Assembly (NCBI GenBank): GCA_044892525.1
Contig: CM097885.1
Span: forward strand, 25,546,001 to 25,610,000
Source: Schmidtea polychroa
Lineage: Eukaryota
Reading direction: 5' to 3'
DNA length: 64,000 nt
The notes under the pieces are model-generated. The model searched no databases. It had not been told where the DNA came from and worked only from the letters and a program-made list of their open reading frames with translations. Shown here one piece after another: positions 1 to 64,000 of the stretch (the stretch's first letter is position 1; each line of letters starts with the position of its first letter). Both the position numbers and the translations under genes were made by a program.

Positions 1-769
1 AGTAGGTTAATCTGGGTTAATATAATTAATTAGGTTTCAAATTATTATAAAGTTATTTATGGTAGATTTTTCAAAATAAAAAATAAAACTAATTTATTAT
101 TTACTCATAAAGTAGTAATATTTATACACTATTTATATTCATATTCCTAAAAGCTACCAATTGACTTATTTCTTATAAAAACTTTCTGTAATGATTTCTG
201 ACTCCAACATGCTCGTTCTTTAGTGGGTATCAGATGGAAAATTTCTTCTTTATATAACACGTTATAGCATGGCATCCTACCATATCTTTCGTTTTTCAGT
301 GCAAATGTGTGGCAGAGCTACCATTTTTTCATGAATCGTTATATGCTCAGTGAGCTATAAAAGACAGTTTATAAATTAAGCTTTTATTCACTAAATTTGA
401 AATATTTGAAATTTCAGATATTTAAACAACATTTATGTCATTCTTCTCTGCTAAGGTCTACATGAAGATTGAATTTTTGGATACTTTATTTACGAGATAG
501 TCAATTTGTGGCATTTGATAAGAATCCAAATTTGTACATCTTTTGATAGTGTTTGAATAGTTTATCACAAGGCGTTGTTTATTGTTTCTATTTATTAAGA
601 AGTAATGAGGTCTCCGGGGGCAGAGCCACTTGGAGGCCCAGGTCTGACATCATATGTGGCCCTTATATAATGAAAAATATAACAAAAATGTATACTTTTT
701 ACTGAAAAAAAATTTAATATTTCTAAACTTTAGAAAATGTAATTCGAAATATATTAATTAATAAATAAA

Positions 770-937
770 TTTAAAAATGAGCTTTTAGAGCTGCAAACGA
801 ACTTATTAGTTCGGAATAGTCCACATTTCTTGCAATATCACAATTAATATTTAGCGTCCCCAAACCATTTACATGATCCTGGAGCATGGTTGATCTTAAA
901 TAATTTTTTATGCGTTTGAGTACACTTAAACTCCTCT
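770..937 (-). pseudogene. hAT transposase C-terminal dimerisation-domain fragment (non-autonomous hAT remnant, about 610-1020)
   Basis: Manual minus-strand translation gives RSLSVLKRIKNYLRSTMLQDHVNGLGTLNINCDIA, matching the hAT ERSFSxLKxIKxxLRSTM motif. GC-rich GGCCC-type subterminal blocks flank it. Confidence 0.75.
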
Positions 938-3900
938 ACTACTAATATCAAAAAAGTGTTGGTTGGGGCCCCTTAAATTAAAATCCTGCCCCCCTTCTGG
1001 GGCCTGTCCGGGGGCTTCGGCTTTCCTGAATGTAGTTTTTTTAGAAATTTGACGATTTCCTGAATAATGGAGTCATTGTTTGTTAATGAGCAACGGATTT
1101 TCATTGCAACCGGTTTCAGTTTATATAGCAAATTCACTGGATCAATCACTATCTACACTGTTATATTAATTGAGCAAGTTTATCAAGGGTAAAACAATGA
1201 TTTCTCATCGAATGTTTCTATAATTTCTTTGACTTTTCTATAGTTTCTTACAATTTCCTGGTTTCTCTCGAATTTTAGTTTTTCTCTACCTTTTCTCCGA
1301 TTTTTCCCCTTTCGGTCTATTGCGGCCTATTCTTTTATATCATTTGATAGATAAGCCAATTATTGAATAAATCTCTAGTTTTAACCAGTTAATTACTGAT
1401 TCAAATTAGCCGATCACCTCCCAAACAGCGGTTCTCGTAAACCGTAATTATTTATCTGAATTAGGCGAACCTCTGCACTGTTCCAACATATATCTTATTC
1501 TCATTCATAATGATGGAATTACAATTTTTTTTAATTTAAACTTCATCTACTCCAATTTAGATTACATTTTCTTCCTTAAAATTAAAATTTTAATAAACAT
1601 TATACAATCGTATTGTCGGACAGTTAAACTGGCATTTGTCGTTAATACTTTAGACTTATTGTACAATGTGGACCGAGTCATTGTGTAACGTCCTAATGCT
1701 CTGAATAAGTTTACTTTCAGATACCTTTGCGTCACGATACCATACTCGCAAAAAGTAAATTGAGCAAATCTGTAACTCAACCGGCAAGTTTAAAATCGGA
1801 TAAGATTAAACTTTAGTTTGAACGTCGCATCCTAGATCTTGATCTACATTACAATAAGGGTCTACTTGATCGAAGTTCAGTATATAAGATCAAGTAGATA
1901 AATGAAGTTTATTACGATACAGAAATTCTTAGTTTCATTCAATGAATTTACAATGAGCTCAATATTGTTGCTCATTTAGCAAATATCTTATGCATTGTTC
2001 AGAATATCTATAACATCAATTTATTAACCGAAAGAGCGTGGTACGAGGACTAATATTGATTAAAAATCGGTATCTGTTTGCTACGACAATTAGAGTAATT
2101 ATAATTCGTGATGAGTCACCAAAATAAGCTTCTACAAGAAAGTAGTATTAAACACAAGTCACCACCAGGTCGTGAGTCAGATCTAAATACCCCATTTGAC
2201 ACAATACGAATAAGTGGATGACTAAACTTAGCATGTCTTAGAACCGAATAAGATAGAATTTACACTTCTAACATGGAATAGTCAATACAATAGGAAACGA
2301 ACAGTTCAGCACACATCCAGCCGATATAAGTCAATTTTAGGCGATTTAAACCGGTTGCAACGCAATACTTGGTTATAAAATTTTAACCAACACTTCCAAA
2401 ATTATGAATAACAGACCAAATTTGACGCGTTTGCAAAAGAAGAGTTCGCGAGCAAGTCGAAAGCGAACATAATTATGCTAACTGTAAGTTCACTCTATTT
2501 CCGATAAGTATGCTCTATTAGTTGTAAATTTTTCATGCAAACTGAGACAACGAGGGATATACCGATTAAGAAATTAGTCGGAAGTCACCTCGACAAAATC
2601 GAAAATTTTTGTCGTACCTAAATTTCATGATCAATGTATAATGTTGCTAAAGAAAGTTTAAGAACTATTTACCAATTTCAAAATTTCAACCTTTTGTTTT
2701 TCGTTGCCTTTAAGCAATCTACACCCAAACACCTCTTACATGTTTTGTGGTTTTTTTCCATGTGGTCATAGTTGGTCTATAGTAGTCGCATTGCATAAAA
2801 GATTCTTGTTAATATCATCCACGAAAATAATTCTTTCATTTTCATTAGAATTTCCAAAACCTTATCTGTTTACATTTGTAGTAAAAAAATCGATTTAATA
2901 TTTATTATTTTGACATCAGGACTATTATACACCTCATGTGGGGCGTATAAAAGTCGTCATCCAAATAAACTAACAAACTATTGCAAATTTCAACCTACAC
3001 TTAGACATTAAATTTGAATAAAATTAATATAAAAGCTTTGGATATTTAAAATGTAAAATTATATACAACAATATAGACATGCTTTACAAAACTATATCTT
3101 ATAATACTTGGTTCGTATTTTGAATTATATAAGTTTCTTATTAATACATTTGCATTTTTATGTAGAATTTTATTTTGCATTGACATTGTTAAAAATCTTG
3201 ACATATTCCCACACATTTTTCATTTTTAAAATGATAGATCAAATTTTCCTCAAAGATAATTATCATCAAAATTTAATATGTAACTCAAAGTTACTCAAAA
3301 ACCAATTCTAGCAATTTTCATTTTACTAAAATAAATCTACAGAAAAATAAAAACAAACAAAATACTGCATGATAAAATTTGGTGTTAAAAATCACAGAAT
3401 TTTTCTGATATCCACGAATTGATTTTGTAATTTGAAATCTACAAAATAAATTTGCGTATCTGTGTTATGATTCTAATTCTAAACATTCAATCGTCTATCT
3501 ATAAATTCAATGGGAATGGTGCAAGATATTTTCTATCTTTTTCTCGGATTTGTTACAACTATTTATACGAAATGCAATTGTAACAAATTTAGTTTTCATA
3601 ATCGTTTTTATATGTTAATTTTTCTAAAGGTATTTTATATATTTATGGTAATTTTTAATTATTATTGTTGGGTATTACTAATACTATTAGAGGTATATGT
3701 GTTGTTATCTTATGGTGGTTGATTATGTATTAGTTGTTTATTCTATTTTTATTTTGTGTTTTATAAAGAAGATTTGTAGAACCCAGTCGAGTCTCCTGTA
3801 AAAATATACTGTCTCGGGACAGCGGGTGAATGTGTGTAAAACAAAAACAAAATTAATAAATTATCAACGACAATCAGTATTAACTACAAACTTTATTCAA

Positions 3901-6769
3901 TAAAAATGAAATACTTTGTATTGTTGATTTTGAATAGAGATTCTGATGTTTATTAGGAAACAGTTTCGTAGTGTTGAGTTAGATAGATTTTGATATTTAT
4001 TTGGAGGTATTTCTGTAGTGTTGAATTTGGAGGGAATCCAGATAATTATCGAATGAAAGTCTTGAATAACAAATTTAGAGTGTGGAAAAAACTCAGGTAA
4101 TTATCGAATGTAAATCTGGAATGACAAATATCAAATGTAGAGGGAACTAGGATAATTGTAAAACGTAAATCTGGAATATCTGTCAAATGTAAATGTGGAA
4201 TTGTTAATACTGAATGAAGAAGGAATCCAAGTAACTATAAAATGTAGATCTGGAATCTTTTTTCCTAGCCACTTTCCTAATATTCGACGTATATTCCTAA
4301 TATTCGGGTACGGAAGATTAGGATTGCTGGATTTCCTTATGAATCTTCGAATGAGTTTTTAGTGTTCCAATAAAAATAATAGCCTTAAAATTTTTTTATA
4401 TAAATTTCTTTAATTATAATTAATAGTTTTTTAATTGGAATTGGGTAAATTTATGAATTTTTTTCAATACGAATTAATTCCTTGTGAGTCTTTGGATGAA
4501 TTGTTTTGGAATTACAATTATAATAGTCTTTGAAATTTCTTTATATATTTTTCTATGATCAATTAACTTCTTTACTAATCCTCGGATGAATTGTATGGAT
4601 TTCAATTCTGATAACAACTGTTGAAATTTCTTTGTATAGTTTTCTAGTTAGAATTGTTAATTTTGTTATTGATTTTTTTTCAAATCATTTGTTTGCGTTT
4701 TTTGCCAATTCTCTATAGTTTTCATTTACTGCAGAGAATTGATTTTTTCTTTTACGGAAAAAATGATGATAATAAAAATAATAATTATAAAATAACATAT
4801 CACGATAACAATAATTACAAAATTCACAATAATAATAGAAATAACAATACATTACATTGGATATTTACAAATAGGTACTAGTTTCTGATTTTCAACGACA
4901 CTTCAAATCTGACATCTTTCAATTACAATATCAATCAAGTTTTCAATTATAATTTCATTTTCTTGCGCTGGGTTAAGTCTTCCGATCGGAGATCTCCCTT
5001 CTACACTAAGAATACAATAGTATGGGTTAAATGGACAATACCAATCATAAAATATAAAACGTAAAAAATTTTAAAATAATTATGTATTAAAAAGACCTTA
5101 TAGTGCAACTTTTTTTGCTTTCGTTTCAGCGAAATCGTATATTATTGCGTTATAATAAGACTTTGTTTGATTTAGTATTCTCTATGCCTAAAATGCATAT
5201 TTATCCCAACAATTGAAGGATTTGAAAAATGTAAACAGCAATGTGACTTTCTTCATTTGTAATGTAGAAACCATGAAAAACCGGTTTTCGAATTTCAGAT
5301 TTCCGAAAAGCCGGTTTTAGCTGGTTTCCGAATTATTGTCAAATAAATAGATTATGGAATATATTTAATTAAATTTATATAAAATAACAAAAACAAAATC
5401 AATACCAAAGTCAAAATAACAAAAACTCCAACATAAATTTCAAATAATTTATTTCCCTAATTTTAATTTCTCCTAACAAAATAGGATTTTAAAAAGCATG
5501 AAATATCCACTGAACAGTGGCTAAATCTTTTTTTATTTTAGACAAAATATTGCCTGAAATTTAAAATACTCGTTTTTTTACATATTTTTTACCATATTTT
5601 AAATTTAATAAATTTAATAAATTATAAATAATGAAATAAAAAGATCAAAATTATTACCGATCAAATGCAACATTTTCAAAATAAGTAAATTCGTAGGAAA
5701 CAATGAAAAGGTCATGTCATCTATTCCGTCCGTCATGTGGTCAAATTTTCCGAAGTCTTGGTTATCCAAAACTAAGATTGGATGATCGAAATGACAGAGA
5801 GCAAATTTGGTCTTGCCAATTATATTACCGCCCACAAAGACATAAGTAAGGCCATCACATACATTAATCTTAACGATATTAAACTCAGTAAATTGAACTG
5901 CCACGCGTTTCCTCGATTCTCGTAACAAGCATTATTCAATCTTTTGGCGTTGCAAATCATAAGTCTGCGGATCCTTTTATTGAGAAAGGCCATACCATCA
6001 TTTGTATTGTCGAAAGTCAAGAGATGTCTGTAGATATATTTATGCTGGGGAGGGTTTTCGATGAAACTCTAATATATATAATAACTGCGTCAGGAAGACG
6101 AGTATAGTCCTTTCGGTAATAGTCGTGTTCCTTGTCGACCTCGGTTGTAGAAAATCCTCCAGCTGTATTGCGTACCGAGCTTGACATTAGGTTTTGATTC
6201 CAAAGCCCTGGTCTTGACACTTTATCCGTATTAATTATCGATGCGCGGGAAAGGTTTGGCTCACCAATTTCCTTTGAAACAAGTTTTTGAAAATCTTGAA
6301 GCTTTTGCAAACCGTAGTCCTGGTTTCTTTTCATAAAGTTGAAGATCACGCCACCTTTAAAATCGTAGATATTTTTCTACAGTCAGAAGTTTCGCTTTCA
6401 TTTTGGTGCCCACTTTAGACACAACCCTATCGTTGTCTCGTGCATCGATCTCCACGATGAGCACGTTTTCACAGATTTATACTATTCAATGTAATTAACG
6501 GTCATTTAAAGTCTGCTGCGTATAATTTTCGTTTTGGCATTATTTGTTGAAAATCTATGAGGTATTGTAAAAATAGAACCAAATCGAGAAAATTGATTTT
6601 GCAATTTTGGTCATTGTTTGGTGCTTTATCAATTGTTTTCTGTGAAAATTTACAATACGTTTTAAAATCAGTAAACTAATATAATGATTTGTAATAATAA
6701 TTATTATATTTTTAAACAAAGTTTATACAAAACAAAATGATTGACCAAATGCGTTCTACAACTCAAAAA

Positions 6770-7570
6770 CATATTATAGCCTAATATATAGTTAATTGTG
6801 CGACAGATGTGCAATAGTTCGAAGATACATTAGCACATCCGTTCTTCGATATCCGCCAACTGTACGCCTGACTTTGCTAACTTAGTCACGATATTTCTTG
6901 ACACCAACTATTTGGACTCCAGTAATCCCTTGCACGAATGCTGCCTTCTGCTTCTGAGTGTCCTTGAGGCCTTCGATGAGCAACCGCATTGTAGAATGAT
7001 GACACATGAAAAGAGATTGGATACCGTGATGTCATCCTTCTATGATATTCGTTGTACGTGCAATATCATCCCCTGCAGACTCGTACTGATTTCAGAGTGG
7101 GATAGGATAGATGTTGCCTCGACATCGCAGACGACGACCTCTGATCTACGTATGCGCAAAGTACGACTCCAACTCGTTCATCTTTTCGTGCTCTCCCGTA
7201 TTTTTGGCCAACAGATCGCATGCTTCCGCAACATCATCGACTATAACATGTACGGTGTGCAGAAAGACATCGGATCAGCCGTAACAGCACCAGAAGAAGA
7301 ACTGGGTGTGGTGACTGTTTCCGTCATCTTCTTTTTCATGTCATCGACAGCTTTTCGTGCAAGTGCTGTCGCAACGTTTCTATTGTGAGTGTGGTCCGGT
7401 GACTGTTCACTGATGATGACGTTACCTTGCTGTGGAAAACTTGATGTTTGTTGCAACGCCAGTGTGTTTGTCCATGTGCGTTTTCACGTTCTCGCCAGTA
7501 TTCATGGTTAAGATGAATCAGTGTTCTCATTAAAAGCTTCGAAATGCCAAAATTCGCCGTCACCATAGTA
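6770..7570 (-). mobile_element. Decayed, internally deleted Mutator-like (MULE/FLYWCH) transposase remnant
   Basis: Broken ORFs 7336-7566 and 7241-7456 give a FLYWCH-like Y..(H)WRC...H-x-H pattern followed by ARKAVDDMKKKM. Confidence 0.55.
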
Positions 7571-7939
7571 TAAAAATTTGAATTATTTATCTATCAATAT
7601 TCTTTAACACTAGATTTACGGAACACGTCAATTTGACGGATTTAATTTTTAAAATTAAAAATACAAGAGAAATATTATTTTTTCCCATACGCGAATATAT
7701 CACTATTCTTTTTTTGTCGCCCTTTTAGTTTAGCAGAAATGTTTCAGTAAAAATAGGTATTGTTAATATATCAGTAAAATGATTTTTATAATAATTTATG
7801 AATGAAACTTCCGAAATATATACATGTATATATAAAATGCAAAATATTGATGGAGAGGAAGCTTGTAGGGGAGGCTTCTAGCTGAAGCTAATAAAATTGT
7901 AAGCGTCATTTAATTTTAAGATAAACACTACTTAAAAAT

Positions 7940-7970
<31 letters not shown>

Positions 7971-8309
7971 TAAATCTATTTATGATTAAAATTAAAATTT
8001 TATGCGGTTTTCATATGCATTTAAAATAAAATTGTGATGAATCGTCCGTCTGATGAACAGTCCTGCGATGAAGCGTTCTAGAATCCTGCTTTTGAGCCTC
8101 ATATTTAGTTGAGGAATCGAACATATGTGTCAGAGCAACACCTCTCTCATCAACAAAGATGGGGGTGGCTAATCTAATGTTGGATATGTGGGGAGGAAAG
8201 AAATTTAAATACCAGTCATACAATCGATCTAGTTCGCTCAGTCCCCTTTCCCAGCATACCCGTGATGATTTTGCTAATGTCCCTCATGTGAGCCCGTGGA
8301 GATATTACA

Positions 8310-8603
8310 AGTAGTGGATATAAGACCCTTCCGAAAACAACCCCTCAGGTATATGAGCACACCCCATCCTCTGCTTAAACAACCTCCAAACACTTAACAA
8401 ATAATAATAACAAATAATAACAACCACAAATTTTTACACTTTCAACACAAAAGCCAAGGGTTTTCACTTTAAGCCTATAAACAGAAAGAAAACGACCAAG
8501 AACGGGCTCTCGCAAACTACCAAGGGGTTATGTTCGGAAGGGTCTTATATCCACTACTTATAGTATTGTGTTGGCAAGCTGCCAAGTTAGCAAATTGCTA
8601 ACT
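8310..8603 (+). repeat. Left terminal inverted repeat of element A
   Basis: Reverse complement of 23397-23668 with indels. Long identical blocks include TCAACACAAAAGCCAAGGG...CGCAAACTACCA and ACTTATAGTATTGTGTTGGCAAGCTGCCAAGTTAGCAAATTG. Confidence 0.93.
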
Positions 8604-8664
8604 AAAATTATAAATATTTTAAAAATATGAAAACATCCCACCCAATAAAAAAATTTTTTAAAAA

Positions 8665-11600
8665 ATGAATTCTAATATTTATAATTGTACTATTTGCAAA
8701 AAAAATTTTAAAAATAAAACTGCACTACTATCTCACCAAAAATCAAAAGACCATTTATTAAAAATAAATAGACTTGATAATTCAAACTCAAAAATTTGTT
8801 CAAAATGTAAAGAAAGATATTTACTTTCAGGATATGATAAACATTTTGAAAGCTGTATTGGAGTTCCTAAAAATAGAGAAAAATTTGAATGTCCTATACG
8901 TGAATCAAAATTTAATATAAAATCTTATTATTTAAAACATGTAAAAAAATGTGCTATAAAGAACAAACAATCAATACCTAAAAGAGACTCTGATTCTGAA
9001 GAAGAAGATTCTGAAGATTTTGAACCTGAACATATTGAAAAAGAAAAATATAATTGGGACAACTTCAATCACATAGATATATTTGCAGAACAAATGTTTT
9101 CCTCCACAGCCTCAGACTATATAAGAAAAAATAAACAAAACATAAAAAATTCAATGGACAATGCTATAAAAAAATTTGGTCGATCAAGATTCAACATTAT
9201 AAAATATAAAGTTAGAATCTCGGCAAAATATTGGAGAGGAGAAGAAGTAGAAACAACTCCTCTAAACTCTGATATTGAAACATCTTTTAAATATTTATTC
9301 TCAACAAAGGGAATAAATAAAATCATCAAGGATTTAACTGAAGAGATGGAAGAACAACAAGAACAAGTAGAACAAGAATTGGGAGAATCAAATTTAAGAT
9401 TCCATTCTTTCAAATCTATAGAAATTGAATATTGGAGAGCAGCACCCCCAAATCCTAAATCTTTTATTCATACACCATTCCCCTCCAACTATGTTATAAA
9501 CGTACAGAATAAAGATGATAAATGTTTCCAATGGTCAATACTTGCACACTTACATCCTCAAGCAAGGAATCCTCAAAGGGTTTCAAAATATAAACAATAT
9601 GAAAATGAATTAATATATCCAAAAGGATTTAAACATCCAATGAAAATTGAAGACATTCCAGCATTTGAAATTTTAAATAATATTAAACTTAATATTTATG
9701 AATACGTTCCCCGTAAAGATGATTTTAGGAAACATATTATACCAATTTATATTTCAAATAAAAAACTATTAGAACAAGATAAAAATAGAGAAATAGATCT
9801 TTTAATATTAGAAGAAGGGCGAAGCCCCACGGGGCAAGATCAAAGTTATAGAGAATATAGGGAATATGTTTTTAATGAAGAAGGTGAAGATGAACAAGAT
9901 TTAAATCTTCATCCTATCCAACAAGATGAAGATTTGAATATTGAAAGGAAACAACATTATATTCTAATAAAAAACTTTCAAAGTTTTATGCGTACAACAA
10001 CACAAGTTAGAGGTGGAACAACTTGTAAAAGATGTCTTCACTATTCAACATCTAAAAACTCAATAATTAAACATGAAAGATTGTGTGACAAGAACCAACC
10101 TACATTAATTAAAATGCCTACAAACTCAGACATGAATTTTAAAAATTATTCAAATTTATTAGAATCAGTAGGTGTAATATATGGAGACTTTGAAGCAGTA
10201 AATATAAAACATGTTTTAGAAAAAGAATATTTAAAAATAATAGAAAATAATAATTTATCAGATTCTTGGTATGATTATTTGCCAAAGGCACCAAGACTAA
10301 CATGGGAGAGTATGAAAAACTTTCTAAAGTTAAATAATAAATCCTATACAATAAAAGAAACTAAACAAATACCATCAGCTTATAAACTATTTTTTAAAAG
10401 TAATTACCCTGAACTCATAGAATCTAAAGAATATTCATATAGAGGAACTTCTTCAGAAGATGTTTTAAATCATTTTAGTAAAAATATAAATGATTTAGAA
10501 CATGAACTATTTAAAATATTAAAAACAAATTATGAAATAAATTTTTCAATTGAACAATGGGAAGAATATAAAAATACTTCAAATTGTTGGATGTGTAAAC
10601 AACCATTTGAGGATACTTCAGATATAGAGTCTTTGAATACCGAGTCTTTGAATACCGAGTCTTTGAATACCGAGTCTTTGAATACTGAACAACTTGAAGA
10701 AGAAGAACAAAGATTGTTTCATGAAAGATTGCAAACTTTGAATAATGAAACTCAAAATATAAAAGTCCCCGATCATGATCATTTTAAAAAATCAAACAAT
10801 TATAGAGGACCAGCTCATACAAACTGTAACATAAATTGTAAAAAACCTAAATTTATACCAGTTATATTTCATAATCTTTTTGGATATGATATACATTTAT
10901 TTATAAAACACCTAGCAGCAAATGCTAAAAATTCTTTCAAAGTAATAGGACTAACAAAAGAAAAATATAAATGTGTACAATATGGTTGTTTAAAATTTAT
11001 AGATTCTCTAAATTTTTTAGGAATGTCCCTAGATGCAATAGCTAAAACAATGAAACCAGAAGATTTTAAATATACAATAGAGCAAGTTTTGATAAAAAAT
11101 AACATTCCCTTGGAAGAATATCCAACATGTTTAGCAAAAGGAATATATCCATATGATTATATTGATTCATTTGATAAATATAATGAATCGAAATTACCAC
11201 CACAAAAGGAATTCTCTCAAAACTACAACAATCAAATATTACAGATCAAGAATATTCTCGAGCAAATAAAATGTACCAATTATTCAACTGTAAAAACCTT
11301 GGGGAATATACCGACATGTATTTATCCCTTGATGTTTATATTTTAGCAGATTGTTTTGAAGGATTTTGTAAAGCCTTTGAATTAAAACCTTATAATTATA
11401 TAACAGCACCCTCTTTAGCTTGGGATATATTATTATATAATATATGGACTGATGAAGATGTGGAATCAAGAAATAAAATAATAGAATTATTAACTGATCT
11501 TGACATGTTTAATGTATTTAAATATAATATTAGAGGAGGTATTAGTTCTGTAATGGGAGATAGAGAAATAACTGCAAATAATTGGATGACTCTTTATAGA

Positions 11601-13309
11601 AAATTCTTTAAAGATACAGATGCAAATAAAAAATCCCAGGAGGCTCTAAATTAATAAAAGAGGGTTTATCAAATCCATGTGAAATATTTTATCCTGATGC
11701 ATCTGCTCTATATGGAGGTGTAATGACTCAACATTTACCAATTGGAAACTTCACCTGGGTTGATATTCCTAAAGAAAAAGATAAACTAGAAAAACTTTTA
11801 AATGAAATATTATCAACTGAAAAAGATTCAGAAATAGGATATGTCATAGAATGTGATCTCGAGTACCCAGATGAAATAAAATCTAGAACTAGATACTTTC
11901 CATTTGCACCAGTAAAAAGGAAAATAGACGTCAATGAACTTTCAGATTGGCAGATCGCACAAAATAGACCTACTACTACAAAACTTTTATGTGACCAAAC
12001 AAATCGAACTTATTATCTTTGTCACTATAGGCTTCTACAATTTTACATCTCTCATGGAATGATATTAAAAAATATACATTCTATTATAAAATTTAGACAA
12101 CTACCATTTATGAAAAAATTTATATATGGAAACATTAGAAAAAGAAATGAAGCAAAAAGAAATGGAAATGCATTTCTAGATATGATATACAAACTTTTAA
12201 ATAATGCAGTCTTTGGTAAGACTATGGAGAATGTTGATAAATACACTCGAGTAGAGTTGTTAAAAAATACTCCTAGATACTTTGCAAGATATAATAGAAT
12301 GCTTGGAAAACCAACATTTAAAAATGCCGAAGTATTCTCAAAGAACCTAGTTGCAATTGAAATTCAAAATAATGAAAAAACTTATAATAAACCAATCTTT
12401 ATAGGTTTCTCTATTTTGGAATTATCAAAATTACAAATGTATGAGACCTACTATGATATTCTACTACCTCACTTTGGAGATCGAATATCCTTACATGCAA
12501 TGGATACAGATAGTATGTTTTTAAAAATATATGGCAAAGATGTGAAAAAAGAAATACTCGAAAGTGAAGTGCTTTCAAAACTAATAAATGCATCTGGAGA
12601 ATTATTCACATTCAAAGATGAAAAGCCAAATACCCCAATAATTGGTGCTATATTTATTAGAGCGAAACAATATTCACTTGAAATGATAGAAAGCCCGAAA
12701 ACAATAACACAAACAATTAAAATCATGTATAAAAACCCAATAACCCTTGAAATGGAAGAAATAGATTATACATTTGAACGACCAATAATGACCTCAGACA
12801 CAAAAACCCTTAAAGATAACAAATGCAAAGGGATACAAAAATCAGTATCTAAGAAAATCACACACCAAGATTATAAAGATGCTCTAAATATAAATTATTC
12901 AGATAAAATAGAAGAGGTACATCAACTTAAATCCGAGAAGCATGATATGTATTCAGAAGAATCAGCTAAGATATCACTATCAAATTATGATGATAAAAGA
13001 TTTATTCTAAGCGATTTAAAAACAACTCTTCCAATTGGAAATGATTTAATACCAATAATAAAAAAACTTACAAGCTTGAATGATCTCTATGGTACAAACA
13101 TAACAGATGTTCAACTTAGTAAAGTTGAAATAGTTTACCCTAGAAGATTTATTACTCAAAAACCTCTATATAATCAAGTTCAAAAATCAATACCTATAGA
13201 TATTAAATATTTAAATATAGATTCTAAATATATTCGAGGGTTATCAGAAAAAGAATTTGAATCCCATAGAGAACATCTACTTTCAATCATAACTGAATCT
13301 AATTTTTAA
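8665..13309 (+). pseudogene. Protein-primed family B DNA polymerase (pPolB), split into three ORFs by frameshifts
   Basis: N-terminal C2H2 fingers, exonuclease motifs YGDFE and FHNLFGYD, KGIYPY, IRGG, KLLNNAVFGK and MDTDS. Colinear with the 1397-aa ORF at 53302. Confidence 0.95.
10627..10686 (+). repeat. 15-bp tandem repeat x4 (ESLNT) inside pPolB
   Basis: GAGTCTTTGAATAC(C/T) repeated four times; absent from element B. Confidence 0.9.
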
Positions 13310-13318
13310 ATATATAAA

Positions 13319-13561
13319 ATGTCGACAATTAATTTAAGGTATTCAAAAGCTAAGGAACTTGTAGAAAAAACTAAAAAATTATATAATGTTGTTGATGAAA
13401 TAGTTAAAGATAAAAAAGAATATTATTTAAAACTTAAAAATATAATATTTTTTATTATGTTTTTTATATTAATTATAATATCCATCCTTCTATTTTATTT
13501 TTATCCTCAAATAAAAAAATTATCTAACAGATTTTTAGGGACTTCGTATTGGTCTACGTAA
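13319..13561 (+). CDS. Small predicted single-pass membrane protein
   Basis: 80-aa ORF with AAAATG start and hydrophobic stretch IIFFIMFFILIIISILLFYFY; the start is retained in element B at 57747. Confidence 0.5.
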   Translation: MSTINLRYSKAKELVEKTKKLYNVVDEIVKDKKEYYLKLKNIIFFIMFFILIIISILLFYFYPQIKKLSNRFLGTSYWST

Positions 13562-13909
13562 TATTTCCTCTATTTCCTTCATTATTTCTTCATTCCGAGC
13601 AGCATCAGAACTATTTAATAATACATGTTTTGTATGCATAGATTCTATAAAACTTTTATCAACTAAATTAGCACTTTGGAATAAATATTCATTCTCTTCC
13701 TTTATTGCTTTATTTTCCAGACGAAGATCAACAGTCCTATTCATTAACCTCTTTAATATTTCTTGTCCAGCACGATAAACAATAGCCCGTCTGCCATAGT
13801 CAATTTGAGTTCCCATACTTTGTTTATTAAATTCTGTCAAAAGCTTTACACATTCTTTTTGTATTTCAGGTTCTTCATTAATTGTCGCAATGATTGAATC
13901 ATAATCCAT
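13535..13909 (-). CDS. Hypothetical helical protein of element A
   Basis: 124-aa ORF with AAAATG context, packed among viral genes. Confidence 0.6.
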   Translation of the reverse strand: MDYDSIIATINEEPEIQKECVKLLTEFNKQSMGTQIDYGRRAIVYRAGQEILKRLMNRTVDLRLENKAIKEENEYLFQSANLVDKSFIESMHTKHVLLNSSDAARNEEIMKEIEEILRRPIRSP

Positions 13910-13937
13910 TTTATATTTTAAAATTTAAAAATTTTAT

Positions 13938-14555
13938 TTATCTTGCAAGAATATTCTTTAATTGTTTTTTGCTTATTTCTTCCTCATCTTCAGAATGACC
14001 TTCAAATTCTTCTTCTTCTTCCTTTTCTTTATTATTAAAGATACCAGACGGGAATCCAGAGGCCAGGTTCCCAGAAGGTCGCGAAGCTCCAGATGCTGAA
14101 GGTAACCCAGAACCTAAAGTATCTTTTGATTTAGTATTCTTAAAAATATTATGGTTTACTCCATTAGATTTAAGACCTGAACAGATATGATTCTGAGAAG
14201 ATTTACTAGATTTAAAAACTTTTGAACAATCTGTACAATAAAAAGATTTCCCTGTTAGGATGTTTGTTTCATCAGGTGGGGGTCTAGTTTCAACCTTATA
14301 CTTTTTATTCCTTTTACTTTTAACACCATGTCTAAAAGGAGAACCCATTCCTAAATCATTTCTTATTCTTCTCATAGTAGAATCTGAAAGTCATTCTGAA
14401 GTACCCAACATTTTACAAATTTGAGATTGAGTAAAATTAGGATTCTCACTTAAAAGTTTAGTAAACTCTAAAGCTTTTTCTTTTAATAAAAACATGTTTA
14501 ATTTAGAAGTATCAACTATAGCAACCTGATCTACTTTTTTTTAAAATGCATCCAT
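13938..14555 (-). pseudogene. HTH plus C2H2 zinc-finger DNA-binding protein, disrupted
   Basis: Upstream sequence reads FTQSQICKMLGTS..(stop)..SDSTMRRIRNDLGMGSPFR, an HTH-like pattern, followed by FYCTDCSKVF...H. Confidence 0.6.
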
Positions 14556-14589
14556 TTTATATATTTATAATTTTAAATAATTTTTAAAA

Positions 14590-15188
14590 CTAATAAGAAT
14601 TCTTTATGGAATAGTCTTTCAACCATTTCTCCCGTTTAATTTTTTTAGAATATTCATTAGTTATAACATTAGCACTTTTTAATCTTATAACCTCATTTTT
14701 AATATCTTGTATTATTTGATTTGATTTCATTATTTCATCGTTAGTTATTTCATCGTTATTCCATCTTCCAAAGCTTTTAATTGAAATAAAAATAATTTAG
14801 AGATTCCTAATTCTATTGATAAACAAACTTCACGATATAAACTTTTCTTTTTAGAAGTATAAGATAATGAAACTATTTCAGTTAAGAAACCATCAGCTAC
14901 AGAAATACTTCCAAGTATTACAGGTGCAATTGTTAAAACTGGTAAAGTTATAGGTAAAATAACTGTTAATATTGCAGATGTAAATCCTAAAGAATAACCT
15001 ACAACTTTTAAAACTGTATTCCCTTTATTCCATCTATTTTTAATTTTTTTATAATGCTTTAATAAATCTTGTAAATGTAAGGTTTCTGATTTAAATTCTT
15101 TTACTCTCATAATTTCAAGTTCTGTGGGAGCCGAGGGATATCCTGATGATCTCAATTCTGGATAAATTTTTTCTTCTCTTACTTCCAT
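14590..15188 (-). pseudogene. Polinton coiled-coil/transmembrane protein with YPEL and PSAP motifs; 3' frameshift
   Basis: Hydrophobic hairpin plus KALEDG motif; intact 192-aa homologue at 57827-58405. Confidence 0.75.
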
Positions 15189-15196
15189 TTTAATAA

Positions 15197-16153
15197 TTAA
15201 AAAAATAAGACTTTATTATCTGGTACTAATGCTCGCATTTCATAATAACCTTGTGTTGAGAGAATGTCTTTATATAATTCCATCAATGCTTTATGAACCT
15301 CATCAACATCAACCTTTTTTTCATAAAATATTAAATCTATATATTGTACAAGTGTGCTTTTAAAAATAATATTCTTACTTTTAGTTTTATGTGGATTAGT
15401 TTTACCTGAATGAGTTTTACCACGCCAATATCCATGTGTTAAATCATAACCAGTAATTATAACATCACACTTTTCAAGCTTTCTATTATAATTACTATTC
15501 ACAAACCATTTCATTGTTTCACCATCATCATCAAATAAAAGGAAATAAAGATCAATAATCTTTACAACCATAAAAACACTCCAATTTTTACTATTTGTTG
15601 TTATTGAAGTTGGTTCTATAAAATGTTTATATGTATGGGGTAATAATGTTTTATTCTGTTCTAATTCAGCAGCTCTTTTTCTAATACTATGTGTGGTGTT
15701 AATGTGTGTTTCATGAGACTCTAAATTTGAAAGTCTTTTATTAAATGATGTAATCATCTCATTTATTATATTATATATTGTATTAAATTTAGTATTCATA
15801 ATTTGTTTATCTTTAGAATTTAATATGCTAGTATTTAACTTTACAACTTGTTCAGTTAAAAGACTTTGTAACTTGTCAAATTTATCATTAAATTGTTGTT
15901 CGATATTATTAAGCTTTGTTGTTAATGAACTTTCAATTCTTGTTGTTGTTAAATCAATATATTTCTTATTAACTGCATCAAATTCATCAATTGGAGAAGA
16001 TAATTCTTTTATCTTGTGTCCATTTAAATTTAAATCTCCTTTCATTGAATCACCTCTTTCATTAACATATCTCTTTTCTGTAAGAGATATAACATCTTCA
16101 TCTTTTAATCCATCATTATATAATCCCAACTTATTATAATTAGCATAATTCAT
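15197..16153 (-). CDS. Putative virion fibre/spike protein
   Basis: GDSMKGDLNLNGHKIKELSSP..DAVNKKYID resembles tail-fibre/adhesin neck repeats. It is followed by a coiled coil and a C-terminal domain, and lies next to the penton. Confidence 0.65.
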   Translation of the reverse strand: MNYANYNKLGLYNDGLKDEDVISLTEKRYVNERGDSMKGDLNLNGHKIKELSSPIDEFDAVNKKYIDLTTTRIESSLTTKLNNIEQQFNDKFDKLQSLLTEQVVKLNTSILNSKDKQIMNTKFNTIYNIINEMITSFNKRLSNLESHETHINTTHSIRKRAAELEQNKTLLPHTYKHFIEPTSITTNSKNWSVFMVVKIIDLYFLLFDDDGETMKWFVNSNYNRKLEKCDVIITGYDLTHGYWRGKTHSGKTNPHKTKSKNIIFKSTLVQYIDLIFYEKKVDVDEVHKALMELYKDILSTQGYYEMRALVPDNKVLFF

Positions 16154-16171
16154 TTTTATAGTAATAAAAAT

Positions 16172-16948
16172 CTAGACTTGTTTCAAATGTAAACACATTG
16201 AAATCTTTTCTCCATTAAAATTAATTAAATCCCCATTTTCATCAACAATTCTAAAACTAATATCCATTATATTTTTTCTACATAAAGGTAAATAATTTGG
16301 GGGATTCATTCTTTCAACCATTTTATATCCAACTCGCACGGTATTAGAAGGAAAGGAATGTAAAATATTTGCATGTTTACCATTATTGTATGATCCCATT
16401 ATACAATCACACTCTATATTTATAGAATTTGTATTTGTTAATTGTATAATATTTTTAGATTTAATAGGTGAATGGTTGGTGCCATAAGCTCTAGCTTCAA
16501 AACCTAAAATACTATGAATCAAGTAACTAGAAGCAGTAACAGTAAGTCCAACATTTTTTAAAGTTGTAATACATTTTGAAGTTTGAATATCTGCTTTTAT
16601 TTCTACTTCTCCATTTGTTTCTTTTAGAATTGTTTTAGCCAAATCTGCTATTTCATATGATCCTGGTTCGATTGTTATAGTGGTGGATTTAATAACTGAA
16701 AAAGGATCTTTGGATGAAATATCACTCTTAATTATAATAAATTTATTATTATTATTATTTATATTAAAAATAGTATTAAAACAGCTAAACCACAAGAGTC
16801 CTAATTCATAATTTAAATCTTGATCTAAATTTATTGAATCTTCAAAATTTATAGTAAAGTCTGATTCTTTTGAATTTATTAATAAACTTCTTGAATATTT
16901 ATCTGACATTATGTTTACCATTTTTTTTAAATTATCTTCCATTTTCAT
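16172..16948 (-). CDS. Minor capsid protein (penton, single jelly-roll)
   Basis: SDFTINF..I.L...YELGL, IEPGSY, CDCIMGSYNNG..NILHSF and IVDENGDLINFNGE..LHLK patterns typical of Polinton pentons. Confidence 0.88.
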   Translation of the reverse strand: MKMEDNLKKMVNIMSDKYSRSLLINSKESDFTINFEDSINLDQDLNYELGLLWFSCFNTIFNINNNNNKFIIIKSDISSKDPFSVIKSTTITIEPGSYEIADLAKTILKETNGEVEIKADIQTSKCITTLKNVGLTVTASSYLIHSILGFEARAYGTNHSPIKSKNIIQLTNTNSINIECDCIMGSYNNGKHANILHSFPSNTVRVGYKMVERMNPPNYLPLCRKNIMDISFRIVDENGDLINFNGEKISMCLHLKQV

Positions 16949-17403
16949 AGTAGAGATTTTAAATCATTATAAATTTCTTGGATTAAGGAAGTGAAACCTT
17001 CTCCTTTGGAATTATTCAATCTATACAAAACATATAAACTTATAATACCACATATTTTAGTATTATTAGGTTGAACTTGTAAAGAATTAAAAGTATAGTC
17101 CTTCGGGGAACTCTTCGGGGAATCCCTCGAGAGATAGTCTTCAACTTCTTTAGTAGGTTTAATCCCAAAAGAATCAAAGTATATAGATTTATTATATATA
17201 CAAACCCAATGAGATCCTTTTTCATTTGAATTTTGATAATTGATTATTATATTCTTTGGAGTGTCTTTCAGAATCGACAATTCATCATTCATTAATATTT
17301 TTATTTTTAAATTTAAATAACCTGCATAATCTTTTAAATCAAAATTTGTTTTTGCATTTATTCCAAATGTTTTTAAAAAATCTAATATTGAAGAATTAGT
17401 CAT
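16945..17403 (-). CDS. Adenain-like cysteine maturation protease
   Basis: GSHWV, YFDSFG and Q...ICG give the His/Asp/Gln/Cys catalytic motifs. Confidence 0.93.
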   Translation of the reverse strand: MTNSSILDFLKTFGINAKTNFDLKDYAGYLNLKIKILMNDELSILKDTPKNIIINYQNSNEKGSHWVCIYNKSIYFDSFGIKPTKEVEDYLSRDSPKSSPKDYTFNSLQVQPNNTKICGIISLYVLYRLNNSKGEGFTSLIQEIYNDLKSLL

Positions 17404-18274
17404 TTTATATACTTGTTAAATTTATCTTTTGAAATTATTCCTTGTTTTAACAAATCTTTAGAAATCTTTAAAATATCAGAATCTAAATTATTATGTCCTG
17501 CTTTTTTAGCTGCTAATAGTTTTCTTAATTCAATAAAAAGGTTGATGGGATTTCCAACCCTTATACCATCACCTTCTTTAACAATATAACCCCTTTCATT
17601 TTTATCTAAATATTTCTTTAAATCTTGAATATGATTTGCTTTGGGGCTACCACGTATTAATTTTATTAAATTTAAATATTTTTTAATTTCTTCAACATCA
17701 TCTGAAGGATATCCACAAAGTAATCTATAAAAATCATCTGTAAATTCAAAGTCTAAATATTCATTATTATAAACATTTGTGAATGAATACGTGATTTATT
17801 TTCTGAATTTGAATATAAAGTAAAGTTTTGTTTATTAATTGTTATTATTGAATATCCTTCAGAATTAATATGAAATGTGGGTTTAATTGTATCGCTTAAA
17901 CCTTCTCTAATTTTAGGATCAACTTTAAGAGGTTTTGTTTTTAAAAACATTTCTTCTTCTTCCACACCAGAAATTCTTCTACGTTTTCTTTGATTTCTTT
18001 CAGTGAGCTCTGTTGTTTCTTTATCTTCAAACCTTTCAGTGGATTCTTTTCCCTGCCACTCTAGTTCTTTTATTTTTTGTTTTTTATCTTCCAACTCTTT
18101 AAATTTTGCTTGCACATTTAAATCTTTTATAGCTTTAATTGTTGGTCCTTGTTGTTGTTGGATTACCTCATTTAATATTATTGATTCAGCATGTTGAGTT
18201 ATATCTTTTTTATTATACTTGATTTGTTCAGATTGTAATTTTTTTAAAAGTGCTAATCTTTCTTCATATACCAT
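17404..18274 (-). pseudogene. Conserved Polinton core-like protein, frameshifted near 17755
   Basis: Homologous to intact 60654-61493, sharing the N-terminus MVYEERLALL and the C-terminus ELRKLLAAKKAGHNN in another frame. Confidence 0.75.
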
Positions 18275-18284
18275 TTTAATGGTA

Positions 18285-18863
18285 TCATGGTTCGAAGGGT
18301 TTCAAGTACAAACCTTTACCATTTTTAAGTTTACAGGTGCACCCATTTTTTAAGAACTTACACATTATTTTAAAATCATCTTTATCTTTTGAAGATAAAG
18401 ATTCAGATGATGAAATTTGATTTTTTAAAAAATCATTTAAACCCCGGCCTTTATAAGGATCAAGATAAAGCCCCTTTCCCCTGGAGGAACTCCCCTCATA
18501 AGGATCAAGATAGAGACCCTTTCCCTCATATGGATTAAGATAAAGTCCTTTCCCCTTAGCTTGCCCTACCTTTTTCATTGAATCGATTTCAGTTTGTAGT
18601 TTTTCTTTTTCTAAGTCTGTTTTTTGAGATTCTTTAGATTTTTGAACTGTAGTTGCAATTCCTCCAGCTATTCCAGCAGCACCTGATAAACCAGCAATGA
18701 TTGCAGGTATTAAAGCAGCTAATGGAAGAATGCCACCTTCTTTAAGTTTTTCTTTAACTTGTTCTTTTACTTGTTTTCCAATAAAATATTTTTTACCATC
18801 AATTACAACTGATTTATTTTTATTTGAATTTATTAATTCTTGTAAAGATTCTTCAGTTGTCAT
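18285..18863 (-). CDS. Adenovirus pX-like membrane-active core protein with repeated GKGLYLxP motifs
   Basis: EGGILPLAALIPAIIAGLSGAAGIAGG resembles the adenoviral pX GG^ILPLLIP segment. Four GKGLYLxP(Y/F) repeats follow. Confidence 0.75.
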   Translation of the reverse strand: MTTEESLQELINSNKNKSVVIDGKKYFIGKQVKEQVKEKLKEGGILPLAALIPAIIAGLSGAAGIAGGIATTVQKSKESQKTDLEKEKLQTEIDSMKKVGQAKGKGLYLNPYEGKGLYLDPYEGSSSRGKGLYLDPYKGRGLNDFLKNQISSSESLSSKDKDDFKIMCKFLKNGCTCKLKNGKGLYLKPFEP

Positions 18864-18878
18864 TTTAAAATAAATAAA

Positions 18879-19668
18879 ATGGATATTTGGAAACCAATTT
18901 TAAATAGACATAAATCTAAATTTAATAATAAAGTATTTCCTGATAATTTTAGATTATTAATTGTTGGTTCTTCTGGATGCGGAAAGAATGTACTTGTTTT
19001 GAAAATGTTGCTTGAAGATGGTTTTTTAGATTATAATAATTTAATCTTTTATTCTACAACTATAAATCAACCAGAATTACAACTTTTGAAATGTGGATTT
19101 GAAAATAAATTAACTAAAAAAGCAATAATTGATATTTTTAAAAATCAACATAGATGTCCTGAAGAAGTTTTTCAACCTTGTGATATAGTTGATTGGTATA
19201 AGGAAAAGATTTTAGAATCAGATATTAATAATAAAAATGATTACATCTGTGAAGACCAGGGGCAAGCAATTCAAGTTTTATTCTCTAATAAACCTGAAGA
19301 TGTTTTACATTGTGATTTACTTCCTAAAGATAAAAAGAATCTAGTTATATTTGATGATGTTGTTAACATGAAAAATCAAGAGATTCAAGAGTTACTTTAC
19401 AAGAGGAAGACATAATAATTGTAATGTTATTTATATATCTCAAACTTATTATGCTTTAGATAAAAACTCTATAAGAAATAATTCTAATTGTTTTATATTT
19501 TTTAAATTAGATCGCCGTGATAAGAATATGATTTATAATGATTTATTTTCAAATGTTGAACCCGATAAGAATATGTTTGATATGTTTGTTGATAATCATT
19601 GGAAAGAAAAATATAATTATATTTATTTGGATAGAGAAGAAGCTGAAATATGGAAAAGTTTGTTTTAG
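18879..19668 (+). CDS. A32/FtsK-like genome packaging ATPase, needing a +1 frameshift near 19395
   Basis: Walker A GSSGCGKN and Walker B LVIFDD. The +1 frame continues FTRGRHNNCNVIYISQ...IRNN...WKSLF* to 19668. Confidence 0.92.
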
Positions 19669-19763
19669 GAGCCTTTGGCTCCCACAAAGTTAAAGGGTTA
19701 TTAATTTAAAAGCTTGATTTCTATAATTCCTTTTGAATCTATAATTCCCTTTGAATCTTTATT

Positions 19764-21199
19764 TTAGAAATCTGTTTTCTGTAGTTCGTTATTATAAAAT
19801 CTACCTACTATTTTTTCATTATTTAAATCAATGATGCTATATGTTATTGCAGTTGTATAATGTATTTTAGTTATAATAAAAATTTCATTTGTCCATTTTG
19901 CTGTGAATCCTTTTTCAAATTTATTTTTATATTTAAATATTCTTACTCGGTCACCAATTTTAAATTTTGGTTTTTCAATATTTACCACTCTAATTCCTTT
20001 GGAATCCATAATTCTTTCAGGAAATAAAGAAGCATTTAAAGGTGTTGATTTTATAGAACTATGTACATCATTATTATATTCATTTACAATCTTTTGTAAC
20101 AATTCATTGTTCCATTTTTGTTTTCCAATAGCAGTAAAATATTTCCACATTTTATTTTTTAATGTTCTATTTAATCTTTCAACCACAACTGCTTTTCCTT
20201 CGTTTTCTGTTGAATATAATTTAATATCATTTTCATTTAAAAACTTTGTAAAAACTTTGTTATAAAATTCTGTTCCTTTATCACACCATAAATATTTTGG
20301 AATTCTTTGATGTTCTTCAAATATATTTTCAAATGCTTCTGTAATGGAATATCCTGTTTTATTTTCTAAACATCTTGCAAAAGCAAATCTTGTATATAAA
20401 TCTATTACAGTTAAAATTATTTTATATTTTTCAGGGTCTGATGATTTGGTTGGCATAAAGACTAAATCGGCAGACCATGTTTGATCTTTTTCATGTACTT
20501 GAACTTTTAAATATTTTTTATTTTTTCTAAATTCATGGTGTAATTCGTTGACATATTTTATTTGTGATTCTGTTGGGGTTTGTAAATTTGTAGAATCAGT
20601 CTTGGATATATTCTCAAGGGATCTTTCAGCGTCTGCTTGTTCAATAATCTTTTTATTAGCAATATCTTTTGCTTTCCTAGCAAGTCCTGCACCTATGAAA
20701 ATCTTACCTTTCATTGCTAATTTAACTAGAGCTCTTTGAATCTTTTCTTGGGTTGATGGATTTTGGATATTATTTAAATCATGTATTAAATTCACATCTG
20801 CAACATGCCTATCTCTAAGATTTTCTGAATTGTAAGCAATATCATGTTTTAAAGCTGCTTGGTCGATTCTATTTATTGGCTCTTCTCCTTGTTTGGGATT
20901 ATTATTTTCATCTAATCTAATATCTAATCTTGTTCCTGGTCCAGTATAATTGTGTTTAAATAAATGTCTTTCACCTGGATATTTTTCTGTAGTAAAAAGT
21001 TTTAATATTGAAGATGTTGTTTTTGAAGATTGTAGATCGCCTCCTTCAAAAGCAAATCTACTTGAAGGATTGGGTTCTAACCAAGAATTAGTATTTGATC
21101 CAAGTATGTTTTTTTAGTTTTTAAATGATTTGCTTTGTGATGTTTTGTAACTTGACAATTACAAGTTTCACATCTCCAATAGCGAATCGATGGAGACAT
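19764..21199 (-). CDS. Zinc finger (frameshifted) - parvovirus-type PLA2 - retroviral-like (rve) integrase polyprotein
   Basis: The frame is open from 21113 to 19764: HNYTGPGT...PINRIDQAALKHDIAY, then DDE motifs WSADL, WCDKGTEF and VERLNRTLK. An upstream ATG at 21199 encodes CETC..H.KTKK in another frame, joined at an A7 run. Confidence 0.9.
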
Positions 21200-21214
21200 T
21201 TTATTTAGATATTT

Positions 21215-22499
21215 TTAAGAATCTCCCCTAACATTTTCGATTATTGAAATCTTTCCACCATATAATTTCATTTCTATTTTCTTTTCTTCTAATATTAATG
21301 TATATACTTTAGCTTTAAAATTAGAATCCTTTGTTACATGAAGTGTAACATCAACATTATTTATAGCTAGGCGATCATCTTGGTCTGAAACATTTATACA
21401 AAATATAGAATATAAATTTTTGAAATCTTCTAAACTTAATTGCGGTTCAACTTTGAAATCATAACATGTTTCAATATAATTTAGATATGGGAATATGTTT
21501 TCATTATTTTCAATATTAAATTCCATTCTATTTATTGGATAATAAGAACTATTTAATTGAATTTGGATTGTTTTTAAATTATCATTTCCAATCATTTGAA
21601 TAAATAGATTGTTATTTTTTTGGAAAGATGAATCTACTTCTTTGAATCCAATCAAGATATATCTTGGTCGGTATGCTAAATTTGCTACCTTTATAGAATA
21701 TGTTGAACCCTCTGTCATACTAAATTCACTACAGATTCTATTTAAATAATTTACATTTAGACTTGTTGGAATTTAATCTTTCAAGGAGTTTGATTTCAGA
21801 ATGTGGGTTTAATGTCCATTCAGGTATATGCAATTCAAGTGTTGATAATTTTAATTTAGCTTTTGTATCTGCAGCTCCATAGAACAATCTTTTATCACCT
21901 TCTAGTCTATTACAAACTAATTCTATAAAAACATTATGAAGTATACGGTTATAATTTTGAAGGAATCCAAAAAAGTGTTTTAATTCAAAATAACCTTCAA
22001 ATTTTTTAGATTTATAAAGTTCAACTCTTTTATGGTAACCATGGTTTACATCTAAACCATCTTTATCTAAATCTCCTTTATTAGTATCAGGAATCCAACC
22101 CGTTAATTCACCATATTCATTTTTATAATCACAACCAGTTAAAATAAAATTTAACATTGTAGAATATACTCCTGGATGTAAAACAGTTTCAATTTCTGAT
22201 GATCCTAGTTTTAATCTCATGTTGGAGAATAAATTTGGAAAGAAATTATTTTCTAGAGTTATATCTTTGTTTGCTTCAATTTCTAATTCAATTTTATAAT
22301 ATAATTTAGCATTACAAATATCTATTGGGTTTGATGTTTGAAGAGATTGAAAAACTATATCACACCTACGATTTAAGTTTGCAATAGATCCTGAAGTTGG
22401 CGAGATTTTTAAAATATCTTTTTTCTTGATTTCATGAGTAAATTCTTTATTCTAATCAAGATTTAATTTATTTTTTTCTTGAATTTTTATATTATTCAT
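21215..22499 (-). pseudogene. Major capsid protein (double jelly-roll), one stop plus one frameshift
   Basis: About 430 codons from ATG 22499. Motifs TLENNFFPNLFS.MRLKLG..EIE, LKHFFGF, RPRYILIGF, QLNS.YYP and YSIFCINVS. TAG at 22452-22454 and a frameshift near 21760. Confidence 0.85.
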
Positions 22500-22547
22500 T
22501 TTTATATATTAAAATTAATATACCCAATAAAAAAAAATATTTATAAA

Positions 22548-22790
22548 ATGATTGACTTAATTGAAAGAATGAGAAATGAATTGAATGAAGTTAAACATAA
22601 GAGAATGAAAAGAAGAGAAGAAGAACCATTAGAATAAATCAAAGAGTTGATGGTAGAGAATGAAAAGTATCGACATTTTTACATGAAAGCTGTAGAAGTT
22701 GCTGAGATAAGGTTAAAGAAAATGAAACAATTACAGGAAAGAGTTAAAGAACTTGAATCGATTATTTATAGTCTAAAAAAATGAGAAAAA
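22548..22790 (+). pseudogene. Small coiled-coil protein with internal stop
   Basis: MIDLIERMRNELNEVKHK...LE*IKELMVENEK...LQERVKELES. Preceded by the same CCAATAAAAA motif as pPolB. Confidence 0.5.
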
Positions 22791-22794
22791 TCCA

Positions 22795-22877
22795 AACCTA
22801 GATAGCGCAGTGGGTTAGACTGGCACAGTGGTTCAAATGGATAGTGGTTCAAATCCCATCTGAGGTTAGGTTTTTTT
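22795..22877 (+). ncRNA. Candidate Pol III small RNA 1 (tRNA-like promoter)
   Basis: A box TAGCGCAGTGG at 22803-22813, B box GGTTCAAATCC at 22846-22856 and T7 terminator at 22871-22877. An inverted copy lies at about 53103-53185. Confidence 0.65.
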
Positions 22878-23007
22878 CAACATAAAATAATATTAAAAAT
22901 TTGAAAATAATAGTGTGGGTATCTTAGATTTATAAAGTAGTTGTATATTTTATTTTATTTATTTTATTTTAATTTTTAAACATAAATATGAAAAAAAAAT
23001 TATTGAA

Positions 23008-23304
23008 ACGGGTGTGATGGCGAACCGGTAATTATCGCCACCAGTCTTTCAAACACCCCCGGATCGATTCTATAATGTGCACATTTATTTCTCGGTTGTT
23101 TTCGGACCTCTTTAGAATTCACTTTCGAATTCATTTGTACTTTCGAGCAGCACGCTTATTATCGAATTGATTCTGATGTATGAGTCTGGCCAGCTTGTAT
23201 ATTGGAAGAGATTTGATAAACGAAAGAGGTTGAAATGATCCGGATCAAAAAACTGTTGAGAGGACAGTGAAAAAAAAATACCACTGTCCTCTCAGAGCAG
23301 TTTT
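23008..23304 (+). ncRNA. Candidate Pol III structured RNA 2
   Basis: A-box-like TGGCGAACCGG at 23018-23028 and B-box-like GGATCGATTC at 23061-23070. Nested stems and a terminal 12-13 bp hairpin followed by TTTT. An inverted copy lies at about 52588-52950. Confidence 0.55.
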
Positions 23305-23396
23305 ACTATTTCATAAAATTTTTTTATTCTTCAAGACATCAAGATTAAGATTTATTTTATATTTATAATTTTATTCAACTCAGTTAACATTCTGCT

Positions 23397-23668
23397 CAGT
23401 TAACAATTTGCTAACTTGGCAGCTTGCCAACACAATACTATAAGTGCCTCCTGAACATAACCCCCTGGTAGTTTGCGAGAGCCCGTTCTTGGTCGTTTTC
23501 TTTCTGTTTATAGGCTTAAAGTGAAAACCCTTGGCTTTTGTGTTGAAAAATAGAAGGTCTAAAAGGGTTAAAAGTGTAAAAATTTGGGGTTGTTATTACA
23601 ATAAGTTAAGAGTTTGGAGGTCGCTAAAACTGAGGGGTTGTGTTCGGGAGGGTCTTATATCCACTACT
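23397..23668 (-). repeat. Right terminal inverted repeat of element A
   Basis: Reverse complement of 8310-8603; ends ...CCACTACT followed by the TSD. Confidence 0.93.
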
Positions 23669-24077
23669 ATTACACGTTGGTGATGCACACATGGGTTGGA
23701 GTTGGTTAACAGGTGAGCCCCTACCTTAGGACTACTATTAACCCACTCACGGTTCGGGTTCTAAGGTGCCATGGAAGGTCTTACCCACACTCTCCTACAT
23801 AACTCGGTTCGACCCTGGTCCAAGGAGACGACCTTTATCTATTGGCGTACATTCAAATTAAGCATTCAATTCATACCAATCACATAGCAACTCATACAAA
23901 TAACGCACTTGACACAACGAAAATTATATTGATGTAAATAAAATATACTGTACAACAGTTAATACGTTAAGAAGACGATAGACAGGTGATCATGCAATAC
24001 AATTCCGTAGAAAATATCATAGATCATCACGATGTTCACTCAAAAATGAAAGCGATCGAGACCGGTGGCAAGTCTAA

Positions 24078-24839
24078 TTACTGGAACACTTCTCCTTCGG
24101 CGATCATTTCGTCAATGTCAATGGGTAGCCGACGGTCTTCAAGAAATTTTTTACTATTGGCTGGGACTACTTGGAACACTTCTTTTGTTGGGATGGAATG
24201 GGTAGTTGAAATTTCCTTGATAGTCGATTGAGCTACGGATAACGAAGCTTCGAGCGCGGCCATAGCGTTCCTGCGCTTCTGATTTTTCTCAGAGCGCGTT
24301 GGCCTCTTGCGCTTTCGATGTGGCATTGTGGCTTCTGCTGAAGGCTGCGCGGTGTGTGACACGATGATCGGAGCCAAGATAGGGTCCGATGGGCCGCCTG
24401 CCATAGGCATATAGCCTGAGAGAACTGGGCCGGGGATTGGTGGCAAATGCAGGCCATGCCCCTTACAACCAGTTGTTGATGGCTCAGAAGATTGGTGGTG
24501 CACTGGGAACACGTTAGTCCCATCTTGTATCGGATATTCCCGAACTCGCTTCGCTATCTCTGATTCGGAATACATTTTATGAAGTGCCTCTGACTGGGCT
24601 TTTATGGTTAGCCTCTGGCACCTACTCTCTTCTAGGAGATTGTCACGGCAGTGCTCCAGACGTAAAATCTTGCTCTTCTCTTCCTTCATTTATGGCGTGG
24701 AGAACCACGTTCCTTCATAGAGGTCAATTCTCTTTTTTAATTCCCCGATGTACAGATGAAGCTGCGCGATATTTGCATTTTTATCGGCGCAGGAGAAACA
24801 CGGGCGAAGATTTTTTCCAGAATTGGTGGGAGTAGTCAT
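24078..24839 (-). pseudogene. Orphan CxxC/coiled-coil/basic protein, copy 1 (one in-frame stop)
   Basis: ATG 24839 gives MTTPTNSGKNLRPCFSCADKN...EGTWFSTP*MKEEK, in frame with the 203-aa ORF; paralogous to 26548-27305. Confidence 0.65.
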
Positions 24840-26547
24840 CTGAAGAATAAGAAGTCCTTTATTTATAATTTTAAAAGATTATCGCTATTAATGCCTTTAT
24901 GACGCGAGTTTCGTCTTACCACCGATGCATAAAATCAGGGATGTCTCACACATTCATACCAGTGACAATACTTAAACCCATTCAAGCCTCAAACATTCAA
25001 GTTAATTCACTCAAGCATTTGTAATTCAATGAAAAGAAAATGGGAATCTTCAAAATAATTTATTCACCTATAGCAACCTTGTGTCTATTTTCGGGGTTTG
25101 ACAATTACTGTTAAATACATCGCTATTGATTTTCATTATTATTTTCATCATCATTAATTTTATTTATTATTTTTTCCAATAATATTTTTATACTATGTCT
25201 TATACCTTGTAGAAATTATGTGAGTTTTAAGTTAAAAGGGTAATTCAATGCGGCTAATGTTCTCTGGCGCTGTCATCAATCAGGTTAGCTTGGTACAGAG
25301 TCCACAACTTTTTAATTTTTTATTAAAATCTAAATTTTGACTATTCAAATTTTCACCGTAATTGTCGTCATGACGACGCTTAACCGCGTGTAGACATGTA
25401 TTAGTTTGTTCAAAAAGAAGGTTGTTTTATTTACTATACTCCTACTCTGTTGGCTAATCGCAAGAAAAATCTCTCTACTTGAGGATAGCATGACATCATG
25501 TTTTAGGTATGCCTGTGGGCTAAATATATCCTATGCTGCTATGACGTAACGATAACAGCGACTTGTTCATTGTGTTTACTGGCAGACATGCCTGTGTGTC
25601 TTCTTGCATTTGCCTGCCTCATTTGATGGCACTTATTAGTAGACTCTGCAGATAGATGGGAGTAATTAGCTAGATTTACAACAAAAAAGGACTTTTATGA
25701 TTTTCTCAAGATTTGCTTAATCAGTTATCAAATGAGAAATGGATGGGACGACTAATTTTTTCATCTATGTTGACTATTATCAAATACAATTCGTCTCGTC
25801 GATTTGGTATCCGTCACTCAACGATCGGTCTATGGGTATCATTATCTGAAAACTACTCGTCGCCCTAGTGTAGCTGATGCTTAGCTAAATGAAAATCAAC
25901 AGATTATTTCCCGAAGTGTTAATGATAATTTTCCTTCAAGACTACTGCTGGGTCTTGGGTCGGGTCAGAAAAATTACTCTTTTCACAGTAGGGGTTGATA
26001 GTCCTAAATACACAAGCAACACATCATTCTACAGGACCCTTAACCAAAACCCACACGATCATACTCCGAACATTACACCCATGATTCACATCATGTTGGT
26101 GCTGTGTCAGGTCGGCGAGCTACGATGGAGCAGGTGAGCCCCTGACTTAGGACTACTCCCCCACCGCAACTCGACTTAATCATCACTCGACTGCCGATAG
26201 AAGGACTTACGTCATCATCATCATTCTAGGATCTCATGCATCATTTAAATTTGTCATCAAACTCTGCTACAACCCTCAACACACTAATTTTGTCTCATTT
26301 AGTGTTCAACAGCAAGTTTTTCCGCATTATCATCATTTTTATCCTTCCTACATTCAGCCTTACCATATCTCTGCTACATTTAATCTCCATCACTCGTTAA
26401 CCGAACCCCTAATCAACCATTCATCATACTCAGGCATTCAACATCATTTAATCTGACAAGTCACCATAAAGAAAAATGTATTGACGAATTATTACATTAA
26501 AAGTATATTGATTGGTACCACAATTTTGTAGAATAACGCGGATACAA

Positions 26548-27305
26548 TCACAGAGTGCTTGGAGAAGCTCCAGCAAAGATCTCATCGAGATCGAAAAAGT
26601 CTTTGGCGTTTTCTTCCCATGAGGAATCAACGGGCGGAACTACCCGGAAGACTGGAAGAGAACGCGAGGGGGATGCTGTTGATGGTACTGCAGCTGATGG
26701 TTGAAGCGAGGCAATTAGAGCCGCTTCCCTTTCGGCCTGGAGAGCTCTTCTCCTCTTTGTGCGCTCGGCCCTTGAAGGTTGCCGACGCTTAGTGGCTTTC
26801 TTTGTCGGTGGAAGAGTGACTGGGGTTGCAAGGTTTATCACTCTTGGTGCAGCTCGACTGGTGCCCGTGTACACAAGATCAGGAAGAGTTGATAATTTCG
26901 GGGCGACCTGACTAGTAGTATTGGTTGGACGAGTGGCGGTTGCGATGGCCTCTGCTCGAAGGTGATGGGATGGAAATAGGTTTTCCTCCTCTGAAATCGG
27001 GATGTCTACGATCCTTTTCGTAACCGACGCCTGCACGTAAACCTGGTGCAGCGCCACTGATTGTTCCTTGATTAGAGCCCTTAAGGCCCGGCTTTCCTCT
27101 ATCAGTTCGTTTCGACATTTTTCTACCCTGGTGAGTCTCGTCCTCACCTCTTTCATCTGCGCGGGGGAAAAGTATGTTCCTTCGAGATGATCAGCTTTCT
27201 TCTTGAGGAGGCCATTTTGAGTCTGGAGAGTCTGTATGAGGAGGTTTTTGTCTGCACAAGAGAAGCATGGACGTAAGAGGGTGGTCTGGGCGGAATCTTA
27301 GACAT
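26548..27305 (-). pseudogene. Orphan CxxC/coiled-coil/basic protein, copy 2 (5' frameshift)
   Basis: RPCFSCADKN...EGTYFSPAQMKEVR continues into the 202-aa ORF; aligns by eye with copy 1. Confidence 0.65.
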
Positions 27306-30300
27306 TCTAAACGAGTAAAAGATCAAATATAGATATCCGGTTTCCTCAATCAGAATACGTTCCTCAAACTCAGACAATCGATTGAAAAAATAAAAATTTA
27401 TTAATAATAATAATGACTTTCCCCCAGAATGATAGTGACAACAACAATTACAATGACAACAGAAGATAACAATGGCAATCATAACCTCAATAATTACCGT
27501 GCAATCATCACTCCATCATTATACTTATATAACACCTAATGATAATGGTCATGTTCCTCATAGTAATCAGCTAATTTCATAAATACCATGTTAGAGAAAT
27601 GTCGGAGTTCTATCTTGCTCAACGAAATTTTGAAAGTATGTTATATAGGGTCTCGTATTTATCTTCCGTGTTATACCCCTCTAAAGACTTTCGATTTAAC
27701 CTAGTACGTTTCACACCTAACACTTTGCCTAGCCTGACCCTGAGACTTTCAAATACCCTGGTTGGATCCCCGTCCTTACTAGAAGGTGACTGGATTTAAT
27801 TTAACGGTTCATTTAATTCGACTTTTATAATTCATATTTCAGTTAATTAATTAAATAAGAAAAATTTTGGAATGTACTAGCGCAGACACCTGTATTATCA
27901 TTTCATCTGAGTAATCGCACACAGCCCTTCGTTTCCCGTTAATAACCATATCAAAATTCTCATGCAGTGTTACTGATTAATCTTGTGTGTCTGAGCTACA
28001 ATCGGTTTCAAATTTTGGTGGGAATATCTGACTGGCTTATTTTTGCTGATTAACCTAGCTCTTATCTGTGAGCAAAATTTTGGTTCGTCTGTCGATTCTC
28101 ATTAGCCAACGTTATCTCGCATATGACTTCACAGAAAAATTTATTTGTTATTCCAAACTGTGGATGTGAATTCTCACCGTGTTGTTTAAGAGAGTTACTG
28201 TCGGATAATCAATGAAATTGAAGATAGTGGTAGGACGTGACGTTAGCATCGACCTCTTGGCATCTACACCCTTACAGAAAATCATATCGACTACGACTCG
28301 CAATTTCCAACATCTCGATCTCAGATTATTAAGAAAACGACCCTGAATTTAGAAATATATATCTACCGAATTGATTAATTTCACAAGCTGGCGATGGTGG
28401 GTGAACTGAAAAGTGAAGATCCATAATCTGGTGCTAGTGCCTCTAGGAAAATGAGTCGAAGGTAAATCTAAGCTTCATGATTTATCACTAAACGATCCGA
28501 AAAAGGTTATTGGAAACGACGTACGAGGCATAACGAATCGGCCATCTCAATCATTGCAAATCAAGTTTTGCATAACACGCGCAAAGCATTTCGTTTCATC
28601 CGATTTAAATTATCCTGACTCGATCGAACCGAATTCTCTATTATCTCTCCTGTGGCATCGGATCAGTGAGGAAGCCCCCACGATGACCCGTTTCAGACCA
28701 CTGCGCCACTGATGTCACACCCGACCTGCTGACCAGAGGAACAACAAGTGCCCCTCAAGTTGTGGCCAGCTGAACCTCAGCTTCGCGGAATTCATAAATT
28801 CATAATTATATATCAAAAATAAAATCCTGAAAAGGTGCATGATAAAAGGAAATTCTTAACACATAAAATCCTGAAATTGTATTCATAATAAAATCACAAG
28901 TCTTTACTAATTCCTCATAAAAATTTATTAATTGGTAAGCAAGGAAAACATTCAAATCGAATATTAAATTTTAATACTTATACACAGTGTGTTATACATA
29001 TTACACACATAAAATTAAATTACTCAAAAGCTCTTTATGAATATAAGAACAGAATATTTACTTGTACTATGATTATCCTTTCGATAATAATTAATAACTA
29101 GATCCTCGAGTGATTTGTGGCTTTAGAGTTTTCTCCTGATAAGTTCTACGAAGTATTTAAGTCCCTGAAATGCTGTAAATGCGTTGGGTTAACACTCATC
29201 TTAAAAATTTTAGTTTACCTGTAAATGCGTTGGGTTAACACTGAAAGTTCTGTTTCAGTGCTTCCCTTATATACCTAATTTTGTTTTTATGCGGACCAAT
29301 CAGAGTCGAGTGCGGTGTAATTTTTTAATTTAATTTGTTTTCTTTGTTTTTCATAGTTTTCTTGGTGTTTCCTTACTGTTTTCCTTTGTTTTTTTATATA
29401 TTTTCTTATTTATTATTTAATGTCCATTATTTTACTATTTTTCCTGGTTTCTATATCTTAATTTTCCACTTTTCTATTTTTTTTGTTTTAATTCTCTGTG
29501 GTTAGTTTGTTATTATTTAATCCTATTGTTTATTTTTCTGTGTTTTTAACTATTTTTATTTTGTTTCCTATTTTTATTTTATTTCCTATCATTTTCCTCT
29601 TACGTTTTTCTTTTGGATTATTCTTTACTTTCTAGCCCAACACTACAGTAAGTAATTCGATCAATTATCGGGCGATATTTACATTTCTGTCAGGTTGAAT
29701 CCTTATCGCTGATAGTGGCAAATCAAAATCGATAATCAAGTCTACGAGTGTACAGATGATGGATGTAATCGCTAACGTCCTCGCCTTTAGAAGTACTGGC
29801 AGAAAAAAACAATCTCAAATCTTTATTATTCTTCGCGAAAACAAAAGAATGTCGGAATTATTCGTGTAACTCTAGACAATTTGGTGCTAGACAAATTACC
29901 TTTAGTTCGGACGCCGAGATGTATCCATTATCAAAATTTTCCATCGAGATTTTCGGCATTAAGATAGGGTATGATTCCAGTAGACATTTGCAATTCAACG
30001 TCACTAGTATCTATATGTGTATCATGATTATCGATGTAGTTTTCATATTGCGACCTACCACTAGGAAGGCATTCGCTCGTCGACTATGACAATTGATTTT
30101 CACCTAATAAACATTCGGTCGATGGAATTGTATCAATAGGATACCCGCATGACTTTGAGAGAGTTTTCGTAAATAAAAATGTGAAACGACATTTTTCACA
30201 TTTGTTTTAGCCCCCGATTTTGATTTAAATCAGAGTCAATTACCACAAAATTTACGACTGGATATAAAGTTTGCAAAGGCCATTGCAGAACCGGTACATG

Positions 30301-30521
30301 TTATAATATATGGAGTATTTGAAAATGAAGTTCAAATTACTGCAAATAGAACCGTGCTAGTATAAATGTATACATAAATACGGAAATCGATGGAGGAATT
30401 AGTGGTAAATTTATTATTTTATTATTTTTAATATGATTATTAGGTTTTAATCAATGACTTAATATGAATATTGCCGGACAAGCTGTAGACTTGAATAGAA
30501 TAAATGGTAATCGTTTACTAA

Positions 30522-30587
<66 letters not shown>
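30522..30587. repeat. (ATT)n microsatellite
   Basis: Pure trinucleotide run; similar runs at about 7939-7973, 31410-31489 and 51652-51738. Confidence 0.95.
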
Positions 30588-30588
<1 letters not shown>

Positions 30589-31409
30589 TTGCTTTTAGAT
30601 CGAAACGTAATAAATACTTCTGCTGGTTCCTCTAGTTACTGCTGTGAAATTTCTTCTTTCGAAAGGACTAAAATGTAAGTGTTTATTTTTTGTTATAAGT
30701 TTTTAAGTTTTTTAAATAATAATAATGAAAATTTGTATGAAAAGATTTATTTATGAGAAGATTATTTATGAAAAGAAGATTATGAAAAGAAGATTATAAT
30801 AATAATACTATTAATAATATTTATATTATTTCAAATCATAATTTAATTTAATGATTTTATTATTTTTATGCACTATTTAAATATACTAATTAAATTATAT
30901 GAATTTTTCTTATAAGATACTATTTAAGATACTATATCTTAAACTTTGAAAATAAAAAATGATTATTAAAATGATCTTAATATTTTTTAAACATTTTATG
31001 ATAAAAATTATTTTTTCATAGGTTCGAAATATCAAAACTTTTGCAAAAGTCAATATCATAATGACTGTGATTATATAATGGAAAGCTATTATAGTCATAA
31101 ATATAACGGTGTCATTTACATCCTACGCCCTAAATGTGAAGTAATTGAAATCATATCATATAAGGAATTTTTAATAAGCATAGGTCCCATCTCCAACAAT
31201 TTAAACCTTCTAAGAAATCCCTTTTCTTTAGCTTATACAAATCGTTTGTTAACAACACTAATAATAATAATAATAATAACACCAACAACACCAATAATAA
31301 TAATAACAATGATATAAAAGAAATAAATAATCTAAAAGACCAAGTAAATAAATTAAAGCGAATAACGAAAAAATAAATTTAATACCAATTAAAAAATCGA
31401 AAGTTATCG

Positions 31410-31491
<82 letters not shown>

Positions 31492-31494
31492 TAA

Positions 31495-34112
31495 TCAAAT
31501 AGGTTTTTGTGTCGTAGATGTCACCAGTGATTTAAATAATAATCATATAATAATTGCAATCACAGACCTAAATAGATTCCTTAATTGTAGGAATAGTTCA
31601 GTCACTCCTGTTATAATTTGGAGTCAGTGGTGTCCTAAATGTTTAAACGGTTTTAGGAGTGATGACACTTTCAATAGACATAGAGGTCTTTGTGATAAAA
31701 ATCAGCTTGGTACGACCTTGTACACATTGTCTAAAAATAAATATTTAGAATTTACTGATTGGAGTAAGACAGTCATTCCTCCGTTTGTCATTTACGCTGA
31801 CTTTGATGCTATCTTACCTAAGGACACTCGCTACTTTCAACGTCATCTGCCTATTTCTGCTGGTATGCTTTTTATTAATAATTTTACGGGCGTAAAAATT
31901 TATAAATCGTTCACCGGTTTAGATTGCGTCGTTCAATTTCTTACTGTAATTGAAATGATAGGGAAATATATTAACACATTATTATAAAAATTATCAAAAG
32001 AAAATGATTATTACAGATGAACAACAATTAATGTTTGAAAACAGCACACACTATTTTACCGGTCTATGTCTTGGTACCGCTTGTACGACTTGTTCTCTGT
32101 CGAGGCAAATTAGACATGCCCTTCCTGTCGTATTTCATAATTTAAAGTGTTATGATCTGCATGACATCTTGAAATTTGGCCTTTCAAAATATCATTCATG
32201 GAATATTGGCTGTATTCCTTTAACCAGCGAGAAATTCCTTAGTCTTTTTGCTAGGATTGACTCATTAACAATTATCAATTTGTCAGCGAGTTTTTAAATA
32301 ATGCTGTCAAAACTTTATCATCTTTACCCTTGACCAAATCAATAATCACTGCAAAGGGAACTTTTCCTTATGATGCAGCAACTTCCTTAGAGGTTTTGCA
32401 TAACACTCATCACTTACCTCCTAGTTGGAATGATGTGACTCCCGCTGAATATGAGACAGCTCAGAGAATTTGGCTTGAAACCTCATGTACTTCACTTTTT
32501 GATTACATGATGGTTTATTTAAAACTTGATGTTTTCCTTTTAGCTAATATTTTCCAGCAATTTAGAGCTAAGTCTATTGCTCATAACCTGCTAGAGCCTC
32601 TAAATTTCTTAGGGATTACATGTATGTCTTGGAATTCCGCATTATTAACTTTAAACTCTCCAAATGAGCTCCTCACCGATATGGAGATATATAACTTTTT
32701 CAAGGGCGGTATCCGTGGCGGACGAACTTTTGTAAATAAACACTATGTAAAAACAGACCCGGATACCGCATTGCTTTACATAGATATATATAATTTATAT
32801 GGTTGGGCTTTAAGTCAACCATTACCATGCAGTAACTTTGAATGGGTTACAGATGATAATTTATTAAATAATATGATTGTTGAGTGCACAACGGTAGATT
32901 TAGATCTGCTTGATTATGGTTATACCATAGAAGTGGATTTAGAAATACCGACATCAATTCACGATAAACTGGATGATCTTCCCGTTGCCGCTGAAAAGAT
33001 GTGTGTATCCGGTTCGAAATAAGAGAAGCTGCTGCTTACACACAGGCCCAAGAGGAACTACATTTTTCATTGGAGGCTTCTGCAAATTTTTATTAAATTA
33101 GGTGTTAAAATATCAAAAACACATAGAGCAATTAAATTTAAACAAGATAAAATTTTCAAAGATTATATTAACACAAATACGGCGTTACGAGCAGCGTCGA
33201 CAAATAAACTTGACAAAAACTTTTATAAATTATTAAACAACAGTCTTTACGGCAAGACTGTTGAAAATCTTAAGAAACGCATTAATTTAAGTCTGTGTAA
33301 TTCTGCACAGAAATTATTAACATTATGTTCGAAACCGACTTTTCGTAAATCCACGAAAATCGATGATGATCTGATTTCAGTTTTATTGAGGAAGGATTCA
33401 GTGTGTTTGGATAGACCTAGTTACATTGGTCAAACTGTACTAGATTTATCCAAATTCAGGATGTACTAGCTGCAGTATGAAGAGTTGCAAAAATCTCGCG
33501 ACGAATTCAACTGTGATATTAATATCGTTGCTGAGGACACTGATTCCTTCTTCTTGGAATTTAAACATTGTAGTTTTGACATTCTTTTACCTGCGATGAT
33601 TAGAGATCAATTATTAGACACTTCGAATTATGACCCAAGTCATCCTTTATATAGTAGGAACCTTAATTCTGTCATTGGTAAATTCGAAGACGAGCATTCA
33701 AGGACCAGGACTATTATATAAAGATTGGGTGTTCTTGAGACCTAAATGTTACAGTTTAATGGGTGAAGAGGAAGGTATGAAGGCTAAGGGGATTAGTATG
33801 AAAGATACCGGACTAAAACATCAGTCGTATTTAGATTGTTATTTAATCGATAAAATATACACAGTCCCTTAGTTTAGAATAACATCGAAGAATCTCCAAC
33901 TTTTTAGTATTAAAAATAATAAAAGAGCCTTGATATGTAGAGATGATAAGCGAAATTGGGTTGATAAAAATCAAAGTTTGGCATATGGCCATTATAGGGG
34001 CGGTGACACCGATATATTTATAGATTCAACAGAAGATGTCTCGGCAGATGATCCATATGATTTCCATGATCCAGCAGATGATGATTATTTTGGACATGAT
34101 TATTTTCGATGA
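31495..34112 (+). pseudogene. Decayed pPolB of a second Polinton family
   Basis: Fragments VIYADFDA, VVFHNLKCYD, KGTFPY, YLKLDVFLLA, GIRGG, YIDIYNLYG, KLLNNSLYGK, DTDSFF, LRPKCY, KAKGI and DDKR, with many stops and frameshifts. Confidence 0.9.
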
Positions 34113-34337
34113 TGTGGTTAAATTATTTAATAAATGTATTGACTTTATTGCCTTGAATATTTTTAGCAGTACCTTTGTGATCAATTTTTTTACTTGTATT
34201 TTTATACATTGTGTAATAATAATAATAATAATAATAAATAATAATAATAATAATGATAATAATGAAAATAATAATAATACTATGAGTAAATCATTATTTA
34301 GAATTTCTTTGTTAAAGTTTTGCCTTGAATATTTTTA

Positions 34338-34530
34338 GCAGTACCCTTGCGACCAGTACCCATAGGGGACAGAATATCTTGTCGGATAAACTCAGACTAT
34401 ATATAATAATAATAATGCAAAGCATGTGCAATAATTTTATTATGTCTTTGTTAATTAAGTCAACCTTAGCTTCAAAATGTGTTTTTAAAATATATTTAAA
34501 TTTTAAATACCGCAACGTAATATACTTAAT
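34338..34530 (+). repeat. Subterminal repeat shared with element C (51765-52130)
   Basis: CAGTACCCATAGGGG(G)ACAGAATAT.TTGTCGGATA.ACTC and AAATACCGCAACGTAATATA occur at both places in the same orientation. Confidence 0.85.
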
Positions 34531-36839
34531 AAAAAAAATGCGGTTATAGTGCCAATGACGCATTGCCATGTTCGCACATTTGTAATATATTTTTAATACG
34601 TTTCAAATGTGCTGGTAGTTGACTACCCTGACATGCTAGGCGTAATGTTCCGTACGGAGAACTATAATGCCCAGGTTCTTCTGACCCCAATTGGGGAGGC
34701 ACAGATGACCCTTGTGGACGCGAACAAATATCCACCGTGTCTTTCAGGCACAGATATTTGGTCACTGCTCATTAGGCCTGGCAATACTAAATGCATAAAC
34801 TTTGCCTTGTCCTCTCTTGTCTTGATTTTTATAGTTTAAATAATTATAAAAATAATATGAGGGTTTACATGTGATAAGTTTTATTTTATTTACTAACCCT
34901 AATAAGACGCATGTTTTCAATGCAATATATATATGCTTTAAGCTCATTTTTTATTTACTCAAAATTGACCTATAATTCTTTAAAATTTTACACTTACTTG
35001 TTGACGAATTTCTATAGGTTAGTTCATATCACCAATAGATAGAGATGACGATTGAATTTCTAATGATTTTAATAAATGTTTAGTTTTAATATAGGTTTCC
35101 TTAAGTATAGTATTATATATTTTAAATGTGTATATAAAATTTGGCTGAAAATGGCATTTGTTTAGGTGTTTTGATTGTGAATAAATAATGATGTCATTTT
35201 GTAGAGTTTTAAATTCTATCGTTTGAGTTGACAATTATTCACATTTACCACTCATTATTTTCAAAAATTATAAAAACTTCATTTATTATAACTAGAAATC
35301 TTAATTTTTTAAAATAGATTAAAATTAAACTTAATTAAATTATGTTTTTTTAAAATAATAATTTTTATTAAATTTAACATGTTATTTGAATTAATTATGA
35401 ATTATTTGCAGAAATTAGTAGATTTTAGTAGTGCATTAACATATTATCAATTTATAGAATATTGAGAAACATAGTTGAGAAATGAATAAACTTAAAAAAT
35501 AATATATTTATCAATAAGATTTTTTATTTTCAATAATAATTTATTTTTATGTTCATAAAACCGAGAGAAATTTTATTTAATAATATTTACTTTGACAAAC
35601 AGAAATTCGAATTGATATATATATATATTTAATACCCTGATATAAAATCTCACATACCCCAAATAAAAAACACTATAATAAAAATATGAACAGTTTTTTG
35701 TACAGTGCTAACACATATAGTTAACAAGTCATCGGTATGTTATTACTTTGTTGCAATATTTTTATAATCTTGTTACAAATTGCTTAAATATTTTACAACT
35801 TTTGAAATTTTTACAAAATATGTTATTACTTTGTTGTAATTTGATGAAAGGTTTATAATTTTGTGGTAATTTAGTGTAAATTATTTATTAAATTGCTGCC
35901 ATTCACCGAAATAATTTCCCGCTTTATTGCAACTTAATGAATACTTTATAACATTATTGTAATTTATTGAAAGATTTCGTTATGTTGTTTTGATTTATTG
36001 TAATATTTTTATTAATTTTCTATCCATTAACTGAAATAATTTATTATTTTGCAATAATTAGTGATTGAATATAGTTTAAAATATTGTAATAGAAGTTATT
36101 ATTTAATGATGTAATGAATTTAACAGTTTTGATATTACTCATATGCAATAAGGATTCAATATTAATGCATGTTTTTCATTGGTTGGTATGTGCTTAACCT
36201 CTATTACTTGTATGTATTGAATAATATTAATTTGTGCGTGTGTACGAAATAATGTTAATATTTGCGTGTTTTAATATAAGTATATGCATGTGAGTGGGTT
36301 TATTGTAATATGTATTACCATCTATTACACTAAGGTCTGTTACTTGTTGATTCTAAATAATTTCCTATCCTTACTCAATTTATTGATAAATAAAACATGT
36401 TGGGTTGTAAATATTTCAATAAAGATGAATGAATGAATGAGAAATATTTGTTTAAAAAGATGTATAAATTTCAAAACTGGTGTACTAAAAATAAAATTTC
36501 ACAATTTTGATTACATCATAGTCTCATTTAATAGAGAATTAAATTTCAAGTATATTGACATAAAAATTTCTTATAAAAAAGTTAAAGTTGATGATGTAAT
36601 TAAAATATTATATAATTGGCAATTAAAACAAAATTTAAATTACTACGTAATCAATGATCTAAACAAAAATTTTTAAAATATTACATAATCGATAGTTAAA
36701 AAATTAAAATTATTACCCAATCAATGAGTTAAACAAACTTAAATTATTACGTAATCGATATTTAAAACAAAAATTTAAATTACAAAAAAATAAAGTAGGG
36801 GAGGGGTCTTTTAAAAATTAAAAAAATAAGGGGAGGGGG

Positions 36840-39800
36840 GTATCTGGATCTGGAGTACACATAACTATCATCTCGAATAGTTTCCTGAATCTGACTCCAC
36901 AGGTTTTTCCCCATATATCTGTCTTTCATATAATCAGCTATCTTTATATCTTTCCTTTCTTGGCTTCTTCGTGAGCCATTTGACATTGAACGTACGTTTC
37001 ACATTTAGTTCTGGACACCATGTCTGCATTTTGGTGATTAACACCCTTTCTATATTCAACGATTATATCCAAACTGCTCAAATATTTGATCCATGTTTGG
37101 AATTGTGAAGTAATTGGCTTTTTGGTTGTCATCATAAACGTGATCGCTTTGTGGTCTGTCCATAGCGTGAATCTCCTTCCATAGAGATAGTGCTTAAAAT
37201 GAATACAAAAATAGTATACCACCAATAGTTCCTTCCTTGTAATGCAATATACTTTTCATGGATCGTCATCGAATGTGATCCATACGCAATTAATCTCTCC
37301 TTTCCATCTTTATCTCTTTGTGAAAGCACTGCTCCAATGATATCAAAACTGGCATCAGTATCTAAAATGAACTCCTTTCTCAGATCCAGAAAGCATAGGA
37401 TCGGTGCCGTTGTGAGTGCTAACTTCATTCCCTCGAATATGTTATTCGTTCCTTCAGTCCATTCCAGTTTTTTGTTACTCGAACCGCTACATAATTGTTC
37501 TAACATCCTTGCTTTCTTTTCATCTCACTGATGAATCTTCTATAGTAATTGTAAATGCTTAGAAAGCTTCGAAGTTTCTTTACGCAACTTGACTTCCCAA
37601 AGTTTTGTATAGCCTGAATCTTAGAAGGATCGGTTTTTACTCCTTCTTTACTGATTATGTGTCGTAAGAATCTGATTTCTTTATTATTTGACACTTGTCT
37701 GGGTTAATCTTTAGTCCTGCTTCATCGATCGCTTTTAATACTTCACTGAGTATTGTATAATGTTTTTCTTTACTATTCGAATAAATCAGAGTGTCATCGA
37801 AATACACCATTACTCAATTTATTTTGCGTATTACTTTTGTCATCATTTCCTGGAACGTAGCTGGTGCTGCAGCAATTCCATTCTATTGAAACAATATTGC
37901 CCTTTCTTTGTTGAGAAGGTTATTTTCTCTTGCGCTTCTTCGTCTAACCCCACTTGGTAATATGTATTACCAAGATCGATTGAGCTAAAATAAACGGACC
38001 ACCTAAAAAATCTAACATCTCGTCTACGTTTGGAATTGGGAATGTCTGCCTCTCTGTTATTGCATTCAGCTGTCTGAAATCCAACCATAGCCTAATATCT
38101 TTTATCTCTTTGTTCCATACGCAGATTAACGGCATGTTCCATGGGGAGTTGCATTTTCGTATGATCCCGTTTTCGTGCTTCTTCAATTTTTGTTTCCAAA
38201 TTCAATGGTTAACGATATGGTTTTATGTTTATCGGTTCACTTCTTGTAATTATCTTACGTTTTACTAAATGCGTTCGACCCACATCCCATTTATCCGCCA
38301 TAAACACGTTTCCAATGTTCGTTATTATTTTCCTCATCAATCTTTAGATGTTCCAACGCTCGCGTCAATCTTTCTCCATCCTTTATTTTTCTGCCGAATT
38401 TTGCTTCAATGTTACAAATATAGTTCTTGTCTTTTTCACTAGATTCGCTATCTTTCTTTTTTGCCAGCCTATATCCAAATGCTTCTTGTAATTCTACTCC
38501 TCCAATCACCTCTGGTGTTACTTTCTCCGCCACAATGAATCTAACTTCCTTGGAAATATCTCCGATAGTTACTTAAACCTTTGTTCTTCCAATTGTCTCT
38601 ATCGTACTTTCGTTTGCACATCGTAACTTATCGTCACTTCTCATCAATTGTTGTCCTCGTAACTTGTTCAAACAGTTCACACTCATTACGTTTATTCGTG
38701 CTCCGGTGTCTAATAAACAGTCGAAAATTTCTCCATTCATCATTACTGTTACACTAGGTCTACCCTGTAGCTTGTTATATAAATTTTCTACCTCCTGCCC
38801 CGTTTCAATTGTTCCAATTCTTTCCACTTCCTCTTCAAACTTTGCTCTCTTTAGGAACCTGTATACTTTCTCACTTACCCTTCTTACATTCTCCAACTTT
38901 TCTACCCCTTGAGGATATCCCATCCACTTTTCTGTTAGTATATGGCTCCAACCAACTCCTCTACTGGTGGAGCCTTGTTGTTTGGGTACGTCCTACTAAA
39001 ATTATCGTCATTTGTCTCTACGCACGATACCATTTCCTCTTCTTCTTTGATTCCGTTAATCCGACTGTATCTGTTTCCTGTCGGTCTTTGTTTCTCTATC
39101 GTTTTCTTGTAACTCGACTTTGTATAACATTCTTCAGATCTATGACCATTTTTGCTGCATCTTTTACACCGTATTTGTTGACATAATCTTCTTATATGAC
39201 CTTCTTTCCCACAACCAAAAAATCTTGGCAGTTTTTATCTGGACAATTCCTACTTATATGTCCGCTTCTGTGACAAGTTCAGCACTCTATCTTACTTCTT
39301 ACTGGACAGTCTATTTTCGTGTGGCCTATTTTTTGGCATAGCCAGCATTCTGGTTCTTCTCGTCGCCTGACTTCTTCTCTTTCATCTTTCTGCTTGTACT
39401 CTCCTCTTCTCTATGAATCCTGATAGACTACTCTTGCATAACTTTTCATAGCGTTGAGCTGATCTCTCTGCCTGTCCACTTTATCCATCAGAATTAATGT
39501 TTCCTTTATCTCCTCTGTGTTTTTTATCTTCCCCAATATTACTTCTTTCTCAACTTCTTTATTATTAGCACATACTATCAACATCTTTGCTGTTATTTTC
39601 TCTTTGGTGAATTCTTTATTCTCAAACAACCTGTTGACATGGTCCTCCACTTTTTTGAAATATGTTTCAATCTCTTCGCCTCTTATAATTCAATAAACTT
39701 TCCATATCCTTTATTACGTCTCTTTCGTAATCAAATGCCATTCGTAACCTGGCTTGAAATCCTTCTGCTTTTTTAACTGTCTTCGCATATTTCTCCAATA

Positions 39801-39971
39801 GATCCTCGTCGATCATGCATGCAGTCAATCTTTCCTGTTATTTTTTATTGATGCCTTTAGTATCGAAATAAATCTCGCATCTTCTAATGAATTTTTCCAA
39901 GTCATCACCTTGACAGAACACCTTTGGCAATAATCTTTCCGTAATCGCGTCGGTGTTTACCGCTGCCACCA
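36840..39971 (-). mobile_element. Decayed Ty3/Gypsy LTR retrotransposon internal region (gag-PR-RT-RNaseH, integrase truncated)
   Basis: Protease LLDTGA; RT SPWNMPL..LDFRQLN, SIDL..YYQV and YFDD; RNase H FILDTDAS and FTLWTDHKA. Multiple frameshifts. Confidence 0.9.
39959..39971 (-). other. Primer binding site of the Gypsy element (tRNA-Leu type)
   Basis: Minus strand TGGTGGCAGCGGT immediately upstream of gag, complementary to a tRNA 3' end ACCGCTGCCACCA. Confidence 0.7.
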
Positions 39972-40371
39972 TATTAGGATTTTAATCTTTTATAACATTA
40001 ATATCCGTTTTCAAATCACTAAACAGTTCCATAAGTTTTGTTTAATAAATTGTATACTCAAAAACTTGTCTCTTCTTATTTTTGTTATTTAAACAAATTT
40101 CAGTTTTTCTTAAAATATTTTTATCAAAAAATATTTTTTAAAAATGATAAATTTCTTTCTTCTTTTTAAAATATTTTTCAATAAAAATATATTTTAAATT
40201 TAACAAAATTTCTAATTAATCTTTAAGAATCTTTCAACTTCTTCATAATATATATTTGTGCTAAAGTTGAATCTGTATGGAAAATTATGATTTTCTTAAA
40301 AGTAAATTCATGAAATTTAAAAAACCTACTTAATTTTATACTAAAATTGTATATTAAAAACACATTAATAC

Positions 40372-42515
40372 CAGTGGTGGGATTCAGTCGGTTCACTAAA
40401 CCGTTTCGTAAAATGTACGGCAAACCGGTTGTAAAAAATAAAATATTTATACTTTAAATTTCATAATTACTTCATAAAATTATTCTTAAAAAAACACAGC
40501 AAGAAAATAGACATACGATATTTATATACCACATTTTATCTCTTTTATATGCGCTTTTTTGTACATAATTACAGAATAGTATTGACCTTAAATACAGCAC
40601 CATTGATGAAGATATGCATTTGTAATTTTCATGCACATTTGGTTATGCATAATACATATAGAAAAATAGAATTGAAAAATAATTATGAAATCTACATATC
40701 ATAGATAGTATGTATGACAGTACACTAAAATTTGAGAGCAGTTATGATTTTGTTTTTGTTTTGAATGCGAATTAGAAAAATACATTCTAACAAACTTTGT
40801 GTACAAAACATTTTAGTTTTTTTTAGTTGAAACTGATCTTAAAAACCGTTATATTCTCAATTAATAGAAGAAATCAAAATTAAAGAGAAATAAGTGTTCA
40901 ATAAAACAATTACATAAAGTGATTTTGGTTTGGTGTGTAACTTAAAATAAATTGATTTAAAAATATCTATATTTCGTTAAGTTTTATTAACCACTTAATT
41001 TGGAAATTTAAATACATATGTATAAGTAAGTAATCTGTATTTTATTAGTGCTTCAATTTAATTACTGTTATTTCATATTTATTTTCAAAACACCCAGAAT
41101 CAATGAAAAGACAACATTATCTGCCAGAGTTTTTGGCAAAAACAGAAGAACGATACTATTGTTTCCAAATCGGAATTAAATAACACAAATCAGCCACAAC
41201 CATCATCCTCTAAAAATGTTCAAAGACAAAGCACTCAAATAATTGAAAGAGCAGAACAGAATATTAGTTCTCTGAAATCCAAGATAATTGTCCAGAATGC
41301 TGGTCTGGGCAACAATTTACAAGCTTTAAAGAAAAATATGATGGTTTAAAAGTTTAAAATAAAATGTTAGGCTGTGAATATTATGCAAAACTAGAAATCA
41401 ATATTATTAAGATTGGAAGAGTTTTCGGACCAAAATTAGCAGCATGCAGTTTAAGATCAACCATAGCTGTTTGGCGTGCCTATCCTACTTTACATAATTA
41501 TTTTTCATCAAATGGCTATAAGACTGGAAAATAAATTCTTTTTAAATGATTTATCTTTAATGATTGACATTTTAAATGAAATTTCTATTCTGTCAAATGC
41601 GCTACAAGCTAGAAAAATGGACATAATTAAGGCCGAAAAACTTGTTCTAGGGTCAATTGATTTTTTCGAAATACCCCAAAAGGAAAAGGGTGTATACGAA
41701 AAGAAAATCGAAAGTATAATTACCGCAGAAACTTTTAAAACATTCAACTTTATAGAAAATAGTAAATTTATTGGACTTCACGCTCTATAACTTATATATA
41801 ATATAGTACTTAATTTAAAGAAAAGGCTAATGGATTGTGACCATATAAGATCAAATTGTGCCCAAGGCTATAAATTACCTATAAGTTAGAATTTCTTAAT
41901 ATATTAGAACCATCTAGGTGGAATATTGAAGAAATAATTGTTCCGTGGAAGGCAGTTGAAGAACAATTAGACACTTTTAAGGACATTTTTAATTATAAAA
42001 TTGATACAAATGATTATAGAGATTTTGTAGAAAATTTCTTAAAAGATACGCAGAACTATATGGTCCCGGAAAGTATTAAAAAATCAAAAAATATTATAAG
42101 AACCATTGCTGTAAGTTCTGCAGAAGCAGAAAAGGGATTTTCAAAAATGAACCAAATATGTTCAGATAAACGTAACCGTTTAACTGTACAAAATATTTCC
42201 AACGTAATGACTATTAGTCCAATCGGCCTACCACTTATCGAATGGGATTCCACCCCCTTTGTAAAGAAGTGATTGACAATTAATCATTCAGCTGATGATA
42301 CATGGGTTATAAAAACAAATTTCAGAAGATGAAAATCAAAAGGCTATATGGAAATATTTAAAATTAAGTTTATCGTTTTTTTTATAAAATTTTCTTTCCT
42401 GTACAATAAATAAATTCTTTTTTTAATTTAGAAACCTTTAAAAAATGTTTAATAAGTCTCCTAAAGACATTTTTTGTAGCGAACCGGTTGTAAAATTATT
42501 AGAATCCCCCCACTG
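40372..42515 (+). mobile_element. Decayed hAT DNA transposon
   Basis: TIRs CAGTGGTGGGATTC and GAATCCCCCCACTG match at 13 of 14 positions. Transposase fragments include the dimerisation motif IAVSSAEAEKGFSKMN...RNRL (42060-42272). No clean TSD is visible. Confidence 0.85.
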
Positions 42516-42822
42516 TCTACAACCGTTATCTTTAGTGTGCAGATTTTCTTATTATAAAAATGTTATACATATTATTAAGCAAAAATTATAACTAAAAGGC
42601 CGATATAGTCATTTTATGATTTTTTTCTTAGTGAAGAGTTAAATAATTGTCATAACATTTTGGTCATTGATTTACAGTTTGTGTAATATTTACATAATAT
42701 AATATTGTTTAAAAATTTGACAAAAACTTTATTAAAAATAACTAAACTATTAAAAATGTCCATTTTCCATTTAAACTTCAAAAATAAATTTATTAAATAA
42801 AATGATTTATAAAGTAAATATG

Positions 42823-42925
42823 TTTCTACAACTTTCTATCATTCGTTTTGTTAATATTCGATTTCTAGAATTTATGTTTGTTTTAAAATTTGTTTTCTAG
42901 AATTTCTATATTTTAATTATATAAA
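42823..42925 (+). promoter_or_regulatory. Heat-shock elements and TATA box of Hsp70
   Basis: TTCTAGAA at 42863 and TTCTAGAATTTC at 42895 (inverted nGAAn units); TATATAAA near 42918. Confidence 0.75.
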
Positions 42926-42997
42926 GTGTTTGCAGTTCATTGCGTGTTCATTCCAAATTTTGAATAAAATTATTATATAACTTTTGAATAATTCCAA

Positions 42998-45008
42998 ATG
43001 TCTGGTAACGCTATTGGTATTGACTTGGGTACTACATATTCATGCGTTGGTGTATTTCAACATGGAAAAGTTGAAATTATTGCGAATGATCAAGGAAACC
43101 GCACAACACCTAGTTATGTTGCATTTACAGATACCGAACGATTGATTGGAGATGCTGCAAAAAACCAAGTGGCGATGAATCCTAATAATACAGTTTTCGG
43201 TAAGAATTAATACTGAATTAGAGTAAAGTAATTAAAATGTTCTAGATGCAAAGCGATTAATTGGTCGAAAATTTGATGAATCGTCAGTTCAAAGTGACAT
43301 GAAACACTGGTCATTCGATGTAATAAATGAAACTGGTAGACCGAAAATTCGAGTAGAATTCAAAGGTGAAACAAAAACATTTTTCCCCGAAGAAATTTCA
43401 TCGATGGTTTTAATAAAAATGAAAGAGATTGCAGAAGCATACTTGGGTAAAACAGTTAAAGATGCTGTTGTAACTGTTCCAGCTTATTTCAATGATAGTC
43501 AAAGACAAGCAACTAAAGATGCTGGTGCAATTAGTGGATTAAATGTTTTAAGAATAATTAATGAACCAACAGCTGCTGCTATAGCTTATGGATTAGACAA
43601 AAAGGTCGGTGCTGAACGCAATGTGTTAATATTTGATTTAGGAGGAGGAACTTTTGATGTATCAATTTTAACAATTGAAGATGGTATTTTCGAAGTAAAA
43701 TCTACTGCTGGTGATACTCATTTGGGTGGTGAAGATTTTGATAATCGAATGGTAAATCATTTTATTCAAGAATTCAAGAGGAAGCATAAGAAAGATATTA
43801 GTGATAACAAGCGAGCAGTTAGAAGATTGAGAACAGCTTGTGAGCGAGCAAAGAGAACTTTGAGTTCCAGTGCACAAGCAAATTTGGAAATCGATTCATT
43901 ATATGAAGGTATTGACTTTTACACTTCAATTACAAGAGCAAGGTTTGAGGAATTGAATGCTGATTTGTTCCGTTCGACATTAGAGCCAGTAGAGAAAGCA
44001 TTGAGAGATGCTAAGTTGGATAAAAATACAATTCATGAGATTGTATTAGTTGGTGGATCAACAAGAATACCCAAAATTCAAAAGCTCCTTCAAGACTTGT
44101 TCAACGGAAAAGAATTGAACAAATCCATCAATCCCGATGAGGCAGTTGCGTACGGAGCAGCAGTACAAGCGGCAATTTTGTCAGGAGATAAATCAGAAGC
44201 TGTACAAGATCTATTATTATTAGATGTAGCTCCATTGAGCTTGGGTATAGAAACTGCCGGTGGAGTGATGACAGCTTTAATTAAACGAAATACAACTATT
44301 CCAACAAAGCAAACGCAAATATTTACTACATATTCTGATAACCAACCGGGAGTTTTAATTCAAGTTTATGAAGGAGAACGAGCGATGACAAAGGACAATA
44401 ATTTGCTTGGTAAATTTGAATTGGCTGGAATTCCACCAGCTCCACGTGGTGTTCCGCAAATTGAAGTTACTTTTGATATTGATGCAAATGGTATCTTGAA
44501 TGTGTCTGCAGTTGAAAAGGGTACAGGAAAAGAGAATAAAATTACCATTACCAATGATAAAGGACGATTATCAAAGGATGATATTGAACGCATGGTTAAT
44601 GAAGCTGAAAAATACAAAAAGGAAGACGAAGAACAAAAAGACAGAATAGCTGCAAAGAATTCATTGGAAAGTTATTCATACCAAATGAAATCAACAGTTG
44701 AAGATGAAAAACTGAAAGATAAAATTTCTGAATCAGATAGAAAACTGATAATTGATAAATGTCAAGAAGCGATAAATTGGTTGGAAAAGAATCAACAGGC
44801 GACTAAGGATGAGTTTGATTATCATTATAAAGAATTGGAGAAGATATGTAATCCAATAATGACTAAAATGTATCAAGGAGCAGGTGGTGCTGGTGCTGGA
44901 GGATTCCCGGGCGGATTTCCAGGGGGATTTCCAGGTGGTGCACCGGGTGCAGCTGGCGGACAAGGAGGTGCTGGGAAACAAGGTCCGACAGTTGAAGAAG
45001 TTGATTAA
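42998..45008 (+). CDS. hsp70: Cytosolic heat shock protein 70, two exons (42998-43199, 43246-45008), 654 aa
   Basis: [35 protein letters not shown] repeats and terminal EEVD. A 46-bp GT-AG intron (43200-43245) restores [11 protein letters not shown]. Confidence 0.98.
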
Positions 45009-45694
45009 ATGTTTGAAATGAAACTGTTTATGTATTATGTGAAACGATTTTATTTTTTAATAAAGGTTTCATTAGTTGTTGAAATATTTAATTGTCATAT
45101 CAATGTAATAATTGGTTTAAAAGTGCAAATTTTTGATAATTTTTATATTTTGTGATTAGTAAATAAATTTTTTTATAAATCGATGATAAATATTAATAAA
45201 TCGATTGTAATTATTAAAGGTTGAAATTAAATTATTTTCTCTGGTTCATTTTTATTACGTTAATAAATAAAATATTTAACTGAAATCCGAAAATGAAAAT
45301 GTTACTAATAGAATTTGATATATTGTAATCAACTTATAATCCAGACAAAAGAAAAAGTTAGAGCAGTTGAACCATAAAATATATATCTGTTGGTTACTAA
45401 ATGATGTCATTTTGATTCAATGAGTAAATTTGATGAATTTATTCTTAGTACTTGTTATAGAAGTCACATGAATGTGTTGGTGCCATTGAAGAGTCTAGCA
45501 CATTAGGAAAACAGACATTTTTCAAGCAAATCTTTAACATAAAAGAAATTATAACAAATTTCAAAATACAAGATTTTGTTTATTTAATTTCACTTCAAAA
45601 TCAATAATTGCATTTTTAAATTAATCATCACGATTTGACCTTGAAGGGAGCAAGCGCCCTCTTTTGCTATCAAATTAAAACATTCAATTTTTCA

Positions 45695-46360
45695 TTATAT
45701 ATCTTTCACAATGTCCAAACTTTTAAATATGTGTGAACAATTGTACTTTAAATATTTAAGTAACACATCAAGTTTATCAATATATAATTCGTCAGCAAAG
45801 GTGAATGATTCTTCAACTTCATTATTATACGACACTGATATTTTGATTTCTTCTCTCATTACACTGTTTGCTTCAAATAGATCAAAGCGTAATAAATATT
45901 CTGTTTCCATAACTTCATTTTTCAACTTATTGCAACCCAATCGTTTGGCATCTTCAATATAGTCGAATGTTATTGTAAATGGTTTAAAATCACAACTGAT
46001 ATTTAATCCATCCTTGTAAAACATAGAGCAGTGCTGATCTAATATTTGATTTGGAATATGATATGTTTTATCATAATTACTGATAATAAAGATACCGCTA
46101 CATGTTTTCATAGCATTCCTTTTGAAATCAATCTTACATTGACTATAAAATGGGAATGTATTGTACACGAATGTAAAATCTTGCAGTGCAACTTCCCAGT
46201 CACCATTTAAAGAAATCGGATTCTGGAGATTGACCATGAATTTACTGGCTTGATTATCTGGATGAATAAGCGGGCAACTATTGCTTGGTAAAATAGTATA
46301 AAAATTCAGTTTACTAGATCCTTTTCTGATATCCATGATGGGTTTTGATAACCATGCCAT
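45695..46360 (-). CDS. Minor capsid (penton) N-terminal part, truncated
   Basis: FYTILPSNSC..HPDNQASKF.V.L...L.GDWEVAL is the typical Maverick penton N-terminus. Confidence 0.75.
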   Translation of the reverse strand: MAWLSKPIMDIRKGSSKLNFYTILPSNSCPLIHPDNQASKFMVNLQNPISLNGDWEVALQDFTFVYNTFPFYSQCKIDFKRNAMKTCSGIFIISNYDKTYHIPNQILDQHCSMFYKDGLNISCDFKPFTITFDYIEDAKRLGCNKLKNEVMETEYLLRFDLFEANSVMREEIKISVSYNNEVEESFTFADELYIDKLDVLLKYLKYNCSHIFKSLDIVKDI

Positions 46361-46935
46361 TTGACATAGAATTGTTTATCCTTGCCGACCTTTTTAGTTT
46401 TCAATATCTTTTGAATTCTAAATACTTTTGGGGGAGGAATAACTTGTAATTCTTGCTCATAAAACTTTCCTTGTACAATATTGTTATCATAATCACTGAT
46501 GACATACATTACAGGATTCTGACTAGTATTTATTTTTGAAATTACAAAGACTTCATCACTCCAATTTGTATCGAAATTTTTAATAAATGGTGATGCACTA
46601 ATTTTACTAATTCTAACATGGTCACCGACTTTATATTTAGGTTTTGCAATTTTTACAGATTTCTTTGAATAGATTGTTTTTGATGTAATATCAACCGGTC
46701 TCAATCCATTAAGTCCTCGATGTGATGAATGATTATAACTTGTTATTATTTTCGGTAAATCATTTACCCATTTTTTATTACCTTGATGCACGAACAATTT
46801 CTTTAATCTATCTCTCAATGTTCGATTAAATCTTTCAACATGAGCAGCTTTGTATTGAGAATGTACCGAGTAGTGATTTATTTTCAGTTTATCGAGGATT
46901 TGCTTGACTTTACTGTTGTAGAATTCTTTACCTAA

Positions 46936-47027
<92 letters not shown>

Positions 47028-47415
47028 CTAAATCTGTTTGCAAGTTATTAGGATGTCCATCTTTAAATAAATTATTAACAGCTTTAGACATTTCATCTGC
47101 AGATTTTGCCTTGACGGGTATTGCTCGGGCAAACCGACTGAATACATCAATACATGTTAAAATATATTTATACCCATTGTTAATTTTCGAATAAGGTATC
47201 ATCTCCATCAAATCCATTTGCCATAAATCATTTATTCCATATGTTTTATATACTCTTGTTGGGAATCGTTTCTGCATTGGTTTGTTCAAACTGTACGCAA
47301 GCTGGTCTGATAACCACTTCTGGGTTTCCTTTTTCGAATTCGGAACTCTTTTGTTTAATTTTGCCACTCCACCGAAACCGGCTTCGTCTTCTGGGTTCGT
47401 CCAAATCTTCTCCAT
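46306..47415 (-). CDS. rve integrase with C-terminal chromodomain; intron 46932-47027
   Basis: LWQMDL, QTDLG|KEFYN and HVERFNRTL; chromodomain FRIQKIL...FYVKWHGY..SWI. Confidence 0.92.
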
Positions 47416-47473
47416 TACAACAAGAAGATTTAATATTAAATTTAATGTCTGGTAATGAAGGATTAGCACCCAT
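47246..47473 (-). CDS. Possible small myristoylated protein overlapping the integrase start
   Basis: ATG lies 4 nt after the upstream stop; MGANPS fits MGxxxS; SSCC and a basic RRRSRFR follow. Confidence 0.45.
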   Translation of the reverse strand: MGANPSLPDIKFNIKSSCCNGEDLDEPRRRSRFRWSGKIKQKSSEFEKGNPEVVIRPACVQFEQTNAETIPNKSI

Positions 47474-47476
47474 TGT

Positions 47477-47971
47477 TTATGATCGACTTCCTATTATTCC
47501 ACCTAATAATGATATTGCTAAAGGTATCAATGCACCGATAAATCCCCCTTGTTGTTTATATATAATTTTTCTCATTTGTTGACGATTTTTATTATTTACT
47601 AATGATAGCAAAGGTTTCCTATGTTTACTCAATAATTGCTTTTTAGATTTACTGATTTTAATCTTACCTTTGACTACTTTAAGTATAATATCGAGTAAAT
47701 CATCGACAACATAATTTGGAAAAGATTGCAAAATACTGTTTCTTTTCATACTGGGTGCTTTTAACAATGTATTGAAAAACGGGAAACTCCGATGATTTTT
47801 AACAACTTTTACTTTCTTAGTGGTTTTACTTTTAGTTTTAGGTTTAGGATTTTTCGAAATGAGATTCATTGCAGGAAAATTTTCTGTAATAAGTTCTTTA
47901 GATGGAGTATAACTAGTTGTTGGTGGAACTTTTGGTTGTTTTTTACTCGATATCCTTGTTTTTGAAAACAT
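47477..47971 (-). CDS. Basic core protein with pX-like C-terminal amphipathic segment
   Basis: Lys-rich; ends KQQGG^FIGALIPLAISLLGGIIG. Confidence 0.75.
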   Translation of the reverse strand: MFSKTRISSKKQPKVPPTTSYTPSKELITENFPAMNLISKNPKPKTKSKTTKKVKVVKNHRSFPFFNTLLKAPSMKRNSILQSFPNYVVDDLLDIILKVVKGKIKISKSKKQLLSKHRKPLLSLVNNKNRQQMRKIIYKQQGGFIGALIPLAISLLGGIIGSRS

Positions 47972-47984
47972 GATTTATGTGTTT

Positions 47985-48623
47985 TCAAATTTGTTTTAAA
48001 CTTTGTTTATAAACCATGGCACCTTTTGGGTTGAAAATATCTGTTTTTACCCGTATATCATCGGGACATTGTTGTGTGAAATCGAGAAATATATACCCAT
48101 GAGGTATTTTCGTAGCATCTTGAAATGCACTGATAAGAAAATTACGGTTATTAGGGTATGCTTGTCGTCCAAGAAAATCGATGACAGTTGCATCTCTAGG
48201 ATTCTTGAAAATAACTAGATATTGTACATTTAAATTACGTGTTCGATGTGCACCACCTTGATGAAATAGATTTTGTGTTATGAAAATAACTGTTACACCA
48301 ACATGTCTGCTGATTTTTGTGAATAAATTATTAAAATCCTTTTCTTTATTGGCTTCTTGATACAAATCATCGATAATGATGACATCATCTTTTTTCAAAC
48401 GACTTGACCAGTTTTTATCAAAACCCTTTACTATTTTCATGTTTTTCAATTGACAGAAACTTGATTGAGTCAATCCATGTTCTTCATCGGCGCCCCTATG
48501 CCAATAAATATTGTTGAATTTTGTTTTGAACAAATTAGATTTTAGTAATTTACAAACAAATAATGTTTTTCCACTACCACTCGGACCAACGATTTGGTAT
48601 ACTGCATCATTTCGTAATTCCAT
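47985..48623 (-). CDS. Genome packaging ATPase of element C
   Basis: GPSGSGKT, IIIDDL, FTKISRH..VIFITQNLF and FKNPRD. Confidence 0.93.
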   Translation of the reverse strand: MELRNDAVYQIVGPSGSGKTLFVCKLLKSNLFKTKFNNIYWHRGADEEHGLTQSSFCQLKNMKIVKGFDKNWSSRLKKDDVIIIDDLYQEANKEKDFNNLFTKISRHVGVTVIFITQNLFHQGGAHRTRNLNVQYLVIFKNPRDATVIDFLGRQAYPNNRNFLISAFQDATKIPHGYIFLDFTQQCPDDIRVKTDIFNPKGAMVYKQSLKQI

Positions 48624-48727
48624 TTTTTAAATTTAAACTATATAATTATTGTTTATATTGATAATTTAAATGAACTCCTTTTTAAAATAACTATATATAA
48701 CAGAGTTTTTATAATTATTTCATTAAA

Positions 48728-49192
48728 ATGCTTTCAAATATAAATTACAGGGCAAAAGCTGATGTATCAAAAATGGTATTTCCAATGGGGAAACCACAAC
48801 AACTTATCAATAGAAGTAAAAAATATCCAATAATATATTTCAAAACTGGTAAATGTAGAATTATGGGGTGTAAGGAAATAATCAAAGCTAGTGAATATAA
48901 TGTTTATGATTTAGAAATACAATCGATAACCGTAACTTCCGATATAGGTTTTTCTTGTAATTTAAATAATTTGGCTAAATTAATACCATGCTTTTACGAA
49001 CCAGAATTATTTCCAGCTTTGAGATATATAAAATATAACCCTATGTGTGTAAATATATTCGCTAGCGGTAAGATAGTAATTCTTGGAATAAAAAATATTG
49101 ATTACAAATGTATAGTTGATAATATCATATCTGAAATTAAATCAATAATTGAAGGAAAAGAATTTTTAGATTTTTTATTATCACTTAATTAA
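48728..49192 (+). CDS. Divergent TATA-binding-protein-like protein
   Basis: Two TBP repeat signatures: IYFKTGKCRIMG and FYEPELFPALRY...VNIFASGKIVILG. Confidence 0.85.
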   Translation: MLSNINYRAKADVSKMVFPMGKPQQLINRSKKYPIIYFKTGKCRIMGCKEIIKASEYNVYDLEIQSITVTSDIGFSCNLNNLAKLIPCFYEPELFPALRYIKYNPMCVNIFASGKIVILGIKNIDYKCIVDNIISEIKSIIEGKEFLDFLLSLN

Positions 49193-49313
49193 TTATTTAT
49201 CATTGCAAATTCAATGCAATTAAAATGCATGATTCTGATTGGTCAAAATCTAATTGGCTGATGATTATTTATAACAAAATGTTTTCGGTTTAGTTGTCAT
49301 TTATTCAACAAAA

Positions 49314-49723
49314 ATGTACAACATACAAAGTTCCGCAATCACCTCAATGAAATAGCATGCAAATTATGGTAATTTCAAATTTTTATTATTACATTAATAT
49401 ATATATTTTTTACAGATGAATATCAATCAATTATCCTGCAAAGATTATGCTTCTATTATCCAGAATTAAATGAAATTCTACAAGATAGAGATCCAGCTAT
49501 CATTCCGGATTTGGTATACAACCAAACTCGAATCTGGATATTCGATATAATAAACACCTTTCTATGGGATATCAAGATAGGAAGGGGGATGAAAGAAATG
49601 AAAGCAGAGGCTCCTTGCATTTTCGGATGTAGCTGTTGCAATTTCCGTTTTCAACAATATGTTGAATGGTGTTTGGTGAAGACTCTGAGAAATCATCACT
49701 CGAGTCAGATTGTATCAAAATAA
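49314..49723 (+). pseudogene. Small spliced Cys-containing hypothetical gene (intron 49369-49415), one premature TAG
   Basis: A 47-bp GTAA..TACAG intron joins exon 1 in frame to the ORF ending 49723 (CIFGCSCC). CCAAT and TATA-like motifs lie upstream. Confidence 0.55.
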
Positions 49724-49976
49724 ATTTTTTTTTTTTTTTATGTTGAATTGTTTTGTTTTTGTAAATCGAAATAATAGAAATAGAAATAATATAAGTAATA
49801 ATAGTAATATTAGAAATAATAATAATAAAAAACAATATTTATAATAAAAACATTAATGCAACATTAATGCAAATGACATGCAATTTAAACAAAGACATAC
49901 AGCAATCTGATTGGTTGATAAACAATAGTCATAGGTATAAAAACCCTGTACCATTTCATTTTAATCATTATTTACG

Positions 49977-50396
49977 ATGACAAAGAAAATTTCAAGCACT
50001 GAAAAGCCAAAAGTTGTTCCAGAACTTGTACAACCTGTTCAAATGTTCCACAACTATAAAATGTATTTTTTAAAAGAAGAAATCAATATAAAATTGGTGT
50101 CGCCGATCAAGCTAATTCCAACTAAATTTCAATTCTTATCCGGCACGCTTTCAATGTTAGATGTTAAATCTATTGATGAGGTTTTCAAACGGTTGAATAC
50201 GAATCTATCTTGTAATCAACATGTCTGGTTCAACAACAGATATGCAAGATTTTATGATTCATTTGATGAAATCGGTTTCAAAGAAAACGAAAATTGGTAT
50301 ATAACAATTGCAATCCAAGGATATAAAGTTGATAATAATGATGTGTATTCTCCAATTTGGAAAATTATGTCTGCTAGACTTTCACAACTATTTTAA
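49977..50396 (+). CDS. Hypothetical protein, possibly OB-fold ssDNA-binding protein
   Basis: Clean 139-aa ORF with CCAAT and TATAAAA upstream and AATAAA downstream. The aromatic beta-rich C-terminus ITIAIQGY..SPIWKI suggests the fold, which is a guess. Confidence 0.6.
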   Translation: MTKKISSTEKPKVVPELVQPVQMFHNYKMYFLKEEINIKLVSPIKLIPTKFQFLSGTLSMLDVKSIDEVFKRLNTNLSCNQHVWFNNRYARFYDSFDEIGFKENENWYITIAIQGYKVDNNDVYSPIWKIMSARLSQLF

Positions 50397-50529
50397 TGTT
50401 ATATTTAATAAATGTATTAGTCATATTTGTTTTTTCTCTTTATTAATTGCAACATTAATGCAAATGACAAGCAAATTTAACAAAGAAAATCTATAAACAA
50501 ACTTATAATATAGTTTTAAAGTGTTATTA

Positions 50530-50864
50530 ATGACTACAGAAAAAGGTTAACATGATTAATTAAATACCGAATTATTTATTATTTAGAATTATTAATCAAC
50601 TTTTTATTGGAAAAGTTAGCAGAAATAGCTGGTGTAAAAATTGAGGATATATTATCTATTACAAATGCCTTAAATATCGGCTGGGTAGCTGAGAGTCAAG
50701 ATTCAGGATTTGACAATCATGAAGAAACTCAAGAAATTGATGACGAAATCTATGAACCTATAGAGGAACCTAAAGATAATATTACGAATGATTGTATTGA
50801 TCATGTCGTTGAAAATATAATGAAATGTGGAGATGACGATTGCGAATGTGTTAATAAATTTTAA
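50530..50864 (+). CDS. Small acidic spliced protein (intron 50546-50586)
   Basis: ATG ACT ACA GAA AAA G|GT..TTTAG|AA TTA joins in frame to ORF 50607-50864. Confidence 0.6.
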
Positions 50865-50908
50865 AATTGAATTATTTTCATTTAAATATACTATTAAAAA
50901 CAATAACA

Positions 50909-51437
50909 TTAATTTTTATTCATATATCTACAGAAAATATACATTATAACAACTCCAGTTGTAAGTTTTATATAGTTTTTCATTTTTCTTTTGATTTCAT
51001 CAGTTTCTTTAAAATTGCAGGCCAGTTTATTTAATACACCCCATCCGCCATTGGCTTCTATCCATGGGGTAAACTTGGACTTGATTATCTAGAAATGAAT
51101 ATTATTAAAATATAGATTATAAAAGAAATCTTACTTCTAAAGACCAATGATAATAATGTTCTGAATCATGTTGACCTTTTGCAATGATTATCTTCATGTA
51201 GGTGAATCCTACAATTATCCTTGTCCATTTCATGTCTTCATCGAAAAGACACTGAAATATTCTATTGAAGTAATACTTCTTGGTTTCCAGGGATTCCATC
51301 TTCATCATCTGCTGATAATCGATATGTTCACCTTCAATGATTTGTTCGGTTCGATTGATCAGGAAATTGAGGCTGTCGACTATATTCGCGGTGACAATTC
51401 CGTTTAGAACATTTTCCATAAAATTTGGTTGCGACAT
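50909..51437 (-). CDS. Bcl-2 family protein, two exons (51437-51135, 51088-50909), 160 aa
   Basis: BH1-like LFDEDMKWTRIIVGF. After a 46-bp GTAAG..CTAG intron come BH2 PWIEANGGW and a hydrophobic tail anchor ending in basic residues. Confidence 0.88.
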
Positions 51438-51651
51438 TTCTAAAATAATTTAAAATATGTTTTTATTTATACTAATACCATATGATTTTGATTGGTTGAT
51501 AGACTATAAATGTAAAAGAAAGGTTTTGATTTGATACACCATAAAAACTATATTGCTAATTATTATAACGAGTGTGTGCTAACACAATACCTTAATTTTA
51601 TAATATTCGACTATGTTTTTTGTTAACCATGATTTGTGATAGAAATTATAT

Positions 51652-51739
<88 letters not shown>

Positions 51740-52026
51740 TATGTTTTATTACATTGTTTATTAATACCCTTGCGAGTTGTTGAGCGTGACCAGTACCCTT
51801 GTGAGCAGTACCCATAGGGGGACAGAATATTTTGTCGGATAGACTCGGAGTATATAGATTAATAATATATCAATGAGAACACTAACTTGTTGCGTGTGTG
51901 GACACTAATAATATTTTTATACATTGTGTGTGTGACCATAGGGGAACAGAATATTTTGTCGGGTAGACTATATTGTGTGTGTGTGTGTAAAAATAATTTT
52001 ATTTTATTAAACTTTTATCAATAAGT

Positions 52027-52130
52027 TTTTAAAATACCACAACGTAATATATTTAATAATTAAAATATAATAAATTTTAAAATACCGCAACGTAATATAA
52101 ATTTTGAAATACCGCAACGTAATATAAATT
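52027..52130 (+). repeat. Three copies of a ~28-bp subterminal repeat
   Basis: AAATACC(G/A)CAACGTAATATA occurs three times; one more copy at about 34505. Confidence 0.85.
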
Positions 52131-52242
52131 TGAAATAAAAAATTTTAAAAAAAAATTTAAAAAAAAAAAAATTAAAAAAAAAAAATTAAAAAAAAAATAA
52201 AAAAAAAAATAAAAAAAATCCCCCTCCCCGGGGGTGGGGGTA

Positions 52243-52280
52243 TGACGTCATATGTCTTTGTGACGTCATCGATGACGTCA
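52243..52280. promoter_or_regulatory. Three CRE/ATF palindromes in the terminal region of element C
   Basis: TGACGTCA at 52243, 52261 and 52273. Confidence 0.7.
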
Positions 52281-52587
52281 TATGTCTTTGTTCCCGGGTC
52301 CACACAATACCCTACTGTGTATATATACCCAACTAACACAACCCTCCCAACAAAAACATACCTCCATTATGCTTAAACCATTAGAAAAACAACACAAAAC
52401 CTATACTTTTATAGTATTTTAACACCATATTTTAAACAACAACCACCCTTAATCTTTAAAGCCTCAAACTCAAAAGCTTCAAACTAAAAAGAGAATAGAA
52501 AAGAAAATGGCATTATGAAAAAGTTAGAGGGCTATTTGATCTTTATCAGATCATTGATTTTAAATTATATAAATTAAAAAATAAATG

Positions 52588-52950
52588 AAAAATAGTAAAA
52601 CTGCTCTGAGGGGACAGTGGTATTTTTTTTTTCACTGTCCCCTCAACAGTTTTTTTGATCCGGATCATTTCAACCTCTTTCGTTTATCAAATCTCTTCTA
52701 ATATACAAGCTGGCCAGACTCATACATCAGAATCAATCCGATAATAGCAGCACACCTTATTATTCGTTTCTCGCTCGAATATGATTTCATCGGCGTTTTA
52801 AGCGTGCTGCTCGAAAGTACAAATGAATTCGAAAGTGAATTCGAAAGAGGTCCGAAAACCACTGAGAAATAAATGTGCACATTATGGAATCGATCCGGGT
52901 GTGTTCGAAAGACTGGTGACGATAATTACCGGTTCACCATCACACCCGTT
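52588..52950 (-). ncRNA. Candidate Pol III structured RNA 2, element B copy (longer)
   Basis: Reverse complement of 23008-23310, with an extra arm GCAGCACGCTTA...TAAGGTGTGCTGC and B-box-like GGATCGATTCC. Confidence 0.55.
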
Positions 52951-53102
52951 TCAATATTTTTTTTTTCATATTTATGTTTAAAAAATTAATTAATTAATAA
53001 AATATATAAAATAAAATAAAAATAAATAAAATAAAATATAAATCTAAGATACCCACAACATTTTCAATATTATTTTCAAATTTTTAATATTATTTTATGT
53101 TG

Positions 53103-53185
53103 AAAAAAAACTAACCTCAGATATGATTTGAACAACTATCCATTTGAACCACTGTGCCAGTCTAGCCCACTGCGCTATCGGGCTT
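53103..53185 (-). ncRNA. Candidate Pol III small RNA 1, element B copy
   Basis: A box TAGCGCAGTGG (53177-53167), GTTCAAAT boxes and a T8 run on the minus strand. Confidence 0.55.
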
Positions 53186-53301
53186 TGGATTTTTATTATA
53201 AAAATCTAAAAATTATACTGTCACATTATGAAAATGAATAATATATAAATTTAAAAAATAAAATCAAAACTGAGTATCCAATAAAAAATTTTTTTCTAAA
53301 A

Positions 53302-56300
53302 ATGAATTGTAATATTTGTAATAAAGTTTTTAAAAATAAAACTGGATTAATTTCTCACTTAAAATCGAAAGCTCATTTATTAAAAGAAAATAATCTTAAT
53401 GATACAAATTCAAAACTTTGTCCTAAATGTAAAGGAAGATTTCTACATTCTGGATATAATAAACATTTTGAAAATTGTATCGGGAAAAATAGAGAAATAT
53501 TTACATGTCCTCATTGTAACTTTTCAACAAAACTAAATTTCTATTATTTAGAACATATAAAAGAATGTAAAAATAAAAAACAAAATTCTGACGATGAGGA
53601 ATGTCATTCAGAAGGAGAACCTGATCATGTTGAAAGAGAAAAATATAACTGGGATAATTTTAATCATATAGATGAATTTCAATTAAAAATTAATGGACCT
53701 GCAACTCCTGGAGAATATATAAATAAAAATAAAAAAAATATTAAAAATTCTTTCACTGAAGCTTTAAAAAATTATAAACCGACAAGGTATAATGTTATAA
53801 AATATAAAATTATAATCAAATCAAAATACTGGCGAGGAGCAGAAGAAAAGACAACACCCTTAGATGTTGAAATTGGAATACCTTTTAAATATTTATTTTC
53901 AACTAAAGGATTTGATAAAACCATCAAAGAAATAATTAAAGCAGCAGAAGCAAAACAAGAGGAAGTAGAAAATGAATTAGGAGATTCAAACTTAGTATTC
54001 AACTCTTTCCAAACTTTAGTGATTGATTATTGGAGAGGATTACCACCCAATCCTAAATCTTATATTCCTACACCCTTTAAATCTAAAAATGTTATAAATG
54101 TACAGAATAATGATAACAAATGTTTCATCTGGTCAATACTTGCACATTTACATCCTCAAGAATCAAACCCCCAAAGAGTTTCAAAATACAAACAATATGA
54201 AAATGAATTAATATTTCCCCAAGGATTCAAACATCCAATGAAACTAGAAGACATTCCAGAATTTGAAAAATTAAATAATCTTAAAATTAATATTTATGAA
54301 CGGGTTAAAGGGAAAAATATTAAAAGTAGAGAAATTATTCCAATTTACATTTCTGATAGTGGAACCAAGGATAACGAAGTACAAGATAACAAAAACCCTA
54401 GAGAAATATATCTTTTAATCTTGGAACAAAAAAATAATCAACATTATGTTTTAATAAAAAACTTTCAAGCTTTTACATCACCAGAGAATCCAACTAGTAG
54501 AGGAGGAACATGTAAAAGATGTCTTCATTATTCAACAACTAAAAACTCTATGATTAAACATACAAGATTTTGTGAAAAAGATGAACCAGCTTTAATTAAC
54601 ATGCCTACAGATCCCAAGATGAATTTTAAAAACTTTTCAAATTTACTACAAACAGTAGGAGTGGTTTATGGAGACTTTGAATCTATAAATCGTAAACAAG
54701 ATTTGGTTAACCAATATTTAAAAATAATAGAAAAAAATAAACTCATGGATTCATGGAACTCCTCAGGAGAGAAGATGAAACCAGAGAGGATGAAAGCCTT
54801 TCTAAGAAAAAGAAATAAACCTATTAGTGTTAAAAAAACTAAACAATTACCTTCTGCTTATAAACTATTATTTAAAAGTAATTATCCTGAACTCATAGAA
54901 TCTAGAGAATATACATTTCAAGGAACTTCAGAAGATGTTTTAAATCATTTTACTAAAAGTATAAATGATCTAGAACATGAAATATTTAAAGTATTAAAAA
55001 CAAAATATGAAATAAACCTTTCAACCGAACAATGGGAAGAATATGAAATTTCTTCAAATTGTTGGATGTGTAAACAACTCTTTGAGGATCAACTCCTTGA
55101 GGAACCTCCAAATAATGAAACTATTGAAGAAGAAGAACAAAGAATGATTCATGAAAGACAATCTTCAAACATAAAAGTCCCCGATCATGATCATTTAAAA
55201 AAGGAAAATAATTATCGAGGAGCAGCTCATAAAAATTGCAATATTAATTGTCATACTCCTAAATTTGTACCTGTTATATTTCATAATCTTTTTGGTTATG
55301 ACATACATCTATTTATTAAACATTTAGCAGAAAATGCTAAAAACTCTTTCAAAGTTATAGGACTTACAAAGGAAAAATATAAATCAGTTGAATATGGAAA
55401 ATTAAAATTTATAGACTCGTTAAACTTTCTTCAAATGTCTCTAGATGCAGTAGCAAAAACAATGAAACAAGAAAATTTTAAAATCACTCGAGAATTCTTG
55501 GAAAAAAATAATATTCCTCCAGAAGAATATCCTACATGCTTAGCAAAAGGAATATATCCCTATGACTATGTTGACTCGTTTGAAAGATATAATGAAACAA
55601 GTCTTCCTAGCCAAGAAGATTTCTATTCACAACTTCAAAAAAATCATATTACAAATCAAGAATATTCTCGAGCAAATAAAATGTGGGAATTATTCAAGTG
55701 TAAAACTTTAGGAGAATATACAAGTATGTATTTATCCTTGGATGTTTATATTCTAGCAGATTGCTTTGAAGAATTTACAAAATCTTTTGTTCTTAAACCT
55801 TACAATTATATAACAGCACCCTCTTTAGTTTGGGATACTTTATTATATACCATTTGGACTTCAAATATAGAAGAAGGTGATAAAATTATAGATCTTTTAA
55901 CTAACCTCGATATGTTTAACCAAATTAAAACAAACATTAGAGGAGGAGTCTCTTCAGTAATGGGGAATAGAGAAATAAAAGCTAGAAATGCAATAACTAC
56001 TAGCAGAAGGCTTTCAAAGACCTCTGATCCATATATAAAAATTAACAATGAGGAATTAAAAGAATTATTAGAAACAATGAAAAATCCTCTATTTATACTT
56101 TATATAGATGCAACAGCTCTATATTCAGGAATTATGACTCAATATTTACCAATGGGTGACTTTCATGAAATATACTCTGAAGATTCCTCAGAAGAATCCT
56201 TAAAAGATCTTATAAAAGAAATACTTTCAACTCCTAAAGATTCTCCAATAGGTTACTTTGTAGAATGTGACTTATTATATCCAGATGATATAAAATCAGG

Positions 56301-57495
56301 AACAAGATATTTCCCTTTAGCTCCTATAAGAAGAAAGATTGATATCAACGAACTTTCTGAATGGCAAATCTCACAAGATAAACCTCCAACAATGAAACTT
56401 CTTTGTGATCAAACAGATCGAACTTATTATCTTTGTCACTATAGACTCCTCCAATTTTATCTTTCACGAGGTATGATATTAAAAAAAGTTCATAGTGTCA
56501 TAAGATTTAAACAAGCTCCATTCATGAAAGCTTTTATCGAGGAGAACATTAGGTGCCGAAACATTGCAAAAAAAGAAGGTAACCTTTTTAAAGATAATAA
56601 TTATAAACTTTTAAACAATTCAGTCTTTGGGAAAACAATGGAGAATGTTGATAAATATACTCATATTGAACTCCTAACTAATACTCATAAAGATATTAAG
56701 CGTTATAATCGTATGCTAGGAAAGCCTACATTTAAAAACGCACAAGTATTTTCTGAAAATCTTACTGCAATAGAACTAAAGAATTTTGAGAAAACATACA
56801 ACAAACCAATATTTATAGGGTTTTCAATTTTAGAACTTTCAAAATTACAAATGTATGAAACATATTATAACATCTTACAACCTATATATGGTTCTAATAT
56901 ATCAATGCATGCAATGGATACAGATTCAATGTTTTTAACAATAAGAACTCATGATTTACAAAGAGATATAGCCGAAAATCATATACTTTCAAATTTAATA
57001 AATTCATCTGGAGAATTATTTTCGTTTAAAGATGAAAAACCTTTTACTCCTATAGAAAATGGAATATTTATTCGTGCTAAACAATATTCATACGAAACAT
57101 TTAGAAACCCTGAATTTATAACTAGATCATTTATATTTAAAACTCCAGAAACAGAAGAAACCATTACACATAGATATCCTATATTTCCTAAAGGACCAGA
57201 GGGACAAGAAGAAAAACCTGTAAAGGATAACAGATGTAAAGGAATACAGAAATCAGTTGCAAAGAATCTTTCTCATCAAGATTATATAGATACATTGAAT
57301 CCAAATCATAAAGATAAAATTGATGAAGTGCATCAGATTAAAAGCGAAAACCATGATATTCACTTGATAGAATCTCAAAAAGTATCATTATCAAATTATG
57401 ATGATAAGAGATTCATCCTAAGTGATTTAAAGACAACTCTACCTATTGGAAATAATTTAATACCGATAATAAAAAAGCTAGAAAAGTTTGAATAA
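53302..57495 (+). CDS. pPolB, 1397 aa (C-terminal tail continues frameshifted to 57715)
   Basis: All exonuclease and polymerase motifs in one frame: YGDFE, FHNLFGYD, YIDATALY, KLLNNSVFGK and MDTDS. ORF 57488-57715 matches the C-terminus of the A polymerase. Confidence 0.97.
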   Translation: MNCNICNKVFKNKTGLISHLKSKAHLLKENNLNDTNSKLCPKCKGRFLHSGYNKHFENCIGKNREIFTCPHCNFSTKLNFYYLEHIKECKNKKQNSDDEECHSEGEPDHVEREKYNWDNFNHIDEFQLKINGPATPGEYINKNKKNIKNSFTEALKNYKPTRYNVIKYKIIIKSKYWRGAEEKTTPLDVEIGIPFKYLFSTKGFDKTIKEIIKAAEAKQEEVENELGDSNLVFNSFQTLVIDYWRGLPPNPKSYIPTPFKSKNVINVQNNDNKCFIWSILAHLHPQESNPQRVSKYKQYENELIFPQGFKHPMKLEDIPEFEKLNNLKINIYERVKGKNIKSREIIPIYISDSGTKDNEVQDNKNPREIYLLILEQKNNQHYVLIKNFQAFTSPENPTSRGGTCKRCLHYSTTKNSMIKHTRFCEKDEPALINMPTDPKMNFKNFSNLLQTVGVVYGDFESINRKQDLVNQYLKIIEKNKLMDSWNSSGEKMKPERMKAFLRKRNKPISVKKTKQLPSAYKLLFKSNYPELIESREYTFQGTSEDVLNHFTKSINDLEHEIFKVLKTKYEINLSTEQWEEYEISSNCWMCKQLFEDQLLEEPPNNETIEEEEQRMIHERQSSNIKVPDHDHLKKENNYRGAAHKNCNINCHTPKFVPVIFHNLFGYDIHLFIKHLAENAKNSFKVIGLTKEKYKSVEYGKLKFIDSLNFLQMSLDAVAKTMKQENFKITREFLEKNNIPPEEYPTCLAKGIYPYDYVDSFERYNETSLPSQEDFYSQLQKNHITNQEYSRANKMWELFKCKTLGEYTSMYLSLDVYILADCFEEFTKSFVLKPYNYITAPSLVWDTLLYTIWTSNIEEGDKIIDLLTNLDMFNQIKTNIRGGVSSVMGNREIKARNAITTSRRLSKTSDPYIKINNEELKELLETMKNPLFILYIDATALYSGIMTQYLPMGDFHEIYSEDSSEESLKDLIKEILSTPKDSPIGYFVECDLLYPDDIKSGTRYFPLAPIRRKIDINELSEWQISQDKPPTMKLLCDQTDRTYYLCHYRLLQFYLSRGMILKKVHSVIRFKQAPFMKAFIEENIRCRNIAKKEGNLFKDNNYKLLNNSVFGKTMENVDKYTHIELLTNTHKDIKRYNRMLGKPTFKNAQVFSENLTAIELKNFEKTYNKPIFIGFSILELSKLQMYETYYNILQPIYGSNISMHAMDTDSMFLTIRTHDLQRDIAENHILSNLINSSGELFSFKDEKPFTPIENGIFIRAKQYSYETFRNPEFITRSFIFKTPETEETITHRYPIFPKGPEGQEEKPVKDNRCKGIQKSVAKNLSHQDYIDTLNPNHKDKIDEVHQIKSENHDIHLIESQKVSLSNYDDKRFILSDLKTTLPIGNNLIPIIKKLEKFE

Positions 57496-57826
57496 GTTAT
57501 ATGATACAAAAATTATTGATCTTGATATTTATAATGTTGAAATCATTTATCCCGAGAGAGAAATCGAGAAGCCTTTATATTCTCAAGTTTTTAATCCTAT
57601 ATGTTTAGAACTTAAATATTTTAATACTGATCCTGAATATATAAAAGGTCTAAGTGATAAAGAATTTAAAGATCATAAATTAATGATTCATAGGTTGGCT
57701 TTCAACCATAACTGAAACCAACGATATTTAATTTTTTAATAATAAAATGTCGACAATTAATTTAAGCAACTATAGCAACCTGATCTACTTTTTTTAAAAA
57801 TGCATCCATTTTATATATTTATAATT

Positions 57827-58405
57827 TTAAGAATTCTTTAACCATTTCTCTCGTTTAATTTTTTTATTAGTTATAACATTAGCACTTTTCAATCTATTAA
57901 TATTATTTTTAATATCTTGTATTATTTGATTTGATTTCATTATTTCATCATCAGTTAAGATTCCATCTTCCAAAGCTTTTAATTGAAATAAAAATAATTT
58001 AGAGATTCCTAATTCTATTGATAAACAAACTTCACGATATAAACCTTTCTTTTTAGAAGTATAAGATAGTGAAACTATTTCAGTTAGGAAACCATCAGCT
58101 ACTGAAATACTTCCAAGTATTACAGGTGCAATTGTTAAAACTGGTAAAGTTATAGGTAAAATAACTGTTAATATTGCAGATGCAAATCCTAAAGAATAAC
58201 CTATAACTTTTAAAACTGTATTCCCTTTATTCCATCTATTTTTAATTTTTTTATAATGCTTTAATAAATCTTGTAAATGTAAGGTTTCTGATTTAAATTC
58301 TTTTACTCTCATAATTTCAAGTTCTGTGGGAGCCGAGGCCTTGGAAGAATAATATCCTGATGATCTCAATTCTGGGTAAATTTTTTCTTCTCTTACTTCT
58401 TCCAT
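57827..58405 (-). CDS. Coiled-coil/transmembrane protein, homologue of 14590-15188
   Basis: Near-identical translation; KALEDGILTDDEI. Confidence 0.85.
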   Translation of the reverse strand: MEEVREEKIYPELRSSGYYSSKASAPTELEIMRVKEFKSETLHLQDLLKHYKKIKNRWNKGNTVLKVIGYSLGFASAILTVILPITLPVLTIAPVILGSISVADGFLTEIVSLSYTSKKKGLYREVCLSIELGISKLFLFQLKALEDGILTDDEIMKSNQIIQDIKNNINRLKSANVITNKKIKREKWLKNS

Positions 58406-58413
58406 TTTAATAA

Positions 58414-59423
58414 TTAAAAAAATAAGACTTTATTCTTCTGAGCACCATCTGGTACCAATACTCGGATATCAAAAGAAACTCTTGTTGAGTGGATATCTTT
58501 ATACAATTCTCTCAATGCTTTACGAACTTCATCAACATCAACCTTTTTTTCATAAAATATTAAATCTATATATTGTACAAGTGTGCTTTTAAAAATAATA
58601 TTCTTACTTTTAACTTTATGTAGTCCATGTGAATGAGTATTAACATACCAATCTCCGTGTGGTAAATCATAACTAGTCATTATAACATCACCCTTTTCAA
58701 GCTTACTATTATAATCACATTTCACAAACCATTTCATTCTTTCATTATCATCATCAAACAAAAAGAAATAAGGATCAATAATCTTTACAACCATAAAAAC
58801 ACCCCATTCTTTACTGTTTGTTGTTATTAAACTTGGTTCTATAAAATGTTTATATGTATGGGGTAATAATGCTTTATTCTGTTCTAATTCAGCAGCTCTT
58901 TTTCTAATACTATGTGTGGTGTTAATGTGTGTTGTATGAGATTCTAATTTGAAAGTCTTTTATTAAATGATGTAATCATCTCATTTATTATATTATATAT
59001 TGTATTAAATTTAGTATTCATAATTTGTTTATCTTTAGAGTTTAATATGGCGGCATTTAACTTTACAACTTGTTCAGTTAACAGACTTTGTAACTTGTCA
59101 AATTTATCATTAAATCGTTGTTCGATATTATTAAGCTTTGATTCCATTGAATCCATTTTTGTTGTTAATGAACCTTCAATTCTTGTTGTTGTTAAATCAG
59201 TATAATTTTTAACACCATCTACATATTTCTTATTAACTGCATCAGCTTCATCAGTTGGAAAAGATAATTCTTTTATCTTGTGTCCATTTAAAATTAAATC
59301 ACCCTTCATTGAATCACCTCTTTCATTAATATATTTATTTTCTGTTAAAGTTAATATTTCTTCTGTATTAAACCCTGTTTTTATTGTTCCACCACCTCTA
59401 TTACATGGAATATAAGAACTCAT
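58414..59423 (-). pseudogene. Fibre-like protein, frameshifted near 58945
   Basis: Two ORFs matching the N- and C-halves of 15197-16153. Confidence 0.75.
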
Positions 59424-59447
59424 TTATTAATAATTTAAAATGAATCT

Positions 59448-60206
59448 TCAAACCTGTTTCAAATGTAAATACATTGAAATCTCTTCTCCATTAAAATCAA
59501 TCAATTCTCCTTCTTGATTAAGAATTTTAAAATTAATATCCATTATATATTTTCTACATAAAGGTAAATAATTTGGAGGATTCATTCTTTCAACTATTTT
59601 ATATCCCATAGGAACTGTGTTTGAGGGAAAGGAATATAAAACATTTGTTTGTTTACCATTATTATAAGAACCAGTTATACAATCGCAATGAATATTTATT
59701 GTGTTTGTATTTATTATTTTTATAATATGTTCTGATGTTAGAATAGATTCTTTCTCAACTTTAGGTATGTTATAATGACTCTGTGTAAATCCTAAAATTG
59801 TTCTAAAGAAACTATTATTTTGAAACCTAATTCCTATATTCTTTAAAGTCATTATACATTTTGAAGTTGGTAAATCTATTTTAATTTCAATAGCTCCATT
59901 TGTTTTTTTAGAAAGTATATTATTTAAATCTTTTATCTCATAAGCCCCGGGTTCTATTATTATTATAATGTTATCCTCGAATTTTGGGGGGCTTACATAA
60001 CTAAATGTGTTATTATCTTTAGTTATATTAAAAATAGTATTATAAGCACAAAACCATAATAGACCTAATTCATAATTTAAATTTTGATCTAATTTTATTG
60101 AATCTTGAAAGTTTATAGTAAAGTCTGATTCTTTTGAATTTATAGATAAAGTTCTTGAATATTTATCTGACGTTATGTTTACCATTTTTTTAAAATTATC
60201 TTCCAT
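59448..60206 (-). CDS. Minor capsid protein (penton)
   Basis: Homologue of 16172-16948 with a divergent middle. Confidence 0.88.
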   Translation of the reverse strand: MEDNFKKMVNITSDKYSRTLSINSKESDFTINFQDSIKLDQNLNYELGLLWFCAYNTIFNITKDNNTFSYVSPPKFEDNIIIIIEPGAYEIKDLNNILSKKTNGAIEIKIDLPTSKCIMTLKNIGIRFQNNSFFRTILGFTQSHYNIPKVEKESILTSEHIIKIINTNTINIHCDCITGSYNNGKQTNVLYSFPSNTVPMGYKIVERMNPPNYLPLCRKYIMDINFKILNQEGELIDFNGEEISMYLHLKQV

Positions 60207-60209
60207 TTC

Positions 60210-60631
60210 TTATAGTAGAGATTTTAAATCATTATAAATTTCTTGGATTAAGGAAGTGAAACCTTCTCCTTTGGATTTATTCAATCTATACAAAACATAT
60301 AAGCTTATAATACCACATATTTTAGTATTATTAGGTTGAACTTGTAAAGAATTAAAAGTATAGTCCTTCGACAGATAGTCTTCAACTTCTTAATCCCAAA
60401 AGAATCAAAGTAGATAGATTTATTATATATACAAACCCAATGAGATCCTTTTTCATTTGAATTTTGATAATTTATAATGATATTCTTTGGAGTGTCTTCT
60501 TTCAGACTCGACAATTCATCATTCATTAATATTTTAATTTTTAAATTTAAATAATCTGCATAATCTTTTAAATCAAAATTTGTTTTTGCATTTATTCCAA
60601 ATGTTTTTAAAATATCTAATATTGAAGCCAT
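60210..60631 (-). pseudogene. Adenain-like protease, frameshifted by a 10-nt deletion
   Basis: GSHWV and YFDSFG are in frame; the Q...ICG part is out of frame relative to element A. Confidence 0.85.
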
Positions 60632-60653
60632 TTTGTATTTTATAACTTCGTAT

Positions 60654-61493
60654 TTATAATTTCGTATACTTATTAAATTTATCTTTTGAAATTATTCCTT
60701 GTTTTAACAAATCTTTAGAAATCTTTAAAATATCAGAATCTAAATTATTATGTCCTGCTTTTTTAGCTGCTAATAGTTTTCTTAATTCAATAAAAAGATT
60801 TATAGGGTTGAGGCCTTCTCCTTCAATGATTTGAATTTGAGGGCCTGTTTTATCTCTATCTTTATATTTCTTTAAATCTTGAATATGTTTTGCTTTAGGG
60901 CTACCATTTATTAATTTTATTAAGTTTAAATATTTATCAATTTCTTCATTCTTGACACCATCTGGAATATATCCAGAAATTAATCCATGAAAATCATCTG
61001 AAAGTTCAATGTCAACACGCTCTCTATTCATAAAAGTATTTGTTGAAATAATCGATGGATTATTTTCTGAATTTAAATATATATAAAATTTTTGATTATT
61101 AATTGTTATTGTTTGAAAACCTCTAGGATCATAACCTATAGTAGGTATAATTGATGGAGCTAGTGATGTATTAATTTTAAAATTAATTGGAGTCTTATGA
61201 GGTGTTAATCTTGAAAGAAATTCATCTTCTTCTAAATCAATATTATTTCTACGTTTTTTTCCTACTAATCTTAGTAATTCCTTTTTAGGGGCTTCTATAG
61301 CTTTATGTTCGGGGGTTAGAGGAGCTTCTATAGTTTTAAGTCCCTCTATAGCTTTAATTGTTGGTCCTTGTTGTTGTTGGATTACCTCATTTAATATCAT
61401 AGATTCAGTTTGTTGAGTTGTATCTTTTTTATTATACTTGTTTTGTTCTGATTGTAATTTTTTTAAAAGTGCTAATCTTTCTTCATATACCAT
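60654..61493 (-). CDS. Conserved Polinton core-like protein
   Basis: 279-aa ORF ending GEGL..ELRKLLAAKKAGHNN; homologue in A. Confidence 0.8.
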   Translation of the reverse strand: MVYEERLALLKKLQSEQNKYNKKDTTQQTESMILNEVIQQQQGPTIKAIEGLKTIEAPLTPEHKAIEAPKKELLRLVGKKRRNNIDLEEDEFLSRLTPHKTPINFKINTSLAPSIIPTIGYDPRGFQTITINNQKFYIYLNSENNPSIISTNTFMNRERVDIELSDDFHGLISGYIPDGVKNEEIDKYLNLIKLINGSPKAKHIQDLKKYKDRDKTGPQIQIIEGEGLNPINLFIELRKLLAAKKAGHNNLDSDILKISKDLLKQGIISKDKFNKYTKL

Positions 61494-61515
61494 TTTAATG
61501 GTATTAAAAATGGTA

Positions 61516-62064
61516 TCATTGTTCCTTCCAAGGTTTTAAATACAATCCTTTACCACTATTCTGTGGAGTTCCTCCAATTTTACAAATACACCCATTCTTT
61601 AAAGATTTACATATTTTTTTAAAATCATCTTTATCTTTTGATGATAAAGATTCAGATGTTGAAATTTGATTTTTTAAAAAATCATTTAAACCTCTGCCTT
61701 TATATGGATCAAGATAGAGACCTTTGCCCTGATATGGATTAAGATAGAGACCTTTTCCTTTAGCTTGCCCTACCTTCATTTTCTCGATTTCAGTTTGTAG
61801 TTTTTCTTTTTCAAGGTCTGTCTTTTGAGATTCTTTAGCTTTTTGAACTGTAGTTGCAATTCCTCCAACTATTCCAGCAGCACCTGATAAACCAGCAATG
61901 ATTGCAGGTATTAAAGCAGCTAATGGAAGAATGCCACCTTCTCTAATACGTTCTTTAACTTGTTCTTTTACATGTTTTCCAATAAAATATTTTTTACCAT
62001 CAATTACTACTGATTTATTTTTATTTGAATTTATTAATTCTTGCAAAGATTCTTCAGTTGTCAT
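61516..62064 (-). CDS. pX-like core protein with GKGLYLxP repeats
   Basis: Homologue of 18285-18863 with one fewer repeat. Confidence 0.8.
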   Translation of the reverse strand: MTTEESLQELINSNKNKSVVIDGKKYFIGKHVKEQVKERIREGGILPLAALIPAIIAGLSGAAGIVGGIATTVQKAKESQKTDLEKEKLQTEIEKMKVGQAKGKGLYLNPYQGKGLYLDPYKGRGLNDFLKNQISTSESLSSKDKDDFKKICKSLKNGCICKIGGTPQNSGKGLYLKPWKEQ

Positions 62065-62079
62065 TTTATAATAAATAAA

Positions 62080-62872
62080 ATGGATATTTGGAAACCAATT
62101 TTAAATAGACATAAGAGTAAATTTAATAATAAAGTATTTCCTGATAATTTTAGATTATTAATTGTTGGTTCTTCTGGATGTGGAAAGAATGTACTTCTTT
62201 TGAGGATGTTGCTTGAAGATGATTTTTTAGATTATAATAATTTAATCTTTTACTCTACAACCATAAATCAACCAGAATTACAACTTTTGAAATGTGGATT
62301 TGAAAATAAATTAACTAAAAAAGCAATAATTGATATTTTTAAAAATCAACATAGATGTCCTGAAGAAGTTTTTCAACCTTGTGATATGGTTGATTGGTAT
62401 AAGGAAATGATTTTAGAATCAGATATTAGTAATAAAAATGATTATATTTGTGAAGAGGGGGAGGGGCAAGCAATTCAAGTTTTATTCTCTAATAAACCTG
62501 AAGATGTTTTACATTGTGATTTACTTCCTAAAGATAAAAAGAATCTAGTTATATTTGATGATGTTGTTAACATGAAAAATCAAGAGATTCAAGAGTTACT
62601 TTACAAGAGGAAGACATAATAATTGTAATGTTATATATATATCTCAAACTTATTATGCTTTAGATAAAAATTCAATAAGAAATAATTCCAATTGTTTTAT
62701 ATTTTTTAAATTAGATCGCCGTGATAAGAATATGATTTATAATGATTTCTTTTCAAATGTTGAACCTGATAAGAATATGTTTGATATGTTTGTTGATAAT
62801 CATTGGAGAGAAAAATATAATTATATTTATTTGGATAGAGAAGAAGCTGAAATATGGAAAAGTTTGTTTTAG
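62080..62872 (+). CDS. Packaging ATPase, needing the same +1 frameshift near 62599
   Basis: Walker A and B in frame 0; FTRGRH...WKSLF* in the +1 frame to 62872. Confidence 0.9.
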
Positions 62873-64000
62873 AAATCTGTTTTCTGTAACTCATTATTAT
62901 AAAATCTACCTAATATTTTTTCATTATTTAAATCAATGATGCTATATGTTATTGGAGTTGTATAATGTATTTTATTTATAATAAAAATTTCATTTGTCCA
63001 TTTTGCTGTGAATCCTTTTTCAAATTTATTTTTATATTTAAATATTCTTACTCGGTCACCAATTTTAAACTTTGGTTTTTCAATAACATCATTTTCAATA
63101 TTTACCACTTTAATGGTTTCAGGATTCAAGGAAGCATTTAAAGGTGTTGATTTTATAGAACTATGTACATCATTATTATATTCATTTACAATCTTTTGTA
63201 ACAATTCATTGTTCCATTTTTGTTTTCCAATAGCAGTAAAATATTTCCACATTTTATTTTTTAATGTTCTATTTAATCTTTCAACCACAACTGCTTTTCC
63301 TTCGTTTTCTGTTGAATATAATTTAATATCGTTTTCATTTAAAAACTTTGTAAAAACTTTGTTATAAAATTCTGTTCCTTTATCACACCACAATATATTT
63401 TGGAATTCTTTGATGTTCTTCAAATATATTTTCAAATGCTTCTGTAATAGAATATCCTGTTTTATTTTCTAAACACCTTGCAAAAGCAAATCTTGTATAT
63501 AAATCTATTACTGTTAAAATTATTTTATATTTTTCAGGGTCTGATGATTTGGTTGGCATAAAGACTAAATCTGCAGACCATGTTTGATCTTTTTCATGTA
63601 ATTGAACTTTTAAATATTTTTTATTTTTTCTAAATTCATGGTGTAATTCGTTGGCATATTTTATTTGTGATTCTGTTGGGGTTAATAAACTAGTCTTGGA
63701 TATATTCTCGAGGGATCTTTCAGCATCTGCTTGTTCAATAATCTTTTTATTAGCAACATCTTTTGCCATCCTTGGTAAACTATCACCTATGAAAATCTTA
63801 CCTTTCATTGCTAATTTAACTAGAGCTCTTTGAATCTTTTCTTGGGTTGATGGATTTTGGATACTATTTAAATCATGTATTAAATTAACATCTGCAACAT
63901 GTCTATCTCTAAGATCTTCTGAATTGTAAGCAATATCATGTTTTAAAGCTGCTTGGTCGATTCTATTTATTGGTTCTTCTCCTTGTTTGGGATTATTATT
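62869..64000 (-). pseudogene. PLA2-integrase fusion, frameshift near 63390, 5' end outside the window
   Basis: PINRIDQAALKHDIAY (about 63925-63975) is in frame with WSADL; WCDKGTEF and VERLNR are in the next frame. Confidence 0.88.

Follow-up and report, generated by a model that had tools for sequence, protein, structure and literature searches.

Polintons are treated as protein-only elements, and their terminal inverted repeats (TIRs) as signals for replication and integration. The locus described here raises the question of whether a planarian Polinton family also carries RNA genes of its own. The host is most likely a dugesiid planarian, its HSP70 having 94% identity to a protein of Dugesia japonica, which is the top value among the 120 matches listed. 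In a stretch of 64,000 nucleotides (the window) from an AT-rich host genome of 781 Mb, a non-coding block next to a Polinton capsid gene holds two units, each with an A box and a B box of the type found in RNA polymerase III (Pol III) promoters. From the sequence alone it had been predicted that this block is a subterminal cassette of two structured Pol III RNAs, comparable with the tandem VA RNAs of adenoviruses and encoded by the element itself.

The cassette and its carrier elements

The carrier of the cassette, element A (8310..23668), has a 6-bp target duplication and termini with the Polinton hexamer. It contains pPolB in pieces (8665-13309), an ATPase with a weak A32-like match (18879-19415), an rve integrase (19764-20714) and a double-jelly-roll capsid gene, which among the ORFs scanned is also in pieces (21215-22220), while the cassette is present at its right end only. 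Element B is represented by its left part (52313..64000), which starts near 52313 and carries pPolB at 53302-57495, while the four A/B units of its right end are located outside the window. All the features of a Polinton/Maverick were found in the carrier family, namely pPolB, rve integrase, A32-like ATPase, double-jelly-roll capsid, TIRs and the 6-bp target duplication. The window also holds a second, different Polinton-like remnant (45695-51437) with a chromodomain-containing integrase and an A32-like ATPase, in which an ORF at 48728-49192 is TBP-like (Pfam TBP, E 8e-15) and another, at 51117-51437, has a weak Bcl-2-like match (E 0.001).

Unit 1 (22796..22877, plus strand) is a predicted, degenerate Pol III unit of tRNA size without a conserved fold, with an A box at 22803-22813, a B box at 22846-22856 and a T7 run at 22871-22877. 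An AT-rich spacer with T-runs and variable simple repeats (22878..23009) separates it from unit 2 (23010..23304, plus strand), a predicted Pol III transcript which is 295 nt long in copy A and about 260-390 nt among the 83 copies extracted. The A box of unit 2 is at 23018-23028, its B box at 23061-23071 and its T4 end at 23301-23304, followed by a backup T7 at 23319-23325. Boxes, T7, the stems 23059/23237 and 23106/23223, the terminal hairpin, the T4 end and an internal T4 (23099-23102) are all located where the original prediction had placed them. The predicted inverted copy in element B was likewise recovered, at 53194-52572 and with 82% identity to copy A, including an indel of about 54 nt; on the minus strand there, unit 1 occupies 53105..53185 and unit 2, with 351 nt and an extra hairpin domain absent from copy A, 52597..52947. 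This optional domain (about 52747-52798) is cleanly absent from many copies, copy A included, via several different deletions. A T-run followed by CG and a purine occurs about five times in unit 2 (23044-23147) and resembles a partial B box or UUCG loops.

A scan for A and B boxes with at most one mismatch per box found exactly two pairs in the 64-kb window, i.e. units 1 and 2 of copy A, against one match in total, in one of 40 locally shuffled windows, which puts the two units beyond chance. The boxes are 43 apart in both window units and 42-44 apart in all clustered units of nine whole elements, compared to 44 in two host tRNAs. Both the internal boxes at tRNA-like spacing and a terminal T-run without a strong internal one agree with a type 2 Pol III gene. 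The last bases of unit 2 are a T4, and in 82 of the 83 copies a run of at least T5 lies no more than 40 nt away; 81 of the copies have no internal T-run of five or more, as a Pol III template requires, while A-runs of 7-27 occur in all 83. The internal T4, considered in the original prediction as a possible truncation, need not stop Pol III because host tRNA-Lys(TTT) also has one and read-through of T4 has been reported (PMC8223928).

In the genome, 2,471 sites match a unit 2 35-mer exactly, which corresponds to at least about 1,240 elements, and a unit 1 pattern has 1,437 matches. Among the first 100 matches of the 35-mer, 52 form minus/plus pairs less than 30 kb apart, and intervals of 10-17 kb account for 19 of 30 minus-plus but only 2 of 29 plus-minus neighbors. 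Thirty loci fetched from the 40 best matches listed, one of them the window itself, all have Polinton flanks and adjoin the pPolB or the capsid gene. Nine pairs, chosen for the 35-mer at both ends, were fetched whole; in four of these the inverted-repeat alignment extended as far as the termini (944-1,005 bp), and three of the four show clear 6-bp duplications. By its position, the block makes up the inner part of an approximately 940-bp TIR in a planarian Polinton family, with its units facing outward. It is located at either end of the element and not merely in a subterminal position. That the family encodes tRNA-type Pol III units, as had been predicted, is supported.

Adjoining the cassette are at least five kinds of outer terminus, all with the same end hexamer (outer flanks of loci L041, L042, L049 and L070, and 23398-23668 in the window), and from these junctions the family gives the impression of a mosaic in which pPolB/terminus modules are exchangeable. 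This attachment to several termini is the reason why the block looks better conserved between A and B (82%) than pPolB (73%) and the outer TIR (no match). The predicted higher conservation holds for that comparison, but the integrase (94%) and the ATPase region (90%) are more similar still. Across copies it does not hold, as the diversity of unit 2 (0.032) equals that of the capsid and integrase genes (0.034); capsid third positions (0.062) and one outer TIR type (0.072) are roughly twice as diverse, the sets of copies compared being different for each segment. When loci were chosen by capsid protein alone, the cassette was found beside 28 of 30, and two sister ends were without it. In view of these two ends, and of element A with its single cassette, a requirement for the cassette in cis at both ends is improbable. 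In a diverged sister element (L181:2400-3900) an unrelated ORF-bearing segment takes the place of the cassette between the capsid gene and the terminus.

Predicted fold of unit 2 and signs of transcription

Of unit 2, 83 copies (77 distinct) were extracted, two more being without the end anchor, and 62 were aligned, those left out being mostly near-identical ones. Unit 2 folds with a z of -7.0 in copy A (0/200 shuffles as stable) and -8.9 in copy B (0/100), which bears out one half of the prediction of two structured RNAs. The sense strand folds lower than the opposite one in all 62 copies, with a mean of -124 vs -100 kcal/mol, in agreement with the earlier remark that mismatches in two stems are G-U pairs on the A/B-box strand. 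The structure discussed here was derived from averaged single-copy pair probabilities; an RNAalifold structure was set aside because gaps made its 5' half different and partly shifted. The predicted layout consists of a 5' hairpin domain, two long-range helices, a multiloop and a 3' hairpin with a U4 end. The long-range helices (23059-23065 with 23237-23243, and 23106-23113 with 23223-23230; span 23059..23243, plus strand) would close the body of unit 2, and having little variation they are weakly tested. The multiloop is predicted to hold a short hairpin, the optional hairpin and a long G-U hairpin. This last one (23159..23219, plus strand), of 28 bp with a 7-nt loop and of pre-miRNA size, is the most conserved part of unit 2: 99.9% of its alignment cells are paired, and alone it folds with -23.5 kcal/mol in the sense orientation vs -1.4 on the opposite strand. 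In a strand-neutral scan of element A for hairpins it had eight G-T to one A-C, compared to a total of 7 G-T to 14 A-C in the four other hairpins. The 3' terminal hairpin (23250..23304, plus strand) has an A-rich loop and ends in U4. Two hairpins of pre-miRNA size in the downstream part of unit 2, 61 and 59 nt long, have z values of -5.4 and -9.0.

The 89 commonest pairs of unit 2 include 13 G-U and no A-C. This set of pairs excludes the ragged 5' stem and four variable pairs. Within it, 9 of 10 variants present in at least three copies preserve the pairing, as against 11 of 35 rarer variants (Fisher p 0.0014); for transitions alone the contrast is weaker (9/10 common vs 11/19 rare), and one common variant (7/62 copies, both window copies among them) breaks a pair. 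Covariation, by which the original prediction was to be judged along with box conservation, is thin. Two pairs changed on both sides, one a mixed case and the other a clear A-U/G-C swap in the 3' terminal hairpin (G-C 31, A-U 25, G-U 3, unpaired 2, gap 1; n=62). In the control 328 of 500 shuffles reach two such pairs and none reaches the covariation score; one pair (98:282) was counted as unpaired. Since the structure was derived from the same sequences, the variant and covariation counts lean in its favour. Strand-biased deamination was rejected as a source of the G-U excess because substitutions outside unit 2 have no strand bias (C>T plus A>G vs G>A plus T>C: 91 vs 89 among rare ones, 40 vs 51 among shared ones). 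As far as the sequences of the copies tell, selection for RNA pairing on the A/B-box strand of unit 2 is supported.

Contigs from four of 17 listed sequencing runs were mapped, the RNA status of the runs being guessed. These runs were found through this stretch, and contig depth is a poor measure of expression that gives no ends or strand. In run X1 (guessed RNA) the summed contig depth is 2,185 in the unit 1 bin, 1,412-22,407 in unit 2 bins up to 23243 and 529 in the terminal-hairpin bin, compared to 0-67 in capsid-gene bins and 125 beside an A-tract upstream; the DNA-like run X11 has 0.7-2.9 million on capsid and cassette bins alike. X1 contigs end at 23234-23236, a 294-nt contig of X3 spans 23063-23278 and ends in A's, and a contig of X5 (other organism label, depth 2.5) spans 23133-23234. 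The contigs of all three runs stop at A-tracts of unit 2, those of X1 and X3 with loose poly-A. Such ends fit oligo-dT priming on sense-strand RNA, and A-tract priming in read-through RNA could make part of the signal. Low-depth contigs cross the T-run of unit 1 and the predicted start of unit 2. The outer TIR and the spacer are without contig cover, to which no weight is given, the outer TIR type of element A being rare in the DNA run too. The contigs of the probable RNA runs are a hint, not proof, that unit 2 is transcribed. As its A-tracts appear to be oligo-dT primed, the interpretation of RNA-seq in planarians may be affected.

Possible functions of the cassette

In the explanation that we prefer, each unit would be transcribed outward, from both element ends, by host Pol III with TFIIIC. 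The products of the short units, RNAs of about 80 nt, would be unstructured, and these units would matter as promoters. Unit 2 would give a folded RNA of about 300-370 nt, presumably abundant because each element has this unit twice and the genome about 2,500 times, with Pol III as the probable enzyme. Its two hairpins of pre-miRNA size, one directly before the U-run, would go to the host Dicer pathway, either as small-RNA precursors or as competing substrates; by analogy, Dicer/Drosha would act on the 61-nt G-U hairpin and on the U4-ended 3' hairpin. The observations from which this explanation starts are the position in both TIRs, the copy number, the box geometry, the folding beyond shuffles, the strand-specific G-U pairing and the pair-keeping common variants. 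Unit 2 is in our opinion probably a real Pol III RNA gene. Given such a gene, the arguments for and against a role in the Dicer pathway are about evenly balanced, and the mechanism as a whole, a Pol III hairpin-RNA gene feeding that pathway, falls somewhat short of even. The 28-bp stem is shorter than a canonical Drosha substrate, and the piRNA pathway, the main planarian defence cited here, needs no Dicer.

For unit 1 the prediction of a structured RNA failed. It is not structured (z +0.43 and -0.82 in copies A and B), and the 5' arm of its supposed closing stem is its most variable part, with a diversity of up to 0.6 per site. What is kept are the boxes, with a diversity of 0.021 vs 0.158 in the rest (48 distinct copies). 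Unit 1 is colinear end to end with host tRNAs and weakly similar to them (1-6 of 300 shuffles reach the score; Lys and Arg were the tRNAs compared), and neither a fold nor an ARAGORN gene gave it a cloverleaf with an anticodon loop. By its sequence, unit 1 is best described as a worn tRNA that kept its promoter, i.e. boxes and T-run. Nor is a tandem pair like VA RNA I and II supported: many copies hold three to four units at the capsid end, i.e. two extra tRNA-sized units, spaced about 240 bp. At the right end of element B (L071:2620-2950) two further tRNA-sized A/B units were seen, one of which presumably retains a remnant of a Cys anticodon loop. A tandem array elsewhere (L183:294-572, 1556-1834) has about 280 bp (83%) in common with the segment between the extra capsid-end units, not with the cassette, and host SRP RNA and tRNA genes are found in long tandem arrays with periods of 593, 424 and 278 bp (L121, L090 and L113). 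The likely role of unit 1 and its sister units is that of Pol III promoters and nothing more, by which the ends of the element would be kept open.

If this were true of the entire cassette, the clustered A/B units would recruit TFIIIC and Pol III and shield the integrated element from spreading heterochromatin as a chromatin barrier; the RNAs would be secondary and the fold of unit 2 would only stabilise a transcript. Units at both ends, two to four per end and about 240 bp or twice that apart, are in favor of such a barrier, and so is the retention of the boxes but not of the rest of unit 1. It is known that tRNA genes can act as Pol III-dependent barriers (PMC2040200), and that planarian Polintons are piRNA targets silenced through SMEDWI-2, as shown for S. 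mediterranea, with repression at the chromatin level (PMC8532177). A barrier leaves unexplained, however, the 300-nt body with strand-specific G-U helices and pair-keeping variants, and in element A, in spite of its target duplication, one end is without the cassette. The barrier is the preferred reading for unit 1 alone; for the cassette as a whole it is the main rival explanation, although we consider it unlikely.

The cassette could also be a hitch-hiking relic, a SINE or host Pol III gene captured once in the TIR, copied to both ends and amplified neutrally, with an inherited fold. A tRNA-type head followed by a body is the anatomy of a SINE, the family is young with everything in it similar, whole hairpins are deleted in some copies and some sister ends are without the cassette, all of which would suit a relic. 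Against this stands the absence of free copies. Of 48 unpaired matches of the 35-mer, sampled in the first 16 Mb of one contig, 40 were fetched; on the inner side 38 of these continue as Polinton sequence, and the remaining two extend into Polinton termini. Polinton flanks in all 40 indicate that the block is not a free SINE: dispersed copies with non-Polinton flanks of their own, expected of a tRNA-derived SINE and of the high-copy host SINE that the original prediction had allowed for, were absent from this sample. Furthermore, common variants keep pairing while rare ones do not, and the cassette has been kept on at least five different outer termini. A source could not be recognized among known RNAs either. 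Rfam gave no match at gathering score and chance-level matches only up to E 10, ARAGORN found no tRNA gene in the cassette, and the 5' end of unit 2 has no tRNA cloverleaf (z -0.26 for the 5' 66 nt) and no significant match to the two host tRNAs tried. An SRP (7SL) origin was rejected, as 93 and 207 of 300 shuffles score as high against host SRP RNA. Searches for a host source gene return best matches only, by which a low-copy diverged source could be missed. We regard a relic as improbable.

The 5' end of unit 2 and its paired GAUC words have what we take to be a 7SK-like look. The 7SK candidate was nevertheless discarded: at E up to 10 the genome yielded no match to RF00100 (19 of 7,497 candidates scored), in a search that would miss a very diverged 7SK. 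Own-genome searches with diverged capsids returned the same family. In 17 capsid loci from metagenomes, with 23-52% identity, most of them short and lacking the ends of the element, neither an A/B pair nor a tRNA was present and cassette matches did not rise above AT-rich noise, a negative that is uninformative; no relative was present in the viral contigs searched. Neither set gave a homologue of the cassette outside the Polinton family.

Unit 2 RNA could instead be a cofactor of the element's own proteins in replication or particle assembly. JAZ-type zinc fingers are a double-stranded-RNA-binding class, and zf-C2H2_jaz/zf-met matches (zf-C2H2_jaz E 2.8e-6 to 8e-4) were seen at the pPolB N-termini (8665-8760, 53302-53380) and in a small ORF (13938-14375), which makes these proteins, or another element protein, possible candidate partners. 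For zf-C2H2_jaz, the Pfam cut-off is passed by element A pPolB alone. One and the same cassette accompanies pPolB genes as different as those of A and B (73% alike), cassette-less ends exist, and such a role seems quite improbable. A signal at the DNA level, in which the stems would arise while the DNA is single-stranded in protein-primed replication or excision, RNA having no role, would suit the TIR location and the folding of both DNA strands beyond shuffles (z -5.6 and -4.4), but as it accounts neither for A/B boxes at tRNA spacing, T-run avoidance and G-U-only wobble nor for the cassette-less end of element A and the probable RNA contigs, it is scarcely credible.

Comparison with known systems

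Taken at its widest, the preferred explanation describes a Polinton with its own Pol III small-RNA system, in which about 2,500 copies of a multi-hairpin RNA gene would yield microRNAs or saturate the host silencing machinery, flanked by promoter-only tRNA relics that would insulate the element. We offer this tentatively and consider it rather doubtful in its entirety. If true, it would be the Polinton counterpart of VA RNA and of the gammaherpesviral TMERs and a possible reason for the expansion of this family past a thousand copies. With a selected, probably transcribed Pol III RNA in the TIR, Polintons would have an RNA arm as adenoviruses, gammaherpesviruses and foamy viruses do, and there would be a testable explanation of how a DNA element can maintain more than 1,000 copies in a host with strong piRNA/RNAi defences. 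No description of structured Pol III RNAs in animal Polinton TIRs was found in the literature searched, which lay outside most subscription papers and Repbase.

The VA RNAs of adenoviruses have internal A/B boxes and terminal stems and compete for Dicer (PMC2777419). Unit 2 resembles VA RNA I and II in its tRNA-like internal promoter, its predicted structured RNA and the related virus lineage. The likeness does not extend to architecture: the terminal stem of VA RNA pairs its 5' and 3' ends, while in the predicted folds of unit 2 these ends are not paired with each other and belong to separate 5' and 3' hairpins. Cassettes are moreover located in TIRs, two per element, and the VA RNA model was not among the Rfam matches up to E 10, so that both the family model and the terminal stem speak against a VA RNA. 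PKR, the other VA target, is a vertebrate protein. A VA-like anti-silencing function of unit 2 is a proposal by analogy.

Non-coding RNA genes are not foreign to this virus group: tRNA genes and other Rfam RNAs were described in polinton-like viruses and virophages (PMC12220804) and tRNAs are flagged in MELD viruses (PMC8502044), where in the part of the text covered 'VA RNA' and 'polymerase III' occur 0 times. Those genes are intact tRNAs or known families recognized by Rfam/ARAGORN, mostly in protist elements, whereas the cassette units escape both programs and unit 2 appears to be a new fold. With tDNA barriers (PMC2040200) the cassette shares clustered A/B-box genes at domain borders, but it is carried by a mobile element and its barrier role is only proposed.

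The closest anatomical parallels are found in two other groups of viruses. The TMERs of MHV68 are a cluster of viral Pol III genes with a tRNA-like 5' part followed by miRNA hairpins (PMC8223928), and unit 2 similarly is a Pol III-type unit with a tRNA-type head followed by hairpins of pre-miRNA size. Unlike in TMERs, this head has the promoter spacing without a cloverleaf, the unit is longer and multi-branched and is located in the TIRs of an integrated element, no triplicated A box was noticed, and miRNAs from unit 2 are a prediction. Pol III miRNA clusters in foamy-virus LTRs, and in BLV, have A/B boxes and U-run ends, are lost from some genomes and are deleted in some passaged viruses (PMC3993851). 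Common to foamy-virus clusters and the cassette are Pol III-type hairpin units in the terminal repeat of an integrating element, missing from some genomes or ends; unlike the foamy-virus and BLV clusters, unit 2 belongs to a DNA-replicating invertebrate Polinton and would give a single long multi-domain RNA, the processing of which is only predicted. By its anatomy, unit 2 would work like the TMER and foamy-virus cassettes while being a member of neither.
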